Shown here: positions 1 through 57,047 of the stretch, piece after piece
How positions within the stretch are numbered: position 1 is the stretch's first letter
Layout of the letters: each line of letters opens with the position of its first letter
IMG/VR virus record: IMGVR_UViG_3300028887_000082
Strand: one strand, 5' to 3'
DNA length: 57,047 nucleotides
Origin: a virus
Taxonomy: Duplodnaviria > Heunggongvirae > Uroviricota > Caudoviricetes
Program-made: the position numbers and the translations under genes
Notes under the pieces: model-generated
Databases searched by the model: none
Told to the model about the DNA's origin: nothing
Seen by the model: only the letters and a program-made list of their open reading frames with translations

Positions 1-945
1 CCAAAACTTAATGAAAATCCCATACTGATTAACCAGAAGTTGTATACCACATACAAGGATTTTGAAATTCCTAACATCAATGCAATAATAGATTATGACA
101 TACTGGGAAGTGTGAGTACAGCAGAACAGAACTTGTATAGAGCATTGTCTCCAAATTATGACATAATGGAGAATACACCTGTTATAATGACAGTTTATGG
201 TGTAAAATCCACATATATAAGTAATGGTTTTGAATACTACAACACAGAGAAGTTAAACACAATATTCATACCTGTTGAGGATAAGTCAAATGTAGTTGAA
301 GTGAAATGTGTTGAAGCAGAAGATGGAGATTATTTCAAGGTTTATCCGGAAGTTGATAATGATAGTATTTCATTCTCTGATTATATATACAATGTTTCCA
401 ATGGTCGTCCTGAAGACTATATTGTTTTCTATGAACTGACATTAAGAGAATATACACCTGACAATACAACTGAGGGAATTGTCACACACAGGGAACAATA
501 CATCATAAATGCTGCAAAACATTCAAATATTGAGAATGAAAAATATAAGACCAATGAGGATGAACTTGACAGTATTATGTATTACAGACCCATAGTCATC
601 AACAGTGCTAATATTGTAGAATTTACAATAGATGTAAATCTCAATATCATCAACACCCTTGACAACACAACAATAGTAAAGAGAACATCATTGAAATATA
701 GTCCAGAGAATGGTTATAATCCTAAAAAGTATGGAAAACATATGAATAAGATTTATCTTGGTAATGTTCCTGCACAAATCAATGTATATAACAAGAAACC
801 GGATATCAACAATGATGGTGTGAAGATTGTCAATAATGGAGGATCAAGCGTCAAGATTGAAAACCATCAGCACTCTGTGATAGGATTCATTGAATGTGTG
901 AATGTGGGAGTTTCAATTGAACAGATTCCAAAAGAGAACCTATAA
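1..945 (+). CDS. hypothetical protein, 5'-truncated by window edge
   Basis: Frame of ORF 40..945 is open back to position 1; no family recognised. Confidence 0.7.
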   Translation, partial: PKLNENPILINQKLYTTYKDFEIPNINAIIDYDILGSVSTAEQNLYRALSPNYDIMENTPVIMTVYGVKSTYISNGFEYYNTEKLNTIFIPVEDKSNVVEVKCVEAEDGDYFKVYPEVDNDSISFSDYIYNVSNGRPEDYIVFYELTLREYTPDNTTEGIVTHREQYIINAAKHSNIENEKYKTNEDELDSIMYYRPIVINSANIVEFTIDVNLNIINTLDNTTIVKRTSLKYSPENGYNPKKYGKHMNKIYLGNVPAQINVYNKKPDINNDGVKIVNNGGSSVKIENHQHSVIGFIECVNVGVSIEQIPKENL

Positions 946-949
946 AAGA

Positions 950-978
950 AAAGAGAACCAATTTGGTTCTCTTTTTAT
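950..978. terminator. bidirectional intrinsic terminator
   Basis: AAAGAGAACCA/TGGTTCTCTTT stem with A- and T-tracts between convergent genes. Confidence 0.8.
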
Positions 979-1470
979 TTAATCTTCTTTATCTTTCTTT
1001 TTCTTCTTTTCATCATCCTCATCATCCTCATCTTTTTCCTCCTTCTTTTCATCCTTTACCTTTGTTTCTTCCTCTTCCTCACCTTTCTCCTCCTTCTTTT
1101 CATCCTTTACTTCTGTCTCTTCCTCTTCCTCATGCTTTTCTTCTTTCTTCTCTTTCTTTTCAGGTTCAGATGATGTATCATCAGACTTCTTTTCAGGTTT
1201 TCTGGCAACACCCTTGCCACTGACAACATCTACACAGATGACATCATCATCCTGTTCTACAGGTATGATTTCAAATGCCTTGTTGAGTTCTGCATTTCTT
1301 TTTGCGAAAGATTTCGTTTCAGGAGACTCTTCTCTTTCACCTTCTGAAATCTTTTCATTCCAGAAAGTCTCATAATCCTTTACTGAACCCTGGTAGTAAC
1401 GGATTTTCTTCAAAAGGAAATTTTCCTGGTTATCTGCAACTTCTTTCTTATTTTTCTTTTCCTTATCCAT
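979..1470 (-). CDS. Glu/Lys-rich low-complexity protein with ~17-aa internal repeat
   Basis: Repeat KKEEK-x-EEEEET-x-VKDE; CATAAATA motif upstream on - strand (1501-1508). Confidence 0.7.
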   Translation of the reverse strand: MDKEKKNKKEVADNQENFLLKKIRYYQGSVKDYETFWNEKISEGEREESPETKSFAKRNAELNKAFEIIPVEQDDDVICVDVVSGKGVARKPEKKSDDTSSEPEKKEKKEEKHEEEEETEVKDEKKEEKGEEEEETKVKDEKKEEKDEDDEDDEKKKKKDKED

Positions 1471-1551
1471 AACTTAAATATAATATAATGTGATATAAAG
1501 TATTTATGGTTATACCATTTTTTGTTATATTTTATAAGTAATTTAGTGGTT

Positions 1552-2328
1552 ATGGGTAAAAGTTATTATGATGTACTGGGTGTGAAGTCAAATGCAACCC
1601 AGGATGAAATAAAAAAGGCATACAGAAACCTCTGTAAGAAGTATCATCCGGATAAAAACAAGGGTGATGATACAAAGATAAAGGAGGTCAATGAGGCATA
1701 TGCTGTCATTGGTGATGAAACCAAAAGGAAGGAGTATGATGCTCAAAATTCTATGGGTGGATTCGGAAGCGGATTCAGTGGATTCAATTTCAAACAGATG
1801 GCAAGAGACATCAATATGAACATAACTATCACTCTTGAAGATGCTTATTATGGATGTAAACACCCCATCAATGTAAATGGTAAGTTATATACTGTTGATG
1901 TCCCCAAGGGTATCACAAACGGAAGGATGTTGAGAATAGAAGGTCTTGGTCAGGCAGGTTACAACATATATGGTCAACCAGCAAAAGGAGATCTCATAGT
2001 AAGGGTAAATGTTCAGACATCAGATAAATTCAGTCTGACATCTATGACAAATGGTACAACTGTCCTTGAAATGATGCAGGCCATTGATTGGATAGATGCA
2101 ATCCTGGGAACAGAGATGACTGTCAAGGTATTTGACAGGAGTGTTAAGGTCAGGGTTCCGAAATTCACACAGAATGGAGGTTATGTTATGGTAGGAGGAC
2201 AGGGATTCCATAAGTACAATTCAGATGAATTGGGAAGTTTGAGGGTGAACTTCATAGTCAGGATGCCAAAGAGTCTCACTGATGAACAGATTAAACAACT
2301 ACAAAAAATAAAAGAGAGTCTTGAGTGA
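1552..2328 (+). CDS. dnaJ: DnaJ/CbpA-type co-chaperone (J domain plus C-terminal domain, no Zn finger)
   Basis: SYYDVLGV...EIKKAYR...YHPDKN J-domain with HPD; start moved to ATG 1552. Confidence 0.9.
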
Positions 2329-2339
2329 CTCTCTTTTTT
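2310..2339. terminator. bidirectional intrinsic terminator
   Basis: AAAAGAGAGTC/GACTCTCTTTT stem between convergent genes. Confidence 0.8.
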
Positions 2340-2355
2340 GATATATTGATTTGAA

Positions 2356-2913
2356 TTAGAATACAAAATCAATGATGTTGTTGATAACACCTGGATCACA
2401 CAGGAAATCTATGTTCACCTTTGCTTCATACTTATTACCGGATATTTCCCTTGATGAGAGTGACTTTTCCCTGTAGTAGTTCTTGAAGGCCTTTACAACA
2501 ACAGTGATGGTGTCAAGGTCAGTTGCCTTGGTGAGATCTGAATAGTTTGTTCTACCAATGAAAAGTTTACCAGGTTTCTGGACAATTATGTTGGGAAGGA
2601 TGTTCTCAACAAGGATTTTCTTCAATGTCTCTGTGTCTGCATCCTTGTTTACAGCATCAATGATGAATCCTCCGAATGACTGACCATTGATTGACTCATT
2701 CATAAGGTAACCCAGTTTGGTGATACCCTTCAGTTCACCATCAACAGTACCCTGGCAGTCAAACCAGAATGGGATTCTTTCTTCGATGAGTTTGCAAAGA
2801 ACTGTTTCAAAAGTGTTCTTGAAATCATTATAGGTGAGTTTTCTACCCTCCCTTTCATTTCTATAATTTGTCAAAGCCCCTTCAGTGAGGAACTGTTTCC
2901 AATTTGGCATCAT
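2356..2913 (-). CDS. hypothetical protein, possible internal head protein
   Basis: N-terminus MMPNWKQFLTE resembles T4 capsid-targeting sequence; CATAAATA at 2946-2953 (-). Confidence 0.65.
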   Translation of the reverse strand: MMPNWKQFLTEGALTNYRNEREGRKLTYNDFKNTFETVLCKLIEERIPFWFDCQGTVDGELKGITKLGYLMNESINGQSFGGFIIDAVNKDADTETLKKILVENILPNIIVQKPGKLFIGRTNYSDLTKATDLDTITVVVKAFKNYYREKSLSSREISGNKYEAKVNIDFLCDPGVINNIIDFVF

Positions 2914-2945
2914 AATGTTATACTGTTTAAATTTTTACTATATTA

Positions 2946-2967
2946 TATTTATGAAAAGCCATAAATA
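2946..2967. promoter_or_regulatory. divergent pair of T4-like late promoter motifs (CATAAATA)
   Basis: TATTTATG 2946-2953 (-) and CATAAATA 2960-2967 (+) between divergent genes. Confidence 0.55.
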
Positions 2968-2971
2968 ACTT

Positions 2972-3916
2972 ATGAGAAAAATCAGTGAAATATTAAGTGA
3001 ATCTGTCTGGGGTGGAATACTTGACAGGGGTGCTGGAAATAAGATAAGAAAGGAGGATGACATCAATAATCTTGATGGTGAGGGATTATATGATTATATA
3101 AAATCCCATTATAAACTCTTTAATACTATTGATATGGCATATTTACCAGAATCAAGTAGAATTGATGTTCCTATTTTTATGCGTGGAGGTAGTAGAGGAC
3201 TATCTTTCAATTATGAAAAAAAGGTAGTGTTTACAAATTATTTTATGCCATATAGCATATCTGGTTTATTTCCAAAATTGACACATAGATTTACAGTGAA
3301 GGCAGATTCAGATGAAAACCCATCACTTTATATGATTTATCCAAAAGATGATGTTAGAATTGAAGTGACAAACAAATTCTTTATTGAAGTCATTGATTTC
3401 CTTCTGGAAAATGTTCCTGAAAATGATAGATGCATAGAAAAAATAGTTGAAGAATCAGTCTGGGGAGGTATCCTTGACAGAGGTGCTGGTGAGACCATAA
3501 GGAAAGAGAATGATGTGGATAATATGGATCCAGAAACATTCAAAGAATATTTGAAAAGATTATATAAACCTCTGAATTCATATGCCATAATAATCAATTC
3601 AAAAGGTATAATAAGTGTTCCAATTATAAAAAAAGATGTAAATTGTAGTATATGCTTCAACACTAATGTTGAAAAAAATGGTATATCTATTACAGATGAT
3701 ATTATTAATTATGTAAATGGTTTACTCAACAAATTGGAACATATTTATATGGTTGATGAAGTTGATATACAAATAAGTAAGGTTTATATAATCTCACCAA
3801 AGGATGAAAGTGATGTAACAAATTCATTTTTTATTGAAGTGGTTAATTTCCTTTTGAAGAATATACCTGATTCCTACACCAAATCACTTGAAATCATTGA
3901 CAAAAATCATAAATAA
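2972..3916 (+). CDS. two-repeat hypothetical protein, possible internal head protein
   Basis: Two ~155-aa repeats each starting ESVWGGILDRGAG..IRKE. Confidence 0.75.
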   Translation: MRKISEILSESVWGGILDRGAGNKIRKEDDINNLDGEGLYDYIKSHYKLFNTIDMAYLPESSRIDVPIFMRGGSRGLSFNYEKKVVFTNYFMPYSISGLFPKLTHRFTVKADSDENPSLYMIYPKDDVRIEVTNKFFIEVIDFLLENVPENDRCIEKIVEESVWGGILDRGAGETIRKENDVDNMDPETFKEYLKRLYKPLNSYAIIINSKGIISVPIIKKDVNCSICFNTNVEKNGISITDDIINYVNGLLNKLEHIYMVDEVDIQISKVYIISPKDESDVTNSFFIEVVNFLLKNIPDSYTKSLEIIDKNHK

Positions 3917-3935
3917 CATATAAGAAGTTTATAAT

Positions 3936-4247
3936 ATGGAAAATATTAAGAAAAGATTGTCTGAAATAATTGAGCAGGCAAGCAGTGTATCACCAAAGTG
4001 TCAGTATTGCCAGTCATATAAGACCGGCGGTTGCTCATTCGGTTGTGTGAATGAGAGGGTAAGAATAACATCTCCCAATTATTCTTGTGAGAATTTCAAT
4101 GCCAACTATACACTCAATGAGAAGACACTTGACAATTTGAAAGACCTCTTGAAGGCAGCTGAAAGAGTTGATGATGGTATGAAGAATCTGGATCTCCTCC
4201 TTTCAGGTAAGATTACTGAAGATGAGTTTAATGATATTGTAGGATAA
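3936..4247 (+). CDS. hypothetical protein with Cys cluster
   Basis: CQYC...GGCSFGC...CENF. Confidence 0.7.
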   Translation: MENIKKRLSEIIEQASSVSPKCQYCQSYKTGGCSFGCVNERVRITSPNYSCENFNANYTLNEKTLDNLKDLLKAAERVDDGMKNLDLLLSGKITEDEFNDIVG

Positions 4248-4248
4248 T

Positions 4249-4740
4249 ATGCAGAAGGATGTATTGAAATTTGAGGATTTTGTCAATGAGGAATTGAACT
4301 ATACAGATTACATTCACCCTGATAATGGTGTCTGCCGTTTGAGTGACAGGTGGTTCTATTATAACCTGGATGATGATATCATATATGGTACAGATGAGAA
4401 ACCGGTCCTGGATGACAATATCCTCTTTGCATTTAATCCTGTTTCCTGCACAATCATAGTGGATGGTGAGGAGAAACAGTATGATGTCAATAATCCAATA
4501 TGTCTCATCCATTATGACACTGTAAACAATGAGGTATTTTTCTTTATAAAAGAAGAAAAAGGTTATGATCCCCTGGAATATTTGCAACTTGAGTTTGATT
4601 TCAAGGGAGATGACCTCACATCAACTCGTTCAAGACATAGATTGGAATATCTGTTCCAGAAACAGGATAATGACAAACTCATACTTATCTATGGAGACCA
4701 GTTGATTGCATCCAATTTTGATGTGATAGAAGAAAATTAA
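4249..4740 (+). CDS. hypothetical protein, possible internal head protein
   Basis: N-terminus LKFEDFVNE resembles capsid-targeting sequence. Confidence 0.7.
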   Translation: MQKDVLKFEDFVNEELNYTDYIHPDNGVCRLSDRWFYYNLDDDIIYGTDEKPVLDDNILFAFNPVSCTIIVDGEEKQYDVNNPICLIHYDTVNNEVFFFIKEEKGYDPLEYLQLEFDFKGDDLTSTRSRHRLEYLFQKQDNDKLILIYGDQLIASNFDVIEEN

Positions 4741-4745
4741 AGATT

Positions 4746-5084
4746 ATGACTATGTTTGTAAAATCTTTCAAAGAATTTATTAATGAAAATATAGAGAAAA
4801 CAAATCAAATAAACCTTGATGAGATAGATCAGTTGTTTGATTATGAACTGTTTGATAATGGTGATACCAATTATTATTTCACTACTGATAAACCTTCTCC
4901 AAATAATGATGATACAATGGCACAGTTCCTTGATATGGTTGAAGAAAGTGATGATTCAATAACTTGGGAGGTTGATGGTTCACAGGCATTTGCTGAAAGA
5001 CCTGATGGAACAAAGATACAACTTGATGCCGGAGGTGATGGAGACTTCACACATCATTTGGTTATGGTTACTGTTATTAAATAA
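4746..5084 (+). CDS. acidic hypothetical protein, possible internal head protein
   Basis: N-terminus KSFKEFINE resembles T4 MKTYQEFIAE. Confidence 0.7.
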   Translation: MTMFVKSFKEFINENIEKTNQINLDEIDQLFDYELFDNGDTNYYFTTDKPSPNNDDTMAQFLDMVEESDDSITWEVDGSQAFAERPDGTKIQLDAGGDGDFTHHLVMVTVIK

Positions 5085-5106
5085 AATACATAACATATGA
5101 AAATAG

Positions 5107-5135
5107 AAAGGGTTGGATTTCTCCAACCCTTTGTT
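5107..5135 (+). terminator. intrinsic terminator
   Basis: 11-bp stem AAAGGGTTGGA/TCCAACCCTTT. Confidence 0.65.
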
Positions 5136-5220
5136 GTTACCTGGGTGTCTAAATTGTTTCTGAGCACCTCATCTGGTAACAATATGTTGTGTGTTTTGTT
5201 ATATTTATGATATGGATTTT

Positions 5221-5252
5221 TTTGGATATTTGAAATAAATTCATTATCTTTG
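5221..5252 (+). promoter_or_regulatory. Bacteroidota sigma70-type promoter
   Basis: TTTG (5221) - 20 nt - TATCTTTG (5245). Confidence 0.75.
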
Positions 5253-5271
5253 TAGTGTAAATAGATAAAAT

Positions 5272-5685
5272 ATGAGTAAAGTAAAAAGACCGCAATTTTT
5301 TGCATTGTACAAGGATTTTCCAAATGGTGAAATAAAACCATATGATGTGCTTGGAGTTATTTTTGACAGGATTTTCACATCAAAGGGGACAATCAGTACC
5401 AATAATTTCTATATCTTTGATGATAAGTGGAACAGGATTCCTGTCAGAACAAAGGAGCAACTCCAGATGTTCATTGATGATTGGTTCAAATATCATTTCT
5501 GGGCAAAGTGTGAATGGGAATTTGTTGTCATAGACTGGCCATATAGGGATACAATAAAGGATTCACATCCTGTCAAGATTGATGTGTACAGTCAGCTCAA
5601 ACCCAATATACCATTCATTACTGATGTGGTATGGAATTACATTGAACCAAAACTTTCAAAACTGATAGCAAAGGAGAATGAATAA
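5272..5685 (+). CDS. hypothetical protein
   Basis: ORF directly after promoter, tightly packed with next gene. Confidence 0.75.
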   Translation: MSKVKRPQFFALYKDFPNGEIKPYDVLGVIFDRIFTSKGTISTNNFYIFDDKWNRIPVRTKEQLQMFIDDWFKYHFWAKCEWEFVVIDWPYRDTIKDSHPVKIDVYSQLKPNIPFITDVVWNYIEPKLSKLIAKENE

Positions 5686-6178
5686 ACTTTTCATTGATGA
5701 CCTCATTGATAGGTTTGGATGTGAACTGGAAACCATCTTGTGTGGTGACCAGAATATGGTGAAGTCAAAACTCATTGAGTTCGGTGATTGTGACAGGTTT
5801 CCTATGATCTGTTATGAACACACCAATGACAGTAACTTTGAGGTGGATTTGTCTGAAACCAAGTTCCTGAATGACCCCATCCATGCCGGTACCTGGATTA
5901 TGGGTATCAATGATGATGAAATTGTCTTCATCCTCAATCTCAAGAACAGGAACAACATTTCATTTGAGATTGATGTATTTGAAGTCAGGGATGAATTGAG
6001 GGGTTCAGGAATAGGATCCAATCTGATTGCTGTGGTGGAATCTGTTGCAGAGGAATACTACAAATGTATTGTGGTGAGTCCTTTTGACACAGATGCACAG
6101 AATTTCTGGGAGAAAATGGAATATGAGACAATGCATACCGGTAACCTAATAAAGAGACTTACTTATGGAGAAAGTTGA
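5678..6178 (+). CDS. GNAT-family acetyltransferase
   Basis: Acetyl-CoA motif A FEVRDELRGSGIGSNLI; FWEKMEY. Confidence 0.75.
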   Translation: MNKLFIDDLIDRFGCELETILCGDQNMVKSKLIEFGDCDRFPMICYEHTNDSNFEVDLSETKFLNDPIHAGTWIMGINDDEIVFILNLKNRNNISFEIDVFEVRDELRGSGIGSNLIAVVESVAEEYYKCIVVSPFDTDAQNFWEKMEYETMHTGNLIKRLTYGES

Positions 6179-6515
6179 TGAAAAATGGCTGAAAAAGCAT
6201 GGTTGGAAATGCTGGGTTGATGAGGTGACAGAAGACTGGGATTACAATACAAAAATCATCACCCATCATACTGTATATGTGAAGAGTGAGGGTACTCCAT
6301 CTTCCAAGAAGTACAAAAGAGCCAGGTGGGACCATACATACAGGAGAAAGTATCTTGTCAGTAAGAAGACAGGTAAGGAATATTTTACAGGTACTTCAAA
6401 TTACTATATGTTCAGTGCCTTCGGTGACATATTCAATGTCGATAACAGGATCTCCCATAGGAAATTTGATGCGGAAAAGATTGAGGCCGCTTTAACACTT
6501 TGTGGAATTAAATAA
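6165..6515 (+). CDS. hypothetical protein
   Basis: Overlapping operon-like packing. Confidence 0.7.
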   Translation: MEKVDEKWLKKHGWKCWVDEVTEDWDYNTKIITHHTVYVKSEGTPSSKKYKRARWDHTYRRKYLVSKKTGKEYFTGTSNYYMFSAFGDIFNVDNRISHRKFDAEKIEAALTLCGIK

Positions 6516-6523
6516 TCAATGAT

Positions 6524-6802
6524 ATGAAGAATTTTTTAGTTTTAGTTATTTCACTGATGTTGCTTATTGGGTGTGGTCCATCAACATCAAGTTCAAGTCA
6601 GAGTTCAAGTACAAAAAATGCAACTGAAATTCGAGAGAGTAACAGGCATAATTTTGTCATAAAGAATGAGTGGGGTACAACCCAGATACAGAAGGCCAAG
6701 GTAATAGGTGTAGATAGATATGACTATCTAATCCAGAGGTTTGACTATGAGGGTAACACATACATTCTGTATAAGGAGACAATAATCCAGGTAAACAAGT
6801 AA
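6524..6802 (+). CDS. putative lipoprotein
   Basis: Hydrophobic signal ending LLIGC. Confidence 0.7.
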   Translation: MKNFLVLVISLMLLIGCGPSTSSSSQSSSTKNATEIRESNRHNFVIKNEWGTTQIQKAKVIGVDRYDYLIQRFDYEGNTYILYKETIIQVNK

Positions 6803-6804
6803 TT

Positions 6805-7077
6805 ATGGAAGATAAGAATTTCAACCTTGATTTCAATTTCCTTAAAACAGGATTCTGGCTCACAATTTTCCTTGGTGTTATGAAGATCATGAAGGTTGTG
6901 GATATATCCAACTTCTGTGTCTTCCTACCTTTTATTGTTGCTGTAGGACTTATGTTCCTTCTGATATTCATTATTGGTCTTATTACATTGTATCTGATGA
7001 ATAATATGGAAAATGAACCCCAAAAGGATGATAAAGAGGGGGATAAGGATGAGTCTGAAGATGGGGATGAGTCATAA
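6805..7077 (+). CDS. small membrane protein
   Basis: Two hydrophobic segments, acidic tail. Confidence 0.7.
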   Translation: MEDKNFNLDFNFLKTGFWLTIFLGVMKIMKVVDISNFCVFLPFIVAVGLMFLLIFIIGLITLYLMNNMENEPQKDDKEGDKDESEDGDES

Positions 7078-7107
7078 ATACTATTATACAATGTAATTTT
7101 AATTGTT

Positions 7108-7392
7108 ATGACTATTCGTGAAATTATCAATTCTCTTGAAGCAGAGAAAAATCAACTCAAAGAGGAACTCAATAACCTCAAAGAGGAAAAGAAACAACTC
7201 CAGGAGGCAAATAATACTCTCAAGAAAAAGAATGAGAAACTTGAGGCAGAGAATGAAAGTCTCCATGAGGAAATAAAGTCTATGTATGAACCTTCAAAAG
7301 ATGTTTATACACCTATGGAAGATGAGACTGAAAAACCAAAGAGAAACAGGAAAAAGAAAGTTGAACCTATAGAAGAATTGGAAAATGCCTAA
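7108..7392 (+). CDS. coiled-coil protein
   Basis: Heptad-like E/K/L pattern; CATAAATA at 7073-7080. Confidence 0.7.
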   Translation: MTIREIINSLEAEKNQLKEELNNLKEEKKQLQEANNTLKKKNEKLEAENESLHEEIKSMYEPSKDVYTPMEDETEKPKRNRKKKVEPIEELENA

Positions 7393-7690
7393 AAACTGGA
7401 GAGAAAATCTCAAATTCAAAATCAAGAAACTTGAGAAAGGTGACACATTTTATACCTATGATGGTTATAAGAATCACATCCTGGATTTTGTAAATGATGA
7501 GAAGACTGACACCAAACTTGTTGTATATAAGTCTTGGTTGAAGTACAAAGGATATTGGGGTTATTACTGCAAAAGTATAGAAGAACTGTTATATGGAATA
7601 TGTCTTCTGTATGAGGATGTAATTCCCAAAAAAGACAGAGTCAAGTTTTTTGAAATGAATGGTGCTGATTGTATGGGTTGGGTTAAATAA
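7385..7690 (+). CDS. hypothetical protein
   Basis: Operon packing. Confidence 0.7.
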   Translation: MPKNWRENLKFKIKKLEKGDTFYTYDGYKNHILDFVNDEKTDTKLVVYKSWLKYKGYWGYYCKSIEELLYGICLLYEDVIPKKDRVKFFEMNGADCMGWVK

Positions 7691-7698
7691 TTAGATTT

Positions 7699-8586
7699 AT
7701 GTCAAATGTTTTGAATATTGCTCTCAGAAAGGATGCTTTCGAGAAGCTCATAAATGGGGAAACCAATGAAATCCCCATAAAGAAAAATGACTGGTGGAAG
7801 AAGAGACTGATTGACCAGGAGACAGGTGTATATAAGAAGTTTGATACTGCCAGTGTCACTTGCGGATCCGCAGAGAAATTCCTTTATACAATTGAAAAGA
7901 TTGAACTGAAGGGTAACAAGTTCATCATCACTGTTGAACCAGTTAGATGGATAGATAGTAATGGTGATATTGTTGAACCGGGTGATTCTGATTCAGATTC
8001 GGATTTTGATGATTTTTCAGAGGAGTTGAAGGATACAAACAAGAATCCTGAACTTCTTGAACCCACCAATGTCAATCCTGTCACAATGAATCCTGATGGC
8101 AGTGTAACCCAGACAGTACCCCATATATTGACAGAGGAGGAAAAACAGGCAATAATCCAGAAGTATATGAAGAAAGTCCAGGCCCAGCTCACTGATGACA
8201 TAGAGGAGAATGATGTTGATGTGAAGACCAGGGTATTGAACATTCTTGATTCATTCTGTGAGAATAAGGATGTGTTTGTTGTCAATATGCCGAATGTCAC
8301 AATCAGGTATAATGGTCAGATTGTTGGTTATCATGGAGGACGTAAACTTATCGCAGATCGTGACTCTGATGTGAGGATAGACTTCAAGAAGCATGAACTT
8401 GTCATGATGCAATATGAAACCAATGATGATGGTTTTATCAAGTACATCAATGATTACCTGGACAGCATGCTTAAGAACAATTATGTGTTCATCAACCGGA
8501 AATCCAGTGGGTTCTATATGGATGCAAATGGTGAATTGGTCTTCAGGATATTTGCGGTGTCAAAGAAGAAATACCTGTTCAAATAA
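7699..8586 (+). CDS. hypothetical protein, N-terminus weakly ASCH-like
   Basis: LNIALRKDAFEKLINGE...WWKKRL resembles ASCH N-terminus; low certainty on function. Confidence 0.65.
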   Translation: MSNVLNIALRKDAFEKLINGETNEIPIKKNDWWKKRLIDQETGVYKKFDTASVTCGSAEKFLYTIEKIELKGNKFIITVEPVRWIDSNGDIVEPGDSDSDSDFDDFSEELKDTNKNPELLEPTNVNPVTMNPDGSVTQTVPHILTEEEKQAIIQKYMKKVQAQLTDDIEENDVDVKTRVLNILDSFCENKDVFVVNMPNVTIRYNGQIVGYHGGRKLIADRDSDVRIDFKKHELVMMQYETNDDGFIKYINDYLDSMLKNNYVFINRKSSGFYMDANGELVFRIFAVSKKKYLFK

Positions 8587-8593
8587 AAAGATG

Positions 8594-8624
8594 AAAAAGA
8601 GGGTGAGCAATCATCCTCTTTTTT
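8594..8624 (+). terminator. intrinsic terminator
   Basis: AAAAAGAGGGTGA/TCATCCTCTTTTT stem plus T-tract. Confidence 0.8.
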
Positions 8625-8659
8625 GTTATATTTAATTGTGTAATTTTAATCTTAAATAT

Positions 8660-9319
8660 ATGACAGAATTTGAAAAGTTTTTAAGAGGCAATAATGTGTC
8701 TTCTCTGACATTAGGTAAGTATTCATCAAAAATCAATGCCGGTTACATCAACCCCACAATTCTTGAAGAGAGGAAGATGAATGTGACACAGATGGATGTG
8801 TTCTCAAGACTTATGCAGGATAGAATCATCTTCCTTGGTACCGAGATTGATGCAGATGTGGCCAATATCATAAATGCCCAGCTTCTGTGGTTGGACAGTA
8901 TGGGTGAAGAGGAAATAACAATGATGATCAATTCTCCAGGTGGTGTGTGTTATGATGGCCTGGCCATTATTGACACAATGAACTACATATCATCACCTAT
9001 CACAACACAATGTGTAGGTATGGCAGCATCAATGGCTGCTGTCATTCTGTCTGCCGGTGAGAAGGGTCACCGTTTCGCACTTCCTCATTCAAGGGTTATG
9101 ATTCATCAGCCTATTGGTGGTGCTCATGGTCAGGCAAGTGATATCCTCATTGAGGCAGAACAGATCAAGATATTGAAGGATGAACTGTGTGGTATTATTG
9201 CAGAGAATTCAGGTAAACCACTTAAGCAGGTTCTGAAGGATGCAGACAGGGATTACTGGATGATTGCCTCTGAAGCAAAGGAATATGGTTTGATTGATAA
9301 TATAATCACAAAGAAATAA
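8660..9319 (+). CDS. clpP: ATP-dependent Clp protease proteolytic subunit
   Basis: DRIIFLG, INSPGG, GMAASMAA (catalytic Ser), RVMIHQP (His); start at ATG 8660. Confidence 0.95.
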   Translation: MTEFEKFLRGNNVSSLTLGKYSSKINAGYINPTILEERKMNVTQMDVFSRLMQDRIIFLGTEIDADVANIINAQLLWLDSMGEEEITMMINSPGGVCYDGLAIIDTMNYISSPITTQCVGMAASMAAVILSAGEKGHRFALPHSRVMIHQPIGGAHGQASDILIEAEQIKILKDELCGIIAENSGKPLKQVLKDADRDYWMIASEAKEYGLIDNIITKK

Positions 9320-9320
9320 T

Positions 9321-9614
9321 ATGAAACAGATTTACAAAAAGAAACCTGAATATCTGGATGTTGTATTTGTAGCGGATGACACCCAGAGTATCAAGGATGT
9401 ATATGAGATGGCAGGTGTTGATAATGCCAATATACACTTTGATTCAAATGGTGAGAGGGTTATTACCCTGGATGAGAACACCAACATCACTGTTGGAATG
9501 GTTGTGTTCAAGGATAAGAAGACAGGTAAACTTGTGGTTATGCCACAGGAGAAACTCCTTCAGTTCTATGATGTTTATGATGAAGAGGTAATATCAGATA
9601 CAAAAGATAAATAA
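9321..9614 (+). CDS. hypothetical protein
   Basis: Operon packing. Confidence 0.7.
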   Translation: MKQIYKKKPEYLDVVFVADDTQSIKDVYEMAGVDNANIHFDSNGERVITLDENTNITVGMVVFKDKKTGKLVVMPQEKLLQFYDVYDEEVISDTKDK

Positions 9615-9616
9615 TT

Positions 9617-9844
9617 ATGAGTTACAAAGTTAATAAGGAAAATTCCAATGTATCAACCACATGGAGTATTGAAAAATTATATGAGACAGCATTAACGGTT
9701 GAGAATCTTGTTGATACACTCAAAGTAGTGGATGCTTTAAAGAAAAAATATCCTAAAGATGATACTATTGCAGCATTTGATGAGGTTGTAAGGGAAGAGT
9801 TGTGCAATATGTTCGGTGGAACACTTAATGATGAGGAGAAATAA
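9617..9844 (+). CDS. hypothetical protein
   Basis: Operon packing. Confidence 0.65.
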   Translation: MSYKVNKENSNVSTTWSIEKLYETALTVENLVDTLKVVDALKKKYPKDDTIAAFDEVVREELCNMFGGTLNDEEK

Positions 9845-9845
9845 T

Positions 9846-10397
9846 ATGAAGGTTAATATAGTTACAGCACCCGAACACAGGTATTTCCCAAAGGATTCTC
9901 TGAAGATTTTTCTTGCCGGTGGTATATGTAATTGCATAGACTGGCAGAAATCTCTCATTGATGAGTTCACAAAGGAAAATAATCAGTTTTATATTGACAA
10001 TCCGACATATGATGAGATGTATCTTCTGAACCCCAGGAGAGCAGATTGGATTGAGGAACCAGGTGCAGCAGAAAGACAGATTGAATGGGAGTTTGACATG
10101 ATTGAGAGATGTGATGTGTTCTCTATGTATTTTGCAGGAGGAGATTCATTACAACCAGTATGTATGTATGAACTCGGAAGGAACATCATAAGGATGCAGA
10201 ACAAATATCCTAATTCATGGAGATACAGGATAGTCATTACCTGTGATGAAAATTATAAGAGACTCAATGATGTACTTGTACAGACAAGACTTGCAACAGA
10301 TGGTCTCATATCTGTAAATGTATCAAAGGGAGAAGAATCTATATTAAGACATGCAGATGCTATCAAGAAAGCACTAAAATATGTCTATAATGAATAA
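9846..10397 (+). CDS. nucleoside 2-deoxyribosyltransferase-like protein
   Basis: IFLAGGI..DWQ, LNPRR.D, QIEWEFDMIERCD; start at ATG 9846. Confidence 0.7.
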   Translation: MKVNIVTAPEHRYFPKDSLKIFLAGGICNCIDWQKSLIDEFTKENNQFYIDNPTYDEMYLLNPRRADWIEEPGAAERQIEWEFDMIERCDVFSMYFAGGDSLQPVCMYELGRNIIRMQNKYPNSWRYRIVITCDENYKRLNDVLVQTRLATDGLISVNVSKGEESILRHADAIKKALKYVYNE

Positions 10398-11328
10398 TGG
10401 AGTAATTTCAAGAGGTATTTTTATTCCACCCATTAATGTTGGAAACAATATTATAAACAATATTACTGATGCTGTACTTGATACAGTGAAAACAGTAAAT
10501 CAGGATGGAAGTGTCACCTATGACATCAATGATAAAGATGTTATAGGTGTCACTCAATCTATTATTTCCGAATCCCTTAACAGATATGTCACTGTTGATG
10601 AAATAGCAGCTGACATTGAAAAGAAATTCGGTCCTGATGCAAGTATTGTCCTTATATCTCCCATCTATTCCAGGAACAGGTTTTCCATAATACTCAAAGG
10701 TATTGCAAGGGCAGCAAAGAAACTCATATTCTGTATGCCTATGGTTGATGAGGTTGGTAACCCTTGTGGTGTCAATCCTTTCACAGGTGTCAATATTATG
10801 GAGTATTATAAGGTTATCTGTGAAATGGAAAACTGTGAATGTGTGATGGATGACAAAGAATGGAGAAACAGGAAATATCCGGTACTTGATTGCAGACTTC
10901 ATAATAAGCAGATTCCCAAACCCACAAAAATGATTTATTGGCATATTGATGAGATATGTTCAGATGTAAGTTCTGACTGGGGACTTTTGGGATCTGGCAG
11001 GGATTCATCAGAAAGAATCAGGTTGTTCCCTGGTGTTGAAACATCAAACAAGATATGTAAAATCATCAAGAAAACCATAAGGAAGAGAACAGGAAAAGAT
11101 GTCATTGTATGTGTATATGGTAATGGATGCCTGAAAGACCCAGTCTATGGTGTATGGCAGTTTGCAGATCCTGTTACAATGCCTGGTTATACAGACAAGG
11201 AACTTCTTGAAACTGTTTCATATGGTTCAACACCAATATTGCACAGGGATTTACTTGCATCACTTATGAACCTGACTTCAAGAGATGAAACACCTATTGT
11301 ATTGATTCAAAACTATTTTAAAGACTGA
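10390..11328 (+). CDS. F420-0:gamma-glutamyl ligase (CofE)-like protein
   Basis: SRGIFIPPI..GNNI, DKDVIGVTQSIIS, terminal TPIVLIQNY. Confidence 0.6.
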   Translation: MNNGVISRGIFIPPINVGNNIINNITDAVLDTVKTVNQDGSVTYDINDKDVIGVTQSIISESLNRYVTVDEIAADIEKKFGPDASIVLISPIYSRNRFSIILKGIARAAKKLIFCMPMVDEVGNPCGVNPFTGVNIMEYYKVICEMENCECVMDDKEWRNRKYPVLDCRLHNKQIPKPTKMIYWHIDEICSDVSSDWGLLGSGRDSSERIRLFPGVETSNKICKIIKKTIRKRTGKDVIVCVYGNGCLKDPVYGVWQFADPVTMPGYTDKELLETVSYGSTPILHRDLLASLMNLTSRDETPIVLIQNYFKD

Positions 11329-11329
11329 T

Positions 11330-11743
11330 ATGGAAGACAAATTGAATTTGAGAGAAGACAAACCAATGTTTCTTCTCAGTGACATAGAAACAGAATTTCA
11401 GAGGTTGTATGACCATTACAGGAAAATACATCATGAGAATGATTATCTCAGGGAGGAAATTAAAAAGGTTAAATCTGAAACATACAAGAGTGAAGAAATT
11501 ACCAGGTTGAAGGAGGAGAATGAGAAGTTGAGTGAAGACTATTACAGGGGATTCCCCATTTCAGAGGAAGAGGAAAAGAAGATCCATGAATGGATGGACA
11601 AACAGATGAAGAAAAATCCAAGTAATGGTGGTGCAATTGGTGGTAGATTCACATATGAATTTATTCCAACTAGTATAGGTATCAACGGGACCATCAGGGA
11701 CAGTTTAACTGGTGACAGTTTCAATTTCCAGGAACTTGGATAA
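11330..11743 (+). CDS. hypothetical protein
   Basis: Coiled-coil N-terminus; C-terminal GGAIGGRFTYEFIPTSIG. Confidence 0.75.
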   Translation: MEDKLNLREDKPMFLLSDIETEFQRLYDHYRKIHHENDYLREEIKKVKSETYKSEEITRLKEENEKLSEDYYRGFPISEEEEKKIHEWMDKQMKKNPSNGGAIGGRFTYEFIPTSIGINGTIRDSLTGDSFNFQELG

Positions 11744-11746
11744 AAG

Positions 11747-11777
11747 AAAAGAGGAGTTAATCACTCCTCTTTTTTTT
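11747..11777. terminator. bidirectional intrinsic terminator
   Basis: AAAAGAGGAGT/ACTCCTCTTTT between convergent genes. Confidence 0.8.
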
Positions 11778-11778
11778 G

Positions 11779-12573
11779 TTACCATTGAAGGAACTTGGGT
11801 GTATATGTGAAACCAAGTGTTATTCCTAATCCGATAGTAGGAACAAACTTTTGGTTGATGGGGTCATAACTCATACTTGCATTGGGACCAACTGCCACAC
11901 CGAGACCACAATTCTTTCTCATACTTCTTTCATATGATTTACTCTGTTCTGCCACAATACCCATACCAGAATTGAACTGTACCCCAGGATAATCAGTCCT
12001 CAAATGTATGAATGTCTCATCAGTCTTTGTGTTTCTCTCCAACCATCCTTCCACAAATATGTTCTGGTCAAGAGTGAATGTCGCATTACCTGTGTGAAGT
12101 TCATTGTCTGTAACATTATAAGGTATTCCTACAGAGAATGATCTGCTTGATTTACCATAGTTGTCAGACTTTGCAATCTTAATCGTACCATCTTCAATTT
12201 CAGCATTTACCTCAACTTCCTTGATGATGGTTGTTTCAACAGTCACTGTATCTTTGACATGCATATTGGTGTTGATATATGTAAGATACTCCTTGTTTTT
12301 CTGCTTGAGAAGACCTATACTGTCCCTCAATTCCTTCTGTGTGAGTTGATATGCATGTTTCTCTGCATTTGCCCTACCCAGTTCATCCTGGTAATTTGTG
12401 ATTTGTTCAGTAAGTGTGATTCTGTTGTTCTCCTGTCTGTTGATTTCATTGTTCAGATTACCTATCTTACTGTGTTGGCAGGAAATTATGAACCCCAGAC
12501 CAATTATAATACTGATAAAAATGAGATCCTTGTATTTCTTGAGATACTTCAAGATTTCTAAAAACTTTTCCAT
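11779..12573 (-). CDS. membrane-anchored coiled-coil protein (spanin-like)
   Basis: N-terminal TM, coiled coil, beta-rich C-terminus ending FLQW; CATAAATA at 12630-12637 (-). Confidence 0.55.
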   Translation of the reverse strand: MEKFLEILKYLKKYKDLIFISIIIGLGFIISCQHSKIGNLNNEINRQENNRITLTEQITNYQDELGRANAEKHAYQLTQKELRDSIGLLKQKNKEYLTYINTNMHVKDTVTVETTIIKEVEVNAEIEDGTIKIAKSDNYGKSSRSFSVGIPYNVTDNELHTGNATFTLDQNIFVEGWLERNTKTDETFIHLRTDYPGVQFNSGMGIVAEQSKSYERSMRKNCGLGVAVGPNASMSYDPINQKFVPTIGLGITLGFTYTPKFLQW

Positions 12574-12581
12574 AATATAGT

Positions 12582-12613
12582 TTTGGTTATATCAAAAATA
12601 ATTGTTATATTTG
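12582..12613 (+). promoter_or_regulatory. Bacteroidota sigma70-type promoter
   Basis: TTTG (12582) - 20 nt - TATATTTG (12606). Confidence 0.75.
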
Positions 12614-12634
12614 TAATATGATAACAAAATATTT

Positions 12635-13123
12635 ATGGAGGTAATTATACCTATAGGAATATCGGGGTCTGGAAAGTCAAGACTTTATGAACAGAAATAC
12701 AAGGATAAAGGATTTAAACTTATATCATCAGACCTTATATGTAAGAAAATAACTGGAGACATAAATGACTATTCCAAAGAAGAGGAAGTATTTTATGAAT
12801 TTTGTAGAATGATTGGTGAATCCATAGAGAAAGGTGAATCAATTTATTATGATAATTGTAATATAACTACATATTCAAGAAAGATAGTCTCCTGGTGGTT
12901 TAAAGAAACAGGTGCCAAGGTAACATATCTTGTATTTCCTGTGGACTTTGACCTGTGTAAAAAGAGGATTGAAGAAGACCTCAAAAATGGTATTGAAAGG
13001 GGTAATGTTTCAGAACAAGTTTTATTATGGCAGTTTAATTTATACAAACAGTCACTTGATACTAAATTTGAGGGTGAAAATGTACAAGAGGTAATTTATC
13101 TCAAACCTGAAGAGTTGGATTAA
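12635..13123 (+). CDS. AAA_33/Pnk-like P-loop kinase, paralog 1
   Basis: Walker A GISGSGKS; ISSDLIC; DNCN. Confidence 0.8.
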   Translation: MEVIIPIGISGSGKSRLYEQKYKDKGFKLISSDLICKKITGDINDYSKEEEVFYEFCRMIGESIEKGESIYYDNCNITTYSRKIVSWWFKETGAKVTYLVFPVDFDLCKKRIEEDLKNGIERGNVSEQVLLWQFNLYKQSLDTKFEGENVQEVIYLKPEELD

Positions 13124-13124
13124 T

Positions 13125-13607
13125 ATGGAAGTAATAATGCCTATTGGAATTCCTGGTTCTGGGAAGACCAGACTTTACAAGAAGAAGTATAGTGATTATG
13201 CACTTATATCTCTTGATTCTATTTGTAAAGAGGTAATGGGTAATGTAAATGATTGGTCAAAAACAGAATATATATTTAAAATTTTTCTACAAAAGATTGA
13301 TGAATTTATAAGTAAGGGTGAATCAATTTACATTGACAATTGTAATTTGGGTAAAAATGTAAGAAACATTATTTTAAACAGATTCAAAGGAAAAGACATC
13401 AAGGTAATATATCTTGTACTTCCATCAGATGTTGAAATATCAAATAAAAGAATTAAAGAAGCTATTAAGAATAATGTTGAGAGATGTCATAATTCAGAAA
13501 AAAACTTATCACTTTTTATGAATGTATATAGATATGACATTATGAACAATTTTGCCGGTGAGAATGTACAGGAAATAATATATCTTAAAGAGGAAGATTT
13601 AGATTAA
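13125..13607 (+). CDS. AAA_33/Pnk-like P-loop kinase, paralog 2
   Basis: GIPGSGKT; ISLDSIC; DNCN. Confidence 0.8.
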   Translation: MEVIMPIGIPGSGKTRLYKKKYSDYALISLDSICKEVMGNVNDWSKTEYIFKIFLQKIDEFISKGESIYIDNCNLGKNVRNIILNRFKGKDIKVIYLVLPSDVEISNKRIKEAIKNNVERCHNSEKNLSLFMNVYRYDIMNNFAGENVQEIIYLKEEDLD

Positions 13608-13609
13608 CA

Positions 13610-14092
13610 ATGGAAGTAATTATACCTATAGGAATATCTGGTTCTGGGAAAAGCAGACTTTACAAGAAGAAGTACAGTCATTTGACACTTGTGTCAGGAG
13701 AACTTATCTGTAAGGAGATGTATGGCAGAATCAATGCATATCATAAACTCAATGAAGTCCGTAATGAGATTAATAGAAGAGTTGGTGAACTCATAGAGAA
13801 AGGCGAATCATTTTACTATGATGGTTATACTATAGATACTCACAGAAGGAAAAATATTTCTGATATGTTCAGAGGAAAAGACATCAAGGTAATATATCTT
13901 TTACTTCCTTCAGATGTTGAGGTGTGTGAAAAAAGAATCAAAGAAGATATAAAGAATAATGTTGAAAGGGCAAATGTTTCAGGTATAACTCTTAAAATAC
14001 AACTACATTTTTATAAAGAATCCCTTGAGAATAATTTTGAGGGAGAGAATGTACAGGAGATAATTTACCTTAAAGAAGAAGATTTAAAATAA
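13610..14092 (+). CDS. AAA_33/Pnk-like P-loop kinase, paralog 3
   Basis: GISGSGKS; VSGELIC (Asp to Glu); DGYT. Confidence 0.8.
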   Translation: MEVIIPIGISGSGKSRLYKKKYSHLTLVSGELICKEMYGRINAYHKLNEVRNEINRRVGELIEKGESFYYDGYTIDTHRRKNISDMFRGKDIKVIYLLLPSDVEVCEKRIKEDIKNNVERANVSGITLKIQLHFYKESLENNFEGENVQEIIYLKEEDLK

Positions 14093-14099
14093 CATAGTT

Positions 14100-14582
14100 A
14101 TGGAAATAATAGTACCAATAGGAATTTCAGGGTCTGGAAAGACCAGACTCTACAATATGAGATATAAGGATTTGACACTGTTGTCACCTGACCTCATCCG
14201 CAAGGAACTGACTGGAAGTATCAGTGACCAGAGGAAGAACAGAGAGGTCTTTGAAGAGGTTGACAGGAGAGTCAAGGAGTATGTTGATGAGGGTAGGTCA
14301 TTCTTCTATGATGCCACCAATGTCAATCCTGAGTTCAGGAAAAAGTTTGTGGAACAGTTCCGGGGAACAGATGTCAAGATAACATATGTCATTCTTCCTG
14401 CTGATATGAATATATCTTATATCAGAATCAAGCAGGATTTGAAGAACAATGTCGAGAGGGCAAAGGTTCCATTTGAAGTCCTAATCAGGCAAAAGGGATT
14501 CTACAACCAGTCTCTCAACTCCAACTTTGAGGGAGAGAATGTACAGGAGGTGATTTATATCAAGGAAGGAGATTTGGACTGA
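14100..14582 (+). CDS. AAA_33/Pnk-like P-loop kinase, paralog 4 (most canonical)
   Basis: GISGSGKT; LSPDLIRKEL; DATN; RxxR lid region. Confidence 0.85.
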   Translation: MEIIVPIGISGSGKTRLYNMRYKDLTLLSPDLIRKELTGSISDQRKNREVFEEVDRRVKEYVDEGRSFFYDATNVNPEFRKKFVEQFRGTDVKITYVILPADMNISYIRIKQDLKNNVERAKVPFEVLIRQKGFYNQSLNSNFEGENVQEVIYIKEGDLD

Positions 14583-14700
14583 TATGTGAATGGAAACATT
14601 ATATGTCATATGTTCAAAAATAATGAACACCACTGATATAATGAACAGAAGGATATTAAAAATGAAGAAGTTTAACACATTAAAATTTTAAGTCCGAAGT

Positions 14701-15294
14701 ATGTACTACACACTGGAAATAAATGATCCGGATAAGTTGTTTTTTTGTAGTGACTCGCATTTTGGTCATTTTAACATATGCAAATATTGTCACAGACCAT
14801 TTCAGACGAGGGCAGAGATGGATCAGACACTTGTTGACAACTGGAACTCTGTTGTTCCCCCGGATGGTATTGTCATTCATTGTGGTGATTTTATGTTACC
14901 ACATGACAATGATCCCAAGGAATATATGAAGTACTTGAAGAAACTGAATGGTACAGTATATCTCACAAGGGGTAACCATGACAGGATAGACATAGGTACA
15001 CATCTTCTGGATGGTGTTCCTAAACTCATTGTCAATGACATAATGATGGTTGAGGTTGAGGGAATCAAGATTTATGCCCAGCATTGCGGACCTTGCGCCT
15101 CACATCTTGGGACATTCCATGTGTATGGCCATATCCATACACTCTTTGATGGTACTTCTTTTGGTGTCAACCAGGAAGCATTGAAGGCAATGAGGATGTC
15201 ATCTTATGATGTAGGTGTGGACCAGAATGGATATAAACCCATTTCATATTGGGAATTGTGTGACATTTTAAGAAAAAGATCAAGGGAGAAATAA
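14701..15294 (+). CDS. calcineurin-like metallophosphoesterase
   Basis: SDSHFGH, GDF, GNHD, GHIH motifs. Confidence 0.9.
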   Translation: MYYTLEINDPDKLFFCSDSHFGHFNICKYCHRPFQTRAEMDQTLVDNWNSVVPPDGIVIHCGDFMLPHDNDPKEYMKYLKKLNGTVYLTRGNHDRIDIGTHLLDGVPKLIVNDIMMVEVEGIKIYAQHCGPCASHLGTFHVYGHIHTLFDGTSFGVNQEALKAMRMSSYDVGVDQNGYKPISYWELCDILRKRSREK

Positions 15295-15297
15295 GTT

Positions 15298-15540
15298 ATG
15301 TTTGAGTACAGAATTGTAGAAAAAGTATCTAAAGAAACATATTACACTGTTGAAAGGAGATTTAAACTCTGGTTCATCAGGGGTAAATGGAGAAGGTGCA
15401 AGCTGGAAGTATTTTATGGTTATGGATCTGTAAGATATCCGGCAGTATTTAAAACATATGAAGAGGCAAAAAAGTATGTAGAACATAAGGGTGCATTGGT
15501 AAATGGACTCATTCCCGGTCATCCATTTTATACAGAATAA
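15298..15540 (+). CDS. hypothetical protein
   Basis: Operon packing. Confidence 0.65.
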   Translation: MFEYRIVEKVSKETYYTVERRFKLWFIRGKWRRCKLEVFYGYGSVRYPAVFKTYEEAKKYVEHKGALVNGLIPGHPFYTE

Positions 15541-15544
15541 AAAT

Positions 15545-15976
15545 ATGGTTGAAAACAAGTTTTGGTTGGTAAAGAGTCTGGAAGAAAGGTCAAGATCTTA
15601 TGAGATGTTCAATGGTGTTCCTCATAGGGTTTTATACAGTGATATAAAATTTTGGACAGCCAGGCATGGACACTGTTACCTGGGTGAGCAGAGTCTGGGA
15701 AAGGTTACAGATATCACAAGTGAAACTGAACCTGTACAGGTAAAGTTGGTACAGACAGACAATGACATTCCTGATTTCTATGTACAGAGATATGGGGATT
15801 GTCTCTTCATCAATTACAGAACCGAAAAGTATTACAAACCATGTAAGAGGAAACTCATAGGTTGGAAACATATTGAGGTTGAGAGGGTTCCGCATATATA
15901 TCAGATTTCAAACAAATTGTTCCCGGAGATTACGGAGGAATCAGGTATTGTAAAATTTAACATAGAGAGAATATAA
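15545..15976 (+). CDS. hypothetical protein
   Basis: Start moved to ATG 15545. Confidence 0.7.
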   Translation: MVENKFWLVKSLEERSRSYEMFNGVPHRVLYSDIKFWTARHGHCYLGEQSLGKVTDITSETEPVQVKLVQTDNDIPDFYVQRYGDCLFINYRTEKYYKPCKRKLIGWKHIEVERVPHIYQISNKLFPEITEESGIVKFNIERI

Positions 15977-16167
15977 TGGAAATCAAATTTGAAGACTTGA
16001 CTGATCAACAGTGTACTGATATCATAGCCCATTTTGTGGAAAGGATAATGACGGGTGAAGTTAAGGAAATAATCATCCATAATGATAATGATGATATTGT
16101 CATCACAAAAAAACCAAGACTGGATGATACTACAGCAAACAATGATTTAATTATTCCGATAGTATAA
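15976..16167 (+). CDS. hypothetical protein
   Basis: TAATG overlap with previous gene. Confidence 0.65.
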   Translation: MEIKFEDLTDQQCTDIIAHFVERIMTGEVKEIIIHNDNDDIVITKKPRLDDTTANNDLIIPIV

Positions 16168-16279
16168 TGTACCAGTGAAAAAGGGTTAGTAGTAGCACCT
16201 CAAAGTCAGTAACCCTGAGATTATATCAAAATCAGTGGTAGGACACAGATGAGCTGTAGTTGGGGTATTTTGGTACATT
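16166..16279 (+). ncRNA. candidate structured RNA in intergenic region upstream of RNA ligase
   Basis: 9-bp closing helix AATGTACCA/TGGTACATT; inner AGGGTTA/TAACCCT. Confidence 0.4.
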
Positions 16280-16392
16280 TTGTTATATTTACTTAAATTA
16301 TCAGAGAACAGAGTTTGTCCATTCTCCAAAAATGGACTGGCGTGGGAAAATAGATTTGAACCTATTTAATTAACAATCAAATCCCCAAAATT

Positions 16393-17775
16393 ATGTTTAT
16401 TTCAAAAAATCAAAATTTCAAAGAGGAGTATTGTGCCTCTGTGGTAAGAATCGGTGAAACTTTCCCAATTGAGGGTAAGGACAGAATCGTAAAGACTCTT
16501 GTCAATGGTCTTTCAATTGTAATCGGAAAGGATGAGTTTAAGACTGGTGATGTTGCTGTCTATTGTGCAAATGAAACCTGTCTGCATGAACTGTTCCTCC
16601 ACCTCAACTCAATGTATGAGGATAAGGAGTTGAATGTTGACCAGGAGAAGAAGGGTTATATCAACAAGCATGGTCGTATCCGTGTGATCAGACTTGGTGG
16701 AATACCTTCCTATGGACTCCTCATTCATGCTGATTCAATTGCCACCTTTATCAATGAACCTGTTGAGGAAGTTGTAAAGTTCCTTGAAGCACATGTAGGA
16801 GAGGACTTTGACGAAATCAATGGTGAAAGGTTCTGCCAGGTTTATGTGCCACCGGTGAAGAATGTTCCTGAAAAACTCTCAAGACAGGAGAGAATGAAGA
16901 AGAAGCTTGACAGGTTCAAGATGCTTATTGAGGGTTCATTCCGTCTGCACTATGAGACCAGTCAGTTGCAGAAGAATATGAGGGACATCAATCCTGATGA
17001 TGTAGTGTATATCTCTACCAAGATTCACGGTACCTCCGCTATCTATGCAAACATACTCACCAATCTCCCGACCAACTGGTTCAAGAGAATGTGGAGGAAG
17101 TATGTAACCCATACCCAGGAATATGACCAGGGATATAACCTTGTATATTCTTCAAGGACTGTCATAAAGAATGAGTATATCAACAAGAAGCAGAGACCTG
17201 GTGGTTTCTATTCTGATGATATATGGGGTTACTGGGGTAAGAAACTTGAAGGACTTATACCTAAGGACTACTGCATCTACTGTGAGATTGCAGGTTTCAC
17301 TCCAAACGGTTCTCCAATTCAGAAGGGTTATGACTATGGTTGTACCCATGTTGCTGAAGAGAAGTCAAAGTTGATGGTTTACCGTGTGACCAAGGATGGA
17401 AAGGATCTTGAAATCCCTGATGTCATAGAAATGGGTAAATATCTCCAGGAACTTCTTGGAGACATCATTATGCCATTCCCACTTCTTTATATGGGAACTC
17501 TCAAGGATCTCTATCCGGATGTATCAACTACTGAACACTGGCATGAGAATGTCCTTGAACTCCTGAAGGTGGAGAAGAGGTTTAAGATGGAGGAAGATGA
17601 ACCTATGTGCAGAACCAAGGTTCCTCGCGAAGGTTTCGTACTCCGTAAGGCAAACGACCCTGTTGCTGAAGCATGGAAGTTGAAGACTAATGCCTTCAAG
17701 ATGCGTGAGGCCAAACTGGTTGACGCTGGTGAGGTTGATATGGAAATGGAAGCAGGTTACACAGAAACCGCTTAA
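16393..17775 (+). CDS. ATP-dependent RNA ligase (Rnl2/DRB0094-like)
   Basis: Motif I KIHGTS, EIAG, EGFVLR, WKLKT; N-terminal OB-like region. Confidence 0.85.
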   Translation: MFISKNQNFKEEYCASVVRIGETFPIEGKDRIVKTLVNGLSIVIGKDEFKTGDVAVYCANETCLHELFLHLNSMYEDKELNVDQEKKGYINKHGRIRVIRLGGIPSYGLLIHADSIATFINEPVEEVVKFLEAHVGEDFDEINGERFCQVYVPPVKNVPEKLSRQERMKKKLDRFKMLIEGSFRLHYETSQLQKNMRDINPDDVVYISTKIHGTSAIYANILTNLPTNWFKRMWRKYVTHTQEYDQGYNLVYSSRTVIKNEYINKKQRPGGFYSDDIWGYWGKKLEGLIPKDYCIYCEIAGFTPNGSPIQKGYDYGCTHVAEEKSKLMVYRVTKDGKDLEIPDVIEMGKYLQELLGDIIMPFPLLYMGTLKDLYPDVSTTEHWHENVLELLKVEKRFKMEEDEPMCRTKVPREGFVLRKANDPVAEAWKLKTNAFKMREAKLVDAGEVDMEMEAGYTETA

Positions 17776-17812
17776 GGTAGGAGGTGGTATCAACCTTATT
17801 TGAAGGTATATG

Positions 17813-17844
17813 AAAATTGGGGGATGTGAATCTCCCAATTTTTT
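17813..17844 (+). terminator. intrinsic terminator
   Basis: AAAATTGGGGGA/TCTCCCAATTTT stem plus T-tract. Confidence 0.8.
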
Positions 17845-17853
17845 GTTATTTTA

Positions 17854-17885
17854 TTTGGAAAATCCAAAAAAATATTGTATCTTTG
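17854..17885 (+). promoter_or_regulatory. Bacteroidota sigma70-type promoter
   Basis: TTTG (17854) - 20 nt - TATCTTTG (17878). Confidence 0.8.
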
Positions 17886-17917
17886 TAGTAAAGTAAAACT
17901 AATAATACAAAACTGAT

Positions 17918-18088
17918 ATGGCTGTTATGGATGAAACACCTGATTATAAGGTGGAAAATGGAAAAATATATAGTTACATAAGCCCAGAATACTATTATGA
18001 TGTTGATTGGGGTAATTGTGTAAGGGGTGGACATTGGATTGCGGTTGCAGATGATACCCCAGAGAATAGAAAGATATACGGATTGTAA
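17918..18088 (+). CDS. small hypothetical protein (56 aa, absent from ORF track)
   Basis: MAVMDETPDYKVENG...RKIYGL*, first ORF after promoter. Confidence 0.65.
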   Translation: MAVMDETPDYKVENGKIYSYISPEYYYDVDWGNCVRGGHWIAVADDTPENRKIYGL

Positions 18089-18098
18089 ATATATTCAT

Positions 18099-18575
18099 AT
18101 GTTAGAAGAAGATAAATTTATTGAGTTGAAGATTGGTGATGTTTTCCGCTTTAACAGGGCAAGACATCACTGTAAGGTTGTGAATATGTTTGAATATGAA
18201 GGAAAGACATATTTCAACTATATCACAATAGAGGAATATCCTACTATGAAGACAACTACCAAAAATTGGTTGTGTGGTGTTTATACCTATTATGGGAATG
18301 TTTATGACGGTGTTGTTGAGGTCAACGGATATATCGTGAGGGGAACCGGCGGAAGGGTTCTTATCAACCCTAAACCAGTGAAGGAGAAATCCAAGAAACC
18401 AAAACCCGAAAAGAAACCTTTGACTGATTTCCAGAAGTTCTGCATATTACAGCGTAGTGGTAAAATCAATATGACTGATATTGTGAGAGGTGCATTTCTT
18501 ACTGAAATGTCAGAATCAAAGTATGAAGACATCCTCTTCCACTATGATGAGTATGAATCAGGTAAAAGGCAGTGA
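18099..18575 (+). CDS. hypothetical protein
   Basis: Start moved to ATG 18099 after the small ORF. Confidence 0.7.
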   Translation: MLEEDKFIELKIGDVFRFNRARHHCKVVNMFEYEGKTYFNYITIEEYPTMKTTTKNWLCGVYTYYGNVYDGVVEVNGYIVRGTGGRVLINPKPVKEKSKKPKPEKKPLTDFQKFCILQRSGKINMTDIVRGAFLTEMSESKYEDILFHYDEYESGKRQ

Positions 18576-18793
18576 TTATGAACAGAAGGGATTTACTGGT
18601 TTTTACAGGTGTCATCATCTTTAGTGTATGTGGTTACTTTGATGTGGCTTCACTTTCAACATCAGTTGACATCATAAACCATTTTGTGTTTTGGATTGTC
18701 CTTATCTGTGTATATCTGGTATTGATGATCATTTTCAGTCTCCTGTTCACCAAATTCGGAAAATGGGGAGACAAGGTATTATTCAAGAAATAA
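18572..18793 (+). CDS. small membrane protein
   Basis: Two hydrophobic segments. Confidence 0.7.
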   Translation: MIMNRRDLLVFTGVIIFSVCGYFDVASLSTSVDIINHFVFWIVLICVYLVLMIIFSLLFTKFGKWGDKVLFKK

Positions 18794-18796
18794 GTT

Positions 18797-19636
18797 ATGT
18801 TCAAACCTTGTGATATATGTCTTGAAGAGACCTGTAAGGGTGCTCATACCTGTAACTGTGATACTTGTAAGGTCAAGGATAAGTGTTACAGGCAACTTGC
18901 CGCAACTATAAGGATAACCAACAGGTGTACCCAGGAGTGTTCTCACTGCTGTTTTGAGAGTTCCCCCAAGTCCAACATTATGATGTCTGTCGAGATGGCC
19001 CGGAACATTGCCAAGTTCATCAATGTAAATGGTGTAGAAAGACTGAACCTTATGGGTGGTGAATTCTTCTGCAACCCTGACTGGTTTGAGATCTATTCCA
19101 CACTTATTGACACCAATGTGAATCATGCCAGGTTGGTGACCAATGGTGACTGGGTGAACAGTGAAAAGACCAAGACACAAATCAAGGAACTGGTTGACAG
19201 ATTCGGAAAGAAGATTTATTTCTGCATCTCCAAAGATAAGTGGCATACCAACAAGAATGTGGATGCTGCCAAGGAATATCTGGACAGTATTGGTACAATT
19301 GCACTTGTTGCCACAGAGGAACAAACCAAGAATGAGTCAATTGTCCCTGTGGGAAGGGCACATCTCCAATATATCAGCGGAATCTATGATATGATGGGAT
19401 GTTACTGCCAGAATCCGGAGAATATGTATTCCTTCCTCATTGATGAAAAAGGTGAGATATACAAGTGTGGATTTGGTGTCATCTCATATGCCAATGTTGA
19501 TGAATATCTGGAAGGTGGTTTCAGAGAGAGGTTCAAGGAGGCAAACTCCAAATTCTACAAACAGTTTATAGCATCTTGTAGGAGTTGTTACAATTTTGTA
19601 TTGGTAAAAGCAAGGGATAGGATTGTAGAATATTGA
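18797..19636 (+). CDS. radical SAM protein with Cys-rich N-terminus and SPASM/twitch-like C-terminus
   Basis: CTQECSHC (CxxxCxxC), MGGEFF, C-terminal CYC...YKCG...CRSC. Confidence 0.85.
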   Translation: MFKPCDICLEETCKGAHTCNCDTCKVKDKCYRQLAATIRITNRCTQECSHCCFESSPKSNIMMSVEMARNIAKFINVNGVERLNLMGGEFFCNPDWFEIYSTLIDTNVNHARLVTNGDWVNSEKTKTQIKELVDRFGKKIYFCISKDKWHTNKNVDAAKEYLDSIGTIALVATEEQTKNESIVPVGRAHLQYISGIYDMMGCYCQNPENMYSFLIDEKGEIYKCGFGVISYANVDEYLEGGFRERFKEANSKFYKQFIASCRSCYNFVLVKARDRIVEY

Positions 19637-19643
19637 TGTTTTA

Positions 19644-19675
19644 TTTGGAAAATCCAAAAAATTATTGTATCTTTG
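19644..19675 (+). promoter_or_regulatory. Bacteroidota sigma70-type promoter
   Basis: TTTG (19644) - 20 nt - TATCTTTG (19668); near-identical to 17854 promoter. Confidence 0.8.
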
Positions 19676-19683
19676 TAATAGAT

Positions 19684-19947
19684 ATGGAAATATTCAGAGC
19701 AATATATGACAAGAGAGTGTGGGATGATGGCCGCAATTATGATAGTCACATCATACACACTGAAATAGGTTTCTACACATCAAGAGAGAAGGCTGAAAGA
19801 GAATTGTATCTTTATATGACCCAGAGGATTGTAGGTCTTGACAAGGAGAGAACAAAGAAGTGTATATCCCAGACAAGTAAAGACAATAAGATTATTATCA
19901 ATAAGGATAATTATTACTGGATTGAACCGGTAGAAGTAAATGAATAA
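19684..19947 (+). CDS. hypothetical protein
   Basis: Start moved to ATG 19684 downstream of promoter. Confidence 0.7.
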   Translation: MEIFRAIYDKRVWDDGRNYDSHIIHTEIGFYTSREKAERELYLYMTQRIVGLDKERTKKCISQTSKDNKIIINKDNYYWIEPVEVNE

Positions 19948-19969
19948 TTATTAAAAAACTATAAGCATT

Positions 19970-20233
19970 ATGGATGATAAAATTGTATGTAAGAATTTAG
20001 ATGACTTTATAGAAAGATGTTGTCGGTACTTTAAGAATAATTATCTGTATGTGGCCGGTCATGAGTCATTTATCAGAGATTTTAAATCCTTCACAAGTAA
20101 GTTGAGTATTACTGGTAAGAAGTGGAGTGATTATGATGAGTGTATGCTTCAGAATATCATAAAGGATGAAAATTGTCCTCTTGACTCTGACCAAATAGAG
20201 TGGATAAAATCTCTAAAGAATATGTTGTCTTGA
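19970..20233 (+). CDS. hypothetical protein
   Basis: Operon packing. Confidence 0.65.
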   Translation: MDDKIVCKNLDDFIERCCRYFKNNYLYVAGHESFIRDFKSFTSKLSITGKKWSDYDECMLQNIIKDENCPLDSDQIEWIKSLKNMLS

Positions 20234-20249
20234 AACAAGCAATAGAGAT

Positions 20250-20567
20250 ATGAAAGAAATACATTTCTATACAAACCTCACCAATGAGGAACAGACTTCA
20301 GAGAAGGACCTGGATACTATGTTGGTGGATTACTTCACATCCTGGGCAGCAATTGAGAATCCTAATGTGGAGGTGGTGAAGACTACCCAGATTGCTTTAC
20401 TCAGGAATGCCTGGGATTACATCAGAAGAGGTGATGCAGTGTTCATCCACAATGGTAGGAAAGTCCTTGAGGTGAAGGAACATATGGAAGGTACACAGAA
20501 GGATATCAGAGTTGGTCACAACATCCTGAGTATCCTTACAGGAGGTACTTTCGGACCAATTGAATAA
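20250..20567 (+). CDS. hypothetical protein
   Basis: Operon packing. Confidence 0.7.
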   Translation: MKEIHFYTNLTNEEQTSEKDLDTMLVDYFTSWAAIENPNVEVVKTTQIALLRNAWDYIRRGDAVFIHNGRKVLEVKEHMEGTQKDIRVGHNILSILTGGTFGPIE

Positions 20568-20585
20568 CATTTAAATTATAAAAAT

Positions 20586-20774
20586 ATGAGTAGTGATAGC
20601 GGTTCATCAAGTGGTATTAGTTTTGGAGGAGCACTTTTTCTTATCTTCCTTATCCTTAAACTTGTGGGAGTGATTGACTGGAGTTGGTGGTGGGTTTTTT
20701 CACCCCTTTTGATTGGTGTGGGTTTCTGGATTTTGCTTATACTTTTTATAACAATTGTAATTAAAAGGTCATAA
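20586..20774 (+). CDS. small two-helix membrane protein
   Basis: LILKLVGVIDWSWWWVFSPL, a pattern common in phage genomes. Confidence 0.75.
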   Translation: MSSDSGSSSGISFGGALFLIFLILKLVGVIDWSWWWVFSPLLIGVGFWILLILFITIVIKRS

Positions 20775-20777
20775 ATT

Positions 20778-21314
20778 ATGAATAAAGAACAACCCCGTTT
20801 TCGTATCCTTAACAAGACCTCCAAGACAGTAACTTTGAGACTTGGAGACAAACCTATGACATTCCCCTGGGAAGAGTTCAACAAGAAACTTATTGTAGTT
20901 GACAAGATTTGGGCAACTTTCAATGAGGAGGAAGCAAAGAAACAAGCAGAGGCAGATGATCTCATCAATGATGCAGTTGTTGCTGTTCTCGTTCAGAATG
21001 GTGGTGGAGAGCCTGGATTCAAAATGATGCATATGGCTGCCCTTCCGGGTATTATTGACAAACTGACTGTACTCCTGGAGTGCAACAGGTTGGAGGTAAT
21101 GAACATCATCCGTAAGAGACTTATGGCTATGAATCCATTTATGTCCAAACCTATGTTCACAGATGATGAACTCAAAAGGAATGGTATCCATCATAAGAAG
21201 AAACATCTTCCAAAGGATGAAAAACCGGTTCCTGTGTTTGAGGTGGAGAAACCTACATTGGGAGATGCTTTCCCGGGTCTTGCTGACCTTAAAGAAAAAT
21301 TGGAGAATAAGTAA
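20778..21314 (+). CDS. hypothetical protein
   Basis: Operon packing. Confidence 0.75.
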   Translation: MNKEQPRFRILNKTSKTVTLRLGDKPMTFPWEEFNKKLIVVDKIWATFNEEEAKKQAEADDLINDAVVAVLVQNGGGEPGFKMMHMAALPGIIDKLTVLLECNRLEVMNIIRKRLMAMNPFMSKPMFTDDELKRNGIHHKKKHLPKDEKPVPVFEVEKPTLGDAFPGLADLKEKLENK

Positions 21315-21316
21315 AA

Positions 21317-22741
21317 ATGAAGAAAGAAGAATTCCTTAAAATAACCGGATATATTGGTGGTATCATCAAGGGTACTTCCTTTGAGAATCATGTCTTTGCT
21401 GTAGGCGGGTCTGTAAGAGACCTGTGTATGGGTAATGACATCAAGGATATTGACCTTGTAATAGATCTTCCTCATGGTGGTGTGGATTTTGCCAACTGGT
21501 GTAAGAACCAGGGTTACACAAACACTGTTGTGATTTATGAGACCTATGGAACAGCTATGTTCAAATTTAAGGAATTCCCTGGTGAGGAAATTGAGTGTGT
21601 GATGACCAGAGGTGAGAAGTATCTTGACAAGGAATCCAGAAACCCTGTGACATCATTTGCCGACATCAATGAGGATGCAATCAGAAGAGACCTCACCATC
21701 AATGCCCTTTATTATAATGTAAGTACAGGTGAAATCCTGGATCTGGTTGGTGGTATGAAGGATATTGAGGACCATATCATCAGGACCACCAATACTGACC
21801 CTGATGTTGTATTTGATGATGACCCCTTGAGAATCCTGCGAGTAATCCGTTTCGCAACAAGATATGGTTGGGAGATTGAGGAGAAGACCTTCAAGTCTAT
21901 GAAGAAATATGTCAGAAGACTTGACATCATCACCAAGGAGAGGATCCAGGCTGAACTCAACAAGATTCTTCTTTGTAGGAATGCAGTAATGGGTATAGGT
22001 TATATCCATGACATAGGTGCTATGAAATATGTCATCCCGGAGTTTGAGAAATGTTATGGTCTTGAGCAGAATGCTTTTCATTTCGGTGATGTGGCAGAAC
22101 ACACCCTTGCTGTCCTTCAACACCATTGTGAAACCTTTGAACCCAATCTGACAGAGAGACTGGCATGTCTTCTCCATGACATTGGTAAGGTCATCACAAT
22201 GACAGTAAAGGATGGTAAAGTACATTTCTACAACCATGAATATGCAGGTGTGGGTATGGCTGTAAATATCCTCAAAGATTTGAAGTATGACAATGACACC
22301 ATTGATGAGGTATGTTTCCTTATCAAGAACCATATGAGAACCAAGCAGATGGGTGATGGTGCCAGACTTATGAAGGATAAGTCTCTGAACAAACTCCTTT
22401 ATGAGTGCAAGACCTATGAGAGATTTGAGTCTCTTATGAGGATAATTGAGTGTGACAACCTGGCACACAAGAAGGAGTGCTGCATATATCACCAATACAA
22501 GGAACTGACAGAGAAGGTAAAGGGTTCAGACACTTATATGAAGATGTTTGGATACAGACTTCCTGTAACCGGTAATGACATTATGGAAACCTTGGGTATT
22601 GCACCTGGTCCCATTATTGCAGAGATAAACAACAGACTTCTCAAGCAGGCATTCAACAATCCTGGTATCACGAAGGAGAGTTGTCTTGCTATGCTTCCAA
22701 GACTGAATAAAGAGGCAGAACAGGTAATCAAGGAGAAATGA
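21317..22741 (+). CDS. cca: tRNA nucleotidyltransferase (CCA-adding/poly(A) polymerase family) with HD domain
   Basis: VGGSVRD..DIDL, RRDLTINAL, DDPLRILRVIRF, LLHDIGK. Confidence 0.9.
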   Translation: MKKEEFLKITGYIGGIIKGTSFENHVFAVGGSVRDLCMGNDIKDIDLVIDLPHGGVDFANWCKNQGYTNTVVIYETYGTAMFKFKEFPGEEIECVMTRGEKYLDKESRNPVTSFADINEDAIRRDLTINALYYNVSTGEILDLVGGMKDIEDHIIRTTNTDPDVVFDDDPLRILRVIRFATRYGWEIEEKTFKSMKKYVRRLDIITKERIQAELNKILLCRNAVMGIGYIHDIGAMKYVIPEFEKCYGLEQNAFHFGDVAEHTLAVLQHHCETFEPNLTERLACLLHDIGKVITMTVKDGKVHFYNHEYAGVGMAVNILKDLKYDNDTIDEVCFLIKNHMRTKQMGDGARLMKDKSLNKLLYECKTYERFESLMRIIECDNLAHKKECCIYHQYKELTEKVKGSDTYMKMFGYRLPVTGNDIMETLGIAPGPIIAEINNRLLKQAFNNPGITKESCLAMLPRLNKEAEQVIKEK

Positions 22742-23127
22742 AGCAGAACAAATACATAATCCTGGTTAAGAATGGTAATGTTGAGTTCAGATGTGGATAT
22801 GTCATCAGACATGCCCATCTTCTTAACAAACCTGATGAGGACCAGTATGTAATAGGTGGAGGAAAGTTTGCTTTCAGTGATGAGGATAATGCTGTAGTCC
22901 TTTATGGTGCCAGTGATGATTATGGTTATCCCAGGAACATTGGGGAGAATCTTAAAAAGTGTTATGCTTCGGCAATGGAATCACTTGGAGATGAATATTA
23001 CTATCACTTCAAAGAGTATGAGGAAATGCCAGATGGTTACAGACTGGTCTATGTTGATCCCTTTGGTGTGTCCAGGGATGTAAATACAGGTAAGGTAGTA
23101 CTTCTCAAAACCAGATGTTATGCCTGA
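22738..23127 (+). CDS. hypothetical protein
   Basis: ATGA overlap. Confidence 0.7.
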   Translation: MKQNKYIILVKNGNVEFRCGYVIRHAHLLNKPDEDQYVIGGGKFAFSDEDNAVVLYGASDDYGYPRNIGENLKKCYASAMESLGDEYYYHFKEYEEMPDGYRLVYVDPFGVSRDVNTGKVVLLKTRCYA

Positions 23128-23266
23128 TTCATTCTATGCCGGAGTAACCGTCTGTGGTGTCTATTCTGAAGGTTGGGTAATTCCCCAATACTTTGATAAT
23201 GGAGAATGGTGGTACTGGATGCCTGGTGTCGGAACAGTTCCAGAACATAATCTTATAAAAAAGTGA
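23120..23266 (+). CDS. small hypothetical protein (48 aa, absent from ORF track)
   Basis: MPDSFYAGVTVCG...NLIKK*, overlaps previous stop, ends in terminator. Confidence 0.6.
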   Translation: MPDSFYAGVTVCGVYSEGWVIPQYFDNGEWWYWMPGVGTVPEHNLIKK

Positions 23267-23288
23267 GGATTTTTTCCTCACTTTTTTT
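23257..23288 (+). terminator. intrinsic terminator
   Basis: AAAAAGTGAGGA/TCCTCACTTTT stem plus T-tract. Confidence 0.8.
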
Positions 23289-23317
23289 GGTTATATCAAA
23301 TATTATTATTATCTTTG
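23286..23317 (+). promoter_or_regulatory. Bacteroidota sigma70-type promoter
   Basis: TTTG (23286) - 20 nt - TATCTTTG (23310). Confidence 0.75.
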
Positions 23318-23341
23318 TATCAGAAACAAACAATAACAGAT

Positions 23342-23965
23342 ATGACACCTTTAGAACTTATTAAGAAAGACCTCCAGGAGAGGAAGGATTTGTATGGTCG
23401 TCCTATGATTGATTCATATGTCATTCTGAAGAAGGATGACAAGGGATATTACATTGAGTATGCATTCAAGGAGGGTGCTCCCCATGACAACCGTTGTCTG
23501 TCCTGGTATGACTCTTATCAGGAGAAAGCATATCTTTATAATGGCTGGTGTCAGTCAAATGGGGTTGATCTCCCAGAAGAGGAAACCAGAAAGATTCTGG
23601 ATTCTATCAGAAAGAAGAGAGAGGAAAGGGTTGGAAAGATTTTCATACTCCATTCATTTACATGTGGTTATGAGGAGGATGAAAAGGGTCGCCTTGAAGA
23701 GGCAGAAAAGTCCTGGATTGAATTCAAGGAGTATCATTCCGATGAGAATGGTGTAATGAAACCCTTTGTTCCAGGAGACCACATCTGTAAGGTTGGTTGT
23801 CCTGCCAAGGAATGTGACTGGGTTAAGAATAAGAAACACCCCTGGACATATGAAGAACCTGTCAAGTGTGCCTGTTGGAAACTTGAGGATGGTGTGACTA
23901 TGGAGGAATTCATCAACAACTATAGAATTTCAATGAAGGCCACAGAGTTGGCCAAGCTTCTCTGA
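23342..23965 (+). CDS. hypothetical protein
   Basis: Start moved to ATG 23342; Cys-containing C-terminus. Confidence 0.75.
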   Translation: MTPLELIKKDLQERKDLYGRPMIDSYVILKKDDKGYYIEYAFKEGAPHDNRCLSWYDSYQEKAYLYNGWCQSNGVDLPEEETRKILDSIRKKREERVGKIFILHSFTCGYEEDEKGRLEEAEKSWIEFKEYHSDENGVMKPFVPGDHICKVGCPAKECDWVKNKKHPWTYEEPVKCACWKLEDGVTMEEFINNYRISMKATELAKLL

Positions 23966-23966
23966 T

Positions 23967-24542
23967 ATGGATAAACTCATCAATTATATTGAGTTCCGGG
24001 CCGCCAAGTATGGTATGATAAAGGGTATTGCCTCCACCAGTTCTATGTACTATCAGATTGGTATCAACAAGGTGAGGGTGTCTGATCATATCAAATATGG
24101 TGAAGATAGTGTAAAGGAATGTGATTATTACTTCATCATCCAACCAAATGACACATACATTTTCCTCACCAGTCCCAAATATGTAAAGGGTGGTAAGGGT
24201 TATTTGAAGATTGTGTCATATGAAGAGGCAAAAGATTTCATCAAGTCACTTGATGAGTTTGCAATGCAGTACACCAAGATGACTGACTGGTATATCCCGG
24301 AAGACTGGAACAGACAGCTTGAACCAAGGAGAGTGGATAAAATGCCTTGGGAGGAGTTCTACAAGAAGTTCCTGGAAGGTAAGTCTGAGCAGTATATAAT
24401 GGGAGTTATCAGTAGGATTGAATCCCTTGTATATGGCAACCCCAAGAAGGGAAACATTAATGCAAAGATGGAGATAATTGAATCTTTATATGATGGTCTG
24501 ACTGCATCCCAGTATGGTGCTCTTATGGCAAAAATGGAGTAA
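23967..24542 (+). CDS. hypothetical protein
   Basis: Operon packing. Confidence 0.75.
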   Translation: MDKLINYIEFRAAKYGMIKGIASTSSMYYQIGINKVRVSDHIKYGEDSVKECDYYFIIQPNDTYIFLTSPKYVKGGKGYLKIVSYEEAKDFIKSLDEFAMQYTKMTDWYIPEDWNRQLEPRRVDKMPWEEFYKKFLEGKSEQYIMGVISRIESLVYGNPKKGNINAKMEIIESLYDGLTASQYGALMAKME

Positions 24543-24590
24543 TAAAAATTTTCAGATTTTTTGTTATATTTAGTTTGTGTAAGTTTTACA

Positions 24591-24673
24591 CATAAATATA
24601 ATGTAAGCTGGAAATAAAAATCCACAGAATCCTATCTGGATTCAGAATGTGAGGTAATAAAAACAGGTTACGT
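24591..24673 (+). promoter_or_regulatory. late-promoter motif plus structured 5' leader of NAD cluster
   Basis: CATAAATA 24591-24598; ATGTAA/TTACGT closure; GAATCC/GGATTC hairpin. Confidence 0.4.
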
Positions 24674-24704
24674 AAAGTAATACAAATTAAAGTTTATATA
24701 ACTT

Positions 24705-25247
24705 ATGAAAAAAATTCTCGTTGTCGTCGACATGCAGAACGACTTTCTTACTGGCGCACTCGCCAATGAATCTGCTGTAAATGTTATCCCCAATATCAAG
24801 AGGGAAATCGAAAGTGGTAATTACACCCACATTATCTTTACAAGAGACACCCACACAAGTGATTATCTGAAGACTCAGGAAGGTAAGCTCCTCCCTGTAC
24901 CTCATTGTATCTATCTCACAAAGGGTTGGGAAGTCTGTGAGGAACTTGAGGATGCTGATTTCAAAGGCATTGAACCAATGTTCCTTGACAAACCGACATT
25001 TGGTTACAATGATTGGATTGGTTATTTTGACAATAACTATCTGATAGGTAATGACTCAGAGTTCACATTTACCGGTACTTGCACCGACATCTGTGTAGTA
25101 AGTAATGCACTTGCAATCAAGGCAGCCTTCCCTGAAGCAAAGGTAAGATGTCTTGCTGACTGCTGTGCACCTCTCTTTGGTGACCCCAAGAGACAGGAAT
25201 CAGCACTCACTGTCATGGAATCATGTCAGGTGGAAGTTGTTAGGTAA
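24705..25247 (+). CDS. pncA: nicotinamidase (isochorismatase family)
   Basis: VVDMQNDF, DTH, PHC, DKPTFG, GTCTDICV. Confidence 0.85.
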   Translation: MKKILVVVDMQNDFLTGALANESAVNVIPNIKREIESGNYTHIIFTRDTHTSDYLKTQEGKLLPVPHCIYLTKGWEVCEELEDADFKGIEPMFLDKPTFGYNDWIGYFDNNYLIGNDSEFTFTGTCTDICVVSNALAIKAAFPEAKVRCLADCCAPLFGDPKRQESALTVMESCQVEVVR

Positions 25248-25263
25248 TTGAAAGTGGGTAGTT

Positions 25264-26085
25264 ATGGAATACGTCGCCGGAAGATCAAATCTCGCTTGTA
25301 CTATCTTTGTACCCTTTGATTGTGACAATAATTGTCCTTTCTGTACTTCAAAGTGGATGTACAGGGAATCTGGAATTGAAATGAACATTGACAGAATCCT
25401 TGAAATGATAAGGTATGTCAATGAATCACCTGTCATTTCAGAATTTGTCATTACCGGTGGTGAACCTACTGCCAATCTCACACTTCTCAAAAAGATTGTT
25501 GATGTCTGTCAGAAAAAGGTATTTATCAACACCACCCTCCCCAAGAAAAACATTGATGCTGTTATTGAGTATCTGAATAGTGAGGATAAGATTTGTGGTG
25601 TCAATGTTTCCCGTCAGTTTGGTAAGCTCAACAATCTTTATAAGTATGTCGCCAGTCCTGAAGACATTCTTAAAATCAGGACTTCCATCAGAATCAATGT
25701 GATGAGAACCAAGGATTGGATCGAGAACCTGGACCAGTTTATGGAAACCTGGATCAGAAGGTCTGACATTCTCCTCAATCTACGTGAGGATTACCGTTAC
25801 ATCACAAAGGAAAATCTCAAGCTCAGGAATGATATAGTTGATTACCTCGCAAACCGTTTCGTGTATGTTGGAGGTAGTGGTTGTATGGTTTGTAATGGTG
25901 AGACATTCGTCAATCCTAATACAGACCAGTTTATCCACTATCACAGAGGTATTGAACACTCTTGTGTGAGATATGCAGACAGAACCTATGTCAATGATGT
26001 CATTATCCGTCCGGATGGAAGGGTATATGATGACTGGGACTGGTCTGTTGAGATGGATGGAGATACAATTAAACATATCAAGTGA
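25264..26085 (+). CDS. radical SAM protein
   Basis: CDNNCPFC (CxxxCxxC), ITGGEPT, C-terminal CMVC and HSC. Confidence 0.85.
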   Translation: MEYVAGRSNLACTIFVPFDCDNNCPFCTSKWMYRESGIEMNIDRILEMIRYVNESPVISEFVITGGEPTANLTLLKKIVDVCQKKVFINTTLPKKNIDAVIEYLNSEDKICGVNVSRQFGKLNNLYKYVASPEDILKIRTSIRINVMRTKDWIENLDQFMETWIRRSDILLNLREDYRYITKENLKLRNDIVDYLANRFVYVGGSGCMVCNGETFVNPNTDQFIHYHRGIEHSCVRYADRTYVNDVIIRPDGRVYDDWDWSVEMDGDTIKHIK

Positions 26086-26127
26086 TTATAACCAAGAAAT
26101 TTATTGATATAACAAAATAAGAAAACT

Positions 26128-26280
26128 ATGTGTGGATATTCTAATTACAGATACTCCAGTGGCTGTGGATCATCAGGCTGTGGATCATCAGGTTGCGGAG
26201 GTGGAGATTACAGACAATATCGTCCATCATATGGTGGATGTGGTTCATCAGGTTGTGGGGGATCCTGGGGTTGTGGTTAA
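26128..26280 (+). CDS. 50-aa Gly/Cys/Ser-rich repeat peptide, candidate radical-SAM substrate (absent from ORF track)
   Basis: MCGYSNYRYSSGCGSSGCGSSGCGGGDYRQYRPSYGGCGSSGCGGSWGCG*; fills the gap between radical SAM gene and the next promoter. Confidence 0.75.
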   Translation: MCGYSNYRYSSGCGSSGCGSSGCGGGDYRQYRPSYGGCGSSGCGGSWGCG

Positions 26281-26284
26281 AAAA

Positions 26285-26316
26285 ATTGGAAAACCCAAAA
26301 TAAAACATTATATTTG
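26285..26316 (+). promoter_or_regulatory. Bacteroidota sigma70-type promoter (variant -33)
   Basis: ATTG (26285) - 20 nt - TATATTTG (26309). Confidence 0.6.
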
Positions 26317-26335
26317 TAACAAGAAAGTAAAAGAT

Positions 26336-27166
26336 ATGATTACAGTAAATCACAGATTAGTAAAAGTTGGGCATTTCCCTGATGGTACACAGTGTATTGT
26401 GTTTCCATCTGATGCCCTCTGGAAAGAGCTGGATAATCCAAATGAGATTTCCTGGTATTATGATTCGGATGAAGAGTTATTTACTCTTGCATGCACTGTG
26501 GACTGGATTCACAGGACTGATGTAAAGAAGAGCAGACTCATTCTGAATCTCCCCTATGTTCCCAATGCCAGAATGGACAGAATCAAGGATGATATTGAGA
26601 ATTTCTCACTTAAGGTATTTGCAAATTTCATCAACTCAATGGGATTTGATGAAGTCAATGTGTACAATGTCCATTCCAATGTAAGTGAGGCACTGATTAA
26701 CAGTGTACATTCTTCAAAACCTGCTGCTGATATTATTTCAGCAATAGACAAATATCAACCAGATGTCATTTTCTTCCCAGATGAAGGTGCATGTAAAAGG
26801 TATTATGACCTGGGAGTCATCAAGAATTCCGGTCTCCCTGTTACATTCGGTATCAAGAAAAGAGACTGGAAGACAGGAAAAATCCAGGGATTGAATGTCA
26901 TTTCAGATATTGACCTCACTGGAAAGAAGGTTCTTATCATTGATGACATCTGTTCGGCTGGTGGAACATTCAAGTTCTCTGCAATAAAACTCAAGGAGAT
27001 GGGTGCTTCTGATGTTGCTCTTTATGTATCACACTGTGAGGACAATATTCAGAATGGAGACCTCCTTAAGACTGACCTGGTATCAAAGATTTATACCACA
27101 GACTCAATCCTCCACATCACTGATCCCAAGATTGAGATTATACACAAAATGAGAATAACACTATGA
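26336..27166 (+). CDS. prs: ribose-phosphate pyrophosphokinase-like protein (Prs / possible Adps)
   Basis: PYVPNARMDR, FPDEGA, LIIDDICSAGGTF; true start ATG 26336. Confidence 0.85.
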   Translation: MITVNHRLVKVGHFPDGTQCIVFPSDALWKELDNPNEISWYYDSDEELFTLACTVDWIHRTDVKKSRLILNLPYVPNARMDRIKDDIENFSLKVFANFINSMGFDEVNVYNVHSNVSEALINSVHSSKPAADIISAIDKYQPDVIFFPDEGACKRYYDLGVIKNSGLPVTFGIKKRDWKTGKIQGLNVISDIDLTGKKVLIIDDICSAGGTFKFSAIKLKEMGASDVALYVSHCEDNIQNGDLLKTDLVSKIYTTDSILHITDPKIEIIHKMRITL

Positions 27167-28074
27167 GTATAATGAATTATAAGATATTTGAATCATCCAA
27201 TAAGGATGTAAAGAAGTTTGTCTTCACAAAAGACAATGAAGATGGTACCAGGGATATTGCCGTTGAGGCAGTCCTTTACAGATATGGAAACTATGCAACC
27301 AGGACCGTCATCTGTTGTTCAACCCAGTGTGGTTGTCCTGTAGGATGCAGTTTCTGTGGAACAGGAAAGTTCTTTGTAAGAAACCTCACCTGGGAGGAGA
27401 TATGTGAACAGGTTATATCAGTTCTTTCAACCATTGACTGTGAGACCTCTGAAATCAAGAAGTTCCAGATTATGTTTATGAGTATGGGTGAACCCTTCCT
27501 CAACTACTACAATCTGGAAACTGCAATCAGAGTACTGCATGAGAAATATCCCAATGCACAGCTTCTTGTCAGTACATCTGCACCCACATCAATGAAGAAT
27601 CACTTTGATGAGTTCATTGCTCTTTCAAAGGAGATTGACAAGGTTGGTTTGCAGTTCTCTGTCCATGAGTCTCTTGATGAGAACAGAAGGAAACTCATTC
27701 CCACCAACACATCAACCCTGAAGGAGATTTCAGAATATGGTGAACTCTGGGCATCCCAGGTAGGAAGAAAGGTGTTCTACAACTATTGTGTACACCCGGG
27801 TAATGATTCGGAGGAGGATGCAGACAGACTTATCAAACTGTTCAACCCCGCTTGTTGGGAAACAACCCTTTCAGTCATCTGTGAAAAATCAGAAAGTGTG
27901 AAGTCAAGTATTGAAAGACAGCTTGAAATAATCAACACATTTGCAGGTTATCTCACCCAGAAAGGTGCATCCCTCAGAATATTCAACCCTGCCGGACAGG
28001 ATGACATAGGTGGTGGTTGTGGTCAGCTCTGGTTTTTCCAGGAATGGCTCAAAAAGAGAAATAATAACAAATAA
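27163..28074 (+). CDS. RlmN/Cfr-family radical SAM methyltransferase
   Basis: CSTQCGCPVGCSFCGTG, FMSMGEPFLN, C-terminal GGGCGQL. Confidence 0.85.
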   Translation: MSIMNYKIFESSNKDVKKFVFTKDNEDGTRDIAVEAVLYRYGNYATRTVICCSTQCGCPVGCSFCGTGKFFVRNLTWEEICEQVISVLSTIDCETSEIKKFQIMFMSMGEPFLNYYNLETAIRVLHEKYPNAQLLVSTSAPTSMKNHFDEFIALSKEIDKVGLQFSVHESLDENRRKLIPTNTSTLKEISEYGELWASQVGRKVFYNYCVHPGNDSEEDADRLIKLFNPACWETTLSVICEKSESVKSSIERQLEIINTFAGYLTQKGASLRIFNPAGQDDIGGGCGQLWFFQEWLKKRNNNK

Positions 28075-28104
28075 TCATTTATACAATTAAAATCTTATAT
28101 AGAT

Positions 28105-29601
28105 ATGATTAATAATACTTTAGCAATTCTTTTGTGTGACACTTATAAGACTTGTCACAACCGTATGTACCCGAAGAACCTTAAGAAACTTACATCTTAT
28201 TGGGTACCCCGTAGATCAATGTTTGAGAAACCTGAAAACCAGAAGATGGTCTGGTTTGGTATGCAGGCCTTTGTCCAGGAGTGGCTCATTGACTACTTCC
28301 AGAGAAACTTCTTTGATCTTCCTCTCAACAGAGTAATGAAGGAATACAAGTTCACAATGAATATCCAGATTGGTGAGGGTAACTATGATGTTGAACCCAT
28401 TGAAAATCTTCACACACTTGGTTATCTTCCTTTGGAGATCAATGCTCTTCCTGAGGGTTCACTGGTGAATATGGGTGTTCCTTGTATTGAGATTACAAAT
28501 ACAGTTGATGGATTTGCATGGTTGGTTCAGTGGATTGAGTGTATCCTCCAGTCTGAACTTTGGAAGACTTCAAACCATGCCACAATCGGTCATATGTACT
28601 ACAAGTTGGCAAAGTACTGGTATGACAAGTCTGTTGATGACAACATTGATCCGCGAAATGCATTCGCAGATTTTGGAATGAGAGGTATGTCTTGTATGAA
28701 TGAGGCTGTCCGCTGTTCAGCAGCCTGGCTTCTCTCATCAAACAAGACCAGTACCATAGCAGCAATTCCTTATCTGGATGAGTATTATGATGCAGACTGT
28801 TCATTCAACCATATAGGTGTTGGCGCAGTTTCTACTGAACACTCTGTAATGGGTGCCAACTATGCCCTTGATGGTGATGAGAGAACCTTTGTAAAGAGAC
28901 TTCTCACTGAACTATATCCTACATCAAGTTTCTCAATGGTATCTGATACCTATGACTACTGGAATATGGTAGAGAACATCATTCCTTCACTCAAGGATGA
29001 GATTCTTGCACACAAGGGTAAACTCCTTATCCGCCCTGACTCTGGTGACCAGTATGAGACCACAGTTGAGACTGTCCAGAAACTCTGGGATTCTTTCGGT
29101 GGTACTGTCAACAGTAAGGGTTACAAGGTACTTGACTCACACATTGGTGTAATCCTGGGTGACGGATGTACTCTTAATGTACTCCGCAAGATCTGGAAGG
29201 AACTTGACCGTCGTGGATTTGCCGCCAACAATGCCATCTTTGGTGTGGGTGCTTTCTGCTTCACTGCAATATTTGAGGGTGACAAGATGATTGTCAACAC
29301 CAGAGATACCTATGGTTGTGCTTGTAAGGCTACCTATGGTGTATTTGGTGACCAGGAACTCAAAATCTATAAGGATCCCAAGACTGATACATCACATCTC
29401 AAGAAGTCTCACAGAGGTCTTGTATTTGTGGAGAAGGTTGATGGTGAATATATCTACAAGGATGACATGCTTCAGGCAGAATATGATGAGTATGCAAAGA
29501 CTCACAAGTCAGCTCTGAGAACAGTCTTCAAGGATGGTAAGATGCACAACCGTGAGACCTTCACAACTATCCGTGACCGTCTCGCTAATGAAAAGGATTA
29601 A
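28105..29601 (+). CDS. nadV: nicotinamide/nicotinate phosphoribosyltransferase family (NAMPT / possible Namat)
   Basis: CDTYKTCH, DFGMRG, STEHSV, VSDTYD, IRPDSGD, FGVG. Confidence 0.9.
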   Translation: MINNTLAILLCDTYKTCHNRMYPKNLKKLTSYWVPRRSMFEKPENQKMVWFGMQAFVQEWLIDYFQRNFFDLPLNRVMKEYKFTMNIQIGEGNYDVEPIENLHTLGYLPLEINALPEGSLVNMGVPCIEITNTVDGFAWLVQWIECILQSELWKTSNHATIGHMYYKLAKYWYDKSVDDNIDPRNAFADFGMRGMSCMNEAVRCSAAWLLSSNKTSTIAAIPYLDEYYDADCSFNHIGVGAVSTEHSVMGANYALDGDERTFVKRLLTELYPTSSFSMVSDTYDYWNMVENIIPSLKDEILAHKGKLLIRPDSGDQYETTVETVQKLWDSFGGTVNSKGYKVLDSHIGVILGDGCTLNVLRKIWKELDRRGFAANNAIFGVGAFCFTAIFEGDKMIVNTRDTYGCACKATYGVFGDQELKIYKDPKTDTSHLKKSHRGLVFVEKVDGEYIYKDDMLQAEYDEYAKTHKSALRTVFKDGKMHNRETFTTIRDRLANEKD

Positions 29602-29604
29602 GAT

Positions 29605-30138
29605 ATGGCAACAAACAGACATCTTATAGACATTTATAAGGCAATCTATCTTCTGGATGGTGTTAGAGAACCGTTTGATTTTTTCGGTCCCAACCATCCG
29701 AAGATTGGTGATAAGGTAAGTCCAAGTATTTACTTCTCCTATGACTTCACATATAAGTTAGACAAGATTCCACATAATTGCAAACTCACCAAGGAAGACA
29801 TCCTTTCAAATAAATGGGTTTGTACAAAAATCCGTCAGAAAGACTATCACTCATATGTGACTTTCAGATCAGTTGACAAGATTGATGGAAAGAGAAGGAA
29901 TATTACATATACTGATGAATATGGTCTGACCTGTGAGATTGTGGATATGCCGGAGAAGGCAAAACTTATCATTGACTATAAGAATGGTAAGTACACCAGA
30001 ATTGAACTGTTCAGGATATTCCAACAGAAGGGTTATACAGCCAGTGTATTCTTCACCTCATTACTTGGTAGTCTGGAAATGAATGCTGAGGAATATCTCC
30101 AGGTGATTGATGAACTTAATAAGGAGGGTAAGATATGA
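29605..30138 (+). CDS. hypothetical protein
   Basis: Operon packing. Confidence 0.7.
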   Translation: MATNRHLIDIYKAIYLLDGVREPFDFFGPNHPKIGDKVSPSIYFSYDFTYKLDKIPHNCKLTKEDILSNKWVCTKIRQKDYHSYVTFRSVDKIDGKRRNITYTDEYGLTCEIVDMPEKAKLIIDYKNGKYTRIELFRIFQQKGYTASVFFTSLLGSLEMNAEEYLQVIDELNKEGKI

Positions 30139-30650
30139 TTAAAGAAGTTGAAGGCAATTTATTAACATATCCTGGTCTTGAAGTTATAGGGCACCAGGTT
30201 AACTGTTTAGGAATAATGGGTGCAGGAATAGCAAGACAAATCAAGGAGAAGAATCCGGAACTGTATAAGGCATATGTCTGGTTGTGTAAGGATGGTGTTG
30301 AGACTCCTGACCCCCACAAACTGTTGGGAAGAATCCAGATTGTCAAGACAGATGACGGTAAACAGTATGTTGCCAATCTCTTTGGTGAGTATTCTTTCTG
30401 TGAGAGTGTCGCACCATATGAGGAGGGTGGAAAACCCAGACACACTGATTATGATGCTCTGAAGGAATGTCTTCACAGACTCCACACCTGGATGGTCCTG
30501 AATGACATTGAGAAAGGTGGACTTCCTGATCATATAGGATGTGGTCTTGCTGGTGGTGATTGGAATGGTGTTGTCTATCCTATGATTAAGAAAGAGTTTG
30601 AGGAGGATGAAGACATCACAATGTACATAGTAAAATACAATAAAAGATAA
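30135..30650 (+). CDS. macrodomain (ADP-ribose binding/hydrolase) protein
   Basis: EGNLL, HQVNCLGIMGAGIA, VANLFG, IGCGLAGGDW. Confidence 0.9.
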   Translation: MIKEVEGNLLTYPGLEVIGHQVNCLGIMGAGIARQIKEKNPELYKAYVWLCKDGVETPDPHKLLGRIQIVKTDDGKQYVANLFGEYSFCESVAPYEEGGKPRHTDYDALKECLHRLHTWMVLNDIEKGGLPDHIGCGLAGGDWNGVVYPMIKKEFEEDEDITMYIVKYNKR

Positions 30651-30655
30651 AGAAT

Positions 30656-31444
30656 ATGGAAAATTATAGTTTTAATGTAGAAAAGGTAACCAGGGATTGT
30701 ATCCAGTGGATTAAGGATTGGTTTGAAAAGAATGGCCCTGGATGTAATGCAATTATAGGAATGTCAGGTGGAAAGGACTCCACTGTCACAGCAAAACTTT
30801 GTGTAGAAGCTCTTGGTGCAGACCGTGTAATTGGTATTTCACTTCCAGATGGAAATCAGGGTATCAATGATGCAGACAAGATTTGTGCGCATTTCGGAAT
30901 GAGATATATGATAGCAAATATTGGTCCTGCATGTGATGGTATCAGAAACCTTTCTATTGTTGACAATGGAATGGTCAAGAATGGTATGTGGACTGAACAG
31001 GCAGAACAGAACCTTCCTGCAAGAATTAGAATGACAATGCTTTATGCAATTGCACAGACCAACAATGGTAGAGTTGCAAACACCTGTAACCTCTCTGAGG
31101 ACTATGTAGGTTATGCTACCCTGTATGGTGATTCTGCCGGAAGTTTTGCACCCCTGTCACATCTGACAGTAACAGAGATTTACCAGATTGGTGACTATCT
31201 TGGTATCCCTTACCAGTGGGTTCACAAGACTCCTGATGATGGTCTTCCCCATTCTTCATCTGATGAAGAGAAGTTTGGTTTCACATATGCTGAACTGGAC
31301 AAATACATCAGGGAGGACATCATGCCGATAGGTAAGTGCAGTAACTCAAATGAGTTCAAGTTTGACAAGATCAAGAGGATGTATGAGAAGAATAAGTTTA
31401 AGACTGAAATCATCCAGATCCCTTGCTTTAAACCTGTCTTTTAA
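30656..31444 (+). CDS. nadE: NH3-dependent NAD+ synthetase
   Basis: GMSGGKDS, NLPARIRM, TCNLSE..VGYATLYGD. Confidence 0.92.
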   Translation: MENYSFNVEKVTRDCIQWIKDWFEKNGPGCNAIIGMSGGKDSTVTAKLCVEALGADRVIGISLPDGNQGINDADKICAHFGMRYMIANIGPACDGIRNLSIVDNGMVKNGMWTEQAEQNLPARIRMTMLYAIAQTNNGRVANTCNLSEDYVGYATLYGDSAGSFAPLSHLTVTEIYQIGDYLGIPYQWVHKTPDDGLPHSSSDEEKFGFTYAELDKYIREDIMPIGKCSNSNEFKFDKIKRMYEKNKFKTEIIQIPCFKPVF

Positions 31445-31448
31445 ATAG

Positions 31449-31474
31449 AAAGTGGGAGTAATATCCCACTTTTT
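31449..31474 (+). terminator. intrinsic terminator
   Basis: AAAGTGGGA/TCCCACTTT plus T-tract. Confidence 0.75.
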
Positions 31475-31515
31475 CCATAAATACCATAAAATTTACATTT
31501 ATAATCGTTAATGTT

Positions 31516-31932
31516 ATGGAACTTAATGAGTCTATAAATGAGTCCGGATGGTCTGAAGAAGATGAATCAAATTTCAAGAAATTGGATGATGATTTGTGGA
31601 CTTTCTTTTCCTGGCATATGAAAGACCCATCAGGTGTAAATGGTGTCCCTGATATTTCAGTTAGTATCAGTGGTTTAATAAATGACACATTATCAAGGTA
31701 TTATCCAAAATGTGATACCAGGGAAAATTTGAGAAATGTCATTAATGAACTATATGTAAGGGAAGTCAGAATAAACATCAGTCCCAGAGAAAAGACTGAA
31801 TACACCCCATACAGCGAAAAGGAATTGATTGAACTTGTAAGGGGGAAAGTGGTAGGTGGAAAACGGTGCGAAATATACGGCGTAACGAAAGATGGAGAAA
31901 CAATTCACTTAAAATATGAGTGGGTAGTATAA
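31516..31932 (+). CDS. hypothetical protein, possible internal head protein
   Basis: Own CATAAATA (31476-31483) and own terminator; N-terminal LNESINES. Confidence 0.7.
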   Translation: MELNESINESGWSEEDESNFKKLDDDLWTFFSWHMKDPSGVNGVPDISVSISGLINDTLSRYYPKCDTRENLRNVINELYVREVRINISPREKTEYTPYSEKELIELVRGKVVGGKRCEIYGVTKDGETIHLKYEWVV

Positions 31933-31960
31933 AAAGAGGTTCAAATGAACCTCTTTTTTT
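31931..31960 (+). terminator. intrinsic terminator
   Basis: AAAAAGAGGTTC/GAACCTCTTTTT plus T-tract. Confidence 0.8.
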
Positions 31961-31969
31961 ATTGATTTA

Positions 31970-32001
31970 TTTGGATTTCTGACATAAAATTGTTATCTTT
32001 G
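31970..32001 (+). promoter_or_regulatory. Bacteroidota sigma70-type promoter
   Basis: TTTG (31970) - 20 nt - TATCTTTG (31994). Confidence 0.75.
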
Positions 32002-32024
32002 TATAGGATAAACATGATCAATCT

Positions 32025-32381
32025 ATGACTATAAATGTTAATGAGGTTGTATATAGTCCTGGAGAAAAGGATTATATTAGAGAAAAAGAATATGAATTGG
32101 AGATTCCGGATGGGAAAATCTTTGATAAGATAACCATAGATTCTCCAACCTATTGGTATGCAACAATAGATGGAAAACTGTTCAAGTCTGACCAGGGAAA
32201 TGGTGTAAAGTCTATCCTGTTTTCTTCAAAGGAGACTCTTACTCAACGTCTTGCAGAAGCTCTTTATTGGAGAAAGGGACTTATCCCCAGGATTGGTCAG
32301 GGTGTCGGTTATGACACTGATGATTTCTATGAGAAACTTGTCAAGACATTCAATGTTGAATTCAAAACAGTACAGTTCTAA
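32025..32381 (+). CDS. hypothetical protein
   Basis: First ORF after promoter. Confidence 0.7.
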   Translation: MTINVNEVVYSPGEKDYIREKEYELEIPDGKIFDKITIDSPTYWYATIDGKLFKSDQGNGVKSILFSSKETLTQRLAEALYWRKGLIPRIGQGVGYDTDDFYEKLVKTFNVEFKTVQF

Positions 32382-32713
32382 TGGATAAGTTGACTGAATT
32401 TATACATGATCTCCTCAGAAGGGGTATGCATATATCCGGTGTCAGTCTCCGGGGTGGAGTGTTGGCATATGACCTGGAAGGATTTGCCAAATCCGGACAT
32501 GGCACACTTTTTGTTGAGGATGATGTGATAAAACTGGAGACCAGATATAATCAGATAGATGAGATTCATTCCCTTTCTGACCTGGTTAGAGTTGCTTATG
32601 ACTGGGATTGTGGATATTGCAGTAAAAACAGCATATACACAGTCTATGGGGTCAGAAATGAGTGGAGAAAACTTTATGAGGAATTTGGTTACAACACAGA
32701 TAATCTGAGATAA
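32381..32713 (+). CDS. hypothetical protein
   Basis: TAATG overlap. Confidence 0.75.
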   Translation: MDKLTEFIHDLLRRGMHISGVSLRGGVLAYDLEGFAKSGHGTLFVEDDVIKLETRYNQIDEIHSLSDLVRVAYDWDCGYCSKNSIYTVYGVRNEWRKLYEEFGYNTDNLR

Positions 32714-32714
32714 T

Positions 32715-34583
32715 ATGGACAACAAGCAGTTATACGACCAGGCAAAAGAGGCCTATTACAATGGTGAACCTATTATGACTGACCTTGAGTTTGATGAACT
32801 TGAGGAGGAACTCGGTTTGGAAAACAAGGGATATGTGGGTACACATCATCAGAAGTCATATACGGTGAAACATCCTTTCCTTATGGGTAGTCTCTCCAAG
32901 ATTCAGATCAAGGAGAAGGAAGACCATACAATACCCTGGATGTTTTATGATCATGAAATAATAAAATACCTCAAAAAGGCAAATGGTTATTTCTCACGGG
33001 GTTGGTTCTATGAGGTAACCCCAAAGTATGACGGTTGTTCCTGGGAGGCAGTCATTGATCCCAAGGGAAACCTGGTATCTGTTTCCACTCGTGGAGATGG
33101 TGAATGGGGAAAGGACATCAAGGTCTGGTTTGAGAATGAATGGAAGACCAACTATGAACCTTATGTAATGGATTATTACAGGTCAGCACTGGATGAACAG
33201 AGTTATTTCTTCCTCAAAGAGTTTGTAGTAAGAGGTGAGTGTCTGGTAAAGAAGTCCACCTTCCGGAATAAGTATGCAAAGGAGTTCACCCTTCCCCGTA
33301 GTTTTGTAGCAGGAGTACTTGGTCAGGACTGGGAAGGAAATGATGACCAGATGGAAATGAGAAATGACCTCTCCTGGGTTGCATATGACTTCCGTGAGGT
33401 GTATGAGAACGGTACCATCATTGAACTCGGTTACACAAAGTATGATGAACTCTCCAAGTACACTCTGGGTAACAGACCTGATTTCATCATCACTGATGCA
33501 AGTATAGACATTAAAAACCTATATGATATCTTCGAGAAGGTCAGAAGAGACAGTGAGTTTGCACTTGATGGTTTTGTGATAAAACCAGGCACCAAGTTCA
33601 GACTCCAGGATGGAGAGAGAACAAGACAGGAAGATTGTGTTGCTATCAAGTTCCTTCCTGAAATTGTGGATGCAGAACTTATTGATGTTGAATGGAATGT
33701 AGGTAAGACTGGTGAGTATTACCCCACAGGTATTCTGAAGGAAATCATCATTGGTGGTAAGAAGAATGACAGGGTGAGTCTGTCAAACTATGGAAATATC
33801 ATTAAGAACAATATAGGTATAGGATCCCATTTGAAGATCTCACTGGCAGGTGACATCATACCTTACTGCTACAAGGTGGTGACCGGAGGTGAACCTGTGA
33901 AACTTCCTGAAGACTCTTATATTGATGGTGTTCACCTGATGAAGACATTGAGTCAGGAACAGAAGACATTCATCAAGTTCATCAACTCTGTCAATGTACT
34001 CAAACCAGATGGCATAGGTGAGAAGGTGGCAGAGAAACTCTTTGATCTCTTCCCGACAGACAACATTGTTGACTTTATGTTGTTCCCGGAAAGATGGGCA
34101 CCACAGTTGGATGACAGTAAGTCTTCACAGAACATCATCAACTCCATAGAGGAGAGAAAGAAGACTCTGACTCTTCCTGACCTTATACAGTCAATGGGAT
34201 TTGAGAACTGTGGTGAAAAGAATGCACTGTGGTTGGCAAAGAAGTTCTCTGGACTGACTGTTGATTCAAAGGGTATTCCCACAGCAATCATTGATTTGAG
34301 TGAGGACAGTAAGTACCAGTTCAATGTTTCCTATATGGTGAAAATGTTGGGTATCAAACTCCTGGAAGAGACAAAGACTGACGGTATTCCTGTCATCCTT
34401 ACAGGTAGTCCCAAGGAGTGTGGATATAACACCAAACTGGACTTCCTCAAGACTCATCCTGAATTCATAGAGACAACAAAGTGGAATGAGTGTAAGATTC
34501 TCTTTACTGATGACCTCAATTCCACCAGTTCAAAGATGGAGAAGGCAAAGAAACTTGGAATTGAAATAAAAAGATATATTTGA
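32715..34583 (+). CDS. ligA: NAD+-dependent DNA ligase
   Basis: MTDLEFD, MGSLSKI, KYDG, TRGDG, VRGE, DGFVIK, AIKF, GDIIP, C-terminal BRCT-like. Confidence 0.9.
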   Translation: MDNKQLYDQAKEAYYNGEPIMTDLEFDELEEELGLENKGYVGTHHQKSYTVKHPFLMGSLSKIQIKEKEDHTIPWMFYDHEIIKYLKKANGYFSRGWFYEVTPKYDGCSWEAVIDPKGNLVSVSTRGDGEWGKDIKVWFENEWKTNYEPYVMDYYRSALDEQSYFFLKEFVVRGECLVKKSTFRNKYAKEFTLPRSFVAGVLGQDWEGNDDQMEMRNDLSWVAYDFREVYENGTIIELGYTKYDELSKYTLGNRPDFIITDASIDIKNLYDIFEKVRRDSEFALDGFVIKPGTKFRLQDGERTRQEDCVAIKFLPEIVDAELIDVEWNVGKTGEYYPTGILKEIIIGGKKNDRVSLSNYGNIIKNNIGIGSHLKISLAGDIIPYCYKVVTGGEPVKLPEDSYIDGVHLMKTLSQEQKTFIKFINSVNVLKPDGIGEKVAEKLFDLFPTDNIVDFMLFPERWAPQLDDSKSSQNIINSIEERKKTLTLPDLIQSMGFENCGEKNALWLAKKFSGLTVDSKGIPTAIIDLSEDSKYQFNVSYMVKMLGIKLLEETKTDGIPVILTGSPKECGYNTKLDFLKTHPEFIETTKWNECKILFTDDLNSTSSKMEKAKKLGIEIKRYI

Positions 34584-34584
34584 T

Positions 34585-35025
34585 ATGAAGAAAACAACAG
34601 CAGCAATAGTTATGATTGACAGAATGGGAAACATTCTGGGTTGTCATGGCACAAGTAAGCCTGAAAATACAGGATATGATTTTCCCAAGGGTTGTGTTGA
34701 CGAAGGTGAAACAGACATCGCAGCTGCAATTAGGGAACTCAGAGAGGAGACAGGTCTTGTTGTATCTGAATCTGATTTGATTGATGCAGGAACATATCCT
34801 CATAACAGGGAAAAGAATATTCACATCTTCATCTGCAAGATGAATGTATTACCTAATACAGCAACCCTGAAATGTACATCCTATTTTGAAACGCCAGATG
34901 GAAAAAGACTTCCTGAAATGAATGGTTTCAAAATCATCTCCAAAGAGGAGAGAGGTATGTTCAACAAGGTGTTGCAGAACAAATTTGATATTATAGACTC
35001 ATACAATGAGAGAAAAGATTTATAA
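34585..35025 (+). CDS. NUDIX hydrolase
   Basis: Nudix box GCVDEGETDIAAAIRELREETGL. Confidence 0.9.
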   Translation: MKKTTAAIVMIDRMGNILGCHGTSKPENTGYDFPKGCVDEGETDIAAAIRELREETGLVVSESDLIDAGTYPHNREKNIHIFICKMNVLPNTATLKCTSYFETPDGKRLPEMNGFKIISKEERGMFNKVLQNKFDIIDSYNERKDL

Positions 35026-35179
35026 AATAACCCCAGATAATGGTTCAGAACCATACTATATGATAGCGGTTAAGAAACACTGGTGGTCACCTTATGAACT
35101 ACAACCACATTTCTGGAGATATGGAGATGATGGAAAAACATTGTATCTTTGTGAATATGCATCAGTAAATAGAGTATAA
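35006..35179 (+). CDS. small hypothetical protein (57 aa, absent from ORF track)
   Basis: MREKIYKITPDNGSEPYY...ASVNRV*, fills gap between NUDIX and next gene. Confidence 0.55.
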   Translation: MREKIYKITPDNGSEPYYMIAVKKHWWSPYELQPHFWRYGDDGKTLYLCEYASVNRV

Positions 35180-35182
35180 ATT

Positions 35183-35395
35183 ATGGAAGATTTTATCAAA
35201 TCATTAAAGATCTTTGAGAAGTATTGTGATGACTATCACAAGCGGTATCCATTCTGTTGTGATCATGACATCATCATATTCAATGGAGCTGGAAAAGATG
35301 ATGTAAGTAAGGAAGATAAGGAAGAGTTGGAAAAACTTGGGTGGATACCTTTTGATGATTTTGGATTTTGTTCACACAGATTTGGAAGTAACTGA
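35183..35395 (+). CDS. hypothetical protein
   Basis: CDHD..., LEKLGW pattern; operon packing. Confidence 0.75.
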   Translation: MEDFIKSLKIFEKYCDDYHKRYPFCCDHDIIIFNGAGKDDVSKEDKEELEKLGWIPFDDFGFCSHRFGSN

Positions 35396-35396
35396 T

Positions 35397-35555
35397 ATGA
35401 AGATTAAGGAGATATATAAGATATTCAGATTTTTGAGAAAGAGCAAATCCTGTCTCATTCTCAAGGATGATTTTCAACTTGGTTTCTTTGGTGAAACTGA
35501 TGAGAAAATGATGAAGTTCAATGAAGAGATTTTAAAGATTTCAATCAAGAAATAA
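35397..35555 (+). CDS. small hypothetical protein
   Basis: Start moved to ATG 35397. Confidence 0.55.
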   Translation: MKIKEIYKIFRFLRKSKSCLILKDDFQLGFFGETDEKMMKFNEEILKISIKK

Positions 35556-35989
35556 TGGAACACACTATTACAGAATTTAAGGAATGGCCGGAAGGTCTGG
35601 AAGTGAGTTACCATGACTGGGTGATAAAGACATCAAAGGAAGAGATTGCCAGGAAACTTGGGTTCAAACCTGTTTACAAGAGGGGACCAAAATGTACATA
35701 CACCTGGAAGTGTAACCTTGACAATGGCAGATATTTCTTCACCATTTATGATATGTCATATGGTAGAAGACTTGGTAAGAATGACGTCACAGAATATCAT
35801 ATTGGATTTGATTGTACTTATGATGATGTACATCAGTTCTGGCCTAACAAGTTGGAGGCCTTGGATATGTTGGAGGCCTTGGATGAGATTGGTCTGACAC
35901 CTTGTCATTCTGACCTATGGACAAAATTACATGCCACAGGGGCACTCAAGAAAATAGAAGAACTAATCAGAAAGAATTTATGGAAGTAG
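35555..35989 (+). CDS. hypothetical protein
   Basis: The only plausible CDS in the window that ends in TAG. Confidence 0.7.
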   Translation: MEHTITEFKEWPEGLEVSYHDWVIKTSKEEIARKLGFKPVYKRGPKCTYTWKCNLDNGRYFFTIYDMSYGRRLGKNDVTEYHIGFDCTYDDVHQFWPNKLEALDMLEALDEIGLTPCHSDLWTKLHATGALKKIEELIRKNLWK

Positions 35990-36486
35990 TACAAAGTTTC
36001 ACAATTGATCACACAAACCTCAAACCTGGTATCTATATATCCAGGGAAGACCAGTGGTTCACAACCTTTGACATAAGGATTACTGAACCCAATAAGGAAC
36101 CGGCAATGGCACCGGCTGCCATACACAGTCTTGAACATCTGATGGCAACCTGGTTTAGGAACAATGTTGACATCAAGGGAGATGTGGTCTATGTAGGACC
36201 TATGGGTTGTCTGACGGGAATGTATGTCATTATGTCAGGTGTTCCAGGTTCGTATACTGTTGAGGATATGAGAGAACTGGTGATTGAGTGTCTCAAATGG
36301 ATCCTTGAACAGGATGAAGTACCGGCAACAACACCAGAGACCTGTGGAAACTATCTGCTCCATGACCTGCCAATGTGCAAGTGGGAGTGTAGAAGGTATC
36401 TGTCAAGACTGATGACTGATTTCCACAGTGAGTATAAGAGACTTGATGTTACCCTCCCTGATGGAAGGAAATTTGCGGATGCATAA
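35977..36486 (+). CDS. luxS: S-ribosylhomocysteine lyase
   Basis: SFTIDHT, HSLEHLMA, GPMGCLTGMY, CGNY..HDL; start ATG 35977. Confidence 0.92.
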   Translation, partial: FMEVVQSFTIDHTNLKPGIYISREDQWFTTFDIRITEPNKEPAMAPAAIHSLEHLMATWFRNNVDIKGDVVYVGPMGCLTGMYVIMSGVPGSYTVEDMRELVIECLKWILEQDEVPATTPETCGNYLLHDLPMCKWECRRYLSRLMTDFHSEYKRLDVTLPDGRKFADA

Positions 36487-36499
36487 AATTTAGAAGACA

Positions 36500-37009
36500 A
36501 TGATTAAGATATTACCTCTTGAAGAGAACAATGAAAATGTAAAACCATATTACAGGTTGGTAGTAACCCTTGGATATGGTGAACATTGTGATGACACTTT
36601 CACTCATTCCTGGATGGAAATTGATGATGAAAAGGCAATCAAGTATGACTCCCTTTCTGATGAAGAGATTGAGGATATGGATTTTATGGAATTACAGGAA
36701 TTGTCTGATTACATAACCCAATATGAGGCAGAAAGTATTGTCAAGTTTGTCAATTCACTGTGGGAAAGAAAAAACAAGGATGGTTATAATGTAGATCATA
36801 TAGTCCTGAATGACGGATGTGATTCATTCTGGTGGAAAGATCGGGCAGGAATGACAAACAAGGAATATAAATGGTTTTCTGATATCTATCAGAAATATCA
36901 GAGTAATCTTTTCAATCCGGAAATAGAACACAACTGGTATGGTGTTGTTGGTGCCAAGATTGAATATATTGACTGTCACAATAAGGTCCATAAATGTGAG
37001 GTTGTATAA
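36500..37009 (+). CDS. hypothetical protein
   Basis: Operon packing. Confidence 0.7.
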   Translation: MIKILPLEENNENVKPYYRLVVTLGYGEHCDDTFTHSWMEIDDEKAIKYDSLSDEEIEDMDFMELQELSDYITQYEAESIVKFVNSLWERKNKDGYNVDHIVLNDGCDSFWWKDRAGMTNKEYKWFSDIYQKYQSNLFNPEIEHNWYGVVGAKIEYIDCHNKVHKCEVV

Positions 37010-37338
37010 TGGAAAGGATTATCGCGGCCGCATATAAGGTCAAACCTGAATTCATCTGTAATGATGGTGGTGTAAGAAAAACAACCATTCCGGAAAGAGA
37101 TGACATCTACCAGTGCAGGATTGGAAGACACCATGCTGAAATCATCCACATCTGGGGTAAGGAAATAGATCATGATACTGATGGTTTTTACACATCATAT
37201 GGCAGATGGGTGGATAGGAAAGAGGCAGCCAGGATCGCCCTTGAAAGTGGACAGATAAAAAAGTGTCATTACTTTGGTGGTGAAGAACTTGACAGTAGTG
37301 ATATCTTTGATTTGGATTATGATGGAAATATGTTATGA
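37009..37338 (+). CDS. hypothetical protein
   Basis: IGRHH, GFYTSYGRWVDRKEA pattern. Confidence 0.75.
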   Translation: MERIIAAAYKVKPEFICNDGGVRKTTIPERDDIYQCRIGRHHAEIIHIWGKEIDHDTDGFYTSYGRWVDRKEAARIALESGQIKKCHYFGGEELDSSDIFDLDYDGNML

Positions 37339-37377
37339 AACATATTCCAAAGAAGTATAAATTAATTTAAATAATAT

Positions 37378-38466
37378 ATGGGTTGTTTTAATCATAAATG
37401 TAACTTTTCACAGTTACCTGTTAAGTATGGTGATAGAATAGTTGTAGTCCTTGGGGTAAAACCAATTGGACCTGCAGAGCATATGATGGATATTGACAAT
37501 TTTTCTCCTGGTAATTCATTCACTCCTATATCTGTACCTATCAGAGGTGAATATAATGACTATGGAGGAATACAGAATGTAGATATGACTCCTGGTATTG
37601 AAGTACTTGAGAACTACTTTGATATGGGAATTGAAGAGATTGTTGATATTGCCGAGCGTGTAACTTGTGGTTGTAAAAATCAAGAAGAAGATACTTATAA
37701 GAAGATAAAAGATATTCTTACTGATAAGAAGTTAAGTTTTTTATATAAAAATGTTGAACTTACTTACATCATGGAGCATGAGGATATCTTTGATGATATG
37801 ATAAATAGAAGCAATCTTGCTTATAAGAACAGATATTTCTGGAGAATACCCCATGAATTTCTTAATGATATAGGTTATATTGAAAATAATCTTGGTAAGA
37901 ATAATAACAATTATGATATTATAGAGTGGACTCATCCTACTTTACCGAAGTTAAAGGAAGAGTGTTACATATATAGGACAGAGGATGTTGGTGATTATAA
38001 CAAGGTTTGTAATACTATTGAAGAGTTTGCCAAATATATCGGTGCTGAAATTCCTGAAAAGTATAACAGATCATATTATGAATGCCGTTTTATTGAAGAC
38101 ATAAAAACAATGTCTGATGAATCTCTTAGCAGAATTGATAAACGCCTTAGAGCTTATGAAAATAGACACTATTCATTTCTTAAATTTGCTGAATATGGTT
38201 TATTTCATCAAGGAGAACATACTGGTATATTTAGTTATCTTCTTTGTTCATTTGGAAATAATGATGAACATATGCAGGAAAAATTCATGAAGGAAGTAAT
38301 TGAGATTGCTTTACTTTATGATGCATTGAGACTGATGGAGATGACTTGGGGAAATACTAGTTATTACCGTCAAGACATCAGTTATGAACCTCATATTGAA
38401 TTCCTCAAGAAATGCTTGGAAGTTGCTGAAAGCAAAAGAAAAGAATATGATTATGTAGAGGAATGA
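37378..38466 (+). CDS. hypothetical protein
   Basis: MGCFN...LPVKYGDRI, PIRGEYNDYG. Confidence 0.8.
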   Translation: MGCFNHKCNFSQLPVKYGDRIVVVLGVKPIGPAEHMMDIDNFSPGNSFTPISVPIRGEYNDYGGIQNVDMTPGIEVLENYFDMGIEEIVDIAERVTCGCKNQEEDTYKKIKDILTDKKLSFLYKNVELTYIMEHEDIFDDMINRSNLAYKNRYFWRIPHEFLNDIGYIENNLGKNNNNYDIIEWTHPTLPKLKEECYIYRTEDVGDYNKVCNTIEEFAKYIGAEIPEKYNRSYYECRFIEDIKTMSDESLSRIDKRLRAYENRHYSFLKFAEYGLFHQGEHTGIFSYLLCSFGNNDEHMQEKFMKEVIEIALLYDALRLMEMTWGNTSYYRQDISYEPHIEFLKKCLEVAESKRKEYDYVEE

Positions 38467-38480
38467 TTTTATAAATTCAA

Positions 38481-38918
38481 ATGATGAAACTGATTGAGTT
38501 TGGATCCAGGTACTCATTCTATGATTGGTTCTGGAGAGGTAAAAGGAGTGACAACTACCCATTGATTGAACTCAATTACAGACACTGTTGGGAAGAGGAC
38601 ACTCATATCTATCGGGCAACTGAGAATGGAAAGGATGTTGGAATCATCTTCATCTCCTGCTGTAATCCAGGAGAGATGTGGATTGATTTGTTTGAGATAA
38701 GGGAAGGTTATTGTAACAAAGGTCTTGGTACAGAGATGTTCAAACTCCTTATTGAAAAACATAAACCGGAATACATAAAACTCCAGTGTGTTGAGGAAAG
38801 GGATGATGAAGCATTGTCATTCTGGAGAAAGATGGGATTCCATAAAAAGAGGAATAGTGGTTATTATGATAATCTGATGTATAAGAACATTAGTAAAAAG
38901 TATTGGAAAAATGTTTAA
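38481..38918 (+). CDS. GNAT-family acetyltransferase
   Basis: FEIREGYCNKGLGTEMF; SFWRKMGF. Confidence 0.75.
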   Translation: MMKLIEFGSRYSFYDWFWRGKRSDNYPLIELNYRHCWEEDTHIYRATENGKDVGIIFISCCNPGEMWIDLFEIREGYCNKGLGTEMFKLLIEKHKPEYIKLQCVEERDDEALSFWRKMGFHKKRNSGYYDNLMYKNISKKYWKNV

Positions 38919-39168
38919 CCCATTGTTGTTTCAAGGTTTATATTATCTTGTAAAGAGTCGTTGTGAGAGTGAGAAGGAACATGTTCCTGATTGCTGTGAA
39001 GACTGTAAACACTTCAGAGGAATGAAAAGGAAGTGTAGGAAGGGTTGGTATCCTGATGAGAAGGATTATTTCTGTTGTGACCAGGAGGATGACTTCAACT
39101 GTGATGAGGATTTTGATTATGATGATGAAGACATTGACTGGGATAATGAATATGATGATGAATATTGA
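38911..39168 (+). CDS. Cys-rich protein with acidic tail
   Basis: CCEDCKH...CRKG...CCD followed by D/E-rich tail. Confidence 0.65.
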   Translation: MFNPLLFQGLYYLVKSRCESEKEHVPDCCEDCKHFRGMKRKCRKGWYPDEKDYFCCDQEDDFNCDEDFDYDDEDIDWDNEYDDEY

Positions 39169-39539
39169 TTATGAAACAAGAAGATAAAGAACTTTTATTA
39201 AAAGACCTCTGTGCAAGGTTACCTTATGGTTTTGTTATCCATAGGGAATCAGATAACAGTGACATAAAAATCAATGACATTGATGAGTTTGCCCATTTCC
39301 TTGAGTATTCTGATGGTGAAGAGTTCAAACCCTATCTTCGCCCTATGTCTTCAATGACTGATGAAGAAAAGAAGGAAATAAATGAATATATACATTCAAT
39401 AGAGGGACAACTGATAGGATTTGGTGGTAAGATTATCTGGTTGACTGATTACTATCTGTCACATCATATAGATTTCAGAGGTATGATAAAGAAAGATATT
39501 GCTCTTGAGGCTCTTGAGAATATGTATAAAACTGAATAA
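39165..39539 (+). CDS. hypothetical protein, paralog A
   Basis: LKDLCARLPYG...KPYLRPMSSMTDEE...DFRG; paralog of next gene. Confidence 0.8.
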   Translation: MIMKQEDKELLLKDLCARLPYGFVIHRESDNSDIKINDIDEFAHFLEYSDGEEFKPYLRPMSSMTDEEKKEINEYIHSIEGQLIGFGGKIIWLTDYYLSHHIDFRGMIKKDIALEALENMYKTE

Positions 39540-39541
39540 TT

Positions 39542-39979
39542 ATGACAGAAGAAATAAAAAAGTTGGTGCTAAAAGACCTTTCTGCAAGGGTGCCTTATGG
39601 AGTTAAAGTTTGGTATCCTAATGGTTTTGGAGCCATTTCTACTGTTAGAGGAATAGTAGATGATATTTGTTACTTTAATGAAAATCCAACATATGGTAAT
39701 TTTTGCCATATTGAGCAGGTTAAACCATATCTCCGCCCTTTGTCATCTATGACAGAGGAAGAGAAAGAAGACTTGAAGCAAGAGCATATTAAAGATGAAA
39801 AGATTTATATTGAAGTTATAATGAAAGCTGCAAATGGAGATTCCTCCATGAGAGGTAAAGCAATCCCACATTTTGCAGCAGATTGGTGCAATAAATATCA
39901 ATTTGACTACAGGGGGTTAATTCCTATGGGTTTGGCTCTTGAAGCAACTGAAGGTATGTATAACAAAAAGGAAAAGTAA
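39542..39979 (+). CDS. hypothetical protein, paralog B
   Basis: LKDLSARVPYG...KPYLRPLSSMTEEE...DYRG. Confidence 0.8.
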   Translation: MTEEIKKLVLKDLSARVPYGVKVWYPNGFGAISTVRGIVDDICYFNENPTYGNFCHIEQVKPYLRPLSSMTEEEKEDLKQEHIKDEKIYIEVIMKAANGDSSMRGKAIPHFAADWCNKYQFDYRGLIPMGLALEATEGMYNKKEK

Positions 39980-39980
39980 T

Positions 39981-40643
39981 ATGGACGAAATATTTGAAAA
40001 GGCACTTGAATGGTATATGTCAGGCAACCTTGAACGAAAAAAGATGGCCTGTGAACTCTTTCCTGAAATCCAACTCAAGGATAGGATGGAAAAATATGAG
40101 GAGGAAAAGAGGATAAAGAGAGAGAAAGAAAGAGAGGAACAACTTCAAAAGAACCTTGAAAGATGTAAGGAACTCTTTCCGATAGGAACACCTGTATGGA
40201 GTGATGATGGAACAGACAACTGCCCCAATATCATTGTCAGTGAACCATACATTGAAGAAACCAAATACCGTGAACCTTATGGTGCCTATGACCTTTTATA
40301 CAAAGGACCAAAGAAATCAATCTTTGCAAAGACCATAAGAGTTTTACATAATGAACCTCTTGAGGGACGCTGGAAAAACAGTGTTGTCTGTCTTGAAAAG
40401 TGTCTTTATGCAATGGACAGTGAAAGTCCATATTGTCACAGGGAACATATCATTGACTTTGAGGACTTCTACAAGAAGCAGAATGAAGAGAGAACAAACA
40501 GGATAAAAAGACTCAAAGAGAACATTGAAAGAGTTGAAAAGGATCTCAGTCAATACAAGGATGAACTTGAGGATTTTGAGAAATACAATCCACTTGATTT
40601 CAATCAGGAATTTATAAACAAAATAGTTAAAGATTATGCTTAA
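39981..40643 (+). CDS. hypothetical protein
   Basis: Start moved to ATG 39981. Confidence 0.75.
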   Translation: MDEIFEKALEWYMSGNLERKKMACELFPEIQLKDRMEKYEEEKRIKREKEREEQLQKNLERCKELFPIGTPVWSDDGTDNCPNIIVSEPYIEETKYREPYGAYDLLYKGPKKSIFAKTIRVLHNEPLEGRWKNSVVCLEKCLYAMDSESPYCHREHIIDFEDFYKKQNEERTNRIKRLKENIERVEKDLSQYKDELEDFEKYNPLDFNQEFINKIVKDYA

Positions 40644-40998
40644 ATATTCAGAACATCTTCCGGTTAATTTATCAAAGGAACTCAAAGAATATGGTTGTAC
40701 TTTATTTCTTCCAACCTATTCTGAAGTATTCGAGTGGTTTGCATCAGAGAAGGGTATCATAATAACACTTGAACCTTTCTTCACAATGGCCTTGGGTGGT
40801 CATACAGCATACACCTGGAAAGTATCTTATCCTCATGGGAAACTGCCGGTTATGGTAAGTATCACAGAAATGGAAAAGTGGAAAGAGGGATCATTGGGTG
40901 GTTCATTCTGCCCCACTGCTGATGCTGCGATTGAATTTGCGATGACCCTGGGTGACAGAAGATTTAAATATATAGAGGTTGATATAAATACCTTATAA
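40636..40998 (+). CDS. hypothetical protein
   Basis: Operon packing. Confidence 0.7.
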   Translation: MLKYSEHLPVNLSKELKEYGCTLFLPTYSEVFEWFASEKGIIITLEPFFTMALGGHTAYTWKVSYPHGKLPVMVSITEMEKWKEGSLGGSFCPTADAAIEFAMTLGDRRFKYIEVDINTL

Positions 40999-41014
40999 AG
41001 AAAACAAAACAACT

Positions 41015-41335
41015 ATGACAAGAGTTGAGATCAACAAGAAGATAAAGGAATATATAATCTCATTACACAATATCCTTCATGGAAATGAGAAACCTGTCTA
41101 TGTGGATATTATGGATTGGCCATACACTGTTCCCATTAATGTAATTGTCGGCAGCGGAAACATGGAAACCCATTCGGCAAAGATGTTGAAGGTGGTGAAC
41201 AAGTCAGCAATCTGTGTTGATGATGAGTATGTGGAGATACCTGTAAAGGATCTCACCAAAATTGAGGCAAAAGACCTTTATATTATGCTCAAACAATGTT
41301 ATGATGAACTTGGTGGTGAATCTGATTCAATTTAA
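41015..41335 (+). CDS. hypothetical protein
   Basis: Operon packing. Confidence 0.7.
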   Translation: MTRVEINKKIKEYIISLHNILHGNEKPVYVDIMDWPYTVPINVIVGSGNMETHSAKMLKVVNKSAICVDDEYVEIPVKDLTKIEAKDLYIMLKQCYDELGGESDSI

Positions 41336-41341
41336 TTTATT

Positions 41342-41542
41342 ATGACAGCAATAGAAGCACTTGAAGAGCTTGAAGAATATATCAAGAACAAGAGAGATGC
41401 AGTGTATTCTGAAATGGGATATGCCAATGAACACAAATTCAAGATGGAATGGCAGGCACTCCAATACAAATCAGAGGTATATAATGATATAAACGGTAAA
41501 ATCCTGGTGATGTTACACAAACTATACAATAAGGAAGAATGA
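41342..41542 (+). CDS. hypothetical protein
   Basis: Operon packing. Confidence 0.65.
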   Translation: MTAIEALEELEEYIKNKRDAVYSEMGYANEHKFKMEWQALQYKSEVYNDINGKILVMLHKLYNKEE

Positions 41543-41826
41543 AGACATATATTATAGTATATCAACTCAGGGATTATTCCAATGTGGATTATATGCCATT
41601 CTATGATGCAATAAAGACCAACTACCCAAACAGGTGGAATCATTTTGTAGAGGATGGTTGGTTTGTCAAGACAGATGATACTGCTGAACAGATATATGAC
41701 AAGATAAGACCTTTCATGCAAAAGACCGATTCATTGTTTGTCAGTGAGATTACTGATGATTTCAAAGGATGGTTGGCAGTAAGTGTCTGGCCCTGGTTAA
41801 GAGATAAGGAAGATGGGAAAGAATAA
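41539..41826 (+). CDS. small ferredoxin-fold-like hypothetical protein
   Basis: YIIVYQL..DY..FYDAIK...WFVKT...DSLFVSEI. Confidence 0.65.
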   Translation: MKTYIIVYQLRDYSNVDYMPFYDAIKTNYPNRWNHFVEDGWFVKTDDTAEQIYDKIRPFMQKTDSLFVSEITDDFKGWLAVSVWPWLRDKEDGKE

Positions 41827-41992
41827 ACCAACATTTGACGGGTTTGGCTGGGATGGAAAACCCACAGGACACAAATGTGCGATATGCATACACCAGGATG
41901 AAGAATGTCCACATCAGGGATTCTTCGGTGAAGGTGCATTTCTGATTTGTAATTATGATTTAGAAAAGTGTTTAAAAGATGGAAATAATTAA
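41813..41992 (+). CDS. small Cys-containing protein (59 aa, absent from ORF track)
   Basis: MGKNKPTFDG...CAICIH...CPH...KDGNN*, bridges two overlapping genes. Confidence 0.6.
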   Translation: MGKNKPTFDGFGWDGKPTGHKCAICIHQDEECPHQGFFGEGAFLICNYDLEKCLKDGNN

Positions 41993-42293
41993 AGATTTGA
42001 GACCAAGTACACACCTGTACAAGTTCATTCACCACAACTGCTGCGAATTTACCGCAACAGGAAATGAGTTCAAATGGGTAACAGGTCAGTACAATGAGAC
42101 AATGGCAGATGTAATATGTCCGCAGTGTGGAAAACAGTTTTATTATAATCCTGAGGAGATAACAAATGAATCAACTGACTCATTTTCTGGTTGGCCAAAT
42201 TTCACCAACTGTCCCAGGAACTGTAAGACCTGTTATGCAAAATGTATGTACAGGAAAGAACCTTATGTTGAATCTGTAATAGTAAACAAATAA
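41979..42293 (+). CDS. Zn-finger-like hypothetical protein
   Basis: CPQCG and CPRNCKTC..C motifs. Confidence 0.7.
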   Translation: MEIIKDLRPSTHLYKFIHHNCCEFTATGNEFKWVTGQYNETMADVICPQCGKQFYYNPEEITNESTDSFSGWPNFTNCPRNCKTCYAKCMYRKEPYVESVIVNK

Positions 42294-43060
42294 TGAAAGT
42301 TTTAGGAAGATATGTACACGGATCCCAGGATAGCCTGGATGTTGATGTATATTACTGGGTGGATGAAATGCCTTCTACAATCCAGGAGTGTAAGGAATGG
42401 TGTGAAAAGAAAGAGGGTGAGAATGCCAACCTCTTTACAGTAAAGCAGAACTTTACTATGGAGAGAGTGGAGTCTTACATTGACAAGGTGTATAAGGGTT
42501 CACCTGATGAAGTGAACAATTCATTGATTAGGACATATTATCTTCATCCCCAGGAAAACCCATTACCCCAAGGATTAGAGTATGTCAAGAGAGACAACAT
42601 AATCAAGTATATAAGAGCAGTGAGGATAATTCTCAGTCATTTGTCAAAGTCCCCATACAGGGAAAACATAAAGCATGCCCTCAACTTTGGAGACTGGGAT
42701 GAAAGACTCAATACTCTTGAGGATGTTCCGATTGGAGGACTTGACTTTTCAAGACTCAATCCCAAGATGACTCCAGAGGATATCAAGAAGGTGATGGCTT
42801 TCCAGATTGGTCAGTCAATAGGTCTGATGGATGGAAGGGAATACTACACCAAGTCTGAAATAGCGGAGGCATACCCTGTGTTGAGACAGTTCCTCTACCG
42901 CGAACAGGACAGCAACACCTATGAACTCCAGGCAATGGTTACATACTTTATCAAGAGGTTAAGAGAAGAAGTTAGTGAGAAAATCATATATATGAATGAC
43001 TTTGATATAACCTTCATAGATGGTAAGTATAATATAAAGGATGAGAAGAGAATTTGGTGA
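42293..43060 (+). CDS. Pol-beta-type nucleotidyltransferase-like protein
   Basis: N-terminal HGSQDSLDVDV (GS..DxD). Confidence 0.55.
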   Translation: MKVLGRYVHGSQDSLDVDVYYWVDEMPSTIQECKEWCEKKEGENANLFTVKQNFTMERVESYIDKVYKGSPDEVNNSLIRTYYLHPQENPLPQGLEYVKRDNIIKYIRAVRIILSHLSKSPYRENIKHALNFGDWDERLNTLEDVPIGGLDFSRLNPKMTPEDIKKVMAFQIGQSIGLMDGREYYTKSEIAEAYPVLRQFLYREQDSNTYELQAMVTYFIKRLREEVSEKIIYMNDFDITFIDGKYNIKDEKRIW

Positions 43061-43095
43061 TTTTTTTGTTATATTTAATATTGAAAAATAATTTT

Positions 43096-43116
43096 CATAA
43101 ATACTTTACATAAATA
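43096..43116 (+). promoter_or_regulatory. tandem CATAAATA late-promoter motifs upstream of leader 1
   Basis: Copies at 43096-43103 and 43109-43116. Confidence 0.55.
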
Positions 43117-43120
43117 TAGT

Positions 43121-43195
43121 ATGATGACACTCAATAATAACATATCAGATAGGAGATCCGATTTAAATAAATGGGATCCATCAGGTGTGTGTTGA
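43121..43195 (+). CDS. attenuator leader peptide 1 (24 aa)
   Basis: MMTLNNNISDRRSDLNKWDPSGVC*; last codons form the antiterminator strand; same MMTL start as leader 2. Confidence 0.75.
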   Translation: MMTLNNNISDRRSDLNKWDPSGVC

Positions 43196-43262
43196 AGTGT
43201 CAAACTATAAAATCATCCAATATATCTCTCAACCACACCTTTGAAAAAAGATGTGGTTTTTT
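43183..43262 (+). terminator. attenuator 1: antiterminator 43183-43195/43229-43240 versus terminator 43231-43262
   Basis: AGGTGTGTGTTGA pairs with TCAACCACACCT; AACCACA-C-CTTT(GAAA)AAAG-A-TGTGGTT plus T-tract. Confidence 0.75.
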
Positions 43263-43273
43263 ATTTGAAATAA

Positions 43274-43305
43274 TTTGGATAATTCAAAAAAAGTTGTTAT
43301 CTTTG
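43274..43305 (+). promoter_or_regulatory. Bacteroidota sigma70-type promoter for tRNA array 1
   Basis: TTTG (43274) - 20 nt - TATCTTTG (43298). Confidence 0.8.
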
Positions 43306-43317
43306 TAGTGTTGAAAG

Positions 43318-43432
43318 TTCAATACCAGTTAAGTATCAGTATCGAGGGTTGTAGGCCAATACTTAACTAGCACCAACTGACAGTGTGTGGAATATGTAGC
43401 AATGTGGCTATACTGATACTCTGGTTTTGAAT
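43318..43432 (+). ncRNA. structured leader with two mutually exclusive helices
   Basis: AGTATCAGTAT/ATACTGATACT (11 bp) versus GTTAAGTAT/ATACTTAAC (9 bp). Confidence 0.45.
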
Positions 43433-43446
43433 TAATTATTAGGTTA

Positions 43447-43519
43447 GGCTCCGTAGCTCAGTTGGTAGAGCACGGCACTTTTAATGCCGGGGTCACGGGT
43501 TCGAGCCCCGTCGGAGTCA
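43447..43519 (+). tRNA. trnK: tRNA-Lys(TTT)
   Basis: Full cloverleaf; CGGCA-CT TTT AA-TGCCG; CCA not encoded. Confidence 0.92.
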
Positions 43520-43532
43520 CAAAAAAGTTCTG

Positions 43533-43671
43533 GGTGGGACCGGATAACCTTGCAAGGGTTATTGATGATTATACTATATGTACTGATGGGTTAGTCCAGA
43601 CTTAAAATCCACAAAGGCAATTGTACATAGTCCTGAAGTGGTTGAGGAGAGGTGCTTGCAATACTCTCACC
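43533..43671 (+). ncRNA. candidate structured RNA with two TTGCAA-loop hairpins
   Basis: GGTGGGA/TCTCACC closure; TATGTAC/GTACATA; TTGCAA at 43550 and 43656. Confidence 0.4.
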
Positions 43672-43677
43672 AAAAGG

Positions 43678-43753
43678 AATATCATAGCTCAGTTGGTTAG
43701 AGCACCCACAGACTGTAATTGGGAGGTCAGAGGTTCGAGTCCCCTTGATGTTA
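43678..43753 (+). tRNA. atypical tRNA, Thr(TGT)-like with enlarged anticodon loop
   Basis: Normal acceptor, D and T arms; anticodon arm CCCA-CAGACTGTAAT-TGGG. Confidence 0.6.
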
Positions 43754-43759
43754 CAAATT

Positions 43760-43770
43760 AGTTCTTTGAA
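43760..43770 (+). promoter_or_regulatory. boxA-like antitermination element
   Basis: AGTTCTTTGAA; further copies at 46507, 47665, 49550, 52011. Confidence 0.6.
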
Positions 43771-43771
43771 A

Positions 43772-44106
43772 TATTTGTCTCAATGATGGTTATTTCTGCT
43801 TGTGTTTAGAGTTCCCGTCAGCAAACCTCAAAAGGATTAAATGTGGATTTCCACTATGTCCCGGTAATAACGCTGATAGCAGAATTAACAATCCCTATCT
43901 GGTGAAGACTGAAGATAAGGTGCTAAGCCCTGTAAAGATGAAAAATCACTATCTATGTCAATCCAGGACACTGTTTGTTTAAGATAGTGTATTGAAATAT
44001 AGAGGGTAGTCCAAACAGGTTAGGATGCGAAGTTTAAGTAACATTACTATGGACGTAGAACACTTCTCTATTCTTGCAAGATTTCAATGAGGGATTGAGA
44101 CAAATA
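43772..44106 (+). ncRNA. candidate ~335-nt structured ncRNA
   Basis: Perfect 13-bp end-to-end helix TATTTGTCTCAAT/ATTGAGACAAATA with nested stems. Confidence 0.6.
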
Positions 44107-44110
44107 ACAT

Positions 44111-44184
44111 TGGGATGTAGCTATAATGGTTAGAGCAACTGGCCGTTAACCAGAAGGTTGCAGGTTCGAGTCCTGTCATCCCAG
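44111..44184 (+). tRNA. trnN: tRNA-Asn(GTT), C33 variant
   Basis: CTGG-CC GTT AA-CCAG; G73. Confidence 0.88.
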
Positions 44185-44192
44185 CAAAAGAT

Positions 44193-44277
44193 ACCCCAAT
44201 GGTGGAATGGTAGGCACGTCAGATTTAAGATCTGATGACCCGTAAGGGTCGTGTGGGTTCGAGTCCCACTTGGGGTA
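44193..44277 (+). tRNA. trnL: tRNA-Leu(TAA)
   Basis: TCAGA-TT TAA GA-TCTGA, long variable arm. Confidence 0.9.
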
Positions 44278-44292
44278 CACACCACGAACACA

Positions 44293-44389
44293 ATGATGCA
44301 GCGTGGGTTCGGCATACTAGCTGCCGGGGTGTCTTTGACATCATAGAATTGGTGCGTCATCGGCCAGGTGACCCGAGTGGAAGACTGGC
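44293..44389 (+). ncRNA. candidate ~100-nt structured ncRNA, possible pseudoknot
   Basis: ATGATGCA/TGCGTCAT, CGGCA/TGCCG, GCCAG/CTGGC; GGGT/ACCC cross-pairing. Confidence 0.5.
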
Positions 44390-44394
44390 AAATA

Positions 44395-44468
44395 GGGCCT
44401 TTAGCTCAGTTGGTCAGAGCAACTGACTCATAATCAGGAGGTCCCAGGTTCAAGCCCTGGAAGGCCCA
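44395..44468 (+). tRNA. trnI: tRNA(CAT), probably Ile2 (lysidine type)
   Basis: CTGA-CT CAT AA-TCAG; body resembles bacterial Ile2 (GGGCCTTTAGCTCAG...GGTTCAAG). Confidence 0.8.
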
Positions 44469-44559
44469 CAAATATTAAAGAAAGAATTTATGACACAGAT
44501 GCTTAAACAGAAACAGGTATAGTCTGACCTCATTCAGTTATGAGGTCTCAAATGATTAT

Positions 44560-44631
44560 GGCCTTGTAGCTGAGTGGTAAAGCACCTGTCCTTTAAACAG
44601 GGGATCGTGGGTTCAATCCCCACCTGGGCCA
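44560..44631 (+). tRNA. trnK: tRNA-Lys(TTT), C33 variant
   Basis: CCTGT-CC TTT AA-ACAGG. Confidence 0.85.
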
Positions 44632-44641
44632 CAAAACATAT

Positions 44642-44713
44642 GCCTCCATAGTTCAACGGATAGAACGGAAGTTTCCTAAACTTTTGATATGGGTTCGATT
44701 CCCGTTGGAGGTA
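44642..44713 (+). tRNA. trnR: tRNA-Arg(CCT)
   Basis: GAAGT-TT CCT AA-ACTTT. Confidence 0.9.
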
Positions 44714-44719
44714 CAAAGA

Positions 44720-44903
44720 TAAATAGCACCCATACAAAGATCTATATGGGTAAAGACAACTGGACACGCCAAAGACTACGTGCCTTCTGGGATCGACACT
44801 CCGGAGTTATGTCACCCACCTGAGCGGCGGAACTGGTCTGGGTAACCAGGGTTTAATCTGAAGGGAAACCCCAGAGGAAGAGATGTCCGGATTGTGCTAT
44901 TTA
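44720..44903 (+). ncRNA. candidate ~185-nt structured ncRNA
   Basis: 10-bp closure TAAATAGCAC/GTGCTATTTA; TGGACA/TGTCCG; CTTCTGGG/CCCAGAGG. Confidence 0.55.
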
Positions 44904-44910
44904 ATAAAAC

Positions 44911-45083
44911 GTTTAGGAATAGAGGTAGTTTTCCAGCGGGAATTAAGGATCACTGCTCGACATTAAGTTGTGAGTAAGATTGCCACCGGGTAACCAAACC
45001 TGGGTCGCCAGTAAGAAAGGTGGGTATGGTCGTCCCACCGAGTATGAACGCGGGCATAAAGACAGAACACTATAACCCTAAAT
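44911..45083 (+). ncRNA. candidate ~170-nt structured ncRNA
   Basis: GTTTAGG/CCTAAAT closure; GGTGGG/CCCACC; shares GGGTAACCA with preceding element. Confidence 0.45.
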
Positions 45084-45096
45084 ATGAGACCAATAT

Positions 45097-45169
45097 GGTC
45101 TGGTAGCTCAATGGATAGAGCAACAGCCTTCTAAGCTGTGGGTTCTGGGTTCGAGTCCCAGCCGGATCA
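45097..45169 (+). tRNA. trnR: tRNA-Arg(TCT)
   Basis: ACAGC-CT TCT AA-GCTGT. Confidence 0.92.
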
Positions 45170-45333
45170 CTTAAGGGATGATAGTCCACCTCCCTTAACA
45201 TAGGATGATATGTTAGAAGAAATTACTGTGGACAACAAAACCAAAGCCAGACTGCAAATGGTGAAGGTTGGCGTTCTGAATATGAACAATTGGATTTTGC
45301 AGTGTTCAGTTGGGATTTGAAGGTTCGTAAAAT

Positions 45334-45402
45334 GCTTGTTGGTGTAGTGGTTAGCATTCCCCCACCCGGGGGCGACGCTCGGTTCGAATCCGGCACAGGA
45401 GA
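45334..45402 (+). pseudogene. degenerate tRNA
   Basis: D arm GGTGTAGTGGTTAGCAT and GGTTCGAATCC T-loop, but CCCCC-ACCC-GGGGG anticodon arm and weak acceptor. Confidence 0.5.
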
Positions 45403-45423
45403 CTAAGTTATAATAATTAAGGA

Positions 45424-45735
45424 ATGGAACAGAAACCAAGAATTAAGTGGAAGAACTTCAAGATCTGGATTAAGGACCAGTTGAAGAGGAAGACCTGGTT
45501 CAGGAATTTCTTCATTACAGGAAATGCCTGGGGTGGATTCAGTATCAACTCACACATCAACCAGCATACAGGTCAACCGAAGATAACCTACAACCATTTT
45601 GAATCCGCAAAGAAAGCGGCAGACAAGATGAGTCAGAAACATGGTACACATTTCAGTGTTTACAAGTGTCTCTATTGTGACGGTTATCACATAGGAAAGA
45701 ACAGGGAGAATAAGACGGATTATGACAAAAAATAA
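45424..45735 (+). CDS. hypothetical protein
   Basis: Basic; YKCLYCDGYHIG zinc-finger-like tail. Confidence 0.75.
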   Translation: MEQKPRIKWKNFKIWIKDQLKRKTWFRNFFITGNAWGGFSINSHINQHTGQPKITYNHFESAKKAADKMSQKHGTHFSVYKCLYCDGYHIGKNRENKTDYDKK

Positions 45736-45740
45736 AAATT

Positions 45741-46202
45741 ATGAGTAAGTTAGAGAACAAGATCCAGGAGGATATGGTTGAGGCAATGAAGAACAAGAAT
45801 GAGTTTGTACGTGATACACTCAGGATTGTCAAGAGTGAGATAGGTGTCTTCAAGACCAGTGAGAAGTTCATCAAGAGAAATACTGAAATCACAGATGATG
45901 ATATTCAGGGTATCCTTGAAGAGATGGTCAAGAGGAACAGAAAGAACATTGACACAGCGAAGGCCGCAAACCGTGATGACATAGTAAAGAAGAATGAGGA
46001 TGAGATTTCAGTCTTTGAGAGTTATCTCCCAAAGAAGATGACTGAATCAGAGATAGAGGAGGTTGTTGTGAAGACCATCCAGGACCTGGGTGCAACATCA
46101 ATGAAGGATATGGGAAAGGTAATGGGTTTCATCACCAAGACATATGCCGGAAAGGTGGATGGTTCAGTTGTTTCAAAAATTGTGAAGTCTAAACTTGGTT
46201 AA
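45741..46202 (+). CDS. GatB/YqeY domain protein
   Basis: IQEDMVEAMKNK...LPKKMTESEIE...MKDMGKVMG...GKVDGSVVS. Confidence 0.88.
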   Translation: MSKLENKIQEDMVEAMKNKNEFVRDTLRIVKSEIGVFKTSEKFIKRNTEITDDDIQGILEEMVKRNRKNIDTAKAANRDDIVKKNEDEISVFESYLPKKMTESEIEEVVVKTIQDLGATSMKDMGKVMGFITKTYAGKVDGSVVSKIVKSKLG

Positions 46203-46213
46203 TATAAAGAATT

Positions 46214-46444
46214 ATGAAAACTTGGATAATAGTATTGACAATTGCTTTCATCTTCTTGAAGCTTGTTGCAAGAGGGTTTGCAAACTACATCAGGAATGAC
46301 AAGGAAGAGAGAGTGAAGTATTACTTTACCAGTGGTGCAACCCCACTTGGTGTGATACACGGATTCATTTCTCTCTTTGGTACACTGGTAGGATTTGCTG
46401 ATATAATCCTGATCATCATAATGGTTGCGAACAGATTGTTATAA
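46214..46444 (+). CDS. small membrane protein
   Basis: Two hydrophobic segments. Confidence 0.65.
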   Translation: MKTWIIVLTIAFIFLKLVARGFANYIRNDKEERVKYYFTSGATPLGVIHGFISLFGTLVGFADIILIIIMVANRLL

Positions 46445-46459
46445 ATCATTACATAAATA

Positions 46460-46492
46460 TTTGGATGTTTCAGATATTTTTGTTATATTTGT
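46460..46492 (+). promoter_or_regulatory. Bacteroidota sigma70-type promoter
   Basis: TTTG (46460) - 21 nt - TATATTTG (46485), followed by boxA-like 46507-46518. Confidence 0.7.
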
Positions 46493-46551
46493 AACCAGAA
46501 AAGAGAAAGTTCTTTGAAATTTTTAAAATTTGTTCAACATAAATATAATAT

Positions 46552-47334
46552 ATGATTGTCGAACAAATGGATAAACCCAAGTATCATTATTTCTATAAAA
46601 TAACAAATAGACTCAATGGACATTATTATTATGGTGTTCATTCAACATATAATCTTGATGATGGATATATGGGGTCTGGAAAAAGATTACATATTGCTTA
46701 TAAGAAATATGGTATAGAATGTTTTGAAAAGGAAATTTTAAAATTTTTCAATACCAGAAAAGAATGTGAGGAATATGAAGAATCAGTTGTTAATGAAATA
46801 TTGATTGGTGATGACAATTGTTATAATTGTGTACCTGGTGGAGGAACTTTAAAAACTCCAGGAAAAGCATGCTTCATTGATGAAAATGGTAATATTATAC
46901 AAGTAACCACAGAAGATGCACATAAGAGAGGATTAAGAGGTAATGCAGTGGGTACAACATTAGTAATTGTTGATGGTGAATATGTTATGGCTGATGTTGA
47001 TAAACTTAATGATTATGATTCATTTAAGTATCCTATGAGTGGAAAAATAACAGTATATGACAAAAATAATAACCATTATGTTGTAAGTTGTGATGATAAA
47101 AGATATATTTCTGGAGAATTAAGACCATTCTGGTCAGGTAAAAAACTTTCAGAGGAAACAAAAACAAAAATTAAAACATCACTATCACTAATACATCATC
47201 AACAAGGTGAAAAAAATTCTCAATATGGAACTTGTTGGATTACTAAAAATAATGAAAACAAGAAAATTAAAAAAGAGAATTTAGAAACATATCTTAATGA
47301 TGGTTGGGTTAAAGGAAGATTTATAAAACACTAA
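46552..47334 (+). mobile_element. free-standing GIY-YIG (Seg-like) homing endonuclease
   Basis: YFYKITN...YYYGVH...GYMGSG; NUMOD3-like KKLSEETKTKI; AT-richer than neighbours. Confidence 0.8.
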
Positions 47335-47352
47335 ATGTGTTAATGATATATA

Positions 47353-47662
47353 GGTCTTGTTGATACTTTCAGGAAAAACTGTAGGACACGGGTTCGAGTC
47401 CCGCTACCTCCACAAATTTATATTTTTTATATGGGGGTATATTGGTTTTGACTGCTTTTAAGTATGGGAAGAGGAGAGGTCTATCGCCAATAACTGGCAA
47501 AAACAACAATTTCTCTGTAAACTTTGGCCCTGTTGCACAAACAGCTGCTCCAAAGGCTATGATGGCTGCCGCTTAATCGTGGTTTCCCTGATTAGTAAGT
47601 ACACTGGCCAGGCTGGTGTCACAGAAGGTTCTATCCATCTTGTCCAAAAAGATGGATCTTTT
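47353..47662 (+). ncRNA. ssrA: circularly permuted two-piece tmRNA
   Basis: T arm plus 3' acceptor TACCTCC-A (47405-47412) precedes 5' acceptor GGGGGTA (47433); G3:U70; ATAACT|GGC resume; tag 47496-47576 GKNNNFSVNFGPVAQTAAPKAMMAAA*. Confidence 0.88.
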
Positions 47663-47683
47663 GAAAGTTCTTTAAAATATTAT

Positions 47684-47787
47684 ATGGGTGGATTGTATGC
47701 AGTTCTTGATAAGTCTGTATCAGTACTTGCAGATACTGTCTTGAATTAAAGTAAAGAATAGGATCCTGATTACAATAAGTTCCCACC
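47684..47787 (+). ncRNA. candidate ~105-nt structured RNA
   Basis: GGGTGG/CCACCC closure; TCTGTA/TGCAGA hairpin. Confidence 0.35.
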
Positions 47788-47824
47788 CGCCCTTACAGTT
47801 ATGGTTAATCTGTGAAAACCAAAT

Positions 47825-48017
47825 GGGTCAATAGCTCAATGGTAGAGCAGCGGACTGTATAAGGAGTGGTTTACCGGAACAAACCAACCTGGTATGGTCG
47901 AGTGGTCAAAGACGTAGGTTTAGAAAACCGGAGTAAGTTAAAAACTTGCAGACGTTGGTTCAAATCCAACTATCAGGTCTAATCCGCAGGTTGTAGGTTC
48001 GAGCCCTACTTGGCCCG
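47825..48017 (+). tRNA. trnN: interrupted tRNA-Asn(GTT): exons 47825-47858 and 47980-48017
   Basis: Joined exons give a 72-nt cloverleaf with GCGGA-CT GT|T AA-TCCGC, short variable loop and G73. Confidence 0.8.
47888..47978 (+). tRNA. nested type-II tRNA-Ser(AGA)-like gene inside the tRNA-Asn anticodon
   Basis: CCTGGTA/TATCAGG acceptor, TGGTCGAGTGGTCAAAGAC D arm, TT AGA AA loop, long variable hairpin, GTTGG-TTCAAAT-CCAAC. Confidence 0.7.
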
Positions 48018-48021
48018 CAAA

Positions 48022-48109
48022 GTACATAGGAAGTCCTGGTCGTGGTGCACGCTTATGTTAGGTTCGGGTTTGATCAACCCACAGAGGTTCGAGTCCTCTC
48101 TATGTACCA
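48022..48109 (+). ncRNA. tRNA-like RNA with non-canonical D/anticodon region
   Basis: 8-bp acceptor GTACATAG/CTATGTAC, AGAGG-TTCGAGT-CCTCT, GGGTT/AACCC arm. Confidence 0.6.
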
Positions 48110-48126
48110 AATAATAAATATAATAT

Positions 48127-48217
48127 GGAGGAGTGGCAGAGTGGTTTATTGCAGAGGTCTTGAAAACCTCCGGGCGTGTTGAGCGCCCCGTCGGTTCGAA
48201 TCCGGCCTCCTCCGCCA
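48127..48217 (+). tRNA. trnS: tRNA-Ser(TGA)
   Basis: GAGGT-CT TGA AA-ACCTC, long variable arm, G73, CCA encoded. Confidence 0.93.
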
Positions 48218-48398
48218 GTATAACAAATTCCAAAAGTTTGTTATATTTATTAAGGTTTTGTTATGTGTTTGTTTTAAGTTAAAGGTTCTAACCGCAACAA
48301 TTACAAAAAAGATGCTGTTCACATTTTCCAAATGAACCTTGTTTTGTTTCAAACACACAACTTCAAACCAAATAAACATTTAAATTAATTAAAAAAGT

Positions 48399-49040
48399 AT
48401 GAAGAAATTTTTGGCGTTTCTTATGAGCCTTGTGCTCATTTTCGGTTTGAGTTCATGTAACTCTTGCACAAGAAACCAGACTACTCCTACTGAAGAGACC
48501 ACACCGGCAGTTGCTGAGTTGGTTGTTGAGAATGTAATCTCTACTGACCGTCAGGCAATGTACCTTGCACATGGTGGTGACTACAGATGGTATGAGACTG
48601 GTGTTCAACTCAAGGACTGGCTTGATGAAGAGAATGATGGTACTATCGATATGGTAGTTAATGTTTTCCAGGTAATTGAGGAGTATGATTCAACAAGTTT
48701 TGATACCTATGTTTACAAGTATCAGCATTTTTCAGATGGTACTGTAAATGAAGATGGTGTTCATGGTTTCTGGGTTGAGGATTATCCTCTTGAACAGGAA
48801 GTAATTAAGGTAACATTCAAGGAAGCTTACCAGAAGATCCAGGAAGTTAATCTCCCAAGACCTCATTCACGTCAGGTTGTATTGAGAAAGCCTATCGGTC
48901 CTAAGGATTGCAATCCACAGTGGATATTTGGTAATCTCCATGAGCAGATTTGGGTTGATGCAGTTACAGGTGAAGTTACTAACAGTAACCCTGCATTTGA
49001 TGGTCTGAATCTCGGTACTCCACTTGGTGAGTGGCCCTAA
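48399..49040 (+). CDS. putative lipoprotein
   Basis: Signal MKKFLAFLMSLVLIFGLSSC. Confidence 0.8.
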   Translation: MKKFLAFLMSLVLIFGLSSCNSCTRNQTTPTEETTPAVAELVVENVISTDRQAMYLAHGGDYRWYETGVQLKDWLDEENDGTIDMVVNVFQVIEEYDSTSFDTYVYKYQHFSDGTVNEDGVHGFWVEDYPLEQEVIKVTFKEAYQKIQEVNLPRPHSRQVVLRKPIGPKDCNPQWIFGNLHEQIWVDAVTGEVTNSNPAFDGLNLGTPLGEWP

Positions 49041-49052
49041 TAGAAACAATAT

Positions 49053-49115
49053 AGGTTGAATGGTACAACCTGAAGTTAAATATCCACAGGGAAAGGGTTA
49101 GCCCTGGAAGTTAAA
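49053..49115 (+). repeat. two tandem hairpin-GAAGTTAAA modules
   Basis: AGGTTG/CAACCT+GAAGTTAAA and CAGGG/CCCTG+GAAGTTAAA. Confidence 0.45.
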
Positions 49116-49127
49116 GTCACCCAATAC

Positions 49128-49252
49128 TATGATGTGACAAGGAATAGGTATACTTGCGCCACGAGATAATATCAGATGGAAGAAGAGGAAGGGTATTCTT
49201 CATAAAAGTTGGACTAATTTAGTCAATGTGGGTTCGAGTCCCACTATCATAG
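49128..49252 (+). ncRNA. tRNA-shell RNA with expanded anticodon region (125 nt)
   Basis: TATGATG/TATCATA-G acceptor, CAAG/CTTG D stem, variable hairpin, GTGGG-TTCGAGT-CCCAC. Confidence 0.6.
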
Positions 49253-49259
49253 CAAATAT

Positions 49260-49333
49260 CGTGGGGTGCTAGCAGTGGTCAGCTAACTGGGCTCATAACC
49301 CAGAGGTCAGGGGTTCGAATCCCTTCCCCGCTA
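49260..49333 (+). tRNA. trnfM: initiator tRNA-fMet(CAT)
   Basis: C1:U72 mismatch, CTGGG-CT CAT AA-CCCAG (three G-C pairs). Confidence 0.88.
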
Positions 49334-49341
49334 CTAAACTT

Positions 49342-49479
49342 GCCAGTATAGGACAGTATATTGGACATCTGTAACCTCATGGGAGGTCGCAAGAGAGAAT
49401 GAAGGTAACATCTTCAACGTACCGGGTTAGTTCAAAGTAGAATACTCTTGTTATGTAAGTTCGATTCTTACTATTGGCA
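49342..49479 (+). ncRNA. tRNA-shell RNA with multi-hairpin insert (138 nt)
   Basis: GCCAGTA/TATTGGC-A acceptor, GTAAG-TTCGATT-CTTAC T arm, CAAGAG/CTCTTG inner stem. Confidence 0.6.
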
Positions 49480-49508
49480 CAAAAAAAAATAAAAAAGTTT
49501 CAAAAATA

Positions 49509-49540
49509 TTTGGTAGTTTCAAATTTTTTTGTTATCTTTG
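49509..49540 (+). promoter_or_regulatory. Bacteroidota sigma70-type promoter plus boxA-like element
   Basis: TTTG (49509) - 20 nt - TATCTTTG (49533); AAGTTCTTTGA 49550-49560. Confidence 0.8.
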
Positions 49541-49588
49541 TAGTGTTGAAAGTTCTTTGATAGTTTTAAATAAAACAAGGGTGGGTTT

Positions 49589-50654
49589 CTCATCCTTCCC
49601 AAGAAGCCTTCGGGTTGAGGGAGAAAGATAACCAGTGAATACATAAGCTGGGAAAGTCAGTAAGATATTGCATAGTATCCCTGGCGGAGGGTTCAAATCC
49701 TCCCTGTAAGAAAACCAAGATGGTCAGCATATCCTGGAATGGCAGTACACTGTGAAAGGGGTATGCGGAGGCTCTTACCAAGTCTCCTTGAGTGGTAACA
49801 CTGACAAGAACCATTTTGCTTCCGGACAAAAAGATTACCGGTCTGATTGTCTGAATGACCAAAGTTTATTGATATCCAAGAGACTACACCAAGTCTTCCT
49901 AACAGGTGGTGCTGAGATTCCAGAAATGGTTGGATATTAGAATTAGTAGAATGAGTAACACAGAGGTGTGTGAAAGTAGAAAGGTGATGTATCTAAACCT
50001 CTCAAAAGGAGGCATGATAACAAGGGTAACCTCATCTTTCAATCGGTAAATGCTCAATGATTCAAATTGGATGTTGACCAAAGACAGAATAATTAGATTA
50101 TTAAGCAAGCAAAAGTGTTACCCACACTGTAGGACAATACAGTTATGCTTCTGTAAGATGAAGCCTTATGGATCCCGCAAAGTGAAGTAAGAGTATCGCC
50201 AGTATGGACAATGCAAGTGGAGGCATCCACTCAACTCGGCAGAGGTCTTTGGCTTGAAAGCAGCTATGTAATACAGTGTAGTGACTATGGTAGTCTTGGT
50301 GGAAACACCATAAATCCACCTGTATCCGCTTCACCAATAGCAATGTTGGTGTGTGTAAATCTCAGGCGACTGGGACTTGTCCTGAAAAGGAAGAGAGTAG
50401 AGGCGGCGATTGGGGTCAACACTCAGCCCAAATCAATGAATTATTCAGAGTCGGTAACCAGTCCGGTATGGAAGAGCGAGACTTCCCTGGATAACAAAGT
50501 GATATTATAGAGGTACAAATTCTCCTGAATATATAGAACCACTCAGGAGGTTAATTCGAGGCCAGGGATATTACTGAAACAAATTCCCTTTTGGTTCACA
50601 GGGAATGGGAAGAGTGAGTTTGTAATCTGCGAGGTCGGGTTAGTTTTATCTCTT
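49589..50654 (+). ncRNA. giant (~1.05 kb) structured ncRNA candidate, GOLLD/ROOL-like
   Basis: No credible ORF; ends pair (49589-49601 with 50606-50618, 12 of 13); UUCG and GAAA tetraloop hairpins; internal T-loop; own promoter; in tRNA array. Confidence 0.65.
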
Positions 50655-50659
50655 CAAAT

Positions 50660-50733
50660 GGTGCGTTGGTGAAGTTGGTTATCATGCCACCCTGTCACGG
50701 TGGAGTTCACGGGTTCGAGTCCCGTACGCACCG
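50660..50733 (+). tRNA. trnD: tRNA-Asp(GTC)
   Basis: CCACC-CT GTC AC-GGTGG, G73. Confidence 0.93.
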
Positions 50734-50900
50734 CACATAAATATTATGTAAAGAACCATACCGCAATTTTAAACAAATTTCATTTTGATTGAAGAAACCA
50801 TTGGTTCTTGTTTCGTTTCTTTGTTTAGAAAAACAAAGTGGCAGAGACTGGTGGAAACACCCCTCTTGTGAGTGGTAATCTCACATACAAAAACTTGCCG

Positions 50901-50980
50901 GCTATACCCTGGAGGTAAAGGTGTCACAGGCCTATGCATGGGCTGTTTGCAGTACTGGTTCGAATCCAGTCTGGGTAGCA
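50901..50980 (+). pseudogene. degenerate tRNA-like element
   Basis: ACTGG-TTCGAAT-CCAGT T arm, bulged acceptor, extended central hairpin with ATGCAT; preceded by small hairpin cluster 50839-50899. Confidence 0.45.
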
Positions 50981-51003
50981 AATAAAAATGAAAATTGAAT
51001 TTA

Positions 51004-51011
51004 CATAAATA
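51004..51011 (+). promoter_or_regulatory. CATAAATA late-promoter motif upstream of leader 2
   Basis: Same context as leader 1. Confidence 0.55.
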
Positions 51012-51031
51012 ACTTATAAAGATTAAAAATT

Positions 51032-51148
51032 ATGATGACATTGCATACACATATTATGTTTATTGCGGGCAAGCCAGGTTGTTATCGTTTTTGGGAACAG
51101 AAGCAACTCGGACCTAAAGGTGTGTGGGTATGTCACCAGGATAAATAA
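51032..51148 (+). CDS. attenuator leader peptide 2 (38 aa)
   Basis: MMTLHTHIMFIAGKPGCYRFWEQKQLGPKGVWVCHQDK*; GVWVC codons form the antiterminator strand. Confidence 0.75.
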   Translation: MMTLHTHIMFIAGKPGCYRFWEQKQLGPKGVWVCHQDK

Positions 51149-51248
51149 GGATTAAACCAGGATAGGAAAGAAGGTACAGGAAATCCAACAAATATCAATA
51201 GAGACATCTCACACAAATCCAAAAAAAGATTTATGTGAGATTTTTTTT
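51122..51248 (+). terminator. attenuator 2: antiterminator 51122-51134/51203-51214 versus terminator 51206-51248
   Basis: GTGTGGGTATGTC pairs with GACATCTCACAC; ATCTCACACAAATC/GATTTATGTGAGAT plus T-tract. Confidence 0.78.
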
Positions 51249-51256
51249 ATTAACAC

Positions 51257-51331
51257 TGGGTAGTACGGTAATTGGTTCACCGGCTGCATTTGGGATGCAG
51301 ACATATGCGAGTTCGAGTCTCGTCTACCCAA
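51257..51331 (+). tRNA. trnP: tRNA-Pro(TGG)
   Basis: CTGCA-TT TGG GA-TGCAG. Confidence 0.88.
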
Positions 51332-51356
51332 CAAATATACAAAACAAAATAAGATT

Positions 51357-51602
51357 ATGGAGACACTCAAACAGATTGTGAAGGGAAGTGCAAAGTTGGA
51401 ATGCATGAGGAGTGGTGGTGTCGCAGAATACATCATCACATCAGAGACAGGAAAAAGATATGTATTGGACATAGACCTGTCAGACAAGGTGGACTGTGGA
51501 GAGAGTGCTTCATTTATGCCATACTATGAGAGAGCAATAATCCTGATGCGATGGATTCGCAGAGCAATGGAGAAGGGTGAATTGATAGAGTTAAATTCAT
51601 AA
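51357..51602 (+). CDS. hypothetical protein
   Basis: Clean ORF between RNA genes. Confidence 0.7.
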   Translation: METLKQIVKGSAKLECMRSGGVAEYIITSETGKRYVLDIDLSDKVDCGESASFMPYYERAIILMRWIRRAMEKGELIELNS

Positions 51603-51761
51603 ACACATCCGAGATGATCATAGGATGTGGGTTGGGAAGATGAGGATATGTCCGAAAAATTGCATAAAGTAGGATGTATTTAGGTAGCGAGCCCCTCCCT
51701 GGTAGCCAAACAGGTAGTTTAAAGTGCTTAAGAACAGACCAATCATTGAATTATTAGATAT

Positions 51762-51836
51762 GCCGGGTTCTACTAATTGGAATAGGTACCCTGATTTTCA
51801 ATCAGTGCAATATGGGTTCGAGTCCCATACCCGGTA
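51762..51836 (+). tRNA. trnE: tRNA-Glu(TTC)
   Basis: CTGA-TT TTC AA-TCAG; atypical D arm. Confidence 0.8.
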
Positions 51837-51841
51837 CAAAT

Positions 51842-51924
51842 GCGGATGTGGTGTAATGGTAGCCACACTTGGTTCAGAGCTAAGCGGCCGAAAGGCCATA
51901 TGGGTTCGAGTCCCTTCATCCGCA
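51842..51924 (+). tRNA. trnL: tRNA-Leu(CAG)
   Basis: CTTGG-TT CAG AG-CTAAG, long variable arm. Confidence 0.88.
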
Positions 51925-51929
51925 CACAT

Positions 51930-52003
51930 TGGGGGATCATCTAATAGAGTAAGGATACCACTCTGATACAGTGGAAATCCGGGTTCAAATCCCGGCCTCC
52001 CAA
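51930..52003 (+). tRNA. trnI: tRNA(GAT), nominally Ile
   Basis: CCACT-CT GAT AC-AGTGG; body is Gln/Glu-like. Confidence 0.75.
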
Positions 52004-52037
52004 CAAAAGAAAGTTCTTTGACATATTGTACACATTT

Positions 52038-52113
52038 GGGTCTGTGGCAGAGATGGTCTATGCGCTGGACTGAAAATCCAGAGAAGGAGGTTCGAGTCCT
52101 CCCGGACCCACCA
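52038..52113 (+). tRNA. trnF: tRNA-Phe(GAA)
   Basis: CTGGA-CT GAA AA-TCCAG, CCA encoded. Confidence 0.92.
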
Positions 52114-52124
52114 AGATTTGGGAA

Positions 52125-52316
52125 AAGGTTCTTGCATTGATGAAAGTAAATGACACCAGACACCTGATCAGTGAGGAAGTGTTGTTGAAATCGTCTAAAG
52201 TTGAGATGGGGAAAGTGTCATCAGTACTAGTCAAATGATGGGATGGAACTCAAGGAGACATATACTCTGCCTGGCGTGGGAGTCAGGAGGTTCATCAGCA
52301 AGTAAAGTGGAATCTT
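52125..52316 (+). ncRNA. candidate ~190-nt structured ncRNA
   Basis: AAGGTTC/GAATCTT, CTTGC/GCAAG, TGATGAA/TTCATCA, ATGACAC/GTGTCAT. Confidence 0.5.
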
Positions 52317-52321
52317 GACCT

Positions 52322-52405
52322 GTGGGAGTGGCGTAACTGGTAGCCGCGTCGGTCTAAGAAGCCGATCCCAGAAATGGGGTGAGAGTTCGAGTCTCTCTTT
52401 CCACA
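52322..52405 (+). tRNA. trnL: tRNA-Leu(AAG)
   Basis: TCGGT-CT AAG AA-GCCGA, long variable arm; A34. Confidence 0.85.
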
Positions 52406-52412
52406 CAATATT

Positions 52413-52493
52413 GGTCCCGGCATCATAGTAGATGTCATGGAAGCTGCCTGATTCAGCAGGACTGAACAGTGGGGTTCGATACCCTGGGGACCA
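52413..52493 (+). ncRNA. atypical tRNA-like RNA
   Basis: GGTCCC/GGGACC acceptor, 6-bp GGCATC/GATGTC stem, GGGG-TTCGATA-CCCT; no clean anticodon loop. Confidence 0.45.
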
Positions 52494-52499
52494 TCAAAT

Positions 52500-52622
52500 G
52501 TATATGTGAAGCAGATAGGATGTGCTACTACAAGAATTAGTAATCATTTGGATATTGCATACATATGTTCAGTAGAGATGAAAAGGATGTGGACTATGTG
52601 AGTTCGAATCTCATCATATACA
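52500..52622 (+). ncRNA. tRNA-shell RNA with insert (123 nt)
   Basis: GTATATG/CATATAC-A acceptor, GTGAG-TTCGAAT-CTCAT T arm. Confidence 0.6.
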
Positions 52623-52627
52623 TAAAT

Positions 52628-52702
52628 GCTCCCGTAGCTGAGTTGGTTCAAAGCACCTGTCTCTTAAACAGGGGATCCTGGGTTCGAGTCCCAGTGGGAG
52701 TA
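52628..52702 (+). tRNA. trnK: tRNA-Lys(CTT)
   Basis: CCTGT-CT CTT AA-ACAGG. Confidence 0.92.
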
Positions 52703-52712
52703 CAAAACAACT

Positions 52713-52864
52713 GGGGCACAGAGGAGATAAATCGGCTGGAAGCCAGCATTCTATGAAGTCATGAATTCATAAAGTGTACTCTGTGTGAGGGTTTTTACCA
52801 GAGATTGCATCATGCAATTGATGAATGGGAGTTTCCCTTTTAAGTTCGAATCCACAGTGCTCCA
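52713..52864 (+). ncRNA. tRNA-shell-like RNA with G3:U70 acceptor (152 nt)
   Basis: GGGGCAC/GTGCTCC-A, GTTCGAATCC loop without a paired T stem, several inner hairpins. Confidence 0.45.
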
Positions 52865-52869
52865 CAAAT

Positions 52870-53001
52870 GCCGGCTTATCACAGTATATAGGTGACTGTA
52901 GCCGCCCCGTACAGGCGGGTCTGGCCAACCGAAAGTGTACAGCTCGAGACAATGTATATGAGTAGAAGTCAGATATGGATGGTTCGATTCCTCCGATGGC
53001 A
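52870..53001 (+). ncRNA. tRNA-shell-like RNA with internal CC GTA CA hairpin (132 nt)
   Basis: TCAC/GTGA D-like stem, CCGCC-CCGTACA-GGCGG, GGTTCGATTCC T loop; weak acceptor. Confidence 0.45.
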
Positions 53002-53231
53002 CAAAGTTTGTTATATTTTAATAAAGGGTTCTTTATGACAGTTTGAACCTTAGATGTTAATAACTGTTAGTAGTCCTTTGCATCTTTATCCTACTATATC
53101 TTATGAAGATGTTTTAAGCCCAAAGTACACGGGAACGAAGATGGGATCTGCCTCTTAACAATGCATACTGAATCCTCCAAAACGTAGGTTGGCACAGTTA
53201 GACCTCTGGGGTTATTCTAAAAGGTCATTAT

Positions 53232-53304
53232 GGACCATGTAGTGTAACGGCGAGCATATCACATCTGCACTGTGATGGAGGGGTTCGAATCCCACATGTG
53301 TCCA
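53232..53304 (+). tRNA. atypical tRNA(TGC)
   Basis: TCACA-TC TGC AC-TGTGA (C33); bulged acceptor, no G3:U70. Confidence 0.55.
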
Positions 53305-53307
53305 CAA

Positions 53308-53457
53308 ATGAATATTTGAGGTTCCAGAAGGCTTCCGTAATGTGGCATAGTCGGAGGAGACACTGGAGATGGATAAACATGGAAATTCGGGCTACCGGGT
53401 GAGGCAGTGTTAGACGAGGAGGCTTGCTGGAATAAGCAGTCCGGGTAGAATATTCAT
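53308..53457 (+). ncRNA. candidate ~150-nt structured ncRNA
   Basis: 9-bp closure ATGAATATT/AATATTCAT; CTTCCG/CGGAGG; GACACTG/CAGTGTT. Confidence 0.5.
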
Positions 53458-53465
53458 CACAAAAC

Positions 53466-53565
53466 CACAGAGTGTCCAGAGTGTCGAAGCATTGGTTGGT
53501 ATGATGCTTTAAAAGTTTAAACTCTACTCCGAAAGTGGGCGACATATTCGAGACTATACTCTGTG
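53466..53565 (+). ncRNA. candidate ~100-nt structured ncRNA
   Basis: CACAGAGTGT/ATACTCTGTG closure; GTGTCG/CGACAT; AAGCAT/ATGCTT. Confidence 0.5.
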
Positions 53566-53579
53566 TGACAAAACTTTTC

Positions 53580-53655
53580 TATGGTATCTTCTAGTGGTCC
53601 AGGAAGTCCGAGGCTAACAGCGGTAGGGACAGAGGTTCGAATCCTCTTACCATAG
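53580..53655 (+). pseudogene. Gln/Glu-like tRNA with degenerate anticodon arm containing CTA
   Basis: TATGGTA/TACCATA-G acceptor, AGAGG-TTCGAAT-CCTCT; CCG-AGGCTAACAG-CGG anticodon arm. Confidence 0.55.
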
Positions 53656-53677
53656 CAAATTAAATAATTCATATAAT

Positions 53678-54385
53678 ATGAAATTAGGAAATTTAAAGTA
53701 TCATTATTTTTATAAGATAACCAACAATATAAATGGTCATTTTTATTATGGTGTTCATAACACAAATAATTTAGATGATGGTTATATGGGTAGTGGTTTA
53801 AAATTACAAGAAGCATATAAAAAATATGGTATTGAAAACTTCACTAAAGAAATATTAAAGTTCTTTGACACATCTGAAGATGCATTTAAATATGAAAGTG
53901 AGATTGTTACAATTGATTTAATAAAGTCAAAGAAATGTTATAATATTCAACTTGGTGGTAAATCCATTAACACTTCTGGTTTAATTGTTGTTATTGATAA
54001 AAATAATATAAAAACATTAATACCAAAAGATGATGACAAAATAATAAAAGGTAATGTGAAAATTTATTCTCCTTTAAAAAATAAATTGGTTGTAAAATAT
54101 AAAAATGATAATGATTATTTTTTAATTAATAGTGATGAATATGATTCTAACATTTATGAAACAAGTTGGACAAATAGACATCACACACAAGAATCAAAAA
54201 GTAAAATAAGAAAGACTTTAACACCTCAAAATTCTAATAATTCACACATATGGATTAATAAAAATGGGATAGTTAAATATTTAGATAAAAGAAAATTAGA
54301 TGAATATTTAAATGATGGATGGACATTGGGAAGAAGTGGATATAAACCAAGAAAGGGATGTAGAGGTAAGAAAATAGAAATATAA
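53678..54385 (+). mobile_element. free-standing GIY-YIG (Seg-like) homing endonuclease
   Basis: YFYKITNNINGHFYYGVH...GYMGSG; NRHHTQESKSKI; paralog of 46552 gene; very AT-rich. Confidence 0.8.
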
Positions 54386-54388
54386 TTT

Positions 54389-54475
54389 GGGAAGGTTGAG
54401 CAAATGGTTGAGCTCATCGGTCTGTAAAACCGACACTATGAAACACTGTGGGTTCGAGTCCCACCCTTCCCACCA
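54389..54475 (+). tRNA. trnY: tRNA-Tyr(GTA)
   Basis: TCGGT-CT GTA AA-ACCGA, long variable region, ACCA encoded. Confidence 0.9.
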
Positions 54476-54478
54476 AAT

Positions 54479-54549
54479 GCAGGATTAGTTTAATGGTAGA
54501 ATGTCAGCCCTCCAAGCTGAATGTGGGAGTTCGATTCTCCTATCCTGCT
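54479..54549 (+). tRNA. trnG: tRNA-Gly(TCC), C33 variant
   Basis: TCAGC-CC TCC AA-GCTGA, U73. Confidence 0.88.
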
Positions 54550-54555
54550 CTAAAT

Positions 54556-54630
54556 ACCGATGTAGCTCAGTTGGTCCAGAGCAGTGGACTCATATTCCAC
54601 AGGTCATTGGTTCGATTCCAATCATCGGTA
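54556..54630 (+). tRNA. trnM: tRNA-Met(CAT), elongator
   Basis: GTGGA-CT CAT AT-TCCAC; paired 1:72. Confidence 0.85.
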
Positions 54631-54645
54631 CAATAAATATTATAT

Positions 54646-54732
54646 AGGTCGGTGGCCGAGTGGTCGAAGGCAGCGGTCTCCAAAACCGCCAAGATGGTAA
54701 CATCTTCGAGGGTTCGAATCCTTCCCGGCCTG
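54646..54732 (+). tRNA. trnW: tRNA(CCA), nominally Trp, with type-II long variable arm
   Basis: GCGGT-CT CCA AA-ACCGC; AAGATG-GTAA-CATCTT variable hairpin; G73. Confidence 0.82.
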
Positions 54733-54742
54733 CTTGAGGAAT

Positions 54743-54814
54743 TGGACTATTGTGTAATGGTTAGCACATCAGATTTTGGATCTGACAGTCTGGGTTCGAA
54801 TCCCGGTAGTCCAG
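54743..54814 (+). tRNA. trnQ: tRNA-Gln(TTG)
   Basis: TCAGA-TT TTG GA-TCTGA, U1:A72, G73. Confidence 0.92.
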
Positions 54815-54914
54815 CAAAGTAAGAGTGTGGAAATAACTTGTAACTCAAGTAGAGAGTTTCCAGTAAATGGGTGGTGAGAAGAGTAATGAACTTACAATTT
54901 AGCCTTACTGAAAT

Positions 54915-54985
54915 TGGGATATAGTATAAGGGTAGTACGTTTGACTCTGGATCAAAAGGTGTGGGTTCGAATCCTGCTATCCCAG
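54915..54985 (+). tRNA. trnQ: tRNA-Gln(CTG)
   Basis: TTTGA-CT CTG GA-TCAAA. Confidence 0.9.
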
Positions 54986-54991
54986 CAAAAT

Positions 54992-55062
54992 GTCGGGGTG
55001 GCCGAGGGGCTAGGCAGCGGTCTGCAAAACCGCCTACGCAGGTTCGAATCCTGTCTCCGACT
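54992..55062 (+). tRNA. trnC: tRNA-Cys(GCA)
   Basis: GCGGT-CT GCA AA-ACCGC, U73. Confidence 0.92.
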
Positions 55063-55134
55063 CTAAACTCTGGAGCATACCGCCAGTACGGAAGTGGAAA
55101 AGAGGTACTGCTCTGTTTCCTACCAGAGTTAAAT

Positions 55135-55206
55135 GTCCCTGTGGTGTAATGGACAGCATACCAGACTACGGATCTGTTGGAGAGGGTTCGAGTCCTTCCA
55201 GGGATA
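55135..55206 (+). tRNA. trnR: tRNA-Arg(ACG)
   Basis: CAGA-CT ACG GA-TCTG. Confidence 0.9.
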
Positions 55207-55240
55207 CTAAAATTTTGTTATATTTAATGTATAACATCTT

Positions 55241-55312
55241 GCCGGGGTAGCTCAGTGGTAGAGTACATCTTTGGTAAGGATGAGGTCAAGAGTTCAAATC
55301 TCTTCTTCGGCT
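55241..55312 (+). tRNA. trnT: tRNA-Thr(GGT)
   Basis: CATCT-TT GGT AA-GGATG. Confidence 0.92.
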
Positions 55313-55317
55313 CAAAT

Positions 55318-55389
55318 GCAGTGTTCGTATAATGGTTATTATATAGCCTTGCCAAGGCTGAGATGGGAGTTCGATTCTCCTACACTGCT
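55318..55389 (+). tRNA. trnG: tRNA-Gly(GCC)
   Basis: TAGCC-TT GCC AA-GGCTG, U73. Confidence 0.88.
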
Positions 55390-55390
55390 C

Positions 55391-55577
55391 AAAGTATACA
55401 TAAAACGTTAATCCCGAGAATGATAGGTTACCACAAGGCAGTAGGTGTAAAAGAATAATTACTGTTTAACAAGTCTGCAACAGGGATCCCGGTAGTAATA
55501 CTGAGTGTTCAGCGAAATCTGAAATAGAGTGATAACTAAAGGTGAAAGTCCTTACAAACGTCCTATCTGTATACTTT
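55391..55577 (+). ncRNA. candidate ~187-nt structured ncRNA
   Basis: 10-bp closure AAAGTATACA/TGTATACTTT; GATAGG/CCTATC; CGGTA-GTAA-TACTG; AAGG-TGAAAGT-CCTT. Confidence 0.55.
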
Positions 55578-55582
55578 TATAT

Positions 55583-55659
55583 GGTGATGGTGGCCGAGTG
55601 GTATAGGCGCATGCCTGTGGAGCATGTTTACGTGGGTTCGATCCCCACCCTTCACCCCA
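55583..55659 (+). tRNA. trnH: tRNA-His(GTG)
   Basis: G-1:C73, CATGC-CT GTG GA-GCATG, CCA encoded. Confidence 0.92.
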
Positions 55660-55672
55660 AATTACAAAAGTT

Positions 55673-55996
55673 ATGGACAAAGATTTTAAAAAGAAGTTCC
55701 TGACAGACACTGATGAGACAGGAAGGTTTATTGTAAAGTCATTGAAGACAGGTAAGACCTACTTTGTTGAACCGGTGAACCAAGGTGTAAGAACAAACTG
55801 GGGAGACCTGGATCCAGTCACAAGAAAGATGACCGGAAGTTATGGAGAGAAATACAAGGGAAGTGTAACTCCTGATGAGTCTCTCATAACAGAGGAAAAT
55901 GGATTTGATAAGGTATATACATTAAGTCCTGGTGAATCTCCTCTTTCTTACATTGATATGATTGATGATGAGTATTTTAAAAAGATGAATAAATGA
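55673..55996 (+). CDS. hypothetical protein
   Basis: Clean ORF directly after the array. Confidence 0.75.
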   Translation: MDKDFKKKFLTDTDETGRFIVKSLKTGKTYFVEPVNQGVRTNWGDLDPVTRKMTGSYGEKYKGSVTPDESLITEENGFDKVYTLSPGESPLSYIDMIDDEYFKKMNK

Positions 55997-56118
55997 AACC
56001 GAGAATTTACAGAAGACACAGGGATGACACTAATCTCAGGACTAATATGAACATCATATTGGCAATTGGTGGAACTATAATTTTATTGGGTGTATTTTAT
56101 TTGATGTTCATAATATGA
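55993..56118 (+). CDS. small membrane peptide (41 aa, absent from ORF track)
   Basis: ATGA overlaps on both sides; C-terminal hydrophobic helix. Confidence 0.55.
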
Positions 56119-57047
56119 GTAAAAGGATATTGGTGACCGGTGGTGCTGGATTCATAGGTTCAAACCTTTGTAAGAAACTTGTGAATGAAGGTAATGATGT
56201 CATATGTCTGGACAACTTCTATACAGGAAGAAAGGACAATATATATGAACTGATAGGTCAGAAGAATTTTGAACTTGTTAGACATGATGTATGTCAGCCT
56301 TACCTGGCGGAAGTTGATGAGATATACAACCTTGCATGTCCCGCTTCTCCGATACATTACCAGAATGACCCCATCCAGACAACAAAGACATCTGTCCTGG
56401 GTGCATATCATATGCTGGGATTGGCAAGGAGGACAAAGGCAAAAATACTCCAGGCATCTACAAGTGAGGTCTATGGTGACCCGACTGTCCATCCACAGAC
56501 AGAAGATTACTGGGGAAATGTGAACTGTCACGGTTTCAGGTCCTGTTATGATGAAGGAAAAAGATGTGCCGAATCATTGTTCTTTGACTACAACCGTATG
56601 CATGGGATAAGGATAAAGGTGATAAGGATATTCAACACCTATGGTCCCAATATGGCAGTCAATGATGGAAGGGTGATTTCAAACTTCATCAACCAGGCAC
56701 TCAATGATGAGGATATCACGATATATGGTGACGGAAGTCAGACCAGGTCTTTCCAGTACATTGATGACCTGATAAATGGTATGACAAAGATGATGAATAC
56801 TGATGATTCATTCACAGGTCCGGTCAATATAGGAAACCCTCAGGAATATACAGTACTGGAACTGGCAAACAAGGTGATAGACCTGACAGGTTCAAAGAGC
56901 AAGATAGTATTCTGTCCTCTGCCTTTTGATGATCCAAAGAAGAGGAAACCGGATATAACACTGGCAAAGAAGGAATTAGACTGGTCACCAAAGGTTGATG
57001 TTGATGATGGGTTGATTAAGACAATAGAATATTTCAAGTCATTGAGA
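56115..57047 (+). CDS. UDP-glucuronate decarboxylase-like NAD-dependent epimerase/dehydratase, 3'-truncated (absent from ORF track)
   Basis: [45 protein letters not shown]; runs off the window. Confidence 0.9.

Follow-up and report, generated by a model that had tools for sequence, protein, structure and literature searches.

The closest known architecture to the RNAs described here is phage T4 species 1 RNA (rnaC). Like them, it is encoded within a phage tRNA cluster, on the same strand as the tRNAs, and it is a small stable RNA. Within its 139 nt, a terminal stem with five of seven pairs formed abuts a canonical T arm (CCGGG-UUCGAAU-CCCGG), and ~100 nt of hairpins lie inside; its neighbour rnaD has no T arm. 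To our knowledge, the function of rnaC is still unknown.

Several other systems combine tRNA-like and non-tRNA parts. Bacterial Y RNAs such as YrlA are non-decoding and bear a tRNA-like module (T arm, D arm and acceptor-like helix) that lies distal to the termini, which form the Ro-binding stem; YrlA RNAs are found in phages too. In tmRNA, the acceptor and T arm of the tRNA-like domain close around a large non-tRNA interior, as they do in the RNAs studied here. Plant mitochondrial t-elements and MALAT1 mascRNA are non-decoding tRNA-like cleavage signals for RNase P and RNase Z. Ponchon and Dardel reportedly engineered a "tRNA scaffold" in 2007, in which a cargo RNA replaces the anticodon arm and tRNA processing yields a stable chimera. 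Lak megaphages have elongated tRNA genes whose insert is sometimes itself tRNA-like (Devoto et al. 2019, PMC6784885).

We analysed a 57,047-nt window (the whole stretch of DNA studied) from a giant rumen phage that carries about nine tRNA-shaped RNA genes, hereafter called shells, among ~30 normal tRNA genes (Table 1). The shells are probably tRNA-derived genes for small non-decoding RNAs.

Table 1. Shells and associated features of the window
Feature	Length (nt)	Position	Strand	Description
Family A	85	48023..48107	+	acceptor UACAUAG/CUAUGUA, D-like stem, hairpin X, T arm, CAAA trailer
Family B	125	49128..49252	+	acceptor, D arm, core, hairpins, T arm, G73 + CAAA trailer
Family C	138	49342..49479	+	acceptor, D-like arm ACAG...CUGU, branched module, T arm
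Family D	74 (tRNA-sized)	50905..50978	+	acceptor 6/7 bp, T arm ACUGG-UUCGAAU-CCAGU, G73 + CAAA trailer
Family E	83	52412..52494	+	acceptor UGGUCCC/GGGACCA, two hairpins, T arm
Family F	76 (tRNA-sized)	53580..53655	+	acceptor, canonical D arm, T arm conserved
Element G	123	52500..52622	+	acceptor, D arm AGCA-GAUAGGAUG-UGCU, anticodon-like arm, T arm
Element H	152	52713..52864	+	acceptor 7/7 (GGGGCAC/GUGCUCC), UUCGAAU loop, A73 + CAAA trailer
Family I	132	52870..53001	+	bulged acceptor (GCC..AUC/GAU GGC), D arm ACAGU-AUAUAGGUG-ACUGU, bulged T arm
tRNA-Asn(GUU), split		47825..48017	+	121-nt insert between anticodon bases 35 and 36
GOLLD-like large RNA		49572..50436	+	between shells C and D
Nucleotidyltransferase (PolyA_pol/CCA-adding) domain		21395..21784	+	in 476-aa phage ORF; 92.6 bits

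Comparison with described systems

The T4 and rumen phage clusters share more than their strand. Both contain GIY-YIG homing endonucleases (segB in T4; ORFs 46552-47331 and 53678-54382 here), and the shell-plus-cargo plan of rnaC recurs in B, C, G and I. The two differ in that no sequence relation joins them, the family B covariance model matching tRNA-Leu alone in the T4 locus. Moreover, the rumen phage shells differ from rnaC in their fully paired 7-bp acceptors and in the D arm that most of them have, and about nine shells in several unrelated families compare with two RNAs in T4.

The remaining systems resemble the shells in part. Shell termini form the acceptor stem, unlike the Ro-binding stem of Y RNAs. 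A likeness to bacterial Y RNAs suggested by the first-pass annotation does not extend to membership, as the YrlA model (Rfam RF02553) matches no shell and no Ro/TROVE gene was found in the 64%-complete record. No tmRNA model matches a shell, and none has the G3:U70 pair. The t-elements and mascRNA set the boundaries of a long RNA next to them, whereas most shells stand between real tRNAs and the interiors of several are conserved; weak matches to mascRNA in Rfam fall on canonical tRNAs only. The engineered tRNA scaffold is artificial, and shells here often carry cargo at the variable-arm position. A natural counterpart of that scaffold had been proposed for this locus in the first pass. Finally, Lak-type tRNA introns share the setting of huge gut/rumen phages with Bacteroidota-type hosts, and the present genome has cases of this type, among them the split tRNA-Asn. 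Removal of such an insert gives a normal tRNA, which is not so for the shells.

Shells in a tRNA array

Scanning 43-56 kb for shells yielded 32 elements on the + strand, 24 of them canonical and 8 not called as tRNAs, and none on the - strand. The same scan of 300 dinucleotide shuffles gave a mean of 0.09 elements (maximum 1). Shells occur exclusively on the + strand, where they follow the register of the tRNA array with spacers of 5-10 nt, and all carry an N73-CAAA/TAAA trailer, which 15 of 30 canonical tRNAs also have. ARAGORN and Rfam do not call them as tRNAs, with the exception of F, which is called through its other arms.

It is the anticodon arm that is replaced or truncated by non-tRNA mass; none of A, B, C, D or E contains a 5-bp/7-nt arm. 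Extra mass in C, G and I sits mainly at the variable-arm position of class-II tRNAs. B, C, F, G and I each have a D stem of 4-5 bp whose loop contains GG. Thus the first-pass description of a replaced D/anticodon region holds for the anticodon arm, which is lost or remodelled, but not for the D arm, which most shells keep and whose stems covary in B and F.

The same annotation had singled out A, B, C and G as strong shells, and each indeed has a 7/7 acceptor, a 5/5 T stem, a TTCGA-type loop and a discriminator. It had ranked three others as weaker. E proved as strong as the four; H has the same 7/7 pairing in its acceptor, as well as a TTCGAAT loop, yet direct reading of the sequence shows pairing at only two of five T-stem positions; and I, with a bulged acceptor (3+3 bp) and T stem, nonetheless keeps a GUA anticodon-like arm. 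D and F are additions to that list.

Anatomy and covariation of the shell families

Family A (n=6 homologues; L019, L023, L024, L037 and L001 among related loci) has an invariant G-1 (48022) facing C73, as in tRNA-His, and a conserved single-stranded AUGUUGGGUU between the D-like stem and hairpin X; it has no anticodon arm. All three of its inner helices covary: the T stem is AGAGG/CCUCU or GUGGG/CCCAC, a D-like pair is AU, CG or UA, and hairpin X is GGGUU/AACCC or GGAGG/CCUCC.

Family B combines a D arm (CAAG-GAAUAGGUAUA-CUUG), a 22-nt core (GCGCCACGAGAUAAUAUCAGAUGG), a 6-bp hairpin with purine-rich loop GAGGAAGGG and a small variable-arm-like hairpin. The core is constant in five distinct sequences, but L040, the most divergent member, has mostly altered or lost it. 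Across 8 full members, 10 of 25 pairs show double-sided changes and 97.6% of cells are paired; 0/500 shuffles match this covariation, and only 0-1 pairs of this kind arise in slid controls. Under the covariance model, members reach 108-155 bits, and nothing else exceeds 32 bits. A 9-codon ORF is frame-shifted in L001, leaving no conserved tag reading frame.

In family C, a 5-bp stem with a 4-nt loop takes the place of the anticodon arm, and a branched ~64-nt module, in which stem CAAGAG/CUCUUG surrounds hairpin GAAG-GUAACAU-CUUC, occupies the variable-arm position. Among 35 pairs, 7 carry double changes (0/500 shuffles), and cargo helices account for six of these. L001 and L022 have a 47-nt deletion form of acceptor and T arm only (a minihelix). 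Sequence sharing between the C insert and the tRNA at 54646, noted in the first pass, is exact: there are just two copies of the 12-mer GGTAACATCTTC, one at 49404 and the other at 54696, against an expectation of 0.

Family E has a D-like hairpin without GG (CAUC-AUAGUA-GAUG), a 9-nt linker, a 4-bp hairpin and an unusual T loop, UUCGAUA. In its homologues, L001 and L094 (a 411-kb phage), acceptor pair C5-G68 is G-C, a double-sided change, and a hairpin U-A pair is C-G. Compensatory changes, whose absence would have told against the first-pass reading, are thus found in shell helices and, for C, in cargo helices too.

The tRNA-sized families vary most where an anticodon would be. Family D, with a variable, non-canonical anticodon region, scores 21.2 bits against Rfam tRNA, under threshold; L019 has an identical copy, the L023 copy is conserved outside this region, and in L001 and L037 the tRNA-like half is absent. 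Family F scores 36.3 bits, and its D stem is CUUC/GAAG, CAUA/UAUG or CGUC/GACG depending on the relative. Its 22-24-nt anticodon region is unalignable among relatives, with an 8-nt loop (CAUUCAGU) in L001/L037 and CCG-10 nt-CGG in the window.

Family I carries a 5-bp/7-nt anticodon-like arm with GUA, whose loop CCGUACA places C at positions 33 and 37, and a ~57-nt variable-arm region. It is 86% identical to the L001/L037 copies (blastn over 136 nt); in the three-way alignment, mean column identity is 95% and stem changes are wobble-compatible. Element G has an anticodon-like loop CAAGAAU (A33) and a ~54-nt region at the variable-arm position. Both G and H are singletons: no homologue of G was found in any locus compared or in IMG/VR, and none was found for H. 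Both may be decaying copies, H probably so.

Such arms raise the question of whether some shells read codons with unusual loops. Family I would then be a tRNA-Tyr(GUA) bearing C33/C37 and an outsized variable arm; G would resemble a Ser(AGA) tRNA; and the 8-nt loop (UUCA) would make F of L001/L037 a quadruplet or UGA reader. The GUA arm of I is retained in three of three genomes, C33 also occurs in 4/30 canonical tRNAs of the array, ARAGORN calls L037 13915-13987 a tRNA with the four-base anticodon ttca, and relatives have suppressor tRNAs (CUA in L039 and L043; UCA in L036). However, a pyrimidine at position 37 occurs in 0/30 canonical tRNAs, the unalignable anticodon region of F leaves no fixed codon readable, A-E lack any 5-bp/7-nt arm, and the phage already has a canonical tRNA-Tyr(GUA) (54389-54475). 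Decoding, all three candidates taken jointly, is quite unlikely.

Conservation and turnover

Homologues in syntenic positions are found for A, B, C, E and I in related huge phages of the rumen, with 3-8 per family and all from one rumen phage clade; several differences between homologues may be single inherited events. Between the window and L001, identity over length is 0.80 for A and B and 0.89 for E and I, compared with 0.66 for canonical tRNAs, 0.46 for spacers and 0.83 for GOLLD. A, B, E and I are therefore more conserved than the adjacent canonical tRNAs. Turnover is nevertheless high: G and H are lineage-specific, C and D are truncated in relatives, and a shell intact in L001 (159 nt) and L037 has a decayed counterpart in the window (53304-53475) that has lost its T arm.

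These observations bear on the possibility that shells are decaying tRNA pseudogenes, that is, duplicates that lost the anticodon arm and gained insertions, with ends that are young or T arms refreshed by recombination. The singletons G and H, the broken T stem of H, the deletions and losses in C, D and the 53304-53475 remnant, and MFE z-scores that are unremarkable except in C (-2.9) and E (-2.6) all fit decay. So do the T-arm sequences GUGGG...CCCAC and AGAGG...CCUCU, common to other array members; exchange with nearby tRNA genes by recombination could account for T-arm swaps. By contrast, shell acceptors match none of the array's canonical tRNAs, so gene conversion cannot explain their pairing, and nothing else in the array could have donated the compensated D stems, acceptor stems and cargo helices. 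The family B core, constant outside L040, points the same way. Compensatory changes together with conservation above canonical tRNAs and far above spacers make simple decay unlikely for A, B, E and I, and for the shells at large we regard it as unlikely too. The first-pass argument that random decay should strike the shell as well loses force, since decay or loss does occur (C, D and 53304-53475).

Genomic setting

The insert of the split tRNA-Asn holds a tRNA-Ser-like cloverleaf, and its removal restores tRNA-Asn, which made this gene the positive control for an intron test. If shells were intron-bearing genes, splicing out the inserts would leave ordinary decoding tRNAs. Interrupted tRNAs do occur in the same phage clade: besides the split tRNA-Asn, L001 has a tRNA-Ser(UGA) with a ~190-nt insert and a tRNA-Leu(UAA) with a ~88-nt insert. 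The phage encodes two Rnl2-type RNA ligases, and tRNA introns are published for Lak phages (PMC6784885). Yet no internal deletion scanned in D, E, H or I gives a full cloverleaf, whereas the same logic restores the control. For B and C, deletion scans against shuffled interiors gave 135 vs 23 and 133 vs 10, a modest excess of about 6- to 13-fold, and the calls disagree in anticodon. Inserts are not flanked by anticodon-stem halves, and the candidate anticodon stem of family A is 3/5 paired at positions that differ between homologues. We consider introns exceedingly improbable.

Other RNA genes lie nearby. A permuted tmRNA is at 47321-47667. The GOLLD-like RNA, matched at 77 bits (E about 1e-19 to 1e-21; the gathering score, 150, is not reached), has its own promoter of Bacteroidota type (49509-49540), and C is the final element ahead of that promoter. 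The GOLLD-like RNA reaches a depth of 60-580 in four metatranscriptomes. In assembled metatranscriptome contigs, which hold no RNA-end information, B, C, D and I appear at low depth, about that of the neighbouring ORF, and DNA carry-over is possible.

This setting could suit processing punctuation, in which a minihelix recruits RNase P and RNase Z to cut array transcripts, so that neighbouring mRNAs and RNAs acquire their ends and the interior is free to drift. Plant mitochondria offer a precedent; ORF 48399-49040 stops 87 nt before B, C and I are each last before promoter-like motifs, and interiors are dispensable or hypervariable in F, D and the short form of C. However, canonical tRNAs at 5-10 nt flank most shells and would supply the cuts, and the conserved or covarying interiors of B, long C, E and I would be unneeded. 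Punctuation alone is, in our judgment, distinctly improbable.

Processing and possible roles

We favour non-decoding RNA genes. On the sequence evidence, at least A, B, C, E and I are likely to be functional, processed, non-decoding RNAs. Helices are maintained across related phages in these five families, through compensatory changes in B and C, and the parts on which RNase P, RNase Z and CCA addition depend (acceptor, T arm and 3' trailer) are intact. The shells would have arisen from tRNAs, given the tRNA-Tyr-like appearance of I and the Ser-like loop of G, by truncation or remodelling of anticodon loops and, in C, G and I, expansion of the variable-arm region.

Host RNase P would cleave at +1, and in family A probably at -1 because of the G-1:C73 pair. 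RNase Z or exonucleases would trim at N73|CAAA, and the phage's own CCA-adding enzyme would add CCA. The predicted products are stable L-shaped RNAs, in which the GG-containing D loop of most shells could form an elbow with the T loop.

Any one specific function can be held only tentatively, and our search for antisense targets across the phage genome found none prominent. Speculatively, shells may bind a factor that reads the top half of tRNA and not the anticodon. One role might be that of a sponge or decoy, occupying a host enzyme or a defence that is directed at tRNA. The anti-phage tRNases PrrC, AriB, PtuAB and RorSlfn5 cleave the anticodon arm (PMC13056530), the part absent from shells, which argues against a simple decoy. 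Alternatively, shells might serve the phage as stable carriers that display the inner modules conserved in B and C.

Results

An array with unannotated tRNA-shaped members

An IMG/VR virus record of 153.6 kb, with an estimated completeness of 64%, contains the window as its bases 24250-81296. One DNA run labelled bovine gut metagenome contains 97% of sampled words and is possibly the sample of origin; the words also occur in other gut metagenomes, of bovine, goat and sheep. ARAGORN predicts 30 tRNAs and one permuted tmRNA in the interval 43.4-55.7 kb, every one on the + strand, and Rfam is concordant. Promoters of the form TTTG-N-TAnnTTTG, which we take to be the Bacteroidota type, are conserved in the array (12 matches, 3.1 expected). 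Upstream of most array genes (43447-55659) stands ...AAAU or AUAU; downstream comes N73-CAAA in place of CCA. C33 replaces the near-universal U33 in four of the 30 canonical tRNAs (Asn 44111, Lys 44560, Ala 53232, Gly 54479). The phage encodes a CCA-adding-type nucleotidyltransferase of 476 aa and two Rnl2-family RNA ligases, together a toolkit for tRNA maturation and repair.

Interspersed with these genes are tRNA-shaped, non-decoding elements, hereafter shells, in which an acceptor stem and T arm enclose an inner module, or cargo. A scan of both strands required a 5/5 T stem, a loop of the TTYRA type and a 7/7 acceptor with its 3' strand directly beside the T arm. Between 43 and 56 kb the scan returned 32 elements on the + strand and none on the - strand, against a mean of 0.09 in 300 dinucleotide shuffles, so the shells claimed by the first-pass annotation are real. 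Eight of the 32 are not annotated as tRNAs: 47825-48017, A, B, C, D (50822/50905-50978), E, F and G. They lie a tRNA-like 5-10 nt from their neighbours and, as is usual in the array, have CAAA after the discriminator, or TAAA in the case of G. E, H and I had been listed as weak members, which holds for H, with its failed T stem, and for I, with bulges in both helices, but not for E, which passes the full scan.

Coordinates of the shells and associated features, with helix pairing and homologues (L numbers are loci from related phages; positions are in the window unless a locus or genome is named)
Feature	Location	Acceptor pairing	T stem pairing	Homologues or remark
A	48023-48107	7/7	5/5	6: window, L019, L023, L024, L037, L001
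B	49128-49252	7/7	5/5	8 full members, divergent L040 included
C	49342-49479	7/7	5/5	4 long forms: window, L019, L023, L037; 47-nt deletion forms: L001, L022
D	50905-50978	6/7	5/5	3: window, L019, L023
E	52412-52494	7/7	5/5	3: window, L001, L094
F	53580-53655	7/7	5/5	4: window, L001, L037, L034
G	52500-52622	7/7	5/5	none among loci or in IMG/VR
H	52713-52864	7/7	2/5, TTCGAAT loop	none among loci or in IMG/VR
I	52870-53001	bulged, 3+3 bp	bulged	3: window, L001, L037
Shell remnant	53304-53475		T arm lost	weakly aligning counterpart of the next row
Shell of 158-159 nt	L001 14499-14657; L037 13635-13792	intact	intact	first pair G-U vs C-G
Interrupted tRNA-Asn(GUU)	47825-48017			
Interrupted tRNA-Asn	L001 9246-9420			
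tRNA-Ser(UGA) with insert	L001 9541-9815			orthologue of window's
tRNA-Leu(UAA) with insert	L001 5869-6031			
Class-II tRNA(CCA)	54646-54733			orthologue in L001
tRNA-Tyr	54389-54475			
79-nt element	L036 8022-8100; L001 6097-6175			
Unrelated element in slot of G	L094 8190-8335			
Suppressor-type tRNAs	L039 5045-5133; L043 5976-6065; L036 8777-8849			
tmRNA	47321-47667			
GOLLD-like RNA	49979-50429			
Promoter	49509-49540			TTTG...TAnnTTTG
Lipoprotein-like ORF	48399-49040			adjoins B
Two GIY-YIG ORFs	within tRNA array			
CCA-adding-type nucleotidyltransferase domain	21395-21784			
Two Rnl2-type RNA ligases	genome C1:151433-151921 and 115266-115805			

ARAGORN calls none of the shells, nor does it when introns are allowed, a setting that yields one spurious 1.5-kb "intron" call. 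F alone passes the Rfam RF00005 gathering threshold (36.3 bits; threshold 29); D (21.2) and the 3' part of C (21.6) score below it, and the remaining shells have no match. At a permissive threshold across 43-56 kb, Rfam places no known family on the cargo regions. Because tRNA finders and Rfam miss them, shell genes are invisible in annotation.

Two candidate features were discarded. A 157-nt version of D (50822-50978) has an "acceptor" with four G-U pairs, and relatives keep its 5' 80 nt without a T arm; the true D element is the shorter one. An 8-bp acceptor extended by a -1:73 pair does not mark shells, being present in 22 of the 30 canonical tRNAs through U at -1. The one distinctive -1:73 pair among shells is the G-1:C73 of A, found in all six copies.

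Remodelled tRNAs rather than empty shells

The first-pass annotation described the D and anticodon regions as replaced by folded inserts. This is correct for the anticodon arm but not for the D arm. Five shells (B, C, F, G, I) keep a D stem of 4-5 bp with a GG-containing loop, and the arm covaries in B and F. A has a covarying D-like stem; the GG is missing from the hairpin of E and from the short forms of A. The canonical anticodon arm (5-bp stem, 7-nt loop, U33, purine 37) is missing in A-F. In its place A has a conserved single strand of 10 nt (AUGUUGGGUU) plus a single hairpin, B an invariant 22-nt core followed by a hairpin of 6 bp whose loop is GAGGAAGGG, C a 5-bp stem closing a loop of just 4 nt, and E a 9-nt linker followed by a 4-bp hairpin. 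D and F are tRNA-sized, with non-canonical anticodon regions that cannot be aligned among relatives. The 7-nt loop of G carries A33, and I has a 5-bp/7-nt arm with GUA, but with C33 and C37.

Most of the extra sequence in C, G and I (54-64 nt) occupies the position of the long variable arm in class-II tRNAs. The inner hairpin loop of C is also the variable-arm loop of the class-II-like tRNA(CCA) at 54646; the shared 12-mer reported earlier, GGTAACATCTTC, is indeed present at 49404 and 54696. Since D arms are kept, the anticodon arm is lost or remodelled and the added mass lies at the variable-arm position, the shells appear to be derived from tRNAs, in several cases of class-II type, and not to be empty shells around foreign RNA.

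The tRNA(CCA) itself combines a Trp-codon anticodon with a class-II body, in which a D loop of Ser/Leu type and G73 accompany a long variable arm. Its L001 orthologue has the same architecture and another variable arm. Depending on the amino acid that it carries, it may miscode or recode UGG.

Two further readings of B were rejected. The self-complementary GAUAAUAUC was considered as a dimerisation site, but the palindrome is broken in the L022 variant; the frame of a 9-codon ORF (ATGGAAGAA...TAA) is not kept in L001.

Conservation, covariation and turnover

Relatives fetched through the lipoprotein-like ORF comprise 15 IMG/VR and 70 rumen metagenome loci, to which motif scans added a 411-kb phage (L094). 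Beyond these, the cores of B and E have no match in 185,579 prokaryote genomes, and a megablast of 47-56 kb against the phages collection matched a single 78-nt tRNA stretch. Between the window and the syntenic L001, identity over length is 0.80 for A and B and 0.89 for E and I. Canonical tRNAs and spacers give 0.66 and 0.46, and the GOLLD RNA 0.83; the neighbouring ORF has 74% protein identity.

The first-pass annotation had made its proposal depend in part on compensatory changes among homologues, and such changes are found, in few sequences and a single clade. B has changes on both sides in 10 of 25 pairs with 97.6% of cells paired; no column shuffle out of 500 matches it on any of five measures, and slid controls yield 0-1 pairs of this kind. 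Most members have CAAG/CUUG as D stem and the divergent L040 has UCGG/CCGA; the acceptor and T stems also carry compensatory changes. Among the long forms of C, 7 of 35 pairs have changed on both sides, six of them within the inserted module, where hairpin 3 occurs as GAAG/CUUC, GAGG/CCUC or AGGG/CCCU and the long stem as CAAGAG/CUCUUG or CAAGUA/UACUUG. In A, the T stem (AGAGG/CCUCU or GUGGG/CCCAC) and hairpin X (GGGUU/AACCC or GGAGG/CCUCC) each have two versions, and one pair of the D-like stem takes three Watson-Crick forms. One acceptor pair of E has switched from C-G to G-C. F has three versions of its D stem, with acceptor and T arm identical and the anticodon region diverged beyond alignment.

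Swaps of whole T arms could reflect recombination with neighbouring tRNA genes. Against this, no other tRNA of the array has an acceptor sequence matching those of the shells, and the changes in D stems and cargo have no donor. To judge from these comparisons, A, B, C, E and I are maintained by selection.

Other members are less stable. L001 and L037 share a shell of 158-159 nt with acceptor and T arm intact; in its weakly aligning counterpart in the window the T arm has been lost (UUCGACU to UCCGGGU), which is direct evidence of decay inside the array. Given this remnant, the singletons G and H and the broken T stem of H, the shell set is gained and lost quickly, and some members are probably on their way out.

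Relatives carry two further elements. In L094 the slot of G is filled by an unrelated structured element of ~145 nt, closed by a 7-bp stem (AACCCUG/CAGGGUU) and without a T arm. L036 and L001 share a 79-nt element with a proper tRNA-Ile(UAU) anticodon arm and no normal D arm; by eye its 46-nt interior is the same in both, and the acceptors are wholly unlike (ACUGGAG/CUCCAGU vs GCGGGUG/CACCCGU). This is the inverse of the shell pattern.

Introns or decoding are unlikely to account for the shells

Introns have been published for tRNAs of Lak megaphages (PMC6784885), and interrupted tRNAs occur here. In the window's tRNA-Asn(GUU), a 121-nt insert separates anticodon base 35 from base 36; it begins with a conserved linker of 29 nt, which contains a GGUUU/AAACC hairpin, and continues into a nested tRNA-like gene. 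The linker recurs in L001 together with a different nested mini-tRNA of 68 nt, and the gene is intact at the corresponding position in L019 and L021-L024. Also in L001, the anticodon loop of tRNA-Ser(UGA) contains a ~190-nt insert that may be a small group I-like intron, and tRNA-Leu(UAA) has a ~88-nt insert with a T-arm-like minihelix.

We therefore considered the shells as intron-bearing tRNAs, of Lak or group I type, by removing each possible internal segment and running ARAGORN on every product. Deleting 47859-47979 from the tRNA-Asn, the positive control, restored a perfect tRNA-Asn(GUU). No deletion gave a full-length call for D, E, H or I. B and C gave few calls, ~6- to 13-fold over a shuffled-interior control, with inconsistent anticodons; A gave many, all on a 3/5 "anticodon stem" unconserved among homologues. 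With calls absent, inconsistent or unconserved, and no hidden tRNA uncovered, we rejected the intron reading.

We also asked if some shells could still decode. The best candidate is I, whose GUA loop is kept in 3/3 genomes and whose C33 recurs in canonical tRNAs of the window. Yet position 37 is a purine in all 30 of these tRNAs, never a pyrimidine, and the array already contains a normal tRNA-Tyr. F cannot read a fixed codon, since its anticodon region differs wholly between relatives. Suppressor-type tRNAs (anticodon CUA; anticodon UCA) occur in three relatives and none in the window; they hint at stop-codon recoding in parts of the phage clade.

A highly expressed GOLLD-like RNA beside the shells

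Within the array lies a GOLLD-like RNA (77 bits, E 6e-19, under the Rfam gathering score of 150), immediately preceded by one of the conserved promoters and located downstream of tRNA-Met, as reported for GOLLD env-38. We compared four metatranscriptomes from four studies with 47.3-55.7 kb. In all four, which are from rumen, the GOLLD region (49572-50436) is among the most deeply covered stretches, at a depth of 60-580, and RNA contigs of 624-718 nt match the GOLLD-like RNA with 2-7 mismatches. Nearby regions are mostly far shallower, though the tRNA-bearing bin 55168-55448 also reaches 28-846. RNA contigs overlap B, C, D and I in part at a depth of 2-26; these are assembled contigs, which carry no information on ends, strand or processing. 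This coverage says little about shell expression, and RNAs of tRNA size are under-represented in standard libraries. The longest exact antisense matches that shells have elsewhere in the 153.6-kb genome measure 10-14 nt, are AT-rich and, in our judgement, lie near chance.

Comparison with known RNAs

The closest architectural parallel is T4 rnaC (species 1 RNA), 139 nt long, in which a terminal stem of 5/7 bp, directly next to a canonical T arm, surrounds two long hairpins, at the end of a tRNA cluster containing the GIY-YIG endonuclease segB. B, C, G and I share this layout: 120-140 nt, on the tRNA strand of a phage tRNA cluster, with terminal stem and T arm enclosing hairpins. The rnaC type, as read and folded from the T4 tRNA region, is an architectural class, not a curated family. 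There is no homology between rnaC and B, whose covariance model matches ordinary tRNAs alone in the T4 locus (L090). On architecture, we regard the shells as a variant of the rnaC type, the tRNA-like stable RNAs found in phage tRNA clusters, a known kind that still lacks an explanation.

The comparison with bacterial Y RNAs drawn by the first-pass annotation does not hold as family membership. The YrlA/Y RNA model (RF02553) matches no shell; its sole match, 21.2 bits (E 1.3) at 55150-55292, falls over canonical tRNAs. A search of the 153.6-kb, 64%-complete record found no gene for Ro (TROVE, PF05731), RtcB or peptidyl-tRNA hydrolase. Models of tmRNA match the phage's own tmRNA and none of the shells, and the G3:U70 alanine identity pair of tmRNA occurs in none of them. 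Literature searches found no description of such tRNA-like families.

Discussion

The shells have tRNA-type ends, mostly a GG-containing D loop, a common trailer and no decoding arm. They would be co-transcribed with the tRNA array, cut at the 5' end by RNase P, trimmed at N73 and given CCA by the phage enzyme, yielding stable L-shaped RNAs. Some might also be charged. G-1:C73 is a tRNA-His feature, and under tRNA-identity rules it suffices for histidylation of minihelices; the pair, invariant in A, makes A a candidate for histidylation without an anticodon. B resembles tRNA-Ser in its G73 and variable-arm hairpin.

Different members may work through different parts. F, D and the short form of C keep the shell while the anticodon region is free or lost, which fits a role via the tRNA top half as sponge, decoy or enzyme partner. 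The invariant cores of B and long C argue that in these the interior is the working part. A plain decoy role is no easy fit, because known anti-phage tRNases cut the anticodon arm (PMC13056530). The proposal of natural tRNA scaffolds or decoys is thus partly supported: selection is seen on both shell and cargo, and processing and function are putative. More speculatively, and we think improbably, the phage would make CCA-tailed, possibly aminoacylated, anticodon-less mimics that work with the highly expressed GOLLD or as sponges. They would in the first case be cargo or partners of a GOLLD nanocage, and in the second bind immune sensors and host factors that recognise the top half of tRNA.

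To our knowledge, T4 species 1 RNA, 50 years old and with its role unexplained, is the only published precedent for a non-decoding phage tRNA-shaped RNA. Here several independent families share a single array, accompanied by a GOLLD RNA and a CCA-adding enzyme of the phage. Several families with clear covariation cluster beside GOLLD and offer direct experimental handles. At 77-140 nt, with defined helices and invariant cores, shells are short test objects for processing, charging and pull-down work, and natural models for the engineered tRNA-scaffold strategy. The main current reading of phage tRNA genes is that they supplement codons or replace tRNAs that host defence nucleases have destroyed (PMC10264068, PMC11555353). 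A conserved, non-decoding set of tRNA-shaped RNAs points to a second phage use of the tRNA fold.

Follow-up and report, generated by a model that had tools for sequence, protein, structure and literature searches.

A probable divergent GOLLD-class RNA, scoring below the Rfam curated threshold, in the tRNA island of a rumen phage

The RNA island and the signals upstream of the candidate RNA

The stretch of DNA analysed here (57,047 nt, referred to as the window) belongs to an IMG/VR virus record of 153.6 kb (IMGVR_UViG_3300028887_000082). Because this record is estimated to be only 64% complete, the source virus is probably a jumbo phage. Between 43.4 and 55.7 kb the window carries an RNA island, in which 31 tRNA genes and a permuted tmRNA were identified with ARAGORN and Rfam. 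Upstream of the island are located the genes for a CCA-adding enzyme, an RNA-ligase-like protein, NAMPT and an NAD-dependent ligase. The candidate RNA lies inside this phage tRNA array, between a tRNA-like element on its 5' side and tRNA-Asp on its 3' side (Table 1). The tRNA-like element (49342-49479) retains intact acceptor and T arms, with insertions of 36 nt in the D region and 51 nt in the anticodon loop, and scores 26.7 bits with RF00005, slightly below the gathering score of 29. The circularly permuted tmRNA (47355-47576; RF04321, 56.4 bits, above the gathering score of 47) is also found in the related loci L040 and L047. Proteins encoded inside the island (45741-46202, 46552-47334 and 53678-54385) include a YqeY-like protein (PF09424, E 5e-40) and two GIY-YIG endonuclease-like ORFs, both weak and under the Pfam cut-off.

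In a sequence-only reading, positions 49589-50654 had been described as a non-coding RNA of about 1.05 kb with its own promoter and boxA but without a credible ORF. The longest ORFs in this stretch are 99 codons (50211-50510) and 90 codons, and in every relative the region homologous to the 99-codon ORF is interrupted by in-frame stops, indicating the lack of a conserved ORF. The fold of 49585-50427 exceeds chance in stability (z = -4.05 against dinucleotide shuffles), and the evidence from relatives, described below, is much stronger.

The promoter motif was found 12 times in the window (both strands) against 2.7 expected, and none of 100 shuffles reached 12. On the plus strand, nine copies of a 32-nt motif with fixed spacing, TTTGG..N..TTGTTAT(C/A)TTTG, start at 5221, 12582, 17854, 19644, 23286, 31970, 43274, 46460 and 49509, and these nine copies probably map the transcription units of the phage. 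Three of them (43274, 46460 and 49509) lie in the RNA island. The consensus of Bacteroidota sigma-A promoters is TTTG at -33 and TAnnTTTG at -7, and 49509-49540 matches this consensus; a generic sigma-70 scan stayed at chance level. The host is probably a member of the Bacteroidota. Among 13 close and mid relatives, nine carry the motif 33-37 nt upstream of the RNA, whatever lies further upstream. The distance is 78 nt in L033 and L048, while L039 and L047 are without the promoter, the RNA there coming directly after a tRNA. A boxA-like element (GTTCTTTGA) lies 3' of the promoter and is kept 15-25 nt before the RNA in relatives, including the promoter-less L039 and L047. Both upstream elements of the sequence-only reading are supported by their conservation in front of the RNA.

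The leader hairpin reads GGGCGGG/CUCGUCC in L023, L055 and L039, in place of GGGUGGG/CUCAUCC. A consensus fold also suggests pairing of 49579-49588 with 50312-50321, which is compensated in L039/L047 and mismatched in L023 and L055; an unconstrained duplex search of the leader against the 3' domain gave no consistent signal. In L033 (742-830), L048 and L053, the 5' leader carries an inserted or partly duplicated segment, which accounts both for the leader hairpin segment appearing twice and for the promoter lying 78 nt instead of about 34 nt upstream. In distant members (for instance L027, L019 and L051), a leader motif, UAGAAUAAAC, looks by eye in the duplex output complementary to GUGUUCUAG, located immediately after the UACC...GGUG hairpin of the 3' domain, and this might be a long-range contact.

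Table 1. Positions in the window of the candidate RNA, its parts and its neighbouring signals
Feature	Position	Strand	Basis or remark
Promoter motif TTTG-N20-TAnnTTTG	49509..49540	+	Above chance in window; conserved in relatives
boxA-like AGTTCTTTGA	49551..49560	+	In 5' leader of the presumed primary transcript; putative function
Leader hairpin GGGUGGG-UUU-CUCAUCC	49579..49595	+	Compensatory U:A to C:G in L023, L055, L039/L047
Clade-specific 5' domain, about 400 nt	49579..49978	+	Close-family profile HMM reaches distant loci through it; many compensatory pairs
Hairpin with near-invariant 10-nt loop GAAUACAUAA	49632..49651	+	Covarying stem
Hairpin read earlier as T-arm mimic	49686..49703	+	Stem covaries (4 pairs with double changes); loop variable
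Four-way junction of 5' domain (model R1), 103 nt	49716..49818	+	Covariance model and covariation
3' domain, 451 nt	49979..50429	+	RF02032 model positions 1-416; helices covary within clade
AU-rich variable linker (GOLLD J13/15 equivalent)	50041..50102	+	Sequence and length poorly conserved among relatives
3' subdomain (models R2, R3)	50123..50281	+	Closed by long-range helix 50123-50131/50272-50281
L21a-equivalent hairpin	50215..50232	+	GGCA loop in 27/27 members; stem covaries
3' tail, about 225 nt, four local modules	50430..50659	+	Local folds; some compensatory changes in six long-form copies
Tail module E1	50441..50494	+	Conserved, covarying GGAAG-AGCGAGA-CUUCC hairpin
Tail module E2	50498..50575	+	Holds CUCCUGA/UCAGGAG hairpin
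Tail module E3	50584..50607	+	Local module
Tail module E4	50609..50655	+	GAAGAG (50609-50614)/CUCUUC (50650-50655) around covarying hairpin
tRNA-Asp(GTC)	50660..50734	+	ARAGORN and Rfam; directly 3' of the element; same tRNA there in all close relatives

Relatives of the RNA and their match to the GOLLD model

About 30 distinct relatives were collected from rumen phage and metagenome contigs. With the neighbouring ORF (48399-49040) as an anchor, 15 viral loci were obtained, and YqeY as an anchor added one more record; the RNA was present in only two of these 15 + 1 records, and the YqeY-anchored locus gave no GOLLD match. Both records with the RNA (345 kb, 87.6 bits; 170 kb, 74 bits) match RF02032 over the full model below threshold. 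The 345-kb record is syntenic, with 81% identity across all 1,281 bases from the promoter to tRNA-Asp. Since exact 20-23-mers from the RNA recovered one relative or none among viral contigs, a degenerate signature was built from what three copies (window, 345 kb and 170 kb) have in common. With this signature, 34 metagenome contigs were detected, together with a further viral contig of 411.6 kb, the third to carry the RNA besides the 345-kb and 170-kb records. The relatives fall into identity tiers of 75-87%, about 67% and about 52%. In 185,579 species-representative bacterial and archaeal genomes the signature gave 0 matches, the clade being absent at that stringency only, and blastn of 49480-50760 against GenBank phages returned the flanking tRNA-Asp alone.

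Under permissive filters, the Rfam model of GOLLD (RF02032) was aligned to 49979-50429 over its entire length (model positions 1-416 of 416; 77.2 bits, E 7e-20). Against the whole 153.6-kb record, the same model detected one locus only (E 1.7e-21). The curated gathering score of RF02032 is 150 bits, and the window match thus reaches about half of the cut-off; no Rfam family attained its gathering score over the candidate RNA. All of the approximately 22 relatives scanned also gave a full-model match (64-96 bits, E 1e-14 to 1e-24), and every score, in the window and in these relatives, was below the gathering score. As controls, ten classical GOLLD RNAs from viral contigs were examined with the identical pipeline and scored 180-302 bits. 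For ROOL (RF03087), OLE and all other Rfam families, no match was obtained at E up to 10 within 49300-50800, again with permissive filters. The sequence-only reading had proposed a GOLLD-like or new giant RNA and had pointed to the GOLLD, ROOL and OLE models: its GOLLD-like character is supported by the full-length match, repeated in every relative tested, and by a tRNA-island setting as in GOLLD, while that match is sub-threshold and those to ROOL and OLE failed to appear.

In the opposite direction, a profile HMM of the clade showed no similarity to classical GOLLDs by nhmmer. Likewise, the model of the 5' junction (R1), run with default filters, gave no hit at E up to 1 in 11 loci with the classical signature, of which 10 are confirmed GOLLDs. 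With filters off, the clade model of the 3' subdomain (R3) was aligned to the two most divergent classical GOLLDs at non-significant scores (L063, 13.4 bits, E 0.48; L060, 8.2 bits, E 6.1). Judged from these sequence comparisons, the relation to classical GOLLD is detectable in one direction, from the Rfam model to the clade.

These results might be taken for an independent new family of large phage RNA, whose likeness to GOLLD, limited to a few motifs and helices, arose by chance or convergence and to which GOLLD biology is not transferable. The scores of all members below the gathering score, the lack of sequence similarity in nhmmer, the non-significant reciprocal search and a 5' domain not found in classical GOLLDs are all in agreement with such a family. 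However, full-model coverage at the above E-values in every member is far from chance, and the order and sizes of the domains, the position of the linker, the occurrence of tRNA inside it and the tRNA-island context are all the same. Furthermore, the sole full-length reciprocal alignments, those of R3 in L063 and L060, are located within genuine GOLLD cores at the corresponding position, and the 5' domains of GOLLD have already been described as variable (PMC12286853, PMC12990946). Because of this variability, relatedness of the 5' domain is a weak criterion of membership. We therefore regard an independent family as improbable.

Instead, the locus is likely to encode a divergent GOLLD-class RNA in the tRNA island of a rumen jumbo phage, below the Rfam curated threshold, and the 3' domain is, with good probability, homologous to the GOLLD 3' domain. 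The wording 'divergent GOLLD-class clade' was chosen because the scores are half the threshold, profile similarity is lacking and the reciprocal model scores are weak. As a distant relative of the cage-forming GOLLD, the clade would be a new branch of a known RNA class rather than a new kind of RNA.

Covariation in the 5' and 3' domains

A consensus fold of the close family (13 close and mid relatives) contains 274 pairs, 95.5% of them canonical. Double-sided changes were observed at 98 pairs, against a mean of 56 and a maximum of 70 in shuffled alignments. When the family-wide MAFFT alignment (about 52% identity) was used, RNAalifold lost most helices of the 5' domain, and therefore covariance-model alignments were employed. 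With the junction model R1, every one of the 27 clade sequences examined was recovered, even the most distant ones (27-123 bits, E 5e-6 to 3e-39), and the 3'-subdomain model likewise finds 27/27 members (45-199 bits). In the R1 alignment 97.9% of the cells are paired (63.9% in shuffled and 38-48% in slid registers), with 27 of 31 pairs changing on both sides, and in the 3'-subdomain alignment of the 27 sequences 91.5% are paired (75.3% shuffled, 36-50% slid), with 28 of 46 pairs changing on both sides; both alignments were fitted to their own models and are thereby biased toward structure, the margin over the slid controls still being large. The covarying homologs that the sequence-only reading had called for are represented by these approximately 30 relatives, with strong covariation in both domains.

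Within the 5' domain, the helix closing the junction (49716-49725/49808-49818) is long-range and covaries. The hairpin at 49632-49651 changes its stem from CCAG/CUGG to CCUG/CAGG, CUGG/CCAG, CCAA/UUGG or CUGA/UCAG, while its loop is almost unchanged. Of the hairpins pointed out earlier, C(UUCG)G is real (GCC-UUCG-GGU, 49606-49615). The supposed T-arm mimic survives as a hairpin with a kept and covarying stem but not as a mimic, its loop varying among GUUCAAAU, AGUUUU, GUUU and a 25-nt insert.

Within the 3' domain, six pairs of the first stem (49979-49987/50032-50040) and four pairs of the long-range helix that closes the subdomain show double changes. The helices matching the Rfam consensus include the first stem with the UCAAAAG-loop hairpin, the AAGCAAAAGU strand, the long-range helix and the CGCAA hairpin, followed by a three-way junction with two small hairpins, the UAC...GUG hairpin and the terminal CUCAGCC hairpin. 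Two GAAA-capped hairpins noticed in the first inspection, GGUG-GAAA-CACC (50298-50309) and CCU-GAAA-AGG (near 50380-50390), were both found to be real. The former covaries to GACA-GAAA-UGUC, and it appears to replace the classical hairpin before the last subdomain. Since the GGCA loop is present in 27/27 members over a covarying stem, the self-complementary GC of L21a is kept; the mapping to env-38 numbering was made through the model position (the cGCAA loop of the model) and is approximate. In classical GOLLD, the self-complementary GC/CG of L21a forms the inter-subunit kissing contact B8 (env-38; PMC12286853).

The linker carries a tRNA in two distant members, L026 (GOLLD-like match 192-653, tRNA-Ile at 282-353) and L041 (match 1760-2135, tRNA at 2062-2133), and the classical GOLLD L060 likewise has a tRNA inside.

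Extent of the RNA, the 3' tail and comparison with known cages

The stretch was found in many bovine and sheep rumen and gut datasets, including 11 RNA runs. RNA contigs of four runs, from four independent rumen metatranscriptome studies, were compared over 48900-51400 at a likeness of at least 90%. A single contig of 843 nt covers 49585-50427 in X8, and one of 822 nt covers 49607-50425 in X13. In X9, two contigs (49616-50317 and 50288-50399) were obtained, and in X14 the cover extends over 49733-50436, with 14 additional strain-variant bases. For X8, X9 and X13, the depth directly on either side (49404-49571 and 50496-50663) is zero, and in X14 the depth is about 530-820 in the core against 3-20 in the flanks. 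Flanks that are empty or far below the core argue against DNA carry-over and for an abundant and stable RNA of about 843 nt. The abundant RNA is thus approximately 843 nt long, as given by the extent of the assembled contigs, and ends where the GOLLD model ends. Assembled contigs cannot prove the strand or the ends of a transcript, and the coincidence of their ends is a weak hint; strains diverge in sequence right after the core, and the contig ends may therefore mark branch points between strains. A terminator scan detected no terminator-like site inside 49600-50700.

The DNA between the core and tRNA-Asp is occupied by the tail, which was compared among relatives that are 79-89% identical elsewhere. 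The tail is complete in L018, L023, L031, L040 and L044, cut to E1 alone in L033, L046, L048 and L055, and absent in L029, L049 and L056, where tRNA-Asp begins about 20 nt after the core. A profile search with the tail gave matches only directly after the core, never free-standing, and no Rfam family matched it. None of the RNA contigs of the four runs lies over 50496-50663. As the contigs were selected at a likeness of at least 90% and strains differ in this part, the lack of cover hints only weakly that the tail is outside the abundant RNA. The CUCCUGA/UCAGGAG hairpin of the first inspection is real and lies within the tail (50522-50549).

In the sequence-only reading, the tail was part of one RNA of about 1.05 kb (49589-50654), held together by two long-range helices between its ends and longer than typical GOLLD. 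The complementarity is indeed present in the window (12 of 13 positions of the first helix, 49589-49601/50606-50618), no terminator or promoter is located between core and tail, and the tail is always attached to a core. However, the 5' strand of the first helix covaries with its local partner in the leader hairpin, and L023 changes both proposed strands to a non-pair (G-A) while the local hairpin is compensated. In addition, the 5' strand is kept unchanged in the tail-less L029 and L049, and the outer 3 bp of the helix exist in the window only. As to the second helix (49620-49634/50638-50654), the 3' strands of the two proposed helices pair with each other in E4. Both long-range helices were rejected because of the local covariation, the retention of the 5' strand in the absence of the tail and the pairing of the 3' strands in E4. 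The RNA contigs end at 50399-50427 in three studies and at 50436, apart from the strain-variant bases, in the fourth. Since these contigs cover about 49585-50427 and not the flanks, the abundant RNA is GOLLD-sized, and a 1.05-kb RNA is very unlikely. The greater length holds at the DNA level alone: the expressed RNA of about 843 nt is close to the 833 nt of env-38 (PMC12286853), and the extra 225 nt or so are optional.

The modular organization of the tail could also suggest that a string of separate small structured RNAs, instead of one RNA, is arranged between the tRNAs. Single RNA contigs of 843 and 822 nt, however, cover both domains, the long-range helices 49716-49725/49808-49818 and 50123-50131/50272-50281 covary, and at about 30 loci both domains are invariably present, in the same order. 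We consider such a string extremely improbable.

With a divergent GOLLD-class RNA as the preferred reading, the most likely start of transcription is immediately 3' of the conserved promoter (49509-49540), and the transcript would pass through the boxA-like leader and yield a stable RNA of about 843 nt (about 49585-50427). This RNA would consist of the clade-specific 5' domain of about 400 nt and the putatively GOLLD-homologous 3' domain of about 450 nt, with the AU-rich variable linker placed 3' of the first hairpin of that domain. If the solved GOLLD structures are taken as a guide, a homo-oligomeric RNA cage may be formed, in which the 3' domains would make the ring and the 5' domains the cap, the invariant GGCA loops being candidate inter-subunit kissing contacts. 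The lineage-specific, modular tail of about 225 nt would be co-transcribed and then is probably removed or unstable, the RNA presumably maturing from a longer precursor, and an RNase P cut at tRNA-Asp would set the end of the primary product. A role in infection connected with tRNA or translation, in line with the speculation on GOLLD in general (PMC12286853), may be envisaged.

In env-38 GOLLD, the variable 5' domain (P1-P13) comprises residues 1-420 and the universally conserved 3' domain residues 421-833 (PMC12286853), and the disordered linker between the domains can hold a tRNA (PMC12286853, PMC12990946). GOLLD RNAs are phage-encoded near tRNA islands and assemble, depending on construct and species, into cages of 10, 12 or 14 subunits (PMC12286853, PMC12990946; structures of env-38 and S. 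agalactiae GOLLD). The rumen clade shares the full-length match to the conserved 3'-domain model, a two-domain layout of about 840 nt (about 400 + 450 nt against 420 + 413 nt in env-38), the variable linker after the first 3'-domain hairpin, sometimes with a tRNA, the location in phage tRNA arrays, the conserved loop with self-complementary GC at the L21a position and the abundance in RNA libraries. In contrast, it scores 64-96 bits against the cut-off of 150 and the classical 180-302, without sequence-level similarity, and its 5' domain shows no detectable relation to the classical one. It differs also in the GAAA-capped hairpin apparently replacing the classical one, in two extra hairpins in the variable insertion, and in the optional 3' tail of 90-225 nt in some members.

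ROOL (RF03087), first found in cow rumen and forming RNA-only cages, is likewise a large ornate phage-associated RNA near tRNAs, but its secondary structure is unlike that of the candidate RNA, which, as described above, gave no ROOL match. The GOLLD RNA (Rfam RF02032) was reportedly described by Weinberg et al. in 2009, and its occurrence in Mycobacterium tRNA arrays is said to have been reported by Morgado et al. in 2020 (cited in PMC12286853 and PMC12990946). The Mycobacterium members likewise lie within a tRNA array and in some cases hold a tRNA in the linker, but were reported as standard family members from Actinobacteria, whereas the rumen-phage clade is sub-threshold. We know of no GOLLD for which a function has been established.

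The GOLLD class, its tRNA-island context and its variable 5' domain are already known. What is new is a coherent clade of about 30 sequences missed by the Rfam threshold, with its own well-supported 5' domain, a remodelled 3'-domain hairpin, an optional modular 3' tail and evidence of high abundance in rumen RNA. Published GOLLD censuses were based on NCBI bacterial genomes and GenBank phage genomes (PMC12286853). A search of the literature for GOLLD together with Bacteroid* gave nothing relevant. The clade is invisible at the Rfam curated threshold, and the searches of about 185,000 species-representative genomes and of GenBank phage records described above gave no member; it would extend GOLLD-class RNAs to jumbo phages with hosts that are probably Bacteroidota.

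Only a handful of natural RNAs, GOLLD among them, are known to assemble by themselves into cages free of protein. The stoichiometry of the GOLLD cage is altered by small secondary-structure changes (PMC12990946). The clade, which couples the conserved 3' domain with a different 5' domain, offers a natural variant with which the contacts that determine the size of the cage can be studied, although by itself it does not reveal what GOLLD RNAs do. A more far-reaching reading, which taken as a whole we hold to be possible but rather unlikely, is that of a distinct GOLLD lineage, in which an unrelated 5' cap and a remodelled 3' domain would build a cage differing from the 10-, 12- and 14-mers in stoichiometry or geometry. 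The tail (E1-E4) would then be a functional add-on, for instance a decoration on the outside, a module for docking or processing linked to the tRNA that follows, or a separate RNA released from the shared precursor.

So far, the clade is seen solely in rumen phage and metagenome contigs with Bacteroidota-type promoters. In one rumen metagenome contig (L042), a match to the type III hammerhead ribozyme was observed at 837-895 (42.6 bits, E 6e-6, below the gathering score of 48.5), about 2 kb upstream of the GOLLD-like RNA.

Follow-up and report, generated by a model that had tools for sequence, protein, structure and literature searches.

A putative multivalent leader-peptide attenuator ahead of a tRNA array in an uncultured phage

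Leader-peptide attenuators of enterobacteria attend either to a single amino acid, as at trpL, hisL, pheL and leuL, or to several, as in the multivalent leaders of ilvGMEDA (Ile/Leu/Val) and thr (Thr/Ile), and the pheST (pheM) leader of E. coli serves as an attenuator for phenylalanyl-tRNA synthetase. Among phages, the tRNA cluster of T4 combines tRNA genes with small stable RNAs that are co-transcribed and then processed, and we know of no leader ORF or attenuator described for it. The role of the dozens of tRNA genes carried by large phages is debated, with codon-usage matching, compensation for the decay of host tRNAs and escape from tRNA-targeting defences among the proposals. In the literature searched, most subscription journals lying outside its scope, we found no published description of leader-peptide attenuation for tRNA genes. 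Here we describe a locus, termed leader 2, in which a short ORF and a set of competing RNA helices stand immediately before a phage tRNA array. On sequence grounds, we consider leader 2 to be a transcription attenuator of the multivalent leader-peptide kind, responsive to slow decoding, a reading to which we assign a probability of roughly 80%, and the tRNA set of the downstream array (array 2) is probably made only when ribosomes decode the listed codons slowly. That the element senses tRNAs had been proposed in a first-pass annotation of this DNA, and the proposal is supported by a layout kept in 13 homologues, by purifying selection on the ORF and by a reciprocal codon match with a second leader.

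The window, by which we mean the whole stretch of 57,047 nucleotides that was analysed, corresponds to bases 24250-81296 of a virus record that measures 153.6 kb, has a GC content of 38% and is estimated to be 64% complete, figures that fall short of demonstrating the jumbo phage implied in the first-pass annotation. The 42 tRNA genes of the record and a permuted tmRNA all lie on the + strand, at 67.7-90.9 kb. A CCA-adding enzyme and a GOLLD-like RNA are also encoded in the record. Its closest named relatives are the Lak phages of Prevotella (39% identity of the DNA ligase), its DNA was found in bovine, goat and sheep gut metagenomes, and it contains host-type promoters resembling those of Bacteroidota (TTTG, 17-23 nt, TAnnTTTG). 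When bases 50600-52200 of the window were searched at the DNA level against INPHARED, tRNAs were the sole matches. The features of leader 2 and its array, in window coordinates, are as follows.

51000-51021, + strand: bipartite promoter-like motif (TTTACATAAATA, 2 nt, TTATAAAG), a putative promoter
51032-51148, + strand: leader ORF 2, 38 codons plus TAA, beginning MMTL
51032-51118, + strand: sensor part of leader ORF 2, codons 1-29, ahead of region 2
51033-51050, + strand: region 1, spanning the start codons; its helix with region 2 (anti-antiterminator) is part of the minimum-energy fold
51119-51136, + strand: region 2, codons 30-35, able to pair either with region 1 or with region 3, and almost without variation even at third codon positions
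51149-51202, + strand: purine-rich spacer, its sequence not conserved among the 13 homologues
51203-51219, + strand: region 3, antiterminator partner of region 2 and 5' arm of the terminator
51206-51248, + strand: intrinsic terminator, with the hairpin at 51206-51241 and an eight-T run at 51241-51248
51257-55659, + strand: the presumably gated tRNA array inside the window, Pro-TGG to His-GTG, 19 tRNAs (ARAGORN), extending beyond the window

The promoter-like motif and the MMTL start noted earlier were both found. The core of the motif, CATAAATA at 51004-51011, lies within a longer recurring motif (TTTACATAAATA, 2-3 nt, TTATAAAG); there are 15 copies of the core in the window against 4.5 expected, a number reached in 0 of 100 shuffles, and genome-wide the extended motif is located 8-35 nt upstream of start codons. 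The context directly upstream of leader ORF 2 is A-rich. As to the other end of the peptide, the ending GV-x-C that had been ascribed to it fits loosely, since leader 2 has GVWVC followed by four more residues, with GVCM in most relatives. The terminator at 51206-51248 is present as claimed, ending 8 nt before tRNA-Pro, which begins at 51257, and with no promoter in between. In the 26 kb that carry the tRNAs, only two other strong terminators lie on the + strand, one belonging to leader 1 and one to a site after tRNA-Ala (genome position 86347), and none was found between leader 2 and window coordinate 58015. Neither the CATAAATA motif nor the host-type TTTG..TAnnTTTG cassette was found from 51012 to about 58015, so that downstream of leader 2 a stretch of about 6.8 kb is free of promoter motifs and any transcript of the genes between tRNA-Pro and, at the least, tRNA-Glu-CTC would first have to read through the terminator of leader 2. 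Logan contigs from two rumen metatranscriptome studies cover 50991-51189 and 50994-51162, and none bridges the terminator to tRNA-Pro, but since RNA ends are not resolvable in contigs and DNA carry-over is possible, we count this neither for nor against the switch.

Homologues of the leader ahead of tRNA arrays in other phages, which the first-pass annotation had suggested looking for, do exist. With an orthologous 40-aa peptide as the query, 14 homologues were found among 5.8 billion proteins (E 6e-16 to 1e-8), one degenerate DNA pattern recovered 13 metagenome contigs, ENA contigs gave more, and pattern scans of IMG/VR yielded one relative contig only. Altogether there are sixteen further homologous peptides, from rumen and gut metagenomes, and 13 DNA variants were aligned. 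All 13 keep the motif (with TTTACATAAATA present in 13/13), an ORF of 36-41 codons, near-invariant regions 2 and 3, the terminator and the U tract, and in 12 of them tRNA-Pro begins 5-15 nt past the U tract. Within codons 14-27 (AGKPGCYRFWEQLG), 11 of 14 third positions vary across the aligned variants and one change is non-synonymous, which points to an ORF that is translated and under purifying selection. The codons of region 2 show zero synonymous variation in the same alignment, and this invariance at third positions points to an added constraint at the RNA level. The AAG, CGT and GGA codons are constant across the homologues. Transversions at fourfold sites are confined to Pro and Ala codons, each of these boxes being read by one tRNA, and are absent from Gly, Leu and Arg codons.

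Every variant can form three helices (1:2, 2:3 and 3:4) that exclude one another and are about equally strong. The 1:2 duplex amounts to -17.2 kcal/mol in the window and to -12.7 to -19.3 kcal/mol in relatives; its inner 7 pairs are canonical in 13/13 sequences, with GC/GU changes on one side, and five positions of region 1 alternate between GC and GU pairs. An antiterminator competing with the terminator had been proposed, and we locate it between region 2 (51119-51136) and region 3 (51203-51219), with a duplex energy of -18.6 kcal/mol in the window and -14.2 to -16.3 kcal/mol in relatives, as compared with -7.0 kcal/mol (-4 to -7.7 across variants) for the control pairing of region 2 with the best spacer window. 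Across the 13 sequences, 141 of 143 cells of the 2:3 helix hold canonical pairs, and one relative (L006) carries a compensatory double change (ATGCC/GGCAT for ATGTC/GACAT). The 3:4 hairpin, at -12.3 to -15.8 kcal/mol and followed by 6-9 U, is kept in 13/13 variants, with 151 of 156 terminator cells canonical. Most helix pairs are invariant across the variants and as such are uninformative either way. In folding predictions, masking the first 75 nt, in imitation of stalled or queued ribosomes, switches the minimum-energy structure from terminator to antiterminator and masking region 2 restores the terminator; when only the first 60 nt are masked, the terminator persists.

These elements suggest the following course of events. 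Transcripts that start at the promoter-like motif or arrive from upstream would carry the 38-codon ORF. If the ORF went untranslated or was translated quickly, region 2 would be paired with region 1 or lie under the terminating ribosome, and with region 2 thus sequestered the 3:4 hairpin and the U tract would halt RNA polymerase 8 nt before tRNA-Pro. A ribosome lingering somewhere in codons ~2-27 would instead occupy region 1 and leave region 2 free to pair with region 3 as it emerges, whereupon the terminator would be blocked and the array transcribed. As almost all tRNA species of the array are represented in the sensor by one to three codons, such conditional read-through would follow an any-of-N logic, slow decoding of any array-served codon turning on the whole array, and the gate would amount to supply on demand, damped by negative feedback once the phage's tRNAs are made. 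The presumed kinetics of stalling call for some caution: the gap between the end of region 2 and region 3, 63-76 nt among the homologues, is longer than in textbook attenuators and makes the timing uncertain, and a ribosome stalled late in the sensor would leave region 1 uncovered, so that the model needs queued or initiating ribosomes.

The codon content of leader 2 matches array 2 beyond chance and in a reading-frame-specific manner. Inside the window the array comprises 19 tRNAs with 19 distinct anticodons (ARAGORN), and past the window end it goes on with a minimum of 12 further tRNAs, among them Val-TAC, Leu-CAA and a pair of Thr-TGT genes, of which one has an intron. The 16 anticodons said to have a cognate codon in the leader were recovered (16/19 under strict wobble, 17 when relaxed), with Leu-CAG and Thr-GGT uncovered just as described, and the match improves as the array continues beyond the window (Val-TAC, two Thr-TGT). 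The absence of Asn and Ser codons from leader 2 was also borne out. Simple counts of this kind overstate the match, because a random 38-codon ORF, with about 16 amino-acid types, already covers about 12 of the 19 anticodons. We compared the leaders with nulls drawn from the phage's own codon usage and from open-frame shuffles of each leader's own nucleotides. The tRNAs of its own unit read 34-35 of the 38 codons of leader 2, where the shuffles average 24-26 (P<=0.0003) and the other two frames give 17-26. In the whole leader, each of the 17 amino-acid types served by its unit is represented, along with just one further type (P=3e-4), a feat matched by 0 of 30,124 windows of real proteins, while the sensor part holds exactly the 16 types served by the tRNAs at 51257-55659 (P=2.5e-6, with boundaries chosen post hoc). 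Two leader codons, AAA (present twice) and GAT, are without a cognate tRNA in the unit.

A paralogous leader precedes the other tRNA array in the window (array 1).

43096-43267, + strand: leader 1, with the motif, a 24-codon ORF at 43121-43195 and a GAAA-loop terminator, its codons matching array 1

Array 1 reads 15-16 of the 24 codons of leader 1, where the shuffles average 9.2 (P 0.005-0.0013) and the other frames give 3-7, and a compensatory change in helix 1:2 distinguishes leader 1 from its L001 orthologue. The synonymous choices said to switch between leaders 2 and 1 do so, with CGT versus AGG/AGA, ATT versus ATA and AAG versus AAA, and both Gln codons are used. The Fisher test that had been proposed for the reciprocal leader-by-array pattern confirms it (exclusive-codon table [[13,4],[4,23]], P=7.6e-5); the orthologous leader pair of L001 gives P=0.0011 and is not independent of the pair in the window. 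The idea that each leader gates its own set is thus upheld as regards the codon match, which is significant for both, but leader 1 is not the only control on array 1, which contains three internal host-type promoter cassettes at 43274 (directly past the leader-1 terminator), 46460 and 49509. A search for related loci with the 255-aa gene upstream of leader 1 gave no match.

The alternative that survives best is that the attenuator reports only the general pace of translation relative to transcription, the codon match being a coincidence or a product of shared codon bias. The architecture requires only a translated ORF, and the ease with which a random 38-codon ORF covers about 12/19 anticodons is in keeping with this view, as is the behaviour of close relatives, in which the leader stays constant and the arrays vary. 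The leader-2 peptide is near-constant among them while the downstream tRNA content differs: one array (L024) includes Ser-TGA and Asp, another (L006) is without Lys-CTT though the AAG codon is kept, and in a third (L014) only Pro and Ala stand before a fresh host-type promoter, with array-1-like tRNAs after it. We considered the last of these as a full counter-example and regard it as only a partial one, because a host-type promoter follows Pro and Ala. It should be noted that leader and array are both inherited, so that close relatives have little power to test tracking. Statistics were mixed for candidate leaders at two other loci (L002 and L003), each combining a short ORF with a conserved stretch and a terminator in front of an 81-aa gene; in L002 the anticodons covered give P 0.013-0.13 and the codons read are not enriched, and in L003 the reverse holds.

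An independent comparison is offered by an unrelated phage, G001, reached via a 47%-identical homologue of the 81-aa gene. G001 is complete (357 kb, with terminal repeats) and has 65 tRNAs in arrays sorted by amino acid. The content of its alpha and beta leaders was predicted before their sequence was inspected; leaders A and B had already been read.

Alpha array, Pro-CGG/GGG/TGG, His, Gln-CTG/TTG: leader HIQPQHQPPQ, with codons CCC, CCA, CCG, CAA and CAG; 9/22 codons read, P=4e-5; anticodons covered 6/6
Beta array, Asp, Glu, Val x3, Leu x3, Ala, Trp: 21/30 leader residues in the set; 19/30 codons read, P=8e-5; anticodons covered 12/13
Array A, Lys, Tyr: leader YYYTKKSYKK; 8/30 codons read, P=0.03; anticodons covered 3/3
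Array B, Thr, Cys, Asn, Ile, Ser x3, Phe, Gly: leader codons for every isoacceptor; 20/41 codons read, P=0.03; anticodons covered 10/10

Judged by their codons, the G001 leaders spell the amino acids of their own arrays, down to single isoacceptors. In the beta leader, GTA/GTC/GTG and CTC/CTA/CTG match three Val and three Leu isoacceptors, and in leader A the 8 Lys/Tyr codons fall in one 12-codon window (P=2.8e-4); as an exception, leader A also matches array B (16/30 codons read). The four leaders are non-homologous and have the same layout, each closing with codons that complement the 5' arm of its strong terminator, which is situated 5-44 nt before the first tRNA, with 2:3 duplexes of -13.8 to -20.1 kcal/mol, and masking the regulatory codons of the alpha leader leads to the antiterminator fold. 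The gamma and delta arrays of G001 have no leader and directly follow protein genes. The expectation that leaders elsewhere track the content of their arrays therefore stands in the unrelated G001, where four leaders match their own array, and is imperfectly realized at fine scale among close relatives. A sensor of general pace alone appears unlikely to us in light of a match that is frame-specific and above composition-matched shuffles for both leaders of the window, that is reciprocal between them, and that recurs in four unrelated G001 leaders, e.g. HIQPQHQPPQ before a Pro/His/Gln array.

One could also imagine that the conserved peptide acts by its sequence, either as an arrest peptide responsive to a ligand or factor or as a small protein acting in trans, and that codon content is incidental. 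The order of the core AGKPGCYRFWEQLG is indeed nearly invariant across all homologues, and the peptide bears a weak similarity to Pfam DUF5606, to which 8 of 16 members match, although the best match (15.8 bits, E 0.016, over 18 residues) is below the 25-bit gathering cut-off. Matches to the leader-2 peptide were equally sub-threshold in PHROGs (two, E 0.26 and 0.36) and in the PDB (one, E 0.54), leaving none above cut-off in the three collections. What changes among relatives is order rather than composition: in three of them a neighbouring Cys and Tyr codon have traded places, and CAA and CAG are exchanged between codons 25 and 28 in L020. Furthermore, residues present as single copies are invariant and second copies variable, as a checklist of codons predicts, and leader 1 and the G001 leaders have the same layout yet no shared sequence, all of which makes a sequence-specific peptide highly unlikely. 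Finally, an independent small gene or small RNA that has a promoter of its own and ends at a constitutive, somewhat leaky terminator, the tRNAs coming from fixed read-through or upstream transcripts, could appeal to the promoters within array 1 and, weakly, to the lack of RNA-library contigs bridging leader and tRNA-Pro, but it is very improbable, as the terminator 5' arm and region 2 are kept complementary with a compensatory change, region 1 sequesters the start codon, the position of tRNA-Pro 5-15 nt past the U tract in 12/13 variants leaves no space for a promoter, and the codon match would be left unexplained.

Returning to an attenuator that senses slow decoding, the physiological trigger may be sought in the infected cell. 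We tentatively propose, as a possibility that we would not rate as the likelier outcome, that the leaders are sensors of host tRNA loss, the tRNAs for particular codons being destroyed or depleted in the course of infection, for instance through anticodon-nuclease defences of the host or the phage's own host shut-off. Ribosomes would then stall at just these codons in the corresponding leader and the matching tRNA block would replace the lost tRNAs, with array 1 likewise bringing up the tmRNA upon stalling; together this would form an on-demand counter-defence circuit made of nothing but RNA structure and codon choice. More generally, if a leader names the codons that the array behind it serves, this would imply that decoding speed is measured codon by codon and that tRNAs are supplied on demand. 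If this is true, the competing hypotheses on phage tRNA genes become directly testable, and the reach of classical attenuation widens to include tRNA genes, phages of the Bacteroidota type and an any-of-N logic embracing up to 17 amino acids. It would also provide an annotation rule by which small translated ORFs and the boundaries of transcription units could be located in the genomes of uncultured phages, and, for synthetic biology, compact codon-specific sensors of translation stress.

Among the described systems, T-box riboswitches (RF00230) resemble leader 2 in that a terminator/antiterminator switch tied to tRNA status controls translation-related genes; a T-box, however, binds uncharged tRNA directly via its specifier loop and needs no ORF, and a scan of 42500-57047 with Rfam 15 (E<=1) placed neither a T-box nor any other family on 51000-51256. 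The T4 cluster shares with array 2 the clustering of phage tRNA genes. The pheST (pheM) leader is likewise a leader-peptide attenuator acting on a component of the translation apparatus and answering to the supply of charged tRNA, but there a single amino acid is sensed and a synthetase, not tRNA genes, is regulated. Leader 2 also resembles the enterobacterial leaders, which have a short translated ORF, exclusive 1:2, 2:3 and 3:4 helices and an intrinsic terminator before the regulated genes, and in which the speed of the ribosome on chosen codons sets read-through, as we infer for leader 2; runs of regulatory codons of the classical type are seen in the alpha and A leaders of G001. Whereas the enterobacterial leaders regulate biosynthetic enzymes and contain a run for one to three amino acids, leader 2 precedes tRNA genes and lists 16-17 types, mostly once or twice and with no tandem run. 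It differs from them further in being phage-borne (Bacteroidota-type), in its long spacer between regions 2 and 3, and in a choice of codons that follows the individual isoacceptors of the array it precedes.

Tucked among the tRNA genes of array 1 are two further structured RNAs:

47321-47667, + strand, permuted two-piece tmRNA (Rfam RF04321, 56 bits)
49979-50429, + strand, GOLLD-like RNA (Rfam RF02032, full model length, E 7e-19; 77 bits, which falls short of the gathering score of 150 bits)

The tmRNA lies within array 1, and a ribosome-rescue RNA therefore shares its location with the tRNAs behind a putative stalling sensor. The GOLLD-like RNA is located 3' of the host-type cassette at 49509, one of four near-identical promoter cassettes of Bacteroidota type (about 50 nt each) that split the tRNA region into units:

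43274-43305, promoter cassette
46460-46491, promoter cassette
49509-49540, promoter cassette
58015 (outside the window), promoter cassette

The cassettes read TTTGG.AGTTTCA..TTTTTGTTATCTTTG followed by GTAGTGTTGAAAGT, and they point to a Bacteroidota host. DUF5606 of Pfam is a Bacteroidota family, and the conserved core of leader 2, the 38-codon ORF before array 2, resembles its N-terminal part (51050-51103, residues 7-24). This similarity is weak and sub-threshold (E 0.012-0.016, with 8 of 16 members matched), and it could be due to chance or be a trace of the origin of the ORF.

Upstream of leader 2, a conserved non-coding stretch is shared with L001, L010, L015 and L021:

50736-50985, + strand, conserved non-coding stretch immediately 3' of tRNA-Asp

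It opens with CATAAATA and GTAAAGAACC, has its end near GGTAATCTCACATAAATA, and matched no family in Rfam. A degenerate fold resembling tRNA-Ala comes after it in the window (50905-50979), and ARAGORN called this fold only with a lowered threshold.

Protein genes in the window include:

46552-47334 and 53678-54385, + strand, two paralogous ORFs with N-termini judged by eye to be GIY-YIG homing endonuclease-like
21317-22741, + strand, CCA-adding enzyme with a PolyA_pol head domain plus RNA-binding and HD domains

Both GIY-YIG-like ORFs sit within tRNA arrays, and the CCA-adding enzyme fits with the lack of an encoded CCA in the phage tRNA genes.

Some of the tRNA genes are themselves unusual, including two that standard ARAGORN missed:

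43678-43753, + strand, tRNA-like gene (Rfam, 46 bits)
53580-53655, + strand, tRNA-like gene (Rfam, 36 bits)

In the first of these the anticodon loop is enlarged, and ARAGORN at a lowered threshold read the gene as Tyr-GTA with a 4-nt insert. In related phages, tRNA matches of 150-175 nt suggest insert- or intron-bearing genes:

L001:17636-17790, long tRNA match
L002:14687-14861, long tRNA match
L003:14760-14920, long tRNA match
L001:6391-6563, long tRNA match

The window's own genome holds a gene of the same kind, an intron-bearing Thr-TGT gene (L022:4073-4227). A further tRNA call comes from G001, an unrelated 357-kb phage with arrays sorted by amino acid:

L033:8008-8082 (DNA of G001), tRNA with the amber-reading anticodon CTA (ARAGORN)

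This tRNA may bear on stop-codon recoding in the G001 lineage.
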